This document shows, one piece after another, positions 1 through 39,644 of a stretch of DNA of 39,644 nt. A model generated the notes under the pieces. It was not told the origin of the DNA, did not search any database, and was given only the letters and a program-made list of their open reading frames with translations. Numbering within the stretch: position 1 is the stretch's first letter; every line of letters begins with the position of its first letter. The stretch is from assembly GCA_050741935.1 (NCBI GenBank), contig JBOGFE010000644.1:1-39644 (forward strand). The letters are read 5' to 3'. This stretch comes from Acidimicrobiia bacterium. Lineage in GTDB: Bacteria > Actinomycetota > Acidimicrobiia > IMCC26256 > BP-133. The position numbers and the translations under genes were made by a program.

Positions 1-402
1 GGCGTACGGCACGGCCCATGGCAGCAGGTGTTCCCAGAGCAGCGCGCGCCGGGACTCCCGCCACAGCAGCCGGCGGGCACTGTCCCGCTCGCCGTGCTCG
101 GTCTCGCAGAGCGTGGCGTACAGGCCCAGCAGCGCGGCCAGGTGGTCGGGTTCCGACGGCGGAGCCAGCCGCAGGGCCCGCCAGAATCCCGCGACCCGGT
201 CGGCGGCCTCGCCGCCGAGCATCCCCTCCGGGCCGAGGTACACCGAGGCGTAGGGGACGAGCTGGAAGATGAACGTCTCGGTGTGGTCGGCCGGGTCGGC
301 CCGGCCTGGCAGGCCGAGCGCCTCGATGATCCGCTGGTGGGCGGGCTCGGGCGGCTCGCACAGGGCCCCCAGCGTGCGGAACAGCTCAGGCGCGACCGGC
401 AT
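1..402 (-). CDS. TorD/NarJ/DmsD-family redox-enzyme maturation chaperone. N-terminal 134 aa only; the gene continues beyond the window edge.
   Basis: Not in the ORF track because it has no stop in the window. Hand translation of the reverse strand from ATG at 402..400 gives MPVAPELFRTLGALCEPPEPAHQRIIEALGLPGRADPADHTETFIFQLVPYASVYLGPEGMLGGEAADRVAGFWRALRLAPPSEPDHLAALLGLYATLCE... The PYxSVYL ... EPDHL ... L pattern is typical of TorD/NarJ chaperones. A strong SD (GGAAGGAGGG, reverse complement of 407-416) precedes the ATG. The start overlaps the stop of the upstream Mo-subunit gene by 17 nt. Confidence 0.6.
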   Translation of the reverse strand, partial: MPVAPELFRTLGALCEPPEPAHQRIIEALGLPGRADPADHTETFIFQLVPYASVYLGPEGMLGGEAADRVAGFWRALRLAPPSEPDHLAALLGLYATLCETEHGERDSARRLLWRESRRALLWEHLLPWAVPYA

Positions 403-3355
403 CTGGCCCTCCTTCCGCGGGCTCTGCCAAGCGGTAGGCGTCTCTGGCGGGCTTCAGCGGCCGCATCAGCCAGTAGGGGCGGCGGGTGCGGTCGGGGGAG
501 TGCAGATCGGCGCGGCGGGTCAGCGCCAGCCAGCGGCGGTACACCTGGTGGGCCTTGGCGGTGTCGACCGCGATGTCGCCGTAGCGGTCGGCCGGGTCGG
601 CCTTGCGCACCCGTACCGCCTGGTGCCAGCAGTGTTGGCCGGAGATCGGGTCGGGGTGGACGGGGAAGGCGAGGTTCTGGTGCACGCCCACGTCGGTCCA
701 CCAGATCCGGCGCGTGTCGGGGTCGGCCGACTCGTAGGGCCCCACGCCTCGCTTGCGGGACATCGTCCAGCCGCCGTCGCGCCTGGCCAGGTCCACGGTG
801 GCCATCGTCTGGCCAGGGCCCTGATCCTGGAGCTTCCAGCGGCCCATGTGGTGGCTGCAGGCCACCACCCCAGGCCGGATGCCCTCGGTGACCCACGCCT
901 TGACCACGAACTGGCCGATCTCGGTCTCCACCCGCACCAGGTCAGCGGGCCCGATCCCCAGGCGCGTGGCGTCGCGCGGGTGGATCCACAGCGGGTTGGT
1001 GTGGGCCAGCTCGTTCAGCCACTTGGCGTTGGCGCTGCGGGTGTGGATCTGCACCGGCAGGCGGAAGGTGGACAGCAGCACCATCTGGTCGGGCTGCAGC
1101 GCGTCGGGGTGGACGTGGCTGCGGATGTAGCCGGGCAGGGCGTGCTCGGGCCAGCCCCACGACGCCAGGGTGGAGGACCAGAACTCGAGGCGTCCCGACG
1201 GGGTGGGGAAGCCCCGCAGGGCCCGGCCGTCGACCCGCACCCCCACGGGGCGGCGGCCCTCGGCGTCGTGGTCGGGGGTCGGCAGGGGGACGGCGTTTCT
1301 CAGCGGCACCCCCGGGGTGGCGCAGTAGATGCGCCCGAAGCGGCCTTCGGCGGAGTCGACGAGGCGGTGCTCGGGCACCTCCACCTCGTGGCGGGCCCCG
1401 ACCTTGCCGGCGATCTCGAAGGCGCCGTAGCGGCGCATGTACTCCAGCGGGGTGAGCCCCTCGGCCGCCGCCTTCTCGGGCAGGCCCGGGATGGCGTGCT
1501 CGAAGATCCAGCCGTAGTACTCGTCGACGCTGAGCTTCTCGCCCGGCGTGGCCTTCGACTCGTGGAACTGGCGGATGCCGAGGCTGCCGTCGGGGTCGAT
1601 CCGCCACGACAACTCGATCCAGAACTCGTTCTCCTCCCACACCTCGCCCGGGTTCACCTGCCGGGTGTCGTCCACGTGCTCGCCGAGGCGCCGCCTCGCC
1701 TCGCGCAGGACGGGCTGGCGGAACCCGATCCACTGGCCGTCGTGCGTCTCGTAGGAGTGGAGGTCGTGGCGTTCGGAGGCGTGGCCCACGGGCAGGACGT
1801 AGTCGGCGAAGTAGGCCGTCTCGCTCCACGTGGGGGTGAGGGCGGCGTGGAGGCCCACCTTGGCCGGATCGGAGAGGACCTCCACCCAGGTGAACCCGTC
1901 GGGATTGGTCCACACCGGGTTGTAGACCCGGGTGAAGTACATCTCGAGATGCCCCCGGCCCTCCTTGAGGAAGTGGGGCAGGAGGAACGACAGCTCGTTG
2001 TTGGCCAAGGGGTATTCGTTGGGCCAGGTCAGGTCGTTCCAGGTGTGGCGATGGGGGGGCCAGTGGATGGTCCGGGGGACGAACTTGTTCCAGGCGTTGG
2101 GGAACGTCCCTCCCTCGGTGGCGATCGCTCCCAGCAGGGCGTTGAGGAGGAAGAGGGTGCGCGACACCTGCCACCCGCCCAGGTTCCCGGCGGCCGCCGA
2201 GCGCCAGTTGTGGGTCGACAGGCGGCTGCCCGCGCCCGCCACCGCCTCGGCCACCTCCCGCAGGGTCGCCGCCGCCACCCCCGACTCCGCCTCGGCGAAC
2301 TCGAAGGTGTACTCGGCGTAGAGGCCGGCCAGCACCGCCTCGAAGGACTCGAACGTCCGCTCCAGCTCGGGGTGCTCGGCGGCGAGGTACTCCTCCCAGT
2401 TCCACCACCGGCGGACGAACTCGCGGTCGTAGCGCCGGGTCGAGATGATGTGGTGGGCGATGGCCAGGTTGATGGCCGCCTCGCTGCCCGGCCAGGGGGA
2501 CAGCCACCAGTCGGCGTGGGTGGCCGTGTTGGAGAGGCGGGTGTCGAGCACCACCAGCTTCGCCCCGTTGGCCTTGGCCTCCATGACCCGCTGGGCGTGG
2601 GGGTTGAAGTAGTGCCCCGCCTCGAGGTGGGCGCTGATGAGATAGATGACCTCGGCGTTGGCGTGGTCCGGGCTGGGCCGGTCGATCCCCATCCACAGGG
2701 CGTAGCCGGTGCGGCCGCCACTCGAGCACACGTTGGTGTGCGAGTTGTGCCCGTCCACGCCCCAGGAGGCGAGGACCCGCTCGGTGAAGCCGTCCTCCCC
2801 GGGCCGGCCCACGTGGTACATCACCTCGTTGGCGCGGTCCTCGACGATGGCGGTGCGGATGCGGGCGGCGATGTCGTCGAGCGCCTCGTCCCAGCTGACC
2901 CGCTCCCAGCCTCCCCCGCCCCGCTCCCCGACCCGGCGGAGGGGGTAGAGGACGCGGTCGGGGTCGGTGACCTGGTTGATGGTGGCCGGGCCCTTGGCAC
3001 AGTTGCGGCCCCGGGACCCGGGGTGCTCGGGGTTGCCTTCGAACTTGCGGACCTGGAGCGTCTCAGGGTCGACGTAGGCGAGCAGCCCGCAGGCCGACTC
3101 GCAGTTGAAGCAGGTGGTGGGGACCAGCATCGAGCGGCGCTCGACCCGTTCGGGCCAGGACCGGGAGTCGAGCTCCACCCAGTCGTCCCAGCGCTCCTTG
3201 GGGGGGAACGCCGCCAGGTGGATCCGGCTCGGGCCCGGATAGAACGTCTCGCCCCTGGCCTCGACCTCCCGGCGGGCGGCACTCACCTGCTCGCCCAGTC
3301 GATCGAGGTCGTCGCGACGCATCTGCTCCTCCTCTTCTCGTTCCGGAACGCTCAT
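386..3355 (-). CDS. Molybdopterin (bis-MGD) oxidoreductase catalytic subunit, CISM/DMSO-reductase superfamily; substrate unknown
   Basis: ORF 386..3733(-). It has the N-terminal 4Fe-4S motif CFNCESAC...NCAKG and long molybdopterin oxidoreductase-like sequence throughout. I place the start at ATG 3355..3353 (MSVPEREEEEQ...), which forms an ATGA overlap with the stop of the upstream FeS/NrfD gene. The upstream extension of the ORF is R/P/A-rich shadow sequence. No twin-arginine signal is visible. Confidence 0.9.
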   Translation of the reverse strand: MSVPEREEEEQMRRDDLDRLGEQVSAARREVEARGETFYPGPSRIHLAAFPPKERWDDWVELDSRSWPERVERRSMLVPTTCFNCESACGLLAYVDPETLQVRKFEGNPEHPGSRGRNCAKGPATINQVTDPDRVLYPLRRVGERGGGGWERVSWDEALDDIAARIRTAIVEDRANEVMYHVGRPGEDGFTERVLASWGVDGHNSHTNVCSSGGRTGYALWMGIDRPSPDHANAEVIYLISAHLEAGHYFNPHAQRVMEAKANGAKLVVLDTRLSNTATHADWWLSPWPGSEAAINLAIAHHIISTRRYDREFVRRWWNWEEYLAAEHPELERTFESFEAVLAGLYAEYTFEFAEAESGVAAATLREVAEAVAGAGSRLSTHNWRSAAAGNLGGWQVSRTLFLLNALLGAIATEGGTFPNAWNKFVPRTIHWPPHRHTWNDLTWPNEYPLANNELSFLLPHFLKEGRGHLEMYFTRVYNPVWTNPDGFTWVEVLSDPAKVGLHAALTPTWSETAYFADYVLPVGHASERHDLHSYETHDGQWIGFRQPVLREARRRLGEHVDDTRQVNPGEVWEENEFWIELSWRIDPDGSLGIRQFHESKATPGEKLSVDEYYGWIFEHAIPGLPEKAAAEGLTPLEYMRRYGAFEIAGKVGARHEVEVPEHRLVDSAEGRFGRIYCATPGVPLRNAVPLPTPDHDAEGRRPVGVRVDGRALRGFPTPSGRLEFWSSTLASWGWPEHALPGYIRSHVHPDALQPDQMVLLSTFRLPVQIHTRSANAKWLNELAHTNPLWIHPRDATRLGIGPADLVRVETEIGQFVVKAWVTEGIRPGVVACSHHMGRWKLQDQGPGQTMATVDLARRDGGWTMSRKRGVGPYESADPDTRRIWWTDVGVHQNLAFPVHPDPISGQHCWHQAVRVRKADPADRYGDIAVDTAKAHQVYRRWLALTRRADLHSPDRTRRPYWLMRPLKPARDAYRLAEPAEGGPDAGRA

Positions 3356-4923
3356 GCCAGCGGGACGGCTTGGGCGGCCTGGACGTAGGCGTGCTCGTGG
3401 GCCAGCAGCCCGGCCAGGGCGGCGACGCCGGCCACCGGCCCGAGCAGCGGGGCGAGCAGCCCGGCGGCGGTGAGGGCGACGCCCGTCCAGAAGAATCCCG
3501 AGTAGCGGCCCCGGGTCATCTCCCAGGCGGCCAGGTGGGCGTGGGCGGTGGGATGGGCGAGGGTGAGCTCGCCGGCGACCAGCAGCAGATGGGCGGCGCA
3601 GGCCGCGGCGAGCACCCAGATCAACACGTCGCGGGCTCCGGAGTCGAGCACGGCGTCGGTCACCAGCAGCGCACCGGCGCCGGCCAGGGCGGCCTGGATG
3701 GCCATGTGGGGCGGCAGCAGCGGGCTCTGCCACAGGTCACGGGCCTTCGACTGGGCGAAGAGGTAGGCGGTGTAGACGGCGGTCATGACGGCGAGCGGGA
3801 CCCCCGGGAAGGCGGCCACCCGCATGAGGCCGGCGTTCCCGACCGCGGCGGCCAGGAAGTGGACACCGAGCACGGCCCCGTAGCCGCTGATGATGAACCC
3901 GCCCCGCACCAGCCAGGAGCGCCACTGGGGCTTGGTGAAGATGTAGAGGCACCGGGTCGGGTGCTCGAGGTCCCAGATGAGCAGGCCGCCGGTGGCGGCC
4001 AGGAAGAAGGCGGCGAGGCCGGGGGCGGCCCAGCGCACCAGGGGATCCGTCCACTCGACCGTCCCGGCGAAGGCGAGGAGGATCGCCAGGAGCCAGGCCC
4101 CGGCGGCGATGCCCTTGGTCCAGGTGTAGAGGCTGACCCGCCAGTCCCACGGCGCCCGGTGGGAGACGTCGTAGGCGACCAGGGCGGCCGCCTGCGAGTT
4201 GGCCGCGCCTCCCCGGGCCGGGTGCCCGGAGCCGACCTGCTGGTGGCCGCCGGGCTGCTCGCTCCACATGTACAGGCCGCCGTCGGGCCGGCGGGCGGCG
4301 AGCGGGTCGAGGGTGGCCTGGCTGGCGCCCCGGTAGAACACCTTGGGGCGGGTTTCCTTCTCGGGCCGCCGCACCGCCACCGGCTGGCGCCCCACGATCT
4401 GCGCCACCCTGGAGGTGGGGTCGTTGAGGTCGCCCACCAGGATCGCCTGGGTGGGACACACCGTCACGCAGGCGGGCTCCAGCCCGATGTCGAGGCGGTG
4501 GGCGCAGAAGTTGCACTTCTCGGCGGCGTGGTCCTCGGGGTTGATGAAGATGGCGTCGTAGGGACAGGCCGCCATGCATGCCTTGCAGCCGATGCAGCGG
4601 CGCTTGTCGAAGTCGACGATGCCGTCGCCCCGCTGGTACATGGCGGTGGTGGGGCAGGCGGCCACGCAGGGGGCGTCCTCGCACTGGTTGCAGCGGGTGA
4701 CCTGGAAGGCCCGGCGCGAGTTGGGGAACGTGCCGGTCTCGACGTACTTCACGTACGTGCGGGTCACCCCGAGGGGCACGGCGTTCTCCGACTTGCACGC
4801 CGTGGTGCAGGCATGACAACCGATGCAGGCGCTCTGGTCGAGCACCTTGATCCAGTTGGCGCGGCCCTCGGTGGGGGCGAGGGTCTGGCAGCGGGGAACG
4901 GCCGGCGCCGCCACCGTCGTCAC
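3352..4923 (-). CDS. Fused 4Fe-4S ferredoxin subunit (PsrB/DmsB/NrfC-like, four Cys clusters) + NrfD/PsrC-like polytopic membrane anchor
   Basis: ORF 3352..5550(-). The Cys clusters are CIGCHACTTAC, CNQCEDAPCVAAC, CIGCKACMAAC and CNFCAHR...CVTVC, followed by multiple hydrophobic helices. There is no in-frame ATG near the domain start. In-frame GTG codons at 4923 and 4914 are the first plausible starts, so the start is uncertain by tens of nt. Confidence 0.8.
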   Translation of the reverse strand: MTTVAAPAVPRCQTLAPTEGRANWIKVLDQSACIGCHACTTACKSENAVPLGVTRTYVKYVETGTFPNSRRAFQVTRCNQCEDAPCVAACPTTAMYQRGDGIVDFDKRRCIGCKACMAACPYDAIFINPEDHAAEKCNFCAHRLDIGLEPACVTVCPTQAILVGDLNDPTSRVAQIVGRQPVAVRRPEKETRPKVFYRGASQATLDPLAARRPDGGLYMWSEQPGGHQQVGSGHPARGGAANSQAAALVAYDVSHRAPWDWRVSLYTWTKGIAAGAWLLAILLAFAGTVEWTDPLVRWAAPGLAAFFLAATGGLLIWDLEHPTRCLYIFTKPQWRSWLVRGGFIISGYGAVLGVHFLAAAVGNAGLMRVAAFPGVPLAVMTAVYTAYLFAQSKARDLWQSPLLPPHMAIQAALAGAGALLVTDAVLDSGARDVLIWVLAAACAAHLLLVAGELTLAHPTAHAHLAAWEMTRGRYSGFFWTGVALTAAGLLAPLLGPVAGVAALAGLLAHEHAYVQAAQAVPLA

Positions 4924-4984
4924 CGTCCACCCGCGTCGGGCCGGTGGCGTCGCGCCGGCTGCTCGGCCTGCTCCTCCATGCCTG

Positions 4985-5040
4985 CCCCGTCTATAAGTGG
5001 CAACATTGGTAATAAATAAAGTACCAACATTAGAACTTAG
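4985..5040. promoter_or_regulatory. AT-rich core of the divergent intergenic region, with inverted repeat TTGGTA-N10-TACCAA (5006-5027) and direct repeat CAACATT (5001-5007, 5025-5031)
   Basis: ctataagtggcaacattggtaataaataaagtaccaacattagaac is one of the two most AT-rich tracts I noticed in a very GC-rich window (the other is at 37075-37110). It lies between the Mo-oxidoreductase operon (-) and the delta-60 repeat gene (+). Its function is not established. Confidence 0.3.
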
Positions 5041-5242
5041 CAGACTCGGCGAGCCACCCTCCCACCCCGATGAGTCCGGGTGCCTCTCAGCTGACTTGTC
5101 CGAAGCACGCGCTTTCGGCCGATGGGCCCCGCCTGGGCCTAATGACCGGCTGGAAAGGTGGGCCAGAAAACGGGGCGAATCTGTTGCCCGGAGGCCGATC
5201 TGCGCGCTGGGTGCAGATGGCTCCGTCCTGTCGGAGGCACAA

Positions 5243-6859
5243 ATGGCAACCCTCTCCCCCCGATTCCGGCGCGCCCTCGCGGCCGCGCTCGTCCCCGCAT
5301 TCCTCCTCGCAGTCACTCCCCCCGCCCTCGCCGCCCCCGGCGACCTCGACCCCACCTTCGACGGCGATGGCCGCGCCGTCATCGACGTCGGCCCACGGTC
5401 CGGGGCCGTGGCGGTGCTCGTCCAACCCGACGGCAAGATCGTCACCGGGGGAACTGAGCTCAGCGGGTTCCTCTCACGATTGCTTGTCACGCGGCTCAAT
5501 CCCGACGGTTCGCTCGACACCAGTTTCGCCGGCGACGGCACCGCCAACATCGAGGTGGGAGTCGCCTCCTTCGCTGCGGCGGTTGCCCGTCAGCAAGCCG
5601 ACGGCAAGATCCTCATCGGGGGCACGGCCGTGACTGGTGGGAGTTTTGTGTTCGCCGTCGTGCGCCTCAATGCCGACGGCACCCCCGACGCCGGCTTCGG
5701 CACCGCTGGGGTGGTCACCACAAGCTTCCCGGGTGCGGACAGCGGCTCGAGCTTCCAGATGAACGATCTCATCCTCCAGCCGGACGGCAAGATCGTGGCC
5801 GGCGGAACCGCACCCGACGTCGACCCGCTGTCGAACCATTTCGCGCTCGTCCGGTACAACTCGAACGGTTCCCTGGACACCACCGGCTTCGGCGTGGGGG
5901 GCCGGGTCCTGACGGACTTCCCCACTGGTGTCCCGGACCAGCTCCAGGCCCTGGCGCTCCAGCCGGATGGCAAGATCGTCGCCGCCGGTAGCACCGAGCC
6001 GTTGGCGACCATCGTCGCTCTCGCCCGGTACAACACCAACGGCACCCTCGACGCAAGCTTCGGATCCGGTGGGCTGGTCACGACGCCCCCGCCCGCCGGC
6101 GGCGAGAACGCGTACGACGTCGTCGTCCAGCCCGACGGCCGGATCGTGGTGGCCGGCGAGAGTGGCTCCGGTGACTTCGTGCTGCTGCGCTACCTGTCGA
6201 ACGGGAGCCTGGACGCTTCCTTCGGCGTCGCCGGGCGGGTCACCACGGACTTCGGCACCACGTCCGATTCCGCCCGGGCGCTGGTCCGGCAACCCGACGG
6301 CAAGCTGATCGCCGGCGGTACTGCCGGAACCCAGCCGGGCTCCGTCTTCGCCCTCGCCCGGTACCAGGCGAACGGAGCGCTCGACCCCACGTTCTCGGGA
6401 GATGGCAGGGTGACGACCGACTTCGCCAACGGCGATCCGACCGCCTTGTCCTTCCTCGAAGACCTCGCCCTGCAGCCCGACGGCAAGCTCGTCGCCGCCG
6501 GCGCGCGCACCAACGAAATCCCCGGCGGTGACCCTCTGTTCGGCTTCGACTTCAACCAGGCACTGGCCCGCTACGAGACCGGGTTGGTCCCGTCGACGCC
6601 CGGGGCCGGCGGGTGCAGCAACTCGGGCAACACCGGTCTGAACGTGTTCGTGTGCGGGCTGTCCGCACCGCTGTCGGTCCTCAACCTCGGGCGGAACAAC
6701 CAGACGGCGGTCACGCCGCCGGCATCCGCTCCGGGCACGCCGGGCATCCCGGCCACGGGGTCGGACAACACCGGGATCGTGGCCCAGCTGGTGCGGGTGG
6801 CGCTGCCGATCAACCTGATCAACCTGGGCGACAACAGCCAGTTCGCAGCCACGCCCTAG
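5243..6859 (+). CDS. Secreted delta-60-repeat (beta-propeller-like) protein with a C-terminal chaplin-like tail
   Basis: ORF 4997..6859(+). ATG at 5243 is preceded by GGAGG (5233-5237). Signal-peptide-like N-terminus: MATLSPRFRRALAAALVPAFLLAVTPPALAAPGD. Seven roughly 55-60 aa repeats of the form LxxDGSLDxxFGxxGxV...QPDGKIVxGG. Confidence 0.85.
   Translation: MATLSPRFRRALAAALVPAFLLAVTPPALAAPGDLDPTFDGDGRAVIDVGPRSGAVAVLVQPDGKIVTGGTELSGFLSRLLVTRLNPDGSLDTSFAGDGTANIEVGVASFAAAVARQQADGKILIGGTAVTGGSFVFAVVRLNADGTPDAGFGTAGVVTTSFPGADSGSSFQMNDLILQPDGKIVAGGTAPDVDPLSNHFALVRYNSNGSLDTTGFGVGGRVLTDFPTGVPDQLQALALQPDGKIVAAGSTEPLATIVALARYNTNGTLDASFGSGGLVTTPPPAGGENAYDVVVQPDGRIVVAGESGSGDFVLLRYLSNGSLDASFGVAGRVTTDFGTTSDSARALVRQPDGKLIAGGTAGTQPGSVFALARYQANGALDPTFSGDGRVTTDFANGDPTALSFLEDLALQPDGKLVAAGARTNEIPGGDPLFGFDFNQALARYETGLVPSTPGAGGCSNSGNTGLNVFVCGLSAPLSVLNLGRNNQTAVTPPASAPGTPGIPATGSDNTGIVAQLVRVALPINLINLGDNSQFAATP
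5330..6560 (+). repeat. Seven in-frame coding repeats (about 165-180 nt each) of the delta-60 type
   Basis: The protein motifs QPDGK(I/L)(V/I)xGG and (N/D)G(S/T)LDxSFG recur seven times. These are diverged coding repeats, not a non-coding array. Confidence 0.7.
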
Positions 6860-7053
6860 GACCACGTCCCACTCAACTGCGGTCCTCGTCCCGGCCCCGG
6901 CGGCCGGGACGATCCGCGTGAACCGCTCCCGGACCCGGCGTCAGGAGCGTCACATTGCGCCTGCGTCGCCCGACGCCACATCCGCGCTGCATCCCGGCCA
7001 GAATCCAGAAGTGGCGCGGTGATTCGTCGAGCCCGCCGCCGAAGGAACCAACG

Positions 7054-8199
7054 ATGGAGAGGGCGCAGCGGACGCGATCCGGGGTGCTCGCCCGGGCGAC
7101 CCTCCTGGCCGGCGTCGTGCTGTTCGTGCCGCCCGTCGACATCGCCCGGGCCGGGGCATCGCCGGAGACGGCCGCCGCCAACCTCCCGGGCCCGATCCTC
7201 GGGTCTCCACCCGGGATCACGGCCGGCCCGGACGGCAACCTGTGGTTCACCGAGCTGAGCGGCAACCGGATCGGGCGGATCACACCCGGCGTCCCCAACA
7301 CCATCACCGAGTTCGCGGTGCCCACACCCGGCGGCGGCCCGGGGGACATCGTCACGGGCCCGGACGGCAACCTGTGGTTCACCGAGTTCGGCGGCAACAA
7401 GATCGGCCGGATCACACCCGGTGCCCCCCACACGATCACCGAGTTCGCCCTGCCCACGGCCGACAGCCGACCGGTGGGCATCGTGACAGGCCCGGACGGC
7501 AACCTGTGGTTCACCGAGCAGGGCAACGACACGATCGGGCGGATCGAGCCCGGGGCCCCCCACACGATCACCGAGTTCGCCCTCGCCGCCGGCCGCGCCC
7601 CGGAAGACATCGCGCCCGGCCCGGACGGCAACCTGTGGTTCACGGGCGGCGACAGCATCGGCCGGATCAGCCCGGCTCTCCCCAACACCATCACCGAGTT
7701 CCCCGTCCCCACCGCGGGCAGCGAGCCCGCCGGCCTGGTGAGCGGCCCGGACGGCAACCTGTGGTTCACCGAACTCGGCGGCGGCAGGATCGGGCGGATC
7801 ACGCCCGGCGCCCCCAACACCATCACCGAGTTCGCCGTTCCCACCGCCGCCGGCGCACCGCGCAGCATCGCCGCCGGCCCCGACGGCAACTTGTGGTTCA
7901 CCGAGATGGGCGGCAACAGGATCGGGCGGATCCTGCTGGGCGCTCCCAACACCGTCACCGAGTTCGCGGTTCCCACCGCCGGCAGCACGCCGCGGGGCAT
8001 CGCCGCGGGCCCGGACGGGAATGTGTGGTTCACCGAGATCGCCGGCAACCGGATCGGCCGGATCACACCGGGAGCCCCCAACACCATCACCGAGTTTCCC
8101 CTTGCCCCGCCGAGCGGGCCCGGGGCGGCTCCCGACGCCGCGATTCCGGGGATTTTCCGCCGCCGGCCGGGTTCGGCGGGCGACGGGGGGCTCCCTTAG
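7054..8199 (+). CDS. Secreted 7-bladed beta-propeller protein of the Vgb / streptogramin-lyase repeat type
   Basis: ORF 6955..8199(+). ATG at 7054 follows GAAGGA (7041-7046). The N-terminus MERAQRTRSGVLARATLLAGVVLFVPPVDIARAGA looks like a signal peptide. There are seven repeats of GPDGN(L/V)WFTExxGNxIGRITPGAPxTITEFxxP. Confidence 0.85.
   Translation: MERAQRTRSGVLARATLLAGVVLFVPPVDIARAGASPETAAANLPGPILGSPPGITAGPDGNLWFTELSGNRIGRITPGVPNTITEFAVPTPGGGPGDIVTGPDGNLWFTEFGGNKIGRITPGAPHTITEFALPTADSRPVGIVTGPDGNLWFTEQGNDTIGRIEPGAPHTITEFALAAGRAPEDIAPGPDGNLWFTGGDSIGRISPALPNTITEFPVPTAGSEPAGLVSGPDGNLWFTELGGGRIGRITPGAPNTITEFAVPTAAGAPRSIAAGPDGNLWFTEMGGNRIGRILLGAPNTVTEFAVPTAGSTPRGIAAGPDGNVWFTEIAGNRIGRITPGAPNTITEFPLAPPSGPGAAPDAAIPGIFRRRPGSAGDGGLP
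7210..8110 (+). repeat. Seven tandem coding repeats, period 126-132 nt
   Basis: The string gacggcaacctgtggttcac (or a close variant) starts at 7231, 7363, 7495, 7624, 7750, 7882 and 8014. Confidence 0.85.
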
Positions 8200-8232
8200 G
8201 CTTTCCGGTCCTGACGGAAAATCGGGGGAGCG

Positions 8233-10002
8233 ATGTCGTCGACCGGTAGCCAGGGCTCCTACGACCTGGTGGTGGTGGGCGGGAACTCGGGTGGGCTGTC
8301 GGTGGCCATCGGCGCCCAGCGCGGCGGCCTCGGCCGCGTCCGGATCCTCGAGCCGTCGTCGGCCGTGGCCTACACGGAGCTGATCGGCGAGCACCAGCTC
8401 GACGTGGGGTTCGGCGAGAGCGTGGAGACCATCGACCTCGGCGGTGACGATCTCGAGATCGTCACCAACAAGGGCGCCTACCACGCCCGGGCCTGCGTGG
8501 TGGCCGACCGCACCAACGTCGGCGGCTCCGTCTGGACCCCGCCGATCGACGCCTCGCTCTCCGAGCGGATCCTGGTCGACCGCTTCTCGGGGCAGCTCGT
8601 CGACCAGGACATCCTCATCGTCGGTCGCACCGACCACGCCGTCGAGCTCACCGACAAGGCGGCCATGGCCGGCGCCCGGGTGGTGCTGGCGGCGGGGGGC
8701 ATGACGCCGAAGCGGCTCTCCCCCATCGGCCAGGCGGTGCTGCGCCGGTTGGAGCGGGAACGGCTGGCCACGATCCTGTTCCGGGCGGTGCCGGCCCGGA
8801 TCACCGAGGACGTGGGCCTCCCCTTCGCCCACTTCGCCGACCGGCGGACCCCCGACCTCGAGTTCGACAAGGTCGTCTTCGCCTCGGGCCGCACCCCGGT
8901 GACCCCGGCCGACGTCGGGCTGACCGGAGCGGCGGCCGGGTCGGAACGGGTCTGGTTCCTCGGCCTCCACCCCGGGGACGAGGAGGGGGCGCCGGTGCTC
9001 ACCTCCGCCACCGTCCTGCCCGAGCTGGCCCGGGTCTTCCCGGAGTTCCAGGCACCCTCACCCACATCGGCCCGGGACGAAGAGGGCCGCGGCTTCGCCG
9101 CCGTCATCGAGGAGCTCCGCAAGGAGCACTACAACGCCACCATCACCTACTTCGAGCCGACGCACTCCGACCTGTGGGTGCTCGGCGTCCGGCCCGACCA
9201 CGGGGACGTCCACCACCTCCCGGGCCAGTACGCCTCCCTCGGCCTCGGCCACTGGGAGGACCGGATCGACGAGGCCGAGGACCCCGGGCTCAACGAGCGG
9301 TGGGACAAGCTGATCCGCCGCTCGTACTCGATCTCCCACCGCATCTTCGACGAGCACGGCTACCTGGCCCAGGAGCGCGACACCACCGAGCTCGAGTTCT
9401 ACATCGTGCTGGTGCCACCGACCCCGGAGAACATCCCCGGGCTCACCCCCCGGCTCGCCCTCAAGCGACCGGGCGACCGGATCTACCTCGGTCCCAAGGT
9501 CGCCGGCCGCTACACCCTGACGCCGGTGAGCGACCCCAAAGGCACCGTGGTGCTCTTCGCCACCGGCACCGGTGAGGCGCCCCACAACGCCATGGTGGTG
9601 GAGCTGCTCCGCAAGGGCCACATGGGCCCGATCGTCTCCGCCGTCACGGTCCGCAACCTGGCCGACCTCGGCTACCTCGAGAAGAACCGCGAGCTCGAGG
9701 CCCGCTACCCGAACTTCCACTACCTGCCGCTCCCCACCCGGGAGCCCGGCATCCCGAAGCGCTACATCCAGGACCTCATCGTCGAAGACGTCTTCGCCAG
9801 GGAGTACGGCGTCAAGCTCGACCCCGAGACAACCCATGTCTTCATGTGCGGCAACCCCGCCATGATCGGCCTCCCCACCGATGAGGACGGCGGGCTCACC
9901 TACCCGACGCCCACCGGCGTCACCGAGATCCTCACCGAACGGGGTTTCAGACTCGACTACCGCAACCAGCGCGGCAATCTCCACTACGAGGAGTACTGGT
10001 AG
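8233..10002 (+). CDS. Fusion protein: N-terminal FAD/NAD(P)-binding (TrxB/YpdA-like) domain + C-terminal bacterial-type ferredoxin/flavodoxin-NADP+ reductase
   Basis: N-terminal dinucleotide motif DLVVVGGNSGG. The C-terminal half carries the FNR signatures RRSYSISH (RxYS), LFATGTGEAPHNAM and FMCGNPAMI, and ends ...HYEEYW. Confidence 0.85.
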   Translation: MSSTGSQGSYDLVVVGGNSGGLSVAIGAQRGGLGRVRILEPSSAVAYTELIGEHQLDVGFGESVETIDLGGDDLEIVTNKGAYHARACVVADRTNVGGSVWTPPIDASLSERILVDRFSGQLVDQDILIVGRTDHAVELTDKAAMAGARVVLAAGGMTPKRLSPIGQAVLRRLERERLATILFRAVPARITEDVGLPFAHFADRRTPDLEFDKVVFASGRTPVTPADVGLTGAAAGSERVWFLGLHPGDEEGAPVLTSATVLPELARVFPEFQAPSPTSARDEEGRGFAAVIEELRKEHYNATITYFEPTHSDLWVLGVRPDHGDVHHLPGQYASLGLGHWEDRIDEAEDPGLNERWDKLIRRSYSISHRIFDEHGYLAQERDTTELEFYIVLVPPTPENIPGLTPRLALKRPGDRIYLGPKVAGRYTLTPVSDPKGTVVLFATGTGEAPHNAMVVELLRKGHMGPIVSAVTVRNLADLGYLEKNRELEARYPNFHYLPLPTREPGIPKRYIQDLIVEDVFAREYGVKLDPETTHVFMCGNPAMIGLPTDEDGGLTYPTPTGVTEILTERGFRLDYRNQRGNLHYEEYW

Positions 10003-10085
10003 ATCCCGGCTGGTTGCGCAGTTCAGTGGTTATCAACGGCACCCCTGCGCGAGAACGGCGCACCAGCAGGATATATCGGTACAGG

Positions 10086-10091
10086 TATACT
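10086..10091 (+). promoter_or_regulatory. Candidate -10 hexamer TATACT placed 7 nt upstream of the GTG start at 10099 (leaderless-mRNA geometry)
   Basis: It fits the TANNNT pattern. No Shine-Dalgarno lies between it and the start codon. The paralogous cassette has the same geometry at 29339-29351. Confidence 0.35.
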
Positions 10092-10098
10092 CAACCAT

Positions 10099-10431
10099 GT
10101 GGCGACCGAGAACTACTCACGACACCTGATCCGGATCGCCCGCCGACGCGCCGGACTGACGCAAGAGGCCCTCGCCCGGCGGGCCGCCACCAGCCAGGCC
10201 GCCATCTCGGCCTACGAATCTGGGCGTCGCTCCCCCTCGGTCGCCACCCTCACCCGCATCCTCGAAGCCGCCGGCTTCGAACTCCGGATGCGACTCAGCG
10301 AACCGGACACCCACGACACCACCCGGCGCGTCGCCGAACGACTGCTGCCACCTGACCAACTCGACGCCTTCACCAGAGCCGAGCAGCAACGCACCAGGCG
10401 GGCCCGACGTTCCAAAGCCGTCGGTGCCTGA
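10099..10431 (+). CDS. XRE-family helix-turn-helix protein (putative antitoxin/regulator of the downstream NTase)
   Basis: LIRIARRRAGLTQEALARRAATSQAAISAYESGRRSPSVATLTRILEAAGFEL is a classic HTH_XRE pattern. GTG start. The gene overlaps the next gene by 8 nt. Confidence 0.85.
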   Translation: MATENYSRHLIRIARRRAGLTQEALARRAATSQAAISAYESGRRSPSVATLTRILEAAGFELRMRLSEPDTHDTTRRVAERLLPPDQLDAFTRAEQQRTRRARRSKAVGA

Positions 10432-10918
10432 TCTCGACATCCCCGCCGTCGTCCGCACCCTCAACGCCCACGGGGTCCGCTACGTCGTCATCGGCGGCGT
10501 CGCCGCCCTCGTGCACAACCTCCCGGTCCCGGCCACCGTCGACATCGACATCACTCCCTCCCGAGACACGCAGAATCTCGAACGTCTCGCCGACGCCTTC
10601 GACACCCTCGAAGCGGGGCTGCTGACCGCCGAGGAGCCGGGAACGTGGTTTCCCCGGCACCCGGTCGAGAACTGGGCCCGGTACGACACTCTCCACCTCA
10701 TGACCAGGCACGGCCCCGTCGACATCGTCTTCGCCCCCGACGGCGCTCCCCGAGGCTTCGACGACCTCCAAACCTCGGCCGACGAGCACCCCGTCCAAGC
10801 CGACGACGCTCCTGCGCTCGTCATCTCGGTGACCACCTGGGAGCGACTCAAACAGGCATCCGGCCGCGCCAAGGATCTCGAACACCTCGACCGCTTCTAC
10901 GAAGGGTCCGAGCAGTGA
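10424..10918 (+). CDS. Minimal Pol-beta-superfamily nucleotidyltransferase-like protein (putative toxin/effector partner of the HTH)
   Basis: VVIGGVAALVHNLPVPATVDIDITPS fits the hG[GS]-x9-13-Dh[DE]h NTase motif. The C-terminal part carries a GRxKDL motif. It is a paralogue of 29689..30231. Confidence 0.7.
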   Translation: MPDLDIPAVVRTLNAHGVRYVVIGGVAALVHNLPVPATVDIDITPSRDTQNLERLADAFDTLEAGLLTAEEPGTWFPRHPVENWARYDTLHLMTRHGPVDIVFAPDGAPRGFDDLQTSADEHPVQADDAPALVISVTTWERLKQASGRAKDLEHLDRFYEGSEQ

Positions 10919-11101
10919 ATGGGGGTCCTCGACGAGTCCTCAGAAGGCCGAGGATCGCCGAGAAACGTTGAGGCGGGTCAGGCCACGAGGTGCGCCGGGC
11001 GCCGGCCGTTCGGATTGGTGCCGATCACGCCGCCGCTCACCATCAGGCCTCGGCGATCTCGGCTGGTTCCCAGCGGCTCTCCAGCAGGCCGGCAAAGTCA
11101 A

Positions 11102-11133
11102 GGGGCGGGGCCCGCTCGCGCCGGCCCCGCCCC
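11102..11133. terminator. GC-rich hairpin between convergent genes (possible bidirectional terminator)
   Basis: GGGGCGGGGCC (11102-11112) pairs perfectly with GGCCCCGCCCC (11123-11133), with a 10-nt loop. It lies between the stop at 10918 (+) and the stop at 11151 (-). There is no clean U-tract. Confidence 0.5.
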
Positions 11134-11150
11134 GGAAATCGTTGCCGTGA

Positions 11151-11639
11151 CTAGAAGCCGAGGCCCAGCAGTCCGCCCGAGCCGCCGCCCGTCACACCAC
11201 CGAGAATCCCCGTCACCGGAGCCAACAGACCGCCCGACCCGCCGCCCGTCACCCCACCGAGCAGGCCGGTCACCGGAGCGAGCAGATCACCCGAGCCGCC
11301 GCCCGTCACACCACCGAGCAGGCCCGTCACCGGAGCCAGCAGATCACCCGACCCACCGCCCGCAACACCACCGACGATTCCCGTCACCGGAGCCAGCAGA
11401 TCACCCGAGCCCCCGCCCGCAACACCACCGAGAATCCCCGTGACCGGAGCCAGCAGATCACCCGACCCGCCACCGGTGAGGCCGCCCAGGAGGTCGCCGG
11501 ACTCGGCCGGGGTGGAGGTCGGTGCGGGCGCCGTGGAAGTGGACCTGGCCGCCAGGGCCGGGACGGCCAGCGCCGCCCCGCAGAGAAGACCGACGACGGG
11601 AACAGCCATCAAGAGGGCTTGCTTCTGGATCTTTTGCAC
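11151..11639 (-). CDS. Small secreted Gly/Leu-rich protein built from tandem 20-aa repeats (GGGSGDLLAPVTGxLGGVxG)
   Basis: GTG start at 11639 follows GGAGGAG. The signal peptide is MQKIQKQALLMAVPVVGLLCGAALAVPALAA. Then come about 5 full repeats plus partial repeats, ending GGLLGLGF. Confidence 0.8.
   Translation of the reverse strand: MQKIQKQALLMAVPVVGLLCGAALAVPALAARSTSTAPAPTSTPAESGDLLGGLTGGGSGDLLAPVTGILGGVAGGGSGDLLAPVTGIVGGVAGGGSGDLLAPVTGLLGGVTGGGSGDLLAPVTGLLGGVTGGGSGGLLAPVTGILGGVTGGGSGGLLGLGF
11154..11504 (-). repeat. Tandem 60-nt coding repeat, about 5.5 copies
   Basis: The string gtcaccggagc(c/g)a(g/a)cag recurs about every 60 nt. The repeat is in frame with the secreted-protein gene. 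Confidence 0.85.
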
Positions 11640-11933
11640 GTTGCTCCTCCGCTACAGATCTCGAGAGCCTGTTGCTCTGCCGCAGGTGTCGGGTCGCGGG
11701 GGGAGGGGGTTGAGCAGCCCTGGACAAACTTGGGCTCGAACGCCAGCCTTCGGGCCCGGATGACTAGTTCCGTCGGACTGGAGCTTCCTGACCAGGCAAC
11801 GCCCTTATCGGTGCGGGGCGCATCGTGCGAACCGTCCGGAAGGGAGCACAAGGCGCCGAGAGGATTGGGCGTGCGCGTCGGGAGGCCCCCGAACGGGCCA
11901 GTCAGAGCCTCCACCCGGCACTAGTGCGCCCCG

Positions 11934-11959
11934 TCGCCCGCCAAGTCCGGGGCGGGCGA
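11934..11959 (-). terminator. Hairpin immediately downstream of the CHAP gene stop
   Basis: TCGCCCGCC (11934-11942) pairs with GGCGGGCGA (11951-11959), with an 8-nt loop. There is no U-tract. Confidence 0.3.
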
Positions 11960-11971
11960 TGGGACTCGCGG

Positions 11972-12862
11972 TCAGCCGCCGAAGTCGTAGTGGTCGTAGC
12001 GGGTGTCGTCGCCGGAGGGATCGAAGGTGATGACCCGGTAGGAGGCGGGGCCGGTGCGGACCACGCCGATGGCGTAGCGGGAGCCGCGCACCTCGGGCGG
12101 AAGGGTGTTGAACCCGCCGCGGTACTCGGCGTCGCCGAAGGCGTACACGCCCCCGTCCTGGGCGACGAGCCAGTAGCCCTGGCCGGATTCCGTCCACGCC
12201 CCGCCGACCATGTTGCCGCCCAACTTGATGCTCGGGTCCTGCGGGATCGAGCCCTTGAAGGGTGCGATCCCATCGGGATCGGCGAAGGCACCGCCGTCGC
12301 CCTGCACGACGATGTATCCACCCTGCGTCCGAGGAACCACCGTGGCCATCTCCGCCTCCTGGTCAGGAATGATCGTCCCGTGCCCGAGCACCGGGGCCTG
12401 GTCGTCGAATGCCGGCCGGCCGAACCCCACGATCCACTTCCGGGGCCGGACCTTCTCGTAGACGCCGCCGCCGTTGTCCTGCGACCCGTCGTTGGTAGCG
12501 GACGTGTTCCCTTCGATCGAATGGATCCGGTCGCCGTCGACCCCCGTCACCACCAGCACATGCTGGATGCGCGTCTTGTTGTCGTTGGGGAAGTCGACGA
12601 ACCCGATGTCGCCGGGCTGCGGGTCGTGCACCCACCGACAGGCCCGCCGGAAACCGTCGGCCATGGTGGGTGTATACGCCGACCTGGAGGGCAGCTCGAG
12701 CCCGGCGTCCCGGGCGCAGGCCACGATGAAGGTTGCGCACCACGGCCCCCCGTTGGCATGCCCGGCCCCGGCTGCGAACGGGTTCTTGTTCGAGCCGGGG
12801 GGCCACTCGGTGACCCCGATGTGCTTGCGCAGGCAATCCAGGAACTGCTCCACCGATGCCAT
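11972..12862 (-). CDS. CHAP-domain amidase/peptidase (cell-wall-hydrolase-like) with a C-terminal GGxxxFGDA-type repeat domain; no signal peptide
   Basis: The N-terminus MASVEQFLDCLRKHIGVTEWPPGSNKNPF...GGPWCATFIVACARDAG ... IQHVLVVTG...IHSIEGNTS shows the CHAP Cys/His pattern. The C-terminal part has GGYIVVQGDGGAFADPDG and GYWLVAQDGGVYAFGDAEY repeats. Confidence 0.8.
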   Translation of the reverse strand: MASVEQFLDCLRKHIGVTEWPPGSNKNPFAAGAGHANGGPWCATFIVACARDAGLELPSRSAYTPTMADGFRRACRWVHDPQPGDIGFVDFPNDNKTRIQHVLVVTGVDGDRIHSIEGNTSATNDGSQDNGGGVYEKVRPRKWIVGFGRPAFDDQAPVLGHGTIIPDQEAEMATVVPRTQGGYIVVQGDGGAFADPDGIAPFKGSIPQDPSIKLGGNMVGGAWTESGQGYWLVAQDGGVYAFGDAEYRGGFNTLPPEVRGSRYAIGVVRTGPASYRVITFDPSGDDTRYDHYDFGG

Positions 12863-12930
12863 TCGCCCGTCCTCTCTTGACGGGGCGTACCACCGGAGCC
12901 GCCGTCGGGAAGGACACTACCCACGGCGGC
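12863..12930 (-). promoter_or_regulatory. Structured 5' leader of the CHAP gene (two hairpins, one enclosing the RBS)
   Basis: Hairpin A spans 12898-12930: GCCGCCGT / ACGGCGGC, an 8-bp stem. Hairpin B spans 12863-12888: CGCCCGTC / GACGGGGCG with one bulge. The SD (reverse complement of cctctc, 12871-12876) sits in its loop. Function unknown. Confidence 0.25.
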
Positions 12931-12999
12931 GAGACGCGTCAGGTGCTCGTTCCATCCGGAAGCCAACGTCAACGTAAGGGTCCATTGACTGGCCCGATC

Positions 13000-13017
13000 T
13001 GAGTGGTGCACCACTCA
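13000..13017. promoter_or_regulatory. Perfect 18-bp palindrome TGAGTGGTGCACCACTCA followed by TGAC (candidate operator, copy 1)
   Basis: Read directly from the sequence. It lies in the divergent CHAP/cluster intergenic region, 65 nt upstream of small ORF 13082. A near-identical element (TGAGTGGTCGGCCACTCA+TGAC) is at 18497-18518. Confidence 0.45.
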
Positions 13018-13081
13018 TGACAGCAGGGGCGTCGTACCTCAGGATCACCCCGTCTACAGGGGAAGGGAGGTGTCGACACCA

Positions 13082-13162
13082 ATGAGTTACACCGCGAAAT
13101 GGAAGGCCGCGCGCCAGGCGCGCCAGCAGCGCGCCGCACTGGCGCACACCGCCAAGTGGTGA
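13082..13162 (+). CDS. Unannotated 26-aa small ORF MSYTAKWKAARQARQQRAALAHTAKW (candidate peptide gene heading module 1)
   Basis: ATG at 13082 is preceded by GGAAGGGAGGTG (13061-13072) and the TGA stop is at 13160-13162. It is too short for the ORF track. Whether it is really coding cannot be proven from sequence alone. Confidence 0.35.
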   Translation: MSYTAKWKAARQARQQRAALAHTAKW

Positions 13163-13182
13163 TCCCACACCGATGACCGTTC

Positions 13183-13217
13183 GAGAGGGTCCGGGTGGGG
13201 TCCACTCGGGCCCTCTC
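13183..13217 (+). promoter_or_regulatory. Strong stem-loop between the small ORF and the first large gene (possible attenuator, stabiliser or processing site)
   Basis: GAGAGGGTCC (13183-13192) pairs with GGGCCCTCTC (13208-13217): 10 bp with one G-U pair. The loop can form a further GTGG/CCAC helix. Confidence 0.35.
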
Positions 13218-13238
13218 ACCGGAGAAAACAAGGTGATC

Positions 13239-14624
13239 ATGGCTTCTTGGGGTGGCTTGCTCGCCCAGGTGATGGCCGACGCGGAGACATCTGATGCAGG
13301 CCGCCTGGCCTCGGGCGTCAGGGCATTGCGAGCGGCCGTCGCCCAGGCTCCCGGCAACGACATCGACGAACTGGCCGGCGTCGCCGCCATGCACGAGTTG
13401 CCGTGGGTGCGGATCGCCGTGCTGCAGGCCCTCGTGCAACGGGCCCCCGACCACGACGACGTGCGCCGGGCCACGGCCTGGCTGACGCACGACTACGAGG
13501 ACTTCGTGGCCTTCGCCGCCATCGACCTGGCCGGGCGTCTCGGGCTGCGAGAGGTCCTGGCCGACCTCCTCGTGATCGTCGGGCGCGCCAGTGAGCGCAT
13601 GCGCACCGTGGCCGGGAAGCCGGTCGGGATCGGACACGCGCTGGTGCTCCGGACCATCGCCGCCCTGGCGGGGAGCTCACACCCCGAAGACCTCGCCCGC
13701 CTGGAGCAGGACCTGTTCAGCGCCGGATTCGACGACACGGTGTTTCCGCCTCAGCCCGGGCGGGACGCCTTCGATGCCGGTGACCACACGCACGGCGGGA
13801 TGGTCTCCGTCACCGGAGGGCGGGTCCGGGGTGGGCCACCACCCGCCTTCGACCCCGACACGCTGCTCTTCGACTGGAACGACCCGGAGGTGCCTGCTCC
13901 CTGCGGGGACTTCTGGATCGACGTCGTCCCGGTCAGCAACGCCGAATACGACCGCTTCACCCGCAGCGCCGCTGCCCGGGACCACCGCTTCTGCCACCCG
14001 GCCGAGCCCGAGGGCAAGCTGCACGTGCGCAACACGCTGCTCGACGCCTCCGCCGGAGCCGAGCACCCGGTGACGGGCGTCGACTGGTTCGACGCCTATG
14101 CCTACGCCCGGGCCCGGGGCAAGCGCCTCCCCTCCGAGACCGAGTGGCAACGGGCGGGCCAGGGCGACGACGAGCGGGCCTACCCCTGGGGAGATGTCTT
14201 CGACGGCTCCCGCACGCACTGCCGCCCGGCCCCGGAGCGGGCCGGCTGGGACGGGGTTGCGGCGTGGCGCGACGACCTGCTGGCGCTGGCCGACAGGCTG
14301 CCGGCGGTGACGACCCGGGCCCGGGGGATCCCGGGTGGCGAAAGCCCCTACGGCGTCCGGGACCTGTCGGGCAATGTCTGGGAGTGGACGGCCTCCTCAT
14401 TCGAGGGGCCGGCCTTCAGCCCCGTCGATACCGGCCGGGACGCCATCGACGTCATCTACGACGAGCGTTCCTACGCCGTCATCAAAGGGGGCACCTGGAC
14501 GTCGCTGCCCGAGCAGGTCTCCGTCGCCTTCCGGGGCCGCGACCTCGCCCTCGATCGCCACTTCGAGATCGGCTTCCGCGCCGCCTGCAGCTGTCCACTC
14601 GACCAGGACGGCGCGCAACCGTGA
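13239..14624 (+). CDS. HEAT-like repeat N-domain + SUMF1/FGE-sulfatase (EgtB/PvdO-type) domain protein
   Basis: The C-terminal half reads HPVTGVDWFDAYAYARARGKRLPSETEWQRAG...YPWGD...SPYGVRDLSGNVWEWTASSF...IKGGTW...FRGRD...IGFRAA. I chose the start at ATG 13239 (upstream GGAGAAAACAAGGTG). The alternative ATG at 13173 lacks an SD and would place the hairpin inside the coding region. Confidence 0.8.
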   Translation: MASWGGLLAQVMADAETSDAGRLASGVRALRAAVAQAPGNDIDELAGVAAMHELPWVRIAVLQALVQRAPDHDDVRRATAWLTHDYEDFVAFAAIDLAGRLGLREVLADLLVIVGRASERMRTVAGKPVGIGHALVLRTIAALAGSSHPEDLARLEQDLFSAGFDDTVFPPQPGRDAFDAGDHTHGGMVSVTGGRVRGGPPPAFDPDTLLFDWNDPEVPAPCGDFWIDVVPVSNAEYDRFTRSAAARDHRFCHPAEPEGKLHVRNTLLDASAGAEHPVTGVDWFDAYAYARARGKRLPSETEWQRAGQGDDERAYPWGDVFDGSRTHCRPAPERAGWDGVAAWRDDLLALADRLPAVTTRARGIPGGESPYGVRDLSGNVWEWTASSFEGPAFSPVDTGRDAIDVIYDERSYAVIKGGTWTSLPEQVSVAFRGRDLALDRHFEIGFRAACSCPLDQDGAQP

Positions 14625-16285
14625 CCGTCGACACCGCCCCGGCCACCCTGGTCATCGACGTGTTCGACGACCCGATGACCCTCGATCCCCACAAGGCCTT
14701 CGACACCTCCTCCCGGCACCCGGTGCTCAACATCTACGACGGCCTGCTCGGGCTCGACGAGGACCGGCGACCGTATCCGGTGCTCGCCGCCGACCTGCCC
14801 GTGGCAACAGGGCGCGGCGGCACCTGGGAGGTCGCCATTCCGATCCGCGGCGGCATCCGGTTCCACGACCGGACCCCCCTCACGGTGGATGACGTCGTCT
14901 ACTCGCTGCGACGCATGGCCATCACCGCCGACGGGCCCGCCTCCCTCTGGGCCGACGCTCTCCTCGGGGCCCCCCTGACCCGCCTGTCGGAGGCGGCGGC
15001 GGCGGAGATGGCAGGGCGGATCACGGCCGGCAACGACGGCGTGCTCCTGCGCCTCCCCGCCCCCTACCGGCCGATCGACCTGCTCCTCGTCCAGTGGTCC
15101 CTGGTGGTGAGCCGGCCGTGGTGCGCAGAGCGGGGAGAGTGGGACGGCGACCTCGCCACGGTGGTGCACTTTCTCCGCCGGGGCCGGACTCCACTCGACG
15201 AGCAGGCCAACGGAACGGGGCCCTATGCCCTCCACGGGTGGGACCGCACGCGGCGGGTGCTCACGTTCCGGACGTCAGAGGCCCGTACTTCCGCCGCCCG
15301 CGGCGGCCCCGCCGCTACGGTCGTGCTGCGCTCCGTCGACGATCGGAGAGAGAGGGAACGTGAGCTGCTTGCCGGCGAATGCGACTTCTCGGTGTGCCAG
15401 CCCGAGTCGCGCCGGCGCCTCGGGCGCCTGGAGGGCATCGTGCTCGAGAAGCTGCCCGAGGAGTGGAGCATCAACCCCCTCGGCTTCATCACCCAGCGCC
15501 TCGATCCCCGCTGCGCCGCCGTCGGTTCCGGAGTCTTCGGGCCGGGAGGCCTCCCTCCGGCGGCCTTCGGCGACGTGCATCTCCGACGGATGCTCAGCCT
15601 GTGCTTCGACCACGCCGCCTACGTCGACGACGTACTCGACGGGGAGGCGCTCACCCACTCCCCACCGTTCCCGGCCGGGGCGATCCGGGGACTCGACGTG
15701 GGCCGGGGCATCTTCGACCCGGACCTGGCCCGGGCCGAATGGTCGTCAGCCTGGGACGGCCATGCGGCGAGCGCCGGTTGCCGCATCGTCATCACCACCC
15801 ATGCCGCCAACATCTCGCGGGTCCGGGCGGCCGAATACCTGGCCCGGGGGCTGCGGGCGGTGAGCGACGGCATCGAGGTGGAGATCGACGCCGTGGACTT
15901 CAACACCTTGAACGAGCGGCTCTATGCGGGGCAGTGCCCGGTGGCCTTCGTGGGCTGGGCGAGTGACTTCCTCCACCCCTTCGCCTTCGCCTCCGCGCTC
16001 CTCGATCCCCGGGCCCCCCTGCCCGCCGCCCTCGGCATCGACGACGCCGTCCTCGCCGACCTTGTCCTGCGGGCCCGTCAGGCCGAGCCCGAGGAGGAGG
16101 CGGCGGTCTACCGGCGGATGGCCGAGTACGCCGCCGACCAGGCGCTCTTCCTCGCGCCTCCGGGCAAGATCAGCTACATGACCTACGCCGACCGCTGGCA
16201 GGGCGTCCGGTTGAAGCACCACGTGCCCAACGTGCTCGACTTCGCCAGCTTCCGGGCCCGGGTCGAGGCGGAGCGCCCGGAGTGA
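14621..16285 (+). CDS. Solute-binding-protein family 5 (peptide/nickel SBP) homologue without a signal peptide or lipobox
   Basis: VTVDTAPATLVIDVFDDPMTLDPHKAFDTSSRHPVLNIYDGLLGLDEDRRPYPVLAADLP...IRFHDRTPLTVDDVVYSLRR is the typical SBP_bac_5 N-terminal pattern. GTG 14621 forms a GTGA overlap with the upstream stop. The longer ORF-track start (14144) is out-of-context R/P-rich sequence that overlaps the FGE gene. Confidence 0.75.
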   Translation: MTVDTAPATLVIDVFDDPMTLDPHKAFDTSSRHPVLNIYDGLLGLDEDRRPYPVLAADLPVATGRGGTWEVAIPIRGGIRFHDRTPLTVDDVVYSLRRMAITADGPASLWADALLGAPLTRLSEAAAAEMAGRITAGNDGVLLRLPAPYRPIDLLLVQWSLVVSRPWCAERGEWDGDLATVVHFLRRGRTPLDEQANGTGPYALHGWDRTRRVLTFRTSEARTSAARGGPAATVVLRSVDDRRERERELLAGECDFSVCQPESRRRLGRLEGIVLEKLPEEWSINPLGFITQRLDPRCAAVGSGVFGPGGLPPAAFGDVHLRRMLSLCFDHAAYVDDVLDGEALTHSPPFPAGAIRGLDVGRGIFDPDLARAEWSSAWDGHAASAGCRIVITTHAANISRVRAAEYLARGLRAVSDGIEVEIDAVDFNTLNERLYAGQCPVAFVGWASDFLHPFAFASALLDPRAPLPAALGIDDAVLADLVLRARQAEPEEEAAVYRRMAEYAADQALFLAPPGKISYMTYADRWQGVRLKHHVPNVLDFASFRARVEAERPE

Positions 16286-17550
16286 AGCTCACCGGCGCCT
16301 ACCGGGACGTCCTGCGCCGGCCGCTCTTCCGTCGCTACTTCGCCGGGGAGGGGATCTCCAGCGTCGGCGATGCGATGAGCGAGGTCACGATCGTCGTGCT
16401 CGCCCTCGAACTCGGCACCGGCTCCAATCGGGCGATGGCCGTGGCACTGGCCAGCGCCGCCTACCTGCTGCCCGGCATCGTGACCGGAGCGGCTGTCGGG
16501 CGCCGCCTGGGAGCCGTAAGCCCCCGCACCCTCTTGATCATCGACAATGCCTGGCGGGGCGGATGCCTCGGTCTGGCGGCGGTGTTGACCACGACAGACG
16601 CCATCGGGCTCGGCGGCTACGTCGCCCTGCTGGCGCTCGCCTCCCTGACCCGTCCCCTGGGCGCCGGCGGCTCCCGGACGATCGTCGTCGATCTCGTCGA
16701 CGAGGACGACCTCTTCGCCGCCAACTCGCTGGTCAACACCATCGTTCAGGCCGCCGTGATGTTGGGGCCGGCGGTGGCGGGTGTGCTGGCGGCGGTAATC
16801 GGCCCGGGCCCGGTCCTGGCCATCGACGCCACCACCTTCCTCCTCTTCGTCGCCGCCCTGCTTTCCATCCCGGCGGCGACCATCCCGCCCCGGGAGGTGG
16901 CCGACAGCAGGGTGGGTTCGGCCGCTCTTCCGGCGGCACGGCGCTGGCGGTGGGCCGGCTGGCTGGGCAGCTACCGCACCGTGGCCGGCCTGTTCCTCCT
17001 CACCGGGATCTTCCACGCCCTGTACGGGCCGTTCGTGGTCAGCCTGCCGCTGCTCGTCCAGGAGCGGGCCGGGGCCCTGGCCCCGGCGGCGGCGCTGGGG
17101 CTGCTCTGGTCGGCCTTCGGGGTGGGCGCCGTGCTGGGCGGGCTCGCCGGTGGCAGCCGGGCCTCGCTGGCCTCTCCCCGATCGGCGGCGCTCATCGTCG
17201 CCGGCTGGGGAGCAGCCACGGTGGCCGTCGGACTGCCCGCCCACCTGGCCGTGGCCGGGGCGGCCATGTTCGCCGGCGGTGCCGTCTACGGCCCCTACAT
17301 CGCCATCGTGAGCACCGTGATGCAACAGCACCTGCCGCCACACCGCCTGGCGGAGGCCAGCGCCTACTACCACTCGGTCACCGGGGTCGTCGGGCCGCTG
17401 GGAACGCTCGCCGGCGGAGTCGTCGTCGCCGGCCTCGGCCCCTCCCCGAGCCTGTTCGCCGCCGGCGGGCTCCTGATCGGCTTCGGACTCGCCGCCGCCG
17501 CCCGCCTGGGCACCGCGTCCACGCCGGCGACCCCGGGCGTGCCCGCATGA
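16282..17550 (+). CDS. MFS transporter (MFS_3/EntS-like), exporter candidate 1
   Basis: About 12 hydrophobic segments. N-terminus: MKLTGAYRDVLRRPLFRRYFAGEGISSVGDAM. There is a GTGA overlap with the upstream gene. Confidence 0.85.
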   Translation: MKLTGAYRDVLRRPLFRRYFAGEGISSVGDAMSEVTIVVLALELGTGSNRAMAVALASAAYLLPGIVTGAAVGRRLGAVSPRTLLIIDNAWRGGCLGLAAVLTTTDAIGLGGYVALLALASLTRPLGAGGSRTIVVDLVDEDDLFAANSLVNTIVQAAVMLGPAVAGVLAAVIGPGPVLAIDATTFLLFVAALLSIPAATIPPREVADSRVGSAALPAARRWRWAGWLGSYRTVAGLFLLTGIFHALYGPFVVSLPLLVQERAGALAPAAALGLLWSAFGVGAVLGGLAGGSRASLASPRSAALIVAGWGAATVAVGLPAHLAVAGAAMFAGGAVYGPYIAIVSTVMQQHLPPHRLAEASAYYHSVTGVVGPLGTLAGGVVVAGLGPSPSLFAAGGLLIGFGLAAAARLGTASTPATPGVPA

Positions 17551-18485
17551 CGGGCCGGGGCGCCATGACCGAGCCCTGGTACGGCGACGTGATCCGCCCC
17601 GCCGGCGTCTCGATGGCCGACGACCTGGCCGGGGCCGCCCCGCTAGCGGTCGCCCGTCACCTCCCGCAGGACGAGGCGACGACCGTCGACGAGCGGTACC
17701 ACGACGACGAGGCCGGCATCTACGAGTCCTACTGCCGGGTCCCCCGTGTCGCCGCGGCCGAGGGTTGGATCCTGCCCTGGATCCGGCGCCGTACGCCGGT
17801 GGGGGTCACCGTGGACCTGGGCTGCGGCACCGGGCGGGTGGCCAAGGCATTGGCCGGCCCTCCGGCCCGCCACGTCATCGCCGTCGACCGGTCCTCGGGG
17901 ATGCTGGCGGTGGCGCGCCACCAGGTGCCGTCATCGGGCGTGCTCCTGCTGCGGGCCGACGCCCGGGCCCTGCCCCTCCATGACCAGTCGGTGGACTCCG
18001 TGGTCTGCTCCGGTGTCCTCCACCACATGGCGACCTGGCCCGACGCGCTGCGCGAGGCGGCCCGGATCCTCCGCCCGGGAGGGCGCCTCATCGTGCGCGA
18101 ACCCAACGCCGCTTATCCCGCCTGGCTGTTCGCCCCGGTGGAAGAGGCAATGGACCGCCTCGCCCGCCGGCGCCCCCGGCGAACGCAGGACGGCCCGGGA
18201 GCGGCGACAACGGCCCCGCAGCTGTCGCCGGTGGAACAGCCCATCAGCCTCCCGGCACTGGTGAGCGCGGCCGAGGGGGCCGGGTTCCGCCTGGCCGAGG
18301 CCGGGTCGGCGATGCTGCTGGGCTCACTCGGCCTCCCTGACGCCATCCCCGCCCAGCAGCTCTATTTCCGGCCCGCCAACGTGATCGACCGCCTGGCGCT
18401 CCGCCACCTCCGTCCACCTCTGGGCGCCCTGCTCCTGGCTGTCTTCACCGCAGAAGCCGCACTCAGTCCCGCTCCGCCTTCGTAG
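17547..18485 (+). CDS. Class I SAM-dependent methyltransferase
   Basis: Motif I is VTVDLGCGTGRVAKAL; DRSSGMLAVAR, VCSGVLHHM and LRPGGRLIV follow. ATG 17547 forms an ATGA overlap with the MFS stop. Confidence 0.9.
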   Translation: MTGRGAMTEPWYGDVIRPAGVSMADDLAGAAPLAVARHLPQDEATTVDERYHDDEAGIYESYCRVPRVAAAEGWILPWIRRRTPVGVTVDLGCGTGRVAKALAGPPARHVIAVDRSSGMLAVARHQVPSSGVLLLRADARALPLHDQSVDSVVCSGVLHHMATWPDALREAARILRPGGRLIVREPNAAYPAWLFAPVEEAMDRLARRRPRRTQDGPGAATTAPQLSPVEQPISLPALVSAAEGAGFRLAEAGSAMLLGSLGLPDAIPAQQLYFRPANVIDRLALRHLRPPLGALLLAVFTAEAALSPAPPS

Positions 18486-18496
18486 CCCGGCCGAAT

Positions 18497-18514
18497 TGAG
18501 TGGTCGGCCACTCA
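18497..18514. promoter_or_regulatory. Palindrome TGAGTGGTCGGCCACTCA followed by TGAC (candidate operator, copy 2)
   Basis: The 7-bp arms TGAGTGG/CCACTCA are identical to copy 1, with the same 4-nt spacing and the same 3' TGAC. It lies 12 nt after the methyltransferase stop and 83 nt upstream of small ORF 18597. Confidence 0.45.
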
Positions 18515-18596
18515 TGACGGGACCCGGCCGCATCCGCATCCTGGAAGCAGCAGCCGGGTGACTGGGACGGGCCGCGTCGAGAGGGGAGGTGGAACC

Positions 18597-18761
18597 ATGG
18601 AGAACGGGACAGAAGCGCGTACAGCCGACGAGATCGGCGAGCTCCTCGACGAGATCGGGATGGAGTTCGCCCTGCACACGCATCATCCGCTGACGCACCT
18701 CGAGCTGGGTGACGCTGCACCCGACGCCATCAAGCAGCGGGCAGCCTGCTCGGCCTGGTGA
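18597..18761 (+). CDS. 54-aa small ORF, candidate RiPP precursor peptide: MENGTEARTADEIGELLDEIGMEFALHTHHPLTHLELGDAAPDAIKQRAACSAW
   Basis: ATG 18597 lies 7 nt after GGAGG (18585-18589). It sits alone in the only sizeable intergenic gaps of the cluster (18486-18596 and 18762-18849). The N-terminal half is acidic and helix-like, as a leader would be. The C-terminal half is His-rich and ends Cys-Ser-Ala-Trp. Confidence 0.5.
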   Translation: MENGTEARTADEIGELLDEIGMEFALHTHHPLTHLELGDAAPDAIKQRAACSAW

Positions 18762-18849
18762 CGGTAGAGCGCCGCTAGCAGGCGCATGTAACGAGCTGAA
18801 GCCACCGGCGGCCCGTCCCCACCAGGCCCAATCACCGCGGGAGCGAGAA

Positions 18850-19545
18850 ATGCAGGCAATGCGAGTCGATATCGGAAGGCAGGACGCCGGGTACGGCTAC
18901 GTCCTCGCCGTGGCCATGCGTCAACTGCTGAGAGACATTCCCCCTGAGCTGGCCTCGGCGCCCGTCCTCGTCGGGCAGGTGGCGTCGACCCCGGTTCCCC
19001 GCGTGTACGCCAACCGCACCCGACATGCACCGCTCTTCGTGTTCGACCCCCGGGACGAGCACGTCGAGGCCCAACGGGAGATGCTCTCCGCCGGGCGCCC
19101 GGTGCGCCTCCTCCAGTGCGACGTCACGGATCTGCCCGGGGAGGTCGACGACCTGGCCTGTGTCGTCAATCCCTTCGGGCTCCAGGAGTTCCCTGACCGC
19201 GTCATCGAGTACGGCACCGAAGTCCGCCGGCGCGTCCGAACCGCGGGCTTCCTCCAGACCCTCGACTGGGGCCTCACCGGCTATCCCGACGATCTCCGCC
19301 ACCTGCCCGGCATCCGGGACGAGATCGCCTTCTCCCTGGCCACCCAGTTGAGGCCCTTCGGAGCCGAGGAGGGCTGGAGCCTGTATCGGGAGGTCGCCTA
19401 CGACTTCCACTTCGAACACGATGCCGACCAGGTGGCCGCCATCCTGGTCGCCGACAAGGCGGCGGCCTTCCGCCAGGCCGTGGTCGCCGGCCGCCACATC
19501 CCCATCAGCTCCTCCATCATCTACCGGCTCTACCGTGCTGCTTGA
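18850..19545 (+). CDS. Methyltransferase-fold-like protein with a degenerate SAM motif I
   Basis: VLVGQVASTP sits where VLDLGCGTG is expected. It is followed by FDPRDEHVE, LLQCDVTDLPGEVDDLACVVNPFGLQEF, which resembles the Methyltransf_11 layout. ATG 18850 follows GGGAGCGAG. Confidence 0.5.
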   Translation: MQAMRVDIGRQDAGYGYVLAVAMRQLLRDIPPELASAPVLVGQVASTPVPRVYANRTRHAPLFVFDPRDEHVEAQREMLSAGRPVRLLQCDVTDLPGEVDDLACVVNPFGLQEFPDRVIEYGTEVRRRVRTAGFLQTLDWGLTGYPDDLRHLPGIRDEIAFSLATQLRPFGAEEGWSLYREVAYDFHFEHDADQVAAILVADKAAAFRQAVVAGRHIPISSSIIYRLYRAA

Positions 19546-20404
19546 GTCCGCCGTCAGGCCGGATCGGCCGGTGGTCACCGCCCACCCGGCGGGCTCGGCC
19601 GGCATCGGCGTCGTGCTGCCGCACTCGTCGCGCTGGGAGACGGGGGCCACGCTGGCCGGAACCGGGCGCTTCGTCGACGACGTGGGCTACCGGTCGGTCT
19701 GGCTGCGGGACTGGCCGATCGGCGTCCGCAACAGCGTGTACCCGCTGGACACGGGCACCGGGCACGATCCCGTGGCCTACGCCTCGATCCTCCGGACCCT
19801 CCTGCCGCCGGAGGTGACCGTGGGCCTGGCCGTCCTGCGCCTCGACTACCGCGAGCCGGCCGTCACCGCCCGCAGCATCGTCTCGATGGCCTCGCTGGCC
19901 CGCGGACCCATGATCGTGGGCCTGGGCGGGGCGTCGAGCAACGACCCCACGGCCCAGGAAGAGACCGTGCGCACCTATCGCCGCGTGCGCGCCCTCCTCT
20001 CCTCCGCCGACCACGACTTCGTCGTCCCCGACGACTTCGTCTGCCCGCCCCTGTACCTCGCCAGTCGATCCGTGGCCACCTGGGAGGGGATCGGGTTCGA
20101 GGCGGAGGGTGTCCTCACCACCGAGGTGCATCCCCGCCGGCTGGAGGAGTCGTTGGCCCCCCTGCGCCGGCACCGACCCGGCCTTTCCGTCGGCCTCGAG
20201 TTCCTGGTGGAGCTCGACCGGGCCGATCCCGAACGGATGGTTCGACAGGGCCGGACGCTGATCGTGGGCCGCCGGCGAATCGGGCAGCTGGCCCGAGCCT
20301 GGTCCGACGCCGGTGTGCAGCACCTCCTCGTCCACATGGCCCCGGCGTCGAGCCGTGACGAGCACCTGGACCTGGTCGACGCCATCTCCGGGAGGCAGTC
20401 ATGA
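19535..20404 (+). CDS. Luciferase-like (LLM-class) flavin/F420-dependent oxidoreductase-like protein
   Basis: GIGVVLPHSS...TLAGTGRFVDDVGYRSVWLRDWP... resembles the LLM N-terminal beta-alpha pattern. The GTG start at 19535 is inferred (11-nt overlap with the upstream gene). The family call is moderate. Confidence 0.55.
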   Translation: MLLESAVRPDRPVVTAHPAGSAGIGVVLPHSSRWETGATLAGTGRFVDDVGYRSVWLRDWPIGVRNSVYPLDTGTGHDPVAYASILRTLLPPEVTVGLAVLRLDYREPAVTARSIVSMASLARGPMIVGLGGASSNDPTAQEETVRTYRRVRALLSSADHDFVVPDDFVCPPLYLASRSVATWEGIGFEAEGVLTTEVHPRRLEESLAPLRRHRPGLSVGLEFLVELDRADPERMVRQGRTLIVGRRRIGQLARAWSDAGVQHLLVHMAPASSRDEHLDLVDAISGRQS

Positions 20405-21345
20405 GCAACGAGATCATCGAGGCGTTCCTGGGCGACTCCCGAGAGTTCCTGGACACGACGTACGAGCGGCGGCCACTCATCAGATCCGTCCGCCACCTGG
20501 AAGCCGTGGCGCGGATCATCAGCCTGGAGATGGTCGACGAGCTCATCACCGGTCGCTGGCTCACCAGGCCGACGGCCCGGGTGGTGAGCAAGGGCCGGGG
20601 GCTGCCGGTCGAGGCCTACACCGACGTGCTGGACGACGGCACCCGCCTGGTCAACCCGGCGCTGGTACTCGAGCATCTGAAGAAGGGTGCCTCCTTCGTC
20701 CTCAACCAGGTCGAGCGCCACGTCAGGGCCGTGCATGACGTGTGCGCCGTGCTCGAGGACTACTTCACGGCACCGGTCAACGCCACCCTGTTCGTCACCG
20801 CGCCCGACAGCGCCGGGCTCCGGGCCCACTTCGACGGCCAGCACCTGTTCGTGCTGCAGGTCGGCGGCCTCAAGGAATGGTGCCTGTGGGAGCCTCCCCA
20901 CCCCGACCCGGCGGACTCACGGGTGGTCCCCGAAGACAGCCTCGGGGAGCCGCTCCTGCAGTTCGCCCTCGAGCCGGGAGACCTCCTCTACCTCCCGAGG
21001 GGTTATGTCCATCGCGCCCACACGACATCGATGTTCTCGGCCCATATCACCTTCCTCGTCGAACGGGTCACGTGGCAGGACGCCATCGTGGCCGAGTGCC
21101 GCCGGCTGCTCGACCGGCCCGAGTTCCGCGCCAGCCTCCCGCCCGGTTACGCCGTCGACCCCCCCGACTCCGACCGGCTCGACCTCCTGCAGTCCGCGGC
21201 GCGCCAGGCCCTCCTGACACTCGACGTGGCTGCCGCGCTCGAGCGCTCGGCCGACAACGAGTACTGGAAGCGCCCCATGTCCCCCCGAGGAGCGTTCCTC
21301 AACTGGATCGGGGCCGTTCACGACGACGCGCCGTACCCGTGTTGA
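20401..21345 (+). CDS. JmjC / cupin-4 (ribosomal-oxygenase-like) Fe(II)/2-oxoglutarate oxygenase
   Basis: LRAHFDGQHLFVLQVGGLKEWCLW provides the HxD; GDLLYLPRGYVHRAHT provides the distal His. There is an ATGA overlap with the upstream stop. Confidence 0.8.
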   Translation: MSNEIIEAFLGDSREFLDTTYERRPLIRSVRHLEAVARIISLEMVDELITGRWLTRPTARVVSKGRGLPVEAYTDVLDDGTRLVNPALVLEHLKKGASFVLNQVERHVRAVHDVCAVLEDYFTAPVNATLFVTAPDSAGLRAHFDGQHLFVLQVGGLKEWCLWEPPHPDPADSRVVPEDSLGEPLLQFALEPGDLLYLPRGYVHRAHTTSMFSAHITFLVERVTWQDAIVAECRRLLDRPEFRASLPPGYAVDPPDSDRLDLLQSAARQALLTLDVAAALERSADNEYWKRPMSPRGAFLNWIGAVHDDAPYPC

Positions 21346-22073
21346 ACGCCGATGAGGTGCGGGTCTACGAGCGGGGGGCGCGGGCGGGCCCGAAGCGGAC
21401 GGGCTGCGCCGGGACCACCACGTCGGTCCCGGGGCGGCGCCTGGAGGGGCGCGGACCGGGAATCGCGCTCGAGGCCCCGACGGCGCGCGACGGGGGGAAC
21501 GCCCTCCTGCACGCCCGCCGGAGCAGCCGGAACCTGTGGCACCCCCTCCACCTCGGCGTGCTGAGCGAGGTCCTGCACTGCGCCCTGGCTCCTCGCCGGG
21601 ACGGCGGCCGCCCGTACCCCACCAGCGGCGGCTGCGACGAGCTGCGCTTCCTCCTGCTGTGCCAGCGGGTCGTCCCGATGCCACCGGGGTGGTACTGGCT
21701 CACTCCCGACGTCAGCCGGTTGGTTCCCGCCGACCTGCGGGGCGGCCAGGACGTACTGGCCAAGGTCTCCACGTTCCTCGGGCTCGACCCCGAGCGCGCC
21801 CCTTCGGTGGTGATGCTCGCCTTCTGCGACTGGGAGACGCTCTCCAGCCGCTACGAGCACTGCACACTGCTCAGCGGCCTGTGGGACTGGGGCGCGGCGC
21901 TCCAGACGCTCTACCTGAGTGCCTGTGCCACCGGGACCCCGGCGTGCGCGGTTGCCGCCCTCATGCCCCGGACGCTCGCCCTCCATCTGGGGGTGGACTG
22001 CCGGGCCTTCGGACACGTCGGCACCTTCGCGCTCGGCGGCCCCCCGCCGGTCGGCAGGGACGCCTCCGCATGA
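21339..22073 (+). CDS. SagB-type (nitroreductase-fold, FMN) azoline dehydrogenase
   Basis: LLHARRSSRNLW...RRDGGRPYPTSGGCDELRFLLLCQRV...PGWYWLTP...HCTLLSGLWDWGAALQTLYLSACATG matches the SagB/ThcOx pattern. The start is uncertain: GTG 21339, TTG 21342 or GTG 21357. Confidence 0.8.
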   Translation: MLNADEVRVYERGARAGPKRTGCAGTTTSVPGRRLEGRGPGIALEAPTARDGGNALLHARRSSRNLWHPLHLGVLSEVLHCALAPRRDGGRPYPTSGGCDELRFLLLCQRVVPMPPGWYWLTPDVSRLVPADLRGGQDVLAKVSTFLGLDPERAPSVVMLAFCDWETLSSRYEHCTLLSGLWDWGAALQTLYLSACATGTPACAVAALMPRTLALHLGVDCRAFGHVGTFALGGPPPVGRDASA

Positions 22074-29692: not shown

Positions 29693-30231
29693 GCAGCGAC
29701 GCGGGTCCGCCTGTCCTCGATGCGCCCCGCATCCTCGAGGTCCTCAACCGTCATTGCGTCGACTACGTCATCATCGGTGCGTACGCCGCTCAGATGCACG
29801 GAGCGCCGATTCGAAAGACGGAGGACATCGACGTCACCCCTTCCCGGGGTCGAGACAACCTCCACCGCCTGTCCATGGCCCTGAGGGAGCTGGGGGCTCG
29901 GGTCCGCACCGTCGGGGTACCTGGAGGCCTGGTCTTCGATCACGACGGAACATCCCTCGGTCGATCCGCAATGTGGAACCTCACTTGTCCGTTCGGCGAC
30001 TTCGATCTCTCCTTCGAACCGTCGGGAACAGAGGGTTTCGCCGACCTGAACCGAGATGCAATGACCTTGGCCGTCGGCGGCGTTCCCGCCCGGGTTGCCA
30101 GCCTGGAGGACGTCATCCGTTCCAAACGGGCGGCGGGCAGACCCAAGGACCTCGCGGTGCTCCCGACGCTCATCGCCACCGCCCAGCGCCAGCGACAGGC
30201 CGGGGACGCCGTGGGGGAAGCCGATGCTTGA
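29689..30231 (+). CDS. Minimal nucleotidyltransferase-like protein, paralogue of 10424..10918
   Basis: YVIIGAYAAQMHGAPIRKTEDIDVTPSR carries the G-x-D-x-D NTase motif, and GRPKDL lies near the C-terminus. There is an ATGA overlap with the HTH gene. Confidence 0.7.
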   Translation: MSSDAGPPVLDAPRILEVLNRHCVDYVIIGAYAAQMHGAPIRKTEDIDVTPSRGRDNLHRLSMALRELGARVRTVGVPGGLVFDHDGTSLGRSAMWNLTCPFGDFDLSFEPSGTEGFADLNRDAMTLAVGGVPARVASLEDVIRSKRAAGRPKDLAVLPTLIATAQRQRQAGDAVGEADA

Positions 30232-30234
30232 GCG

Positions 30235-30651
30235 TCAGGCGGGCGAGGTGAGGTAGGCCTCGGTCAGCCAGCCGCGGATGTCGTCGTCGACGTCGGCCGG
30301 GGTGCGGAGGTTGGCGACGTGGAAGTAGCTGCCGTGGTAGCGCTGCACCTTCCTGACGATGGTGCGGTGGCGGACCGGGTGGGGCAGCGAGAACGACAGG
30401 GCCACCCACTGCTGCATGGGCCGCAGCTGGGCGAAGCTCTTGGACCGCTTGAGGAAGATGCCCACCGAGACCGGCTCGACGTGCACGGGGCCCACCGTCT
30501 CCAGGTGGCGCATCACGGCCTCGAAGATGGGCCGCTCGTGGGCCGGGCCGGTCGAGAAGTACTCCTCCAGCGACATGGCCGGGGCACACTCGTGGGCCTG
30601 GCGGGGTCGGGCGAACCGGCGGCCGCACTCCGGGCAGATGAACGCCGGCAC
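30235..30651 (-). CDS. Small protein with an N-terminal CPxC...HxC zinc-ribbon-like motif and a DUF5655-like body (tentative)
   Basis: MPAFICPECGRRFARPRQAHEC..., then IFLKRSKSFAQLRPMQQWVALSFSLP...HVANLRTPADVDDDIRGWLTEAYL. GTG start. The stop lies only 3 nt from the convergent NTase stop. Confidence 0.5.
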   Translation of the reverse strand: MPAFICPECGRRFARPRQAHECAPAMSLEEYFSTGPAHERPIFEAVMRHLETVGPVHVEPVSVGIFLKRSKSFAQLRPMQQWVALSFSLPHPVRHRTIVRKVQRYHGSYFHVANLRTPADVDDDIRGWLTEAYLTSPA

Positions 30652-30811
30652 GGCCGAAATCGTGCCTCATCCACCACCCGCTCGCCTTAGATTGGCCGGC
30701 CGTGACCAACCTCGACGGTGCCCTGGTCCGGCTGCGCCCGGCCACCAGGGACGACATCCGCGATCCTCGCCGAGGAGCTCACCGACTGAACGAGCTGTGA
30801 CTGGAGATGCG

Positions 30812-32503
30812 ATGACCCCCACCCCCGTCCACTTCGACGACGTGTCCGCCCCCCGGCCCGACCTCGCCGCCCTGGCCGGCCTCGTCGGCGCGCTGGAAGC
30901 GGGCCTCACCGACGCCCGGACCGTGGAGGAGTGCCTGGCCACGGTGCGGGCCTGGGACGGGCTGCGCCGGGAGGTCGGGACCTACAACGCGCTGGTCGAG
31001 CTGCGCTTCAACCAGGACACCACCGACCCCGCCCGCAAGGCCGCCCGGGAGGCGTGGGACGAGGTCCAGCCCCGCTGGACGGAGCTCGAGGTGTCCATGA
31101 AGCGGGCCCTGCTGGGCCACCCGTTGCGGGCCGGGCTCGAGGCGGCCCTGGGCGGCCAGGCCTTCGCCCTGTGGGAGTCCGATGTGCTCGCCTTCGATCC
31201 GGCCATCAAGGAGGACCTGGCCCGGGAGGCGAAGATCGGCGCCGAGTACGTCGAGCTCCTGGCCTCGGCCGAGCTGTCCTTCGGGGGCGAGCAGCTCAAC
31301 CTCTCCTCCATCGTGAAGCACCGCCAGAGCGCCGACCGGGACGTCCGCCACGGCGCCGAGCAGGTCCTGTGGGAGTGGTTCGCGGCCAACGGGGAGAACC
31401 TCGACCGCATCTTCGACGACCTGGTGGGGCTGCGGACGTCGATGGCGCAGCGCCTCGGCTACGACGACTTCGTCACCATGGGCTACCGGCGGATGTGCCG
31501 GGTCGACTACGACCGGGCCGACGTCGAGCGCCTGCGGGCCGCCGTCGTCGACCATGTCGTCCCCTTCACCACCGAGCTGCGGGCCCGGCAGGCCGGCGCC
31601 CTGGGCCTCGAGGGCGTCTGCGCCTGGGACGAGGCCGTCCACGACGACCAGGCCAGCCCGGCCCCGGGAGGCGATCACGACTGGATGCTGGCCCGGGCCC
31701 GGGAGATGTTCGACGCCATGGGCGACCTCGGCCCCTTCTTCCGGTTGATGGACGACGGCGGCTTCCTCGACCTCGAGACCCGCCAGGGCAAGTCGGGCGG
31801 CGGGTTCTGCACCAGCTTCCCCACCGTGGGCATGCCCTTCGTCTTCGCCAACTTCAACGGCACCAAGGGCGACGCCGAGGTCTTCAGCCACGAGATGGGC
31901 CACGCCTTCCAGAACTACAAGAGCCGCGGCGTCCCGCTGTTCGACTACCAGTGGCCGACCTACGAGTCGGCCGAGATCCACTCCATGAGCCTCGAGTTCC
32001 TCACGTGGCCGCACATGGAGCGGTTCTTCGGGCCCGACGCCGAGCGGTTCCGGCGCGTGCACCTGATCGAGGCAATCCTCTTCCTGCCCTACGGCACGGC
32101 CGTCGACCACTTCCAGCACGAGATCTACACCCGCCCCGATCTCAGCCCGGCCGAGCGCCACGACCTGTGGCGGGACATGGAACGGACATACCTCCCGTGG
32201 CGGGACTGGGGCGATCTCGACTACCCGGCCCGGGGCGGACGGTGGCAGCTGCAGCGTCACGTCTACCTGATGCCCTTCTATTACATCGACTACGTCCTGG
32301 CCCAGACCTGCGCCCTGCAGTTCTGGAGCCGGGCCGAAAGCGACTTCGACGGGGCCATGGCCGCCTACGTCACCCTCTGCGAGCGGGGCGGCCAGGCCCC
32401 CTTCCAGGAGCTCGTCCGCTCCGCCGGCCTCACCAGCCCCTTCGAGGCCGGCTGCCTGGCCGAGGTCGTCGGCCGGGCCCGCACCGCCCTCGGCGCTCCA
32501 TAA
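30812..32503 (+). CDS. pepF: M3-family oligoendopeptidase F
   Basis: The HEMGHAFQ zinc motif is present and the overall length and pattern are PepF-like. ATG 30812 lies 6 nt after GGAG. Confidence 0.85.
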   Translation: MTPTPVHFDDVSAPRPDLAALAGLVGALEAGLTDARTVEECLATVRAWDGLRREVGTYNALVELRFNQDTTDPARKAAREAWDEVQPRWTELEVSMKRALLGHPLRAGLEAALGGQAFALWESDVLAFDPAIKEDLAREAKIGAEYVELLASAELSFGGEQLNLSSIVKHRQSADRDVRHGAEQVLWEWFAANGENLDRIFDDLVGLRTSMAQRLGYDDFVTMGYRRMCRVDYDRADVERLRAAVVDHVVPFTTELRARQAGALGLEGVCAWDEAVHDDQASPAPGGDHDWMLARAREMFDAMGDLGPFFRLMDDGGFLDLETRQGKSGGGFCTSFPTVGMPFVFANFNGTKGDAEVFSHEMGHAFQNYKSRGVPLFDYQWPTYESAEIHSMSLEFLTWPHMERFFGPDAERFRRVHLIEAILFLPYGTAVDHFQHEIYTRPDLSPAERHDLWRDMERTYLPWRDWGDLDYPARGGRWQLQRHVYLMPFYYIDYVLAQTCALQFWSRAESDFDGAMAAYVTLCERGGQAPFQELVRSAGLTSPFEAGCLAEVVGRARTALGAP

Positions 32504-32531
32504 CCGGGGGCAACCTGCCGATCAGAACGAC

Positions 32532-35500
32532 GTGACCCTGCTGTCAGTCGTCGAGTGGCTGGAGCTGGGAGTCTTCGTCGTGCTGGCGGGAGCGTCCCTG
32601 GAGCAGTGGCGCCGCCGCCGGGAGGAGTCGGCCGCCTGGCTGGCCGTGACTTTTGCCCTGCTCGGCGGGATCCTCCTGGCCGACCGGTTCGTCCCCTACT
32701 CCCTCAAGGTGACGGGCGACTGGTTCGACCGGCTGTTGATCGTCGACCTCGCCCTGTTCCCCTACTGCCTGTACCGCTTCACCTCCGCCTTCCCGGGGGT
32801 GTCGCACCGGGCCCGGGCTCTCGCCGGCCGGGGCACGGCGCTGGTGGCGGCGGCCACCTTCGTCCTCCCCACCATCCCGGGCGGACATCCCGGGTCGTGG
32901 CCGTGGTGGTACCAGACCTACGTGGCGATCTTCCTGATCGGATGGACCGCCCTGTCGCTCCTGTCCGTGTTCCGGCTGTGGCGCTGTGGCCGGGGCCAGC
33001 CGGAGGTCGCCCGCCAGCGCATGCGCCTGCTGGCCATCGCCGGCGTGGTCCTCAACCTCACGATCTTCCTGCTGGCCAACTCCAACGACCACGCCTGGAC
33101 CGGAGCGCTCAGCGGGGTGCTCTTCCTCGTCGGCTTCGCCCCGCCACCGGTGCTGCGGGCCCGCTGGCGCCGGCCGGAGCTGGAGGCCTTCCGCCGGGCC
33201 CAGGCCGATCTGATGAGCGCCGACGCCTCGGAACGGGTGACGGCGCTGATGCTGCCCCACGCCGCCCGCCTGGTCGGCGCCCGGGCGGCGCTGCTCGTCG
33301 ATCCCGACGGGGCGGTGCGGGCCTGCCACGGCATCCCCGAACCCGAAGCGGCGCTGCTGGCCGGGCGCCTCCCCACCCCCGACGCCGCCCACGACGGCCC
33401 GTTGATCGTGCCCGACATGGTGGCCGTGCGGGTCCGATCGGGGTGGCTGGCGGTCATCGTGACGGCGTCGACGCCGTTCTTCGGGCGGGAGGAGCTCGGT
33501 CTCCTCCAGACCCTGGCCCGCCTCGCCGGCCTCGCCCTCGAGCGGGCCGAGCTCTTCGACCGGGAGCGGATCGGGCGCCAGGCCCTGGCCGAACGGGAGT
33601 TCCAACTGGCCGAGGCCCAGCGGACAGCCCGCCTGGGCAGCTTCACCTGGGACCTCCGGACCGGCACCGCCACCTGGTCGGACGAGATGTACCGCCTCCT
33701 GGGCTTCGCCCCCGGGGGGGTCGCCGACCACGGGGCGGCCTTCGCCTCGCGGCTCCATCCCGACGACCGGGACGGGGTCATCGAGGTCTGGCAGGCGGCC
33801 CCGCAGGCCTCGGCGCCGGCCTCGATCGAGTACCGCATCGTCCTGCCCGACGGTGAGACCCGCTGGATCCACGGCCAGTTCCGCCCGGTCTTCGACGAGG
33901 CCGGGACGCTCACCCGGCTCATCGGGACGGTCCAGGACATCACCGAGCGCAAGCTGGCCGAGGAGGCCATCCTCTTCCAGGCCGGGCACGACTCGCTCAC
34001 CCAGCTGCCCAACCGGGCCCTGTTCCTCGACCGTCTCGGCCAGGTGCTCCTCCGGCGCGGCCGCCACCCGTCGGGCACGGCCGTCCTGTTCCTGGACCTC
34101 GACCGGTTCAAGTGGCTCAACGACAGCCTGGGCCACGCCGCCGGCGACGAGCTGCTGGTGGCGGTGGCCGCCCGCCTGCAGAGCGCCATGCGGGCCGAGG
34201 ACACGGTGGCCCGCTTCGGGGGCGACGAGTTCGTGGTGGTCTGCGCCGACGTCACCGACGAGGCCGAGGCCGAGGCGCTGGCCGACCGGCTGGCGGCGGT
34301 CCTCGCCGCGCCCCTCCTGGTCGGCGGCGAGGAGACGACGGTCACGGTCAGCATCGGGATCGCCTACGCCCCGCCCGAGAGCGCGGAGGTGAGTGCCGAG
34401 TCGCTCGTACGCGATGCCGACGCCGCCATGTACCGGGCCAAGGAACAAGGCCGGAACCGCCACGCCGTCTTCGACACCGACACCCTGGCACTCGCCATCG
34501 CCCGCCACGAGACGGCCAACGCCCTGCGCCGGGGCATCGACCGGGGCGAGCTCGTGGTCCACTACCAGCCCGCCCTCGACCTGGCCGGCGGCCGCGTCGT
34601 CGGGGTTGAGGGGCTGGTGCGCTGGAACCACCCCCAGCGGGGCCTCATCGGTCCCGCCGACTTCATCTCCCTGGCCGAGGACACCGGCCTCGTCGTCCCC
34701 ATCGGAGCCGAGGTCCTGGCCACCGCCTGCCGCCAGGTCATGGCCTGGCAGGAGAGCGGATGCGCCCGCGACGACCTGTCCCTGTCGGTCAACCTGGCCG
34801 CCCGCCAGCTCCTCGCCCCCGACCTGTGCGCCGTCGTCGAGGAGGCGCTGGCCGATTCGGGCTTCGCAGCGCACCGGCTGTGCCTCGAGATCACCGAGAG
34901 CGCCCTGCTGGAGGACAGCGACTCCAGCACCCGGGCGCTGGGCCGGCTCAAGTCGCTGGGGGTCCAGATCGGGGTCGACGACTTCGGGACGGGCTTCTCG
35001 TCGCTCACCTACCTCAAGCGGTTCCCCGTCGACGTCCTCAAGATCGACCGGTCCTTCGTCGCCGGCGTGTGCCGCGACCGGGAGGACCGGGCCATCGTGG
35101 CCAGCGTCATCGACCTGGCCCACGCCTTCGGTCTGACCACGGTGGCCGAAGGGGTGGAGACCGCCGAACAGCTGGCCCAGCTGCGCTCCCTCGGCTGTGA
35201 GCAGGGGCAGGGCTACCTGTGGAGCCGCCCCCTGCCGGCGGAGGTCGCCGGCCGGTGGATCGCCGCCCACGCCCGCCCCCGGCACCCCGGGCCGGCTCCG
35301 TCCCCGGGGCGGGCCCGCCACCGGGTGCTGCTGGTGGACGACGACGTCTCGCTGCGCCGCCTGACCCGCTTCGTGCTCGACGACGACGGTGGCTTCGAGG
35401 TCGTCGGCGAGGCCGGCGACGGGCGCGAGGCCGTCACCCTGGCCCGCCGGCTGCGCCCCGACCTCGTGCTGCTCGACCTGGCCATGCCCGGCATCGGCGG

Positions 35501-35687
35501 GCTGGAGGCCCTGCCCATGATCCGGGCGGTCGCCCCCGAGGCCCGGGTCGTCGTGCTCTCGGGGCTGGAGCCGGCCGCCTACGCCGAGGCCACCCGCCGC
35601 CAGGGCGCCGCCGCCTACTGCGCCAAGGGCGGCGACCCGACCACGCTGCCCGACCTCCTCGGCGTCCTGCTCCTCCAGGGCAACTAG
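32532..35687 (+). CDS. Membrane-anchored signalling protein: N-terminal TM sensor region, GAF-like, PAS, GGDEF (with RxxD I-site), EAL, and a C-terminal REC receiver domain
   Basis: The N-terminus has hydrophobic helices. The PAS domain reads FTWDLRTGTATWSDEMYRLLGF...IEYRIVLPDGETRWI. The diguanylate cyclase domain has RAEDTVARFGGDEFVV. The EAL domain has EGLVRW, EITES, DDFGTG, KIDRSF and EGVE. The REC domain reads VLLVDDD...DLVLLDLAMPG. Confidence 0.9.
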   Translation: MTLLSVVEWLELGVFVVLAGASLEQWRRRREESAAWLAVTFALLGGILLADRFVPYSLKVTGDWFDRLLIVDLALFPYCLYRFTSAFPGVSHRARALAGRGTALVAAATFVLPTIPGGHPGSWPWWYQTYVAIFLIGWTALSLLSVFRLWRCGRGQPEVARQRMRLLAIAGVVLNLTIFLLANSNDHAWTGALSGVLFLVGFAPPPVLRARWRRPELEAFRRAQADLMSADASERVTALMLPHAARLVGARAALLVDPDGAVRACHGIPEPEAALLAGRLPTPDAAHDGPLIVPDMVAVRVRSGWLAVIVTASTPFFGREELGLLQTLARLAGLALERAELFDRERIGRQALAEREFQLAEAQRTARLGSFTWDLRTGTATWSDEMYRLLGFAPGGVADHGAAFASRLHPDDRDGVIEVWQAAPQASAPASIEYRIVLPDGETRWIHGQFRPVFDEAGTLTRLIGTVQDITERKLAEEAILFQAGHDSLTQLPNRALFLDRLGQVLLRRGRHPSGTAVLFLDLDRFKWLNDSLGHAAGDELLVAVAARLQSAMRAEDTVARFGGDEFVVVCADVTDEAEAEALADRLAAVLAAPLLVGGEETTVTVSIGIAYAPPESAEVSAESLVRDADAAMYRAKEQGRNRHAVFDTDTLALAIARHETANALRRGIDRGELVVHYQPALDLAGGRVVGVEGLVRWNHPQRGLIGPADFISLAEDTGLVVPIGAEVLATACRQVMAWQESGCARDDLSLSVNLAARQLLAPDLCAVVEEALADSGFAAHRLCLEITESALLEDSDSSTRALGRLKSLGVQIGVDDFGTGFSSLTYLKRFPVDVLKIDRSFVAGVCRDREDRAIVASVIDLAHAFGLTTVAEGVETAEQLAQLRSLGCEQGQGYLWSRPLPAEVAGRWIAAHARPRHPGPAPSPGRARHRVLLVDDDVSLRRLTRFVLDDDGGFEVVGEAGDGREAVTLARRLRPDLVLLDLAMPGIGGLEALPMIRAVAPEARVVVLSGLEPAAYAEATRRQGAAAYCAKGGDPTTLPDLLGVLLLQGN

Positions 35688-35787
35688 GTCCCGCTCGACG
35701 GCGAGGCGCTCCCCCGGCGACCGCGCCGGTTGGCACCCCCTTCCCGGTGGCTATAGAACCATTGCCACGCCACGAAAGGACGCTGCC

Positions 35788-37059
35788 ATGACAGAGCGCC
35801 GGTCCCCGGTGAACAGCGACGCCGATCCCTCCCCCATCGGCTCGGTCCCCCCGCGGGGCGAGATCCCCGCCACGATGCACGCCCAGGTGGTGCGCCAGGC
35901 CCGTTACGGCGAGCCGGCCACGGCCTTCGAGGTCGAGGTGGTCGACACCCCGTCCATCGGGCCCGACGAGGTCCTCATCTCCGTGATGGCGGCGGGCATC
36001 AACTACAACAACGTGTGGGCCGCCCGGGGCTACCCGGTCGACCAGGTGGCCGTCCGCCAGAAGCAGGGCGAGCCCGAGGACTTCCACGTGGGGGGCAGCG
36101 ACCTGTCGGGCGTCGTCTACGCCGTGGGCGACGACGTCACCAACGTGGGCGTGGGCGACGAGGTCGTGGTCCACCATGGCTGGTGGCTGCCCGAGGACAA
36201 GTGGGTGCAGGCGGGCAGGGACCCGATGCTCGCCCCATCGGCCCGCATCTGGGGCTACGACACCAACTACGGCTCCTTCGGCCAGTTCAGCCGGGCCCAG
36301 GCCCACCAGGTCATGCCCAAGGCCGAGCGGCTCACCTGGGAGGAGGCGGCCGCCCCCACCCTGGTGGGCACCACCGCCTACCGCATGCTCCACGGCTGGG
36401 CGCCCAACACCGTCCAGGCCGACGACGTGGTGCTCGTCTGGGGCGGCTCCGGCGGCCTCGGGTCCCAGGCCATCCAGCTGGCCCGCCACGCCGGCGCCCA
36501 GGCCGTGGCCGTCGTCTCCGACGACGAGCGGGGCGCCTACGCCCAGAAGCTGGGGGCGGCGGGCTTCATCAACCGCAGGGACTACGGCCACTGGGGCATC
36601 CCGCCCCGGGTCGACGACGCCGCCGGCCAGAAGGAGTGGGGCGCCGGCGCCCGGGCCTTCGGCAAGAAGCTGTCCGAGATCCTCGGCGCCCGCCAGGACC
36701 CGGCCATCGTCTTCGAGCACCCGGGCCAGAACACGATCCCGACGAGCATCTACCTGTGCGCCACCGGCGGCATGGTGGTCATCTGCGCCGGAACCACCGG
36801 CTACGACGCCGTCGTCGACCTGCGCTACCACTGGACCCGCCAGAAACGGCTCCAGGGTTCGCACGGCACCAACGACGACCAGGCCAACCGGTACAACGAA
36901 CTGGTCCGCCAGGGCGCCATCGATCCCTGCCTGGGCAAGGTCCGCCCCTTCACCGAGATCCCCGCCGCCCACGAGGACATGGCCCAAGGCGTCGAGGTCT
37001 TCGGCAACACCGTGTGCCTGGTGGGCGCCGCTGGACCCGGGAGCGGCCGCCGGGGGTAG
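35788..37059 (+). CDS. ccr: Crotonyl-CoA carboxylase/reductase
   Basis: AAGINYNNVWAA, IWGYDTNYGSFGQF and LVWGGSGGLGSQAIQLA are hallmark Ccr/MDR motifs. The length (423 aa) fits. Confidence 0.85.
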   Translation: MTERRSPVNSDADPSPIGSVPPRGEIPATMHAQVVRQARYGEPATAFEVEVVDTPSIGPDEVLISVMAAGINYNNVWAARGYPVDQVAVRQKQGEPEDFHVGGSDLSGVVYAVGDDVTNVGVGDEVVVHHGWWLPEDKWVQAGRDPMLAPSARIWGYDTNYGSFGQFSRAQAHQVMPKAERLTWEEAAAPTLVGTTAYRMLHGWAPNTVQADDVVLVWGGSGGLGSQAIQLARHAGAQAVAVVSDDERGAYAQKLGAAGFINRRDYGHWGIPPRVDDAAGQKEWGAGARAFGKKLSEILGARQDPAIVFEHPGQNTIPTSIYLCATGGMVVICAGTTGYDAVVDLRYHWTRQKRLQGSHGTNDDQANRYNELVRQGAIDPCLGKVRPFTEIPAAHEDMAQGVEVFGNTVCLVGAAGPGSGRRG

Positions 37060-37167
37060 CTGGAGGGTGTCGCCACCCGTCATTTTTCGGATGGCGAAAG
37101 AAAAAAAACCGCTCTGAGTCCACCAGGTGCCACCCCTCGGGCCCCGCCATGATTTACCTTCGATGGT

Positions 37168-38649
37168 GTGGAACCGGAGGTGGTGGCGCCGGGGGGACGT
37201 CTCCGCCGGCACCGGGCCCTGATCGCCGTACTGTCGGGGCTGTCGCTGGGGGCTGGGGCACTGATCGGGGTGGCGCCGTGGTCGAAGCCGCACCCGGTAC
37301 GCATGGCGTCCGCGCCCAGGCCCGCCCCGACGACCACGGCGGCGCCGGTCACCGCCCCGCCCACCACCGCGCCTCCCGTGGTCGAGGTGGCCACGACCAC
37401 CACCACGGTGGCCGCCCCGCCGGTCACGGCCCCGCCTCCCCCGCCCCCCGTGGCGGTGGCGGCGGCCGCGCCCGCGACATTCGGCGCCCGCCTCGAGCAG
37501 GCGATGGCGGGAACTCCCGGCTGCCTGGTGGTGGAGCGCGACGGGGTGGTGCTCTTCGAGCGCAACCCGTTGCTGTCGCTGGTGCCCGCCTCCAGCCAGA
37601 AGCTGATGGTGGGGATCGCCGCCCTGGCCCGCCTCGGCCCCGACTTCCGATTCGAGACCCAGGTGGTGGCCCCGGTCGCCCCCACCGACGGCCGGCTGGA
37701 CAACGCCTGGCTGGTCGGCGCCGGCGACCCCTACCTGGACACTCCCGACTACATCGCCTACGCCGCCTCCAAGCCCCGCCTGGTCACGCGGCCCCTCCCG
37801 CCCCTCACCACGCTGGCCGCCGCCCTCGTCGCCGCCGGCGTCCGGGACATCCCCGGCGGCCTCTATCCCGACGAGTCCCGCTACGACACCGCCCGGTCCG
37901 TGCCCACCTGGAAGCCGTCCTACGTCCGGGAGGCCGAGGTGGGCTCGATCGGCGCCCTCACCGTGAACGAGGGCTTCGATTCCTACGGTTCCTCGCAGGT
38001 GGTGGCCGCCGACCCGGCCGCCAACACCACCCGCGCCCTCACCGCCATGCTCCACGAGCGGGGCGTGGCCGCCGCCGAGCCCGGCCCGGCGCCGGACGGC
38101 AGCCGCACCGCCCCCGCCGGGGTGGTGGTGGCCTCGGTGCGCTCGGCCCCTCTGGGCGCCATCGTGTCGGCCATGCTCCGGGCCAGCGACAACTACTCCG
38201 CCGAGATGCTGCTGCGGGAGCTCGACCGCCAGACGGGCGGGCCGGGCACCACCGCCGGCGGAGCCGCCCGGGTGGTCGAGGAGATGGCCCGGGCCGGCGT
38301 CGGTACCGAGGGCGTGCACCTCAACGACGGCTCGGGGCTCGACCTGGGCAACCGGTCGACGTGCCGGGCCCTGCTCGGCGCCCTGGCCCTGTCGGCCCGG
38401 CCCGACTTCAGCGCCGCCGGCGAGGGGCTGGCCGTCGCCGGCCGCTCGGGCACGCTGCTCAAGCGCTTCCTGGGCACACCCGTGGAGGGGCGCCTGGCGG
38501 CCAAGACCGGATGGCTCTCGGGCGCCGCCGCCCTGGTCGGCCGGATCGACTCGCTGCGCTTCGCCCTGGTGGTGAACGGCAACTTCAACTGGGCCACGGC
38601 CGCGGCGCTGCAGCAGCGGGTGGTGGCCGTCCTGGCGACCGCCCCTTGA
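37168..38649 (+). CDS. dacB: D-alanyl-D-alanine carboxypeptidase/endopeptidase, PBP4 (S13) family
   Basis: SxxK (PASSQKL), SxN (RASDNY) and KTG (AAKTGW) are present in the right order, with an N-terminal membrane/signal segment. The GTG start at 37168 is uncertain. Confidence 0.8.
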   Translation: MEPEVVAPGGRLRRHRALIAVLSGLSLGAGALIGVAPWSKPHPVRMASAPRPAPTTTAAPVTAPPTTAPPVVEVATTTTTVAAPPVTAPPPPPPVAVAAAAPATFGARLEQAMAGTPGCLVVERDGVVLFERNPLLSLVPASSQKLMVGIAALARLGPDFRFETQVVAPVAPTDGRLDNAWLVGAGDPYLDTPDYIAYAASKPRLVTRPLPPLTTLAAALVAAGVRDIPGGLYPDESRYDTARSVPTWKPSYVREAEVGSIGALTVNEGFDSYGSSQVVAADPAANTTRALTAMLHERGVAAAEPGPAPDGSRTAPAGVVVASVRSAPLGAIVSAMLRASDNYSAEMLLRELDRQTGGPGTTAGGAARVVEEMARAGVGTEGVHLNDGSGLDLGNRSTCRALLGALALSARPDFSAAGEGLAVAGRSGTLLKRFLGTPVEGRLAAKTGWLSGAAALVGRIDSLRFALVVNGNFNWATAAALQQRVVAVLATAP

Positions 38650-38795
38650 GGTCCGCGACCCGGGGGCCCACACGACCTACCCTCGGATTGCGTCATTTGA
38701 CCCGGAGTCGTTTTGCCCGGAGCCGCAGGCGCGAGGTGGCTCCGGCGTCGAAGAGAAGGTAACGAACGGACAGGCTCCCCTACCGGGAGGAATGA

Positions 38796-39644
38796 GTGAC
38801 CACGACCTTGCCGCACCACCCCGAGCAGACGGAGGGGGGTGTGGCGACGACCGTGGTGCTCGACACCTGCGTGCTCCTCGCCGACCCCGATTCCCTCTAC
38901 GCCTTCGGGGACGCCGACATCGTCCTGCCCCTGACGGTCATCGAGGAGCTCGACGGTCACAAGAGCCGCCTCGACGACGTGGGCCGGGCCGCCCGGCACG
39001 TGGTCCGTGACCTCGAACGGCTGCGGGTGGAAGGTGGCGGCGATTTCCGCGAGCCCGTCGCCCTCCCCACCGGGGGGACGCTGCGGGTGGAGATCAACGG
39101 CCTCCTCCTGGACCGGGTGGCCGGCATCGGCCTCGACCCGACGTCGGGCGACAACCGCATCCTGGCCGCCGCCCTCGGTCTGGCCGAGGCGGGGGAAGCC
39201 CGGGTCAAGGTCGTCTCGGCCGACGCCGCCTTGCGCATCAAGGCGTCCCAGCTCGGCCTCACCGCCGAGGACTACCACCGCACCCGCCGCGGCCAGGACG
39301 CCCTCGGGGTGCGGGGCTGGCACCGGGTGGACGCCGAGCGCAGCCTGATCGACGCCCTCTACGCCGACGGCCGGGCGCCCATCCCCGCCGCCTTCGACGG
39401 GATGGTCACCAACGAGTACGTCGTCCTCTCCGCCGGGTCGTCCTCCGCCCTGGCCCGGGTCTTCGGCGACGAGCTCCACCTCGTCGAACGGCGCCGCCAG
39501 GTGTGGGGGCTCACCCCCCGCTCCAAGGAGCAGATCTTCGCCCTCGACCTCCTGATGGACCCCGACGTCGCGGTCGTGGCGCTGTCGGGTTTCGCCGGGA
39601 CAGGCAAGACGATCCTGGCGCTCGCCGCCGGGCTCGAGCAGGTG
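38796..39644 (+). CDS. PIN-domain + PhoH-like ATPase (PhoH2), 5' part; continues beyond the window
   Basis: Not in the ORF track because it has no stop in the window. Hand translation from GTG 38796, which lies 5 nt after GGGAGG (38785-38790), gives VTTTLPHHPEQTEGGVATTVVLDTCVLLADPDSLYAFGDADIVLPLTVIEELDGHK...GDNRILAAAL...ALSGFAGTGKTILALAAGLEQV, that is a PIN domain followed by Walker A. Confidence 0.85.
   Translation, partial: MTTTLPHHPEQTEGGVATTVVLDTCVLLADPDSLYAFGDADIVLPLTVIEELDGHKSRLDDVGRAARHVVRDLERLRVEGGGDFREPVALPTGGTLRVEINGLLLDRVAGIGLDPTSGDNRILAAALGLAEAGEARVKVVSADAALRIKASQLGLTAEDYHRTRRGQDALGVRGWHRVDAERSLIDALYADGRAPIPAAFDGMVTNEYVVLSAGSSSALARVFGDELHLVERRRQVWGLTPRSKEQIFALDLLMDPDVAVVALSGFAGTGKTILALAAGLEQV

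What the first reader, a model, noticed from the sequence alone, without database searches (positions are those of the whole stretch)
12985..13021. Conserved palindromic element (copy 1) shared by both module heads: TGAGTGG-N4-CCACTCA-TGAC
At 13000-13017 there is a perfect 18-bp palindrome, TGAGTGGTGCACCACTCA, followed by TGAC. A second copy at 18497-18518 (TGAGTGGTCGGCCACTCA+TGAC) has identical 7-bp arms, identical spacing and the same 3' extension.

Each copy lies 65-83 nt upstream of a small ORF that carries a GGGAGGTG-type SD. I found no further copy when scanning the window for GAGTGG/CCACTCA.

Copy 1 lies in a divergent promoter region where no gene ends, so a terminator role does not explain it. 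The simplest reading is a shared operator for a dimeric transcription factor that co-regulates both modules. No regulator gene lies inside the cluster; the nearest HTH genes are the XRE proteins at 10099 and 29351.
Basis: seen in the sequence. Interest (0 to 1): 0.62.

Follow-up and report, generated by a model that had tools for sequence, protein, structure and literature searches.

The report
Shared regulator box on two promoters
The repeated 18-bp palindrome is very likely the docking site of a LuxR-type regulator, built at a fixed position onto the promoters that start two peptide natural-product operons (and a third, NRPS-type gene cluster elsewhere in this uncultured Acidimicrobiia genome), so it is a new example of a well-known kind of genetic switch.

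Summary
TGAGTGG-N4-CCACTCA+TGAC occurs at 13000-13021 and 18497-18518 and nowhere else in the window; 0 of 100 shuffles gave two copies.

It is not a generic repeat. The 78%-complete assembly has four copies. In 264 genomes of the order, all but one hit lie in the window's own genus (4 of 5 genomes).

The decisive result comes from 34 distinct sites in relatives and metagenomes. In 31 of them a NANNNT hexamer lies exactly 17 or 18 bp after ATGACN; any other spacing gives 0-3. TGAC is therefore the -35 core, and the palindrome abuts it, centred near -43.5. Mismatched copies show no compensating changes, so this is a protein site on DNA and not a hairpin.

The likely binding protein is a large ATP-binding LuxR-family (LAL) regulator with recognition helix RTVENHLHRAF. 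That signature occurs in exactly the three other motif-bearing genomes of the 264, and LAL genes sit beside the motif in four further contigs. No copy was found in this incomplete assembly.

The only three promoter-type sites in this genome head the two peptide (RiPP-like) modules and an NRPS-type cluster. The XRE candidates do not track the motif. Activation versus repression is inferred; no transcript data were available.

The parts
13000..13017 (.). Palindrome copy 1, TGAGTGG-TGCA-CCACTCA: proposed binding site for a LuxR-type dimer
   Evidence: The arms are invariant across 31 aligned sites while the central 4 nt vary.
13017..13022 (+). Predicted -35 hexamer ATGACA; it shares its first base with the palindrome
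   Evidence: TGAC directly follows 10 of the 12 palindromes found without requiring it. Fixed spacing to a -10 hexamer.
13040..13045 (+). Predicted -10 hexamer CAGGAT, 17-bp spacer; predicted transcription start near 13052
   Evidence: NANNNT lies 17 or 18 bp after ATGACN in 31 of 34 distinct sites; other spacings give 0-3. The start site is inferred, not mapped.
13082..13162 (+). First ORF behind promoter 1: 26 aa, MSYTAKWKAARQARQQRAALAHTAKW, with Shine-Dalgarno GGGAGGTG at 13065-13072
   Evidence: Sequence. A strong hairpin follows at about 13183-13217. Whether the ORF is a real gene was not tested.
13173..18485 (+). Module 1 genes: FGE-sulfatase-domain protein, SBP_bac_5 protein, MFS transporter, methyltransferase
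   Evidence: Pfam.
18497..18514 (.). Palindrome copy 2, TGAGTGG-TCGG-CCACTCA, with left flank AAT
18514..18519 (+). Predicted -35 hexamer ATGACG
18537..18542 (+). Predicted -10 hexamer CATCCT, 17-bp spacer; predicted transcription start near 18549
18597..18761 (+). 54-aa precursor-like ORF, with Shine-Dalgarno GGGAGGTG at 18584-18591
   Evidence: Homologues occur in other YcaO clusters, none with this palindrome upstream.
18847..27924 (+). Module 2 genes: conserved 232-aa protein, luciferase-like monooxygenase, JmjC, YcaO, M24 peptidase, glyoxalase/VOC, MFS transporter
   Evidence: Pfam. The core genes are syntenic with L084, L087 and L088.

Best explanation
Each copy is a composite promoter of about 46 bp. 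The 18-bp palindrome, with half-site (A/T)(A/T)T-TGAGTGG, is the binding site for a dimer of a LuxR-type helix-turn-helix protein. Its last base is the first base of a sigma-70-type -35 hexamer, ATGAC(A/G). A weak -10 hexamer, (C/G)ANNNT, follows after 17-18 bp. This centres the dimer near -43.5, where class-II activators such as lux-box and PAS-LuxR regulators contact RNA polymerase.

The most likely regulator is a large ATP-binding LuxR-family (LAL) protein: AAA_16 ATPase, helical repeats and a GerE HTH, with recognition helix S-L-RTVENHLHRAF-x-KLGV. In this genome the three such promoters start module 1 (26-aa ORF, FGE protein, SBP, MFS, methyltransferase), module 2 (54-aa precursor and the YcaO set) and an NRPS-type cluster on another contig. 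One regulator would therefore switch several specialised-metabolite operons together.

Shown here: the motif itself, its lineage restriction, its fixed register to -35 and -10 elements, the lack of compensatory changes, and its co-occurrence and adjacency with the LAL in relatives.

Inferred: the transcription start sites, actual binding by the LAL, the sign of regulation (activation), and that G000 has the LAL in its unassembled 22%.
For: 1. Copy number and distribution.
- G000 has 4 copies.
- Exact palindromes occur in 4 of 5 genomes of the genus, with 12 sites. Among 259 other genomes of the order there is 1 hit, which is chance-like. The reversed-pattern control gives about 0.

2. Promoter register.
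- 10 of 12 palindromes found without requiring TGAC carry TGAC at the same position.
- Across 34 distinct sites from genomes and metagenomes, NANNNT sits at spacer 17 (19 sites) or spacer 18 (12 sites), and 31 of 34 sites carry it at one of the two; all other spacings give 0-3.
- The spacers themselves are not conserved, even between orthologous loci.

3. DNA site, not RNA structure.
- One-mismatch sites (TGAGTGC...CCACTCA and TGAGTGG...ACACTCA) are not compensated.
- The left flank is A/T-rich in a 72% GC genome.

4. Link to the regulator.
- In G001 three to four sites lie upstream of an operon that contains an 895-aa protein with AAA_16 and GerE domains.
- Orthologues of that protein exist in G004 and G003 but not in the motif-less G002.
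- LAL genes with the same helix end just upstream of the motif in L051, L066 and L067, and one is divergent from it in L058.
- The back-translated peptide RTVENHLHRAF occurs in exactly G001, G003 and G004 out of 264 genomes.
- Paralogues at 39-41% identity in a sister genus have a different helix, and those genomes lack the motif.

5. Targets in G000. The composite pattern finds only 3 sites, against 0 in the control. The third heads an NRPS-type cluster.

6. Precedent. LuxR-type and LAL regulators bind palindromes, autoregulate and control biosynthetic clusters (PMC9628970). The 16-bp palindromic PAS-LuxR box lies in the -35 region of its target promoters (PMC9774167).
Against: - No LAL with this recognition helix is found in G000. 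The position syntenic to the G001 LAL island holds an intact ABC transporter gene instead. The regulator is therefore either in the missing 22% of the assembly, absent, or a different protein.
The start sites and the promoter itself rest on comparative inference.
- A generic sigma-70 consensus scan finds no promoter in 12800-19000. The predicted -10 lacks the usual first T.
- A box that overlaps the -35 could equally belong to a repressor, and at least one LAL (SCO6993) is a repressor (PMC9628970).
- The fourth copy, C279:11201, has neither -35 nor -10, so not every site is a promoter.
Confidence: 0.68

Rival explanations
1. The site and protein family are the same, but the regulator is a repressor. 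The dimer sits on the -35 and blocks RNA polymerase until a signal releases it.
For: The palindrome overlaps the -35 hexamer. LAL SCO6993 represses its targets and binds its own promoter at -54 to -37 (PMC9628970). Several sites lie upstream of the LAL's own operon, which fits autoregulation.
Against: The box-to-promoter register is identical in about 30 unrelated promoters, whereas repressor operators usually vary in position. The -35 (A instead of T at position 1) and the -10 (C or G instead of T at position 1 in 29 of 31 sites) are weak, as expected for activator-dependent promoters. Most characterised LAL and PAS-LuxR regulators of biosynthetic clusters are activators (PMC9628970, PMC9774167).
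Confidence: 0.2
2. The palindrome acts as an RNA or DNA hairpin: a terminator, attenuator, processing site or stabiliser for module 1 and the upstream genes.
For: Copy 2 begins 12 nt after a stop codon. The arms can form a 7-bp stem (-16 and -19 kcal/mol in 41-nt contexts; z-scores -1.2 and -2.3).
Against: There is no U-tract and no terminator call. Copy 1 and the C98 copy lie in divergent regions where no gene ends. The arm sequence, not the pairing, is conserved: single mismatches are uncompensated. A -10 hexamer co-conserved 17-18 bp away has no role in a hairpin model. From its own predicted promoter the palindrome would not be transcribed.
Confidence: 0.03
3. The element is a promoter for an alternative sigma factor. 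The right arm plus TGAC would be an extended -35, and the left arm would be incidental or a second reading in the opposite direction.
For: The -10, (C/G)ANNNT, is not canonical at its first position. The LuxR HTH is homologous to sigma region 4 (weak Sigma70_r4_2 hits). L081 carries two back-to-back copies that fire in opposite directions.
Against: The left arm is as invariant as the right arm in one-directional promoters. A symmetric copy without any promoter exists at C279. The motif co-occurs with a LAL, not with a sigma gene.
Confidence: 0.05
4. The palindrome is the operator of one of the XRE-family proteins encoded in the window (10099-10431 or 29264-29692).
For: These are the nearest HTH genes.
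Against: The closest relative of XRE-1 (83%) is in G002, which has no motif. The motif-bearing G001 and G004 have only 42-53% paralogues of it. XRE-2 has no match above 52% identity in any other genus member.
Confidence: 0.03

Closest known systems
PAS-LuxR (PimM-type) operators of Streptomyces polyene clusters, 16-bp CTVGGGAWWTCCCBAG in the -35 region (PMC9774167)
   Same: Both are palindromic sites for a GerE/LuxR-type HTH dimer placed on the -35 region of several operon promoters of biosynthetic gene clusters. In both cases one regulator controls many promoters.
   Different: The sequence is unrelated and the geometry differs: 7-N4-7 arms with a variable centre instead of a continuous 16-mer. 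The likely regulator has an AAA_16 ATPase and repeats (LAL) rather than a PAS domain. It is not encoded in the cluster. The host is Acidimicrobiia, not Streptomyces.
lux box with LuxR/TraR-type class-II activation (own knowledge; the 20-bp inverted repeat is cited in PMC9628970)
   Same: Both have a dyad-symmetric box of about 18-20 bp centred roughly 42-44 bp upstream of the start, overlapping the -35, combined with a weak core promoter.
   Different: No acyl-homoserine-lactone-binding domain is involved. The centre here is predicted at -43.5/-44.5 and has not been measured.
LAL regulators: MalT, PikD, and SCO6993 (PMC9628970)
   Same: The candidate regulator has the LAL architecture of an N-terminal P-loop ATPase and a C-terminal LuxR HTH at about 900 aa. 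It controls specialised-metabolite genes and has sites upstream of its own operon.
   Different: MalT boxes are short asymmetric repeats. No consensus could be derived for SCO6993. Here a sharp 18-bp consensus and a fixed promoter register emerge from comparative data alone.
HspR HAIR element, CTTGAGT-N7-ACTCAAG (own knowledge)
   Same: Both share the TTGAGT / ACTCA half-site core in Actinomycetota.
   Different: The spacing between the TGAGT and ACTCA cores is 8 nt, not 7. The GG/CC inner bases are conserved. The targets are not chaperone genes. The co-occurring regulator is LuxR-type, not MerR-type.

Membership tests
LuxR-type (GerE HTH) regulator box on a class-II-like promoter | Dyad-symmetric site of about 16-20 bp with conserved arms | tested here: met
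   7-N4-7 palindrome. The arms are invariant and the centre variable in 31 aligned sites.
LuxR-type (GerE HTH) regulator box on a class-II-like promoter | The site overlaps or abuts the -35 element at a fixed distance from the -10 and the start site | tested here: met
   TGAC directly follows 10 of 12 palindromes found without requiring it. NANNNT lies at 17/18 bp in 31 of 34 sites. Start sites were not mapped.
LuxR-type (GerE HTH) regulator box on a class-II-like promoter | A cognate LuxR-family protein is present in the same genome | tested here: inconclusive
   Met in G001, G003, G004, L051, L058, L066 and L067. Not found in the 78%-complete G000 assembly.
LuxR-type (GerE HTH) regulator box on a class-II-like promoter | Direct binding and regulator-dependent transcription | not testable with these tools
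   This needs EMSA or footprinting and reporter assays.
Intrinsic terminator / structural RNA hairpin | GC-rich stem followed by a U-tract at the end of a gene | tested here: not met
   No terminator-like site in 12800-19000. Copy 1 and the C98 copy follow no gene.
Intrinsic terminator / structural RNA hairpin | Pairing maintained by compensatory changes | tested here: not met
   Variant sites carry uncompensated single changes, while the arm sequence is otherwise fixed.
HspR HAIR operator | CTTGAGT-N7-ACTCAAG upstream of dnaK, clpB or lon (own knowledge) | tested here: not met
   The spacing is N8. The downstream genes are RiPP and NRPS operons, an ABC transporter, a HIT-like protein, an NHL protein and a DUF3558 lipoprotein.
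GntR/DasR dre operator | 16-bp AGTGGTCTAGACCACT with a conserved centre (own knowledge) | tested here: not met
   AGTGG and CCACT are 2 nt closer together here, and the central 4 nt are variable.
Dispersed repeat / MITE | Many copies with conserved flanks | tested here: not met
   There are 4 copies in the genome. Outside the box, the -35 and the -10, the flanks are not conserved.

The most novel reading that the evidence does not exclude
A single lineage-specific LAL regulator acts as a master switch. It wires separately acquired biosynthetic clusters (two RiPP-like modules and an NRPS-type cluster) into one regulon through a portable promoter cassette of about 46 bp that replaced the clusters' native promoters. 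Homologous YcaO clusters elsewhere lack the box, and some carry their own LuxR gene. The box would then be a sequence tag for finding, and a handle for switching on, silent clusters of uncultured Acidimicrobiia.
Probability: 0.35. Interest if true: 0.55.

Novelty: new member of a known kind. Interest (0 to 1): 0.4.

Why it matters
Acidimicrobiia are largely uncultured, and as far as I know almost nothing is known about their promoters or regulons. This analysis gives three things.

- It defines a promoter architecture (box, -35, -10) from comparative data.
- It names a specific candidate regulator.
- It suggests that two unusual RiPP-like modules and an NRPS-type cluster are co-regulated.

In practice this suggests a route to heterologous expression: co-express the LAL from a relative with the native promoters. 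It also gives a 22-bp search tag for further regulon members in metagenomes. Conceptually it is a LuxR-type box on a -35 element, which is a familiar design.

Tried and rejected
- Terminator or hairpin reading. Folding gives only modest z-scores, there is no U-tract, and there is no covariation. Rejected.
- XRE candidates. They fail the phyletic test.
- LAL in G000. I looked with tblastn, a helix regex and a back-translated pattern and found nothing. The syntenic contig C420 carries an intact ABC transporter where G001 has the LAL island.
- The 895-aa LuxR-type gene on C279, 6 kb from the fourth copy. Its helix (RTVQTHLSHVF) differs, so it is not proposed.
- The NarL-type response regulator behind a site in G003. 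It is a target; I have no evidence that it is the binder.
- An analogous palindrome near the 40%-identical LAL paralogues of the sister genus. Nothing convincing was found.
- The box in homologous YcaO clusters. It is absent.
- Literature search for the motif string. Only primer hits came back.
- Transcript evidence.
- HAIR and dre resemblances. These were recalled from memory and rejected on spacing and on the target genes.

Full report
**Observation.** The window has 72% GC. It carries TGAGTGGTGCACCACTCA at 13000-13017 and TGAGTGGTCGGCCACTCA at 18497-18514, each followed by TGAC. With up to 2 mismatches allowed, these are the only matches in the window. Shuffles give a mean of 0.08 matches, and none of 100 reaches two.

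Copy 1 lies between a minus-strand CHAP-domain gene (11972-12862) and a 26-codon ORF (13082-13162). Copy 2 begins 12 nt after the stop codon of a methyltransferase gene and ends 82 nt before the 54-codon precursor-like ORF (18597-18761).

Pfam analysis gives two gene sets.
- Module 1: FGE-sulfatase domain protein, SBP_bac_5, MFS transporter, methyltransferase.
- Module 2: a conserved 232-aa protein, luciferase-like monooxygenase, JmjC, YcaO, M24 peptidase, glyoxalase, MFS transporter.

**Not a generic repeat.** The window is contig C644 of a 4.29-Mb, 652-contig, 78%-complete assembly. Genome-wide there are four exact copies.
- The two copies in the window.
- C98:7625, which lies 54 nt upstream of an ABC ATPase gene in a divergent region.
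- C279:11201, which overlaps the stop codon of a small ORF about 100 nt upstream of a tRNA-Glu gene.

In 61 relatives the palindrome occurs only in the window's own genus, in 4 of 5 genomes with 4, 4, 3 and 1 copies. The reversed-pattern control is essentially empty.

Across all 264 genomes of the order the picture is the same. The only addition is a single hit in G240. That hit is followed by TGTC, has no -10 hexamer, and looks like chance.

Record titles identify the clade as Acidimicrobiia / Acidimicrobiales MAGs. Three more such MAGs from outside the order set carry the 22-mer. Hits in a cyanobacterium, a Streptomyces and an Alteromonadaceae genome are at the level expected by chance for 18 specified bases in 596 Gb.

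**The element is a promoter with a box on it.** When the 12 genus copies are oriented, 10 show TGAC at the same position on one side. The other side is A/T-rich: AAT, ATT, TTT or AAA. Searching with mismatches, and in metagenomes, added more sites.

I pooled 34 distinct sites within one mismatch of the 22-mer and asked where a NANNNT hexamer falls after ATGACN. It falls at spacer 17 in 19 sites and at spacer 18 in 12 sites. Every other spacer from 3 to 49 gives 0-3 sites. In all, 31 of 34 sites have it at 17 or 18.

The spacer sequences are not conserved, even between orthologous loci. The A and T of the hexamer are therefore under selection in their own right.

The aligned columns show the following.
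- The arms are invariant and the central 4 nt are variable.
- The left flank is A at -2 in 21 of 31 sites, A or T at -1 in 27 of 31, and T at 0 in 20 of 31.
- The first base of the -10 is C or G in 29 of 31 sites.

TGAC is thus the core of a -35 hexamer, ATGAC(A/G/C), and the palindrome abuts it.

For the window this predicts:
- Copy 1: -35 at 13017-13022, -10 CAGGAT at 13040-13045, transcription start near 13052.
- Copy 2: -35 at 18514-18519, -10 CATCCT at 18537-18542, transcription start near 18549.

The palindrome centre would lie at about -43.5 (or -44.5 with an 18-bp spacer). A generic E. coli-style scan does not call these promoters. That is expected, given the weak hexamers and the GC-rich host.

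**Protein site, not hairpin.** Variant sites such as TGAGTGC-CCGG-CCACTCA, TGAGTGG-TCGA-ACACTCA and TGAGTAG-TCCG-TCACTCA carry uncompensated changes. The outer TGAGT...ACTCA stays fixed. There is no U-tract and no terminator call. Folding energies are unremarkable for this composition.

**Which regulator.** In G001 four sites lie within 4.3 kb on one strand. They precede a small TPR-like ORF, a 194-aa protein of unknown function and an 895-aa protein. That protein has AAA_16 and GerE domains, which makes it a LAL regulator. It ends ...FVSLRTVENHLHRAFSKLGVTSREEL.

Orthologues at 77-78% identity are present in G004 and G003 with the same cluster of sites. They are absent from G002, the only genus member without the motif.

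Independently, LAL genes with the same helix lie next to the motif in other contigs.
- In MAG contig L051 and metagenome contigs L066 and L067, the LAL gene ends 30-100 nt upstream of the box, and a DUF3558 lipoprotein gene follows.
- In L058 the LAL gene is divergent from the box.
- In L051, L058, L066 and L067, and in the related contigs L059 and L065 where no LAL gene was recovered, an extra TGAGTGG half-site lies about two helical turns (21-22 bp where measured, in L051, L058 and L059) upstream of the box.

A back-translated pattern for RTVENHLHRAF matches exactly three of the 264 genomes of the order: G001, G003 and G004. So the signature is in 3 of the 4 genomes that truly carry the motif and in none of the others.

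LAL paralogues at 39-41% identity in a sister genus have a different helix (for example RTIENHLQRVYEKLGI), and those genomes lack the motif.

**The weak point is G000 itself.** tblastn, a helix regex and the pattern search all find no such LAL there. The position syntenic to the G001 LAL island carries an intact ABC transporter gene. In G001 only the C-terminal remnant of that gene is left, so the G001 island is an insertion. Either the gene lies in the missing 22% of the assembly, or the sites are served by another protein, or they are orphaned.

**Regulon in this genome.** I searched G000 for a palindrome with up to 4 mismatches, followed by TGAC and by NANNNT at 17 or 18 bp. Exactly three sites match, against 0 in the reversed or complemented control.

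The third site, C98:7625, heads an operon of ABC ATPase, ABC-2 permease, thioesterase, cupin-DegT aminotransferase and aldo-keto reductase. It is followed by an NRPS (T-C-A-T), a methyltransferase, an EryCIII-like glycosyltransferase and a sulfotransferase.

All three promoter-type sites therefore start specialised-metabolite operons. Targets in relatives are more mixed: the LAL operon itself, a HIT-like protein, a luciferase-like monooxygenase operon, an M61 peptidase, an NHL-repeat protein, a NarL-type response regulator and a DUF3558 lipoprotein.

The C279 copy has symmetric AAT/ATT flanks and no promoter. It may be a stand-alone binding site.

**The box belongs to the host lineage, not to the cluster.** The 54-aa precursor has no homologue in 60 relatives. 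It does have homologues in other metagenomic YcaO clusters that share the 232-aa protein, the monooxygenase, JmjC and YcaO. None of these has the palindrome upstream of the precursor gene. One type (L084, L085) instead has its own 375-aa TPR-LuxR gene directly upstream.

Module 1 genes are not found next to those clusters, so the two modules are separable units that share the promoter type.

The two XRE genes each overlap a nucleotidyltransferase gene. Their distribution does not follow the motif.

**Comparison with known systems.** LuxR-family proteins typically bind inverted repeats. LAL regulators control biosynthetic clusters and can bind their own promoters (PMC9628970). The PAS-LuxR box is a 16-bp palindrome located in the -35 region of target promoters (PMC9774167). 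The present element works like these. It is a new sequence, in a new host clade, with a 7-N4-7 geometry, and it is tied to a regulator that is not encoded in the cluster.

The resemblances to the HspR HAIR element and the DasR dre element (recalled from memory) fail on spacing and on target genes.

**Verdict.**
- The element is a regulator box fused in fixed register to a promoter.
- The likely binder is a LAL-type LuxR regulator, not an XRE protein.
- The regulon includes a third cluster.

Activation is the favoured mode but is inferred.

Noticed in passing
window 13170-13225: A strong hairpin lies between the 26-codon ORF and the FGE-domain gene: 16-bp stem, -35.3 kcal/mol, z-score -2.97. 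The arrangement resembles the precursor-then-hairpin layout of RiPP operons.
   Followed up: partly
G000:C98 (L089 2062-15100): NRPS-type cluster: ABC transporter, thioesterase, cupin-DegT aminotransferase, aldo-keto reductase, NRPS T-C-A-T, methyltransferase, EryCIII-like glycosyltransferase, sulfotransferase. Its first operon is driven by the same box-promoter as the two window modules.
   Followed up: partly
G000:C279:11201-11218 (L006 1501-1518): The fourth palindrome has symmetric AAT/ATT flanks and no -35 or -10. It overlaps the stop codon of a small ORF and is followed by a second hairpin (GGTGCCACTTCCGGTGGCAC) and a tRNA-Glu(CTC) gene. Its function is unclear.
   Followed up: partly
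L040 (G001:C29:46000-51100) versus G000:C420: In G001 the LAL island, with its four box-promoters, sits where G000 has an intact ABC transporter gene. G001 keeps only an 84-aa C-terminal remnant of that gene, so the regulator island looks like an insertion.
   Followed up: partly
L051 4270-4331; L058 4825-4886; L059, L065, L066, L067: In the LAL / DUF3558-lipoprotein loci an extra TGAGTGG half-site lies 21-22 bp (two helical turns) upstream of the palindrome. This suggests cooperative binding of further protomers.
   Followed up: no
L081 1365-1417: Two copies of the full box-promoter lie back to back, 9 bp apart, and fire in opposite directions: a divergent pair of regulated promoters.
   Followed up: no
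L084 796-1923, L085 378-1505: A homologous YcaO/precursor cluster carries its own 375-aa TPR-GerE (LuxR-type) regulator gene immediately upstream of the precursor gene and has no TGAGTGG box. Related clusters thus seem to have swapped regulatory inputs.
   Followed up: partly
window 5000-30000: The third-codon-position GC of genes in this stretch (about 0.8-0.9) is lower than in the flanks (0.94-0.98). The stretch is bracketed by XRE + nucleotidyltransferase pairs and holds a CHAP-domain gene. The precursor has no homologue in 60 relatives. Together this suggests the whole block is accessory or horizontally acquired.
   Followed up: partly

Follow-up and report, generated by a model that had tools for sequence, protein, structure and literature searches.

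Among described YcaO-dependent RiPP systems, those compared here with a locus from an Acidimicrobiia genome are the TOMMs (microcin B17, plantazolicin, goadsporin and the fused TruD, LynD and MusD systems), the thioamitides, bottromycin, streptamidine and the curacozole/YM-216391 group. Thioamitides (thioviridamide, thioholgamide) come from YcaO clusters that hydroxylate and methylate a His and use an HFCD flavoprotein to process the C-terminal Cys, the site at which HFCD enzymes act on peptides. Bottromycin has no N-terminal leader and is made by two standalone YcaOs and radical-SAM methyltransferases without a SagB, all unlike the family described below; its few heterocycles, the C-terminal extension after a modified Cys, processing by a dedicated metallo-aminopeptidase and the presence of methyltransferases are points of likeness. 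Streptamidine is the product of the ami cluster of Streptomyces albidoflavus, with a short, central, His-flanked core poor in Cys, Ser and Thr (PMC8442711). In the curacozole cluster, a YcaO/azole system, the JmjC peptide hydroxylase CzlI, which resembles YxbC, hydroxylates a Phe ring of the precursor (PMC11575548). The core of the peptide reported here, with an invariant His-His-Pro, one to three candidate azole sites and a conserved Cys tail, resembles no described class. It would define a rare, unexplored YcaO RiPP family of which about 48 precursors are known. With this family, RiPP biosynthesis would gain a universal Xaa-Pro peptidase, a JmjC protein resembling His hydroxylases and orphan enzymes with a methyltransferase fold.

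The window, i.e. the whole stretch of DNA analysed, comprises 39,644 nucleotides (GCA_050741935.1, contig JBOGFE010000644.1); all features given here lie on its forward strand. An ORF of 54 codons plus stop at 18597-18761 (start ATG at 18597, stop TGA at 18759-18761) encodes exactly MENGTEARTADEIGELLDEIGMEFALHTHHPLTHLELGDAAPDAIKQRAACSAW; in the NCBI annotation of this Acidimicrobiia MAG it appears as ACRDYV_08675, a hypothetical protein. An earlier note had singled out this ORF as a RiPP precursor candidate, pointing at its Shine-Dalgarno sequence, its flanking non-coding gaps of about 90-110 nt in a packed operon and its unusual composition, and each of these readings was confirmed. The GGAGG motif is located at 18585-18589, with the ATG 7 nt further on, and the peptide contains four Thr, four His, one Cys and one Ser. 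The upstream gap measures 111 nt, counted from the stop of a methyltransferase gene at 18485, and the downstream gap 88 or 97 nt, depending on whether the following gene starts at ATG 18850 or 18859. At all remaining junctions between 13173 and 27924 genes overlap or lie at most 12 nt apart, leaving the gaps around the precursor gene as the sole sizeable ones in a 15-kb operon. GC contents of 0.71, 0.45 and 0.80 at codon positions 1, 2 and 3 correspond to the coding pattern of a ~72% GC genome, and no other small ORF in the cluster gaps carries a coding-type signature. Promoter, terminator and attenuator signals were not found in the flanking gaps (fold z-score -0.37). A degenerate DNA pattern for the peptide core matches the window once, at 18666-18704, against 0.00 expected matches.

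Homologues of the peptide number about 48, nine of them close and about 38 more distant, and all are small, unannotated ORFs. The sources of the precursors are the MAG analysed here, Kribbella sp. DT2 and numerous metagenome contigs without an assignment. An exhaustive profile search of 1.84 billion proteins closed the family at 27 representatives. Synteny was assessed on DNA of eleven loci (the window, L001-L003, L008, L032-L036 and L038) and on the gene table of the contig encoding homologue P0030; besides the window, 11 clusters have the precursor gene immediately in front of the same set of enzyme genes. Between clusters, enzyme identity is no higher than 30-56%, while the block HHPL[T/S][H/Y]LE is (near-)invariant. 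Codon differences over the HHPLxxxE block of the eleven loci are synonymous in 219 and non-synonymous in 36 cases, and the invariant core residues use all synonymous codons, Pro31 and Leu32 four codons each. The precursor gene is under strong protein-level purifying selection. The peptide is absent at 24 loci with more distant YcaOs and restricted to one YcaO clade; a YcaO-based metagenome scan returned only distant YcaOs lacking the peptide. The degenerate core pattern matches all fetched loci and had no match in the metagenome_contigs collection, which does not hold these contigs.

Alignments divide the peptide into three regions, and the split into an acidic leader and a His-rich core proposed in the earlier note proved roughly right. 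Residues 1-26 (18597-18674) have a variable N-terminus followed by the conserved motif E-L-L-D-E-I-G-M-E-F-A-L, in which L16, D18 and G21 are (near-)invariant; its family-wide form ELLDEIG-x-x-F is acidic, of helix type and precedes the His-rich block. By analogy to TOMM and cyanobactin precursors, we infer that this region acts as a leader with a recognition-type motif. The core block H27-T-H-H-P-L-T-H-L-E36 (18675-18704) is delimited by alignments, codon comparison and the DNA pattern. Its HHP is invariant in all ~48 members. Position 28 is T, S or C in most members and Q or E in tail-less forms, position 33 is T or S in all members but one (Ala in P0056), position 34 is H, Y or F, and position 32 varies (L/M/G/A). 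Every member has at least one T, S or C at position 28 or 33 and most contain Cys51, with no single position being universal. The family consensus reads x-[T/S/C]-H-H-P-L-[T/S]-[H/Y]-L-E, followed by a variable linker and an R-x-x-C tail. In the window this variable C-terminal tail (18705-18758) contains R48-x-x-C51, with the Cys51 codon at 18747-18749; Arg and Cys are both kept in 34 of 37 members, and a tail-less subfamily lacks Cys altogether. Conservation of the HTHH and CSAW segments had been suggested as a check on the precursor assignment: the former is borne out by the invariant HHP, whereas CSAW is mostly not conserved, only the Cys and the Arg three residues upstream being kept. The ORF very probably specifies the A (precursor) peptide of a YcaO/SagB-dependent RiPP family not described before, and the precursor call of the earlier note is supported by its position upstream of YcaO/SagB, kept in 11 other clusters, and by purifying selection.

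Three enzymes accompany the precursor throughout the family: an M24 peptidase of Xaa-Pro type, a SagB-type dehydrogenase and a YcaO of SagD type that carries an N-terminal extension. The YcaO cyclodehydratase (22070-24097, 675 aa) is assigned by Pfam, NCBIfam and PDB matches and is present in 12 of 12 clusters (PF02624, E 5.7e-43). It matches the SagD model TIGR03604 with E 5e-53 and 180 bits, under NCBI's curated cut-off of 219 bits, and its best PDB matches are the cyanobactin heterocyclases MusD, TruD and LynD. Its Pro-rich C-terminus (P671-x-P673-H-A, invariant in four of four orthologues) is typical of azoline-forming YcaOs (PMC8442711). The N-terminal domain of about 280 aa, found in 11 clusters, contains an invariant GP...CPTC..LRL block and a weak match to the leader-binding model TIGR03882 (E 0.006) at the same position in four of four orthologues. 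A profile of 11 sequences of this domain had no match in the PDB, and a single-sequence AlphaFold2 model was unusable (pLDDT 37). The SagB-family FMN dehydrogenase (21339-22073) matches TIGR03605 with E 1.9e-11 and 44 bits, under the curated cut-off of 78 bits, and PF00881 weakly; ten orthologues retain the motifs RRSxR and P[TA]SGG (PTSGG in the window) together with the invariant Tyr of [R/K]Y. The M24 metallopeptidase (24090-25196) keeps its D/D/H/E/E ligands and is of Xaa-Pro (prolidase/aminopeptidase P) type, being far closer to Xaa-Pro peptidases (9e-37) than to methionine aminopeptidase (1e-8). Catalytic motifs are intact in SagB, M24 and the JmjC protein described below.

Other enzymes vary with the precursor. 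The gene directly following it (18850-19545, alternative start 18859) encodes an orphan protein of 228-231 aa that has no match in Pfam or NCBIfam and only 18 homologues in 5.8 billion proteins. Its AlphaFold2 model (pLDDT 94.5) adopts a class-I SAM-methyltransferase fold, with Foldseek matches to BioC, RlmA and RebM-type methyltransferases at a TM of about 0.6, and an NPFGLQ motif is invariant after strand 4. This protein is restricted to clusters whose precursor has the Cys tail and is always paired with a luciferase-like (LLM) oxidoreductase (19535-20404), possibly F420- or flavin-dependent: the pair is found in nine of nine Cys-tail clusters with DNA and in neither of two tail-less ones. 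Similarly, an HFCD (Cys-decarboxylase-family) flavoprotein is encoded in both clusters whose precursor ends in Cys (L001, L034) and in none of nine others. These counts come from few, phylogenetically related loci. Precursor variants track specific enzymes, the Cys tail with the methyltransferase-fold/LLM pair and the terminal Cys with HFCD, which marks the peptide as substrate and yields predictions as to which enzyme acts on which part of it. A JmjC_2 Fe(II)/2-oxoglutarate oxygenase (20401-21345; Pfam E 5e-21) with an intact HxD...H triad is accessory, occurring in four of 12 clusters; among solved structures it is closest to the histidyl hydroxylases NO66 and MINA53 (E 3e-22). An MFS transporter, probably the exporter (26653-27924), has orthologues in six other clusters.

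From the protein families involved, and with the peptide anatomy given above, the following pathway may be proposed. The leader would be bound by the N-terminal domain of the YcaO protein, whose YcaO domain, using ATP, would cyclodehydrate Thr28 and/or Thr33, possibly also Cys51, to azolines; these would be converted to azoles by the SagB flavoprotein. The NO66/MINA53-like oxygenase could hydroxylate the His-rich core, with a His as its most plausible site, while the Cys tail may be processed by the methyltransferase-fold protein together with the luciferase-like oxidoreductase. The Xaa-Pro-type M24 peptidase is a candidate for leader trimming, acting at or next to the invariant His-Pro bond. 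The product would be exported by the MFS pump, and the producer protected by a small VOC protein and, where present, an AlkZ-like glycosylase. We infer a product chemistry of one to three azoles, His hydroxylation and methylation. The earlier prediction of few heterocycles is consistent with a core offering only two Ser/Thr/Cys positions, plus Cys51.

Compared with the TOMMs, the cluster shares the SagD-type YcaO with N-terminal extension and Pro-rich C-terminus, the SagB-type FMN dehydrogenase, exporter and putative immunity genes, and a small precursor gene located directly upstream and encoding an acidic helical leader. Unlike the variable, Cys/Ser/Thr-rich cores of TOMMs, however, the core here is invariant and His-rich with one to three heterocyclisable residues; the universal Xaa-Pro M24 peptidase, the orphan methyltransferase-fold/LLM pair and the VOC and AlkZ-like genes are further differences, as are the HMM scores of the enzymes, which fall under the curated family cut-offs. 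The core is very poor in Cys, Ser and Thr for an azole system, which counts against our best explanation, and linear azole peptides do not usually pair an invariant core with variable flanks. With the thioamitides the family shares JmjC proteins, methyltransferases and, at L001 and L034, HFCD together with terminal-Cys precursors. It differs in having a SagB dehydrogenase, and the precursor of the window ends in CSAW rather than Cys, in a window lacking HFCD. No TfuA domain was detected in any cluster protein, so thioamidation is not expected. The curacozole/YM-216391 group sets a precedent, in that a JmjC-type Fe/2OG oxygenase serves as an accessory enzyme in a YcaO/azole cluster there too (PMC11575548), but the oxygenase here is closest to the His beta-hydroxylases NO66/MINA53, and neither a macrocyclase nor a poly-azole core is present.

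Streptamidine offers a different chemistry for a genuine precursor. Here, as in streptamidine and klebsazolicin, proteolysis would expose a new N-terminus at which the YcaO forms a six-membered amidine in place of stable azoles, a reading we consider unlikely. In this reading the Xaa-Pro peptidase would cut His30-Pro31 to leave Pro-Leu-Thr, the second-residue carbonyl would be activated and the dehydrogenase would be cryptic, as AmiE. The universal set of precursor, N-extended YcaO, hydrolase and flavin dehydrogenase mirrors the minimal ami set of precursor, E1-like protein, YcaO, hydrolase and flavin dehydrogenase (PMC8442711), the E1-like nature of the extension being putative here; M24 and SagB occur in all clusters, a comparison with AmiC/AmiE at the level of gene presence. 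The streptamidine core HLSATH likewise lies centrally between His residues, contains little Cys, Ser or Thr and shows an X-Leu-Ser arrangement (PMC8442711); in our family, Pro31-Leu32-[Thr/Ser]33 is (near-)invariant. The Xaa-Pro type of the M24 enzyme and the absence of Thr33 from P0056, reminiscent of motif-B ami peptides without heterocyclisable residues, point the same way. As in the ami family, precursors are mostly unannotated and missed by precursor predictors, and a metal-related function is suspected (PMC8442711). The precursors nevertheless show no sequence relationship: the exhaustive profile search found no AmiA-like peptides, and the streptamidine precursor motifs A/B including ALV are not conserved, the pre-core residues being FAL, VVL, FVM, MTS and others. 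The ami system uses a standalone YcaO with a separate AmiB and Fec-type transporters (PMC8442711), whereas the YcaO here carries the ~280-aa extension and the clusters have MFS, VOC and AlkZ-like genes; the Cys tail and its enzymes exist only here. An N-terminal Pro would moreover make an unprecedented tertiary amidine, a His-Pro cut would throw away the invariant His29 and His30, and position 32 varies. A search of distant YcaO loci for a link to streptamidine gave no convincing ALV-type small ORFs and one weak candidate, at L014.

Alternatively, the ORF could encode a small functional protein, metal-binding, regulatory or a VOC partner, that travels with the cluster without being an enzyme substrate. 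Small proteins of this kind do show an invariant centre with variable ends, the arrangement H-x-H-H...H...E...C would bind metals, and orphan peptide genes paired with VOC genes occur without any YcaO at L005-7 and L037. We regard this as quite improbable, as the gene keeps the same place immediately upstream of YcaO/SagB in 12 clusters, its variants track the tail-associated enzymes, and the peptide is confined to one YcaO clade. Orphan toxin-immunity pairs are common among bacteriocins, so that the orphan peptide/VOC pairs fit a precursor as well.

The earlier note had also conjectured that an EgtB-type FGE protein acts like EgtB/OvoA and joins the His-rich HTHH stretch to the single Cys, Cys51, through a His-Cys C-S bond. 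An FGE-sulfatase domain is indeed present (13173-14624; Pfam E 4e-44), EgtB, SenA and OvoA models match its C-terminal domain partially, and Cys51 and the His residues are conserved. The gene, however, occurs in only one of 11 clusters, plus a precursor-less remnant (L009), and the protein scores 79 bits against a cut-off of 360 bits for EgtB and 28 against 400 for OvoA. Its best solved relatives are CalU17 (top) and FGE/pFGE, with EgtB and OvsA reaching just 1e-9 to 5e-4; it has no DinB domain by Pfam, inspection of the translation suggests helical (HEAT-like) repeats over its first ~200 residues, and the precursor tail lacks the C-x-P-x-R FGE motif. Without EgtB architecture, the crosslink finds no support and is highly improbable. 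A chance reading frame or non-coding regulatory spacer, conceivable insofar as spurious ORFs abound in high-GC genomes and the flanking gaps lack a detected promoter or terminator, is refuted by the synonymous-codon pattern (219 vs 36), runs against the ~48 homologues, the Shine-Dalgarno site and the coding-type GC3, and retains a negligible probability.

For the YcaO/SagB-modified precursor, such unusual invariance of the core favours a small product that acts on one fixed molecular target or ligand, e.g. metal or DNA, over a hypervariable bacteriocin. Genes downstream of the M24 peptidase bear on this. A small protein of the VOC (vicinal oxygen chelate; glyoxalase/bleomycin-resistance) superfamily (25209-25550), a candidate immunity or binding protein, is encoded in eight of 11 clusters with DNA and also beside orphan precursor genes, and its best solved relatives are small VOC proteins. 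Similarity to an approximate Sh ble sequence was weak and confined to the N-terminal half (E 2e-5 at L036, not significant in Kribbella), and we treat these proteins as generic small VOCs. The VOC gene is followed by an AlkZ-like (HTH_42) DNA glycosylase gene (25475-26656, true start probably near 25544; PF06224, E 3e-77), present in three of 11 clusters (window, L003, L036) and in the L009 remnant, at differing positions relative to the cluster. AlkZ-like self-resistance glycosylases carry a (Q/H)-phi-Q catalytic motif, and their housekeeping homologue YcaQ has Q-phi-D (PMC9040887). At this position the window and L003 have N-G-Q and L009 has Q-A-Q; the second Gln is kept, unlike in YcaQ, and the first residue is Asn in the window and L003.

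The recurrence of small VOC and AlkZ-like genes hints at a DNA-directed activity of the product. ATCUN is an amino-terminal Cu(II)/Ni(II)-binding motif, NH2-X-X-His. On circumstantial evidence it is conceivable, if improbable, that the family makes a small metallopeptide with His and azoles that damages DNA or has it as target, in effect bleomycin-type chemistry of ribosomal origin, and that VOC and the glycosylase protect the producer from it. Once the leader is gone, H-x-H would stand at the N-terminus and bind Cu/Ni as an ATCUN-type site, hydroxy-His and azoles would round off the likeness to bleomycin, and VOC would sequester the drug. If true, it would be the first case of a RiPP family relying on a DNA glycosylase for self-resistance. 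In the literature collection searched, no paper mentions AlkZ together with YcaO, and nothing relevant appeared on the core motif or on YcaO with glyoxalase and histidine. Were the VOC/AlkZ-like association to reflect self-resistance, the product would be a ribosomal genotoxin, of interest to the search for antibiotics and antitumour agents and to genome mining guided by resistance genes. Kribbella sp. DT2 is a genome-sequenced isolate with a minimal, tail-less version of the cluster.

A PADLOC search of the downstream unknowns gave no defence-system match. At the Tengunoibacter locus L009 no precursor was found; only a decayed remnant is left there, in which M24 is truncated and the YcaO has no N-terminal domain. 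Upstream of the precursor, an accessory operon (13173-18485) encodes, after the FGE-domain protein, a signal-less SBP_bac_5 protein (14621-16285), an MFS transporter (16282-17550) and a class-I SAM methyltransferase (17547-18485). Apart from the SBP_bac_5 gene, this set is seen again only at the L009 remnant; a methyltransferase, as a weaker match, is encoded at L001, L002, L008 and L032.

Because the GC content of the window is ~72%, plain ORF lists carry no meaning there, and a distinct gene set was separated by codon-position GC analysis. The peptide ORF (ATG at 18597, end of stop codon at 18761; 54 aa, MENGTEARTADEIGELLDEIGMEFALHTHHPLTHLELGDAAPDAIKQRAACSAW) displays a coding pattern with GC1/2/3 of 0.71/0.45/0.80 and is preceded by a Shine-Dalgarno-type GGAGG at 18585-18589, 7 nt before the ATG. 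A gap of 111 nt precedes it and one of 88-97 nt follows it, and all remaining junctions between 13173 and 27924 overlap or span at most 12 nt. The earlier note, which had proposed a RiPP precursor at this place, was exact with respect to the ORF, its GGAGG and its gaps. Every gap of the cluster was checked, and none contained a further small ORF with a coding-type signature.

In NCBI, an Acidimicrobiia MAG carries the exact peptide as ACRDYV_08675, annotated as a hypothetical protein. Nine first homologues (52-79% identity) were extended to 37 by a profile search, and HMMER, run exhaustively against 1.84 billion representative sequences, returned 27 representatives, every one a small ORF, and 11 further, more diverged members. 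By these searches, the precursor family is small and closed. In the alignment, a variable N-terminus is followed by a leader motif L-[LM]-D-x-x-G and by H29-H30-P31, invariant across the family. Most members have T, S or C at position 28, where forms lacking the Cys tail have Q or E; position 33 is T or S except in one homologue (P0056, Ala), H, Y or F occupies position 34, and E36 is close to invariant. The Cys tail, R-x-x-C, follows ~15 residues downstream of the core in 34 of the 37 members, while a tail-less subfamily (QHHPLSYLEG) includes the peptide of Kribbella sp. DT2. In the 11 loci compared, every synonymous codon is used for the invariant residues (four for Pro31; four for Leu32, among them TTG), pairwise codon differences in the HHPLxxxE block are 219 synonymous vs 36 non-synonymous, and the core stays invariant while adjoining enzymes fall to 30-56% identity. 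Codon usage and alignment show, at the level of comparative evidence, that the gene specifies a translated and constrained peptide with predicted leader-type and core-type regions. With a core that is invariant despite large enzyme divergence, the family recalls cofactor- or metallophore-like RiPPs more than hypervariable bacteriocins.

The precursor gene lies directly upstream of the same machinery in loci L001, L002, L003, L008 (Kribbella), L032, L033, L034, L035, L036 and L038, and, according to the gene table, on the contig of homologue P0030; no copy was found at 24 loci whose YcaOs are more distantly related. YcaO, M24 and SagB occur in all full clusters. The precursor peptide is obligatorily linked to the YcaO/SagB/Xaa-Pro-peptidase set. 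The 675-aa YcaO (22070-24097; Pfam E 6e-43) matches the SagD family TIGR03604 at 5e-53, under the NCBI cut-off, and among solved structures is closest to MusD, TruD and LynD, which are fused cyanobactin heterocyclases. Its C-terminus is Pro-rich, and its N-domain of ~280 aa carries an invariant GP...CPTC..LRL block and weakly matches TIGR03882 (TOMM leader-binding) in 4/4 orthologues. The SagB-type nitroreductase (21339-22073) retains RRSxR, P[TA]SGG and the Tyr of [R/K]Y. The M24 peptidase (24090-25196) retains 5/5 metal-ligand motifs and groups with Xaa-Pro dipeptidases/aminopeptidases (1pv9, 9e-37), far above MetAP (~1e-8), a predicted specificity that matches the invariant His-Pro bond of the precursor. 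On the contig of P0030, the gene table lists a split YcaO (355-aa N-domain gene and 316-aa YcaO gene).

Some accessory genes vary with the peptide. The protein encoded at 18850-19545 (228-231 aa) belongs to an orphan family with 18 members among 5.8 billion sequences; it has no Pfam or NCBIfam match, and its confident AF2 model (pLDDT 94.5) predicts a class-I SAM-methyltransferase fold. An invariant NPFGLQ directly follows strand 4, probably in the place of the (D/N)PP(Y/F) of N-methyltransferases. This protein is found only alongside Cys-tail precursors: paired with a luciferase-like oxidoreductase (LLM, 19535-20404), it occurs in 9/9 Cys-tail clusters with DNA and in 0/2 tail-less clusters (L008, L032), and genes on the contig of P0030 match the pair in size and position. 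Among the 11 clusters with DNA, an HFCD flavoprotein (PF02441, Cys-decarboxylase family) is confined to L001 (8476-9081) and L034 (15928-16512), the two with precursors ending exactly in Cys (...VDC, ...TQC); two more precursors of the family, P0059 and P0060, likewise end in Cys. These correlations are suggestive and fit a substrate, not a bystander protein; drawn from few, related loci, they are no statistical proof. The JmjC_2 oxygenase (20401-21345), encoded in 4/12 clusters, retains HxD...H; its nearest matches are NO66 and MINA53, which hydroxylate histidyl residues of ribosomal proteins (3e-22, against 1e-3 for YcfD, an Arg hydroxylase). CzlI of the curacozole cluster sets a precedent for peptide hydroxylation by a JmjC enzyme within a YcaO pathway (PMC11575548).

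We propose that the YcaO N-domain would bind the leader, with ATP-dependent cyclodehydration at Thr28 and/or Thr33, perhaps also Cys51, and FMN-dependent oxidation to azoles. JmjC may then hydroxylate a core residue, most plausibly a His, and the methyltransferase-fold/LLM pair could process the Cys tail, or HFCD could do so in precursors that end in Cys. Proteolytic trimming would involve the His-Pro bond, and the product would leave via an MFS transporter, probably the one encoded at 26653-27924; a second MFS gene lies at 16282-17550. The main chemical rival is Xaa-Pro cleavage followed by formation of a streptamidine/klebsazolicin-type N-terminal amidine on Pro31-Leu32-Thr33 (cf. PMC8442711), which would likewise employ the His-Pro bond; the exhaustive scan of 1.84 billion representatives links the precursor family to neither AmiA nor any other known precursor family. 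A small ORF in L014 (Anaerolineaceae MAG, 3469-3891), located before a distant YcaO gene on its upstream side, ends in ...ACNHNHALVHNPFAWSEPKTDVKSDK, its ALV-His motif recalling streptamidine-type precursors. A His-Cys crosslink by an EgtB-type FGE enzyme, put forward in the earlier note, is not borne out, as the FGE-sulfatase-domain protein (13173-14624) scores 79 bits against a 360-bit EgtB cut-off, is closest in the PDB to CalU17 and FGE/pFGE, and is missing from 10/11 clusters. Pfam detected no DinB domain in it, and its N-terminal ~200 residues are read from the translation as helical (HEAT-like) repeats. Present only in the window and L009, the protein amounts at most to a lineage-specific accessory.

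The cluster type, a YcaO/SagB RiPP, is already known; the precursor family, invariant HHP core, Cys-tail module and resistance-gene association are new, and the searchable literature contained neither the precursor motif strings nor the gene combinations. The VOC protein (vicinal oxygen chelate; glyoxalase/bleomycin-resistance superfamily; 25209-25550) is encoded in 8/11 clusters with DNA and on the contig of P0030. Some small VOC proteins of its type confer resistance by sequestering drugs. PDB matches to the VOC protein are weak at best (3e-4 for 5ump, 5w27 and 5ujp), with mitomycin-binding protein weaker still. An AlkZ-like DNA glycosylase gene (~25475-26656 in the window), variably placed relative to the cluster, is also present in L003, L036 and the remnant L009. 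Genotoxin clusters are enriched in AlkZ-like glycosylases that carry a ...phi-Q motif (PMC9040887); the motif in the window is N-G-Q, and the searched literature yielded no paper linking AlkZ with YcaO. VOC and AlkZ-like genes recur across the family (window 25209-26656; L003 8857-9986; L036 1731-2828 and 12462-12818; L009 4457-5680), and their recurrence at differing positions suggests that the linkage is selected, possibly because they protect the producer from a DNA-directed product. With no YcaO nearby, orphan precursor genes adjoin a VOC gene in L005 (6326-6823), L006, L007 and L037 (1643-4169), the last followed by an ABC transporter and surrounded by transposases. They resemble orphan toxin-immunity pairs, although the contigs are short and biosynthetic genes may lie farther away. 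Together, VOC, AlkZ-like genes and orphan pairs hint at a DNA-directed product, and after leader removal H-x-H could form an ATCUN-type Cu/Ni site; a DNA-directed product carrying such a site is speculative and, in our estimate, improbable.

The contig of P0030 also encodes a 424-aa pentapeptide-repeat protein 2 kb upstream of the precursor, a family that includes gyrase-protecting immunity proteins, e.g. McbG. L009 (Tengunoibacter tsumagoiensis, 4457-12318) is a decayed relative of the cluster: its YcaO lacks the N-domain, its M24 ORF ends before the GHG motif and the locus contains no precursor. FGE, MFS, methyltransferase (17547-18485 in the window, class-I SAM) and AlkZ-like genes are intact there (1e-50 to 1e-89 similarity to those of the window), and a repeat-rich stretch follows (~13300-14300). 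The SBP_bac_5 protein of the window (Opp/Nik-type solute-binding; 14621-16285) lacks a signal peptide or lipobox, and has no ABC permease genes near it; it is specific to this cluster and apparently a cytoplasmic protein with an SBP fold. Two stretches of more than 1 kb are devoid of a convincing gene call, 10919-11971 and 29101-30358, the latter with the lowest GC of the window (0.66). At 10099-10918, the gene for a 110-aa XRE-type HTH protein (PADLOC RmrA/HTH matches, 3e-9) runs into the start of one for a 164-aa protein that has no family match; the two may form a small regulatory or toxin-antitoxin-like pair, separate from the RiPP operon.
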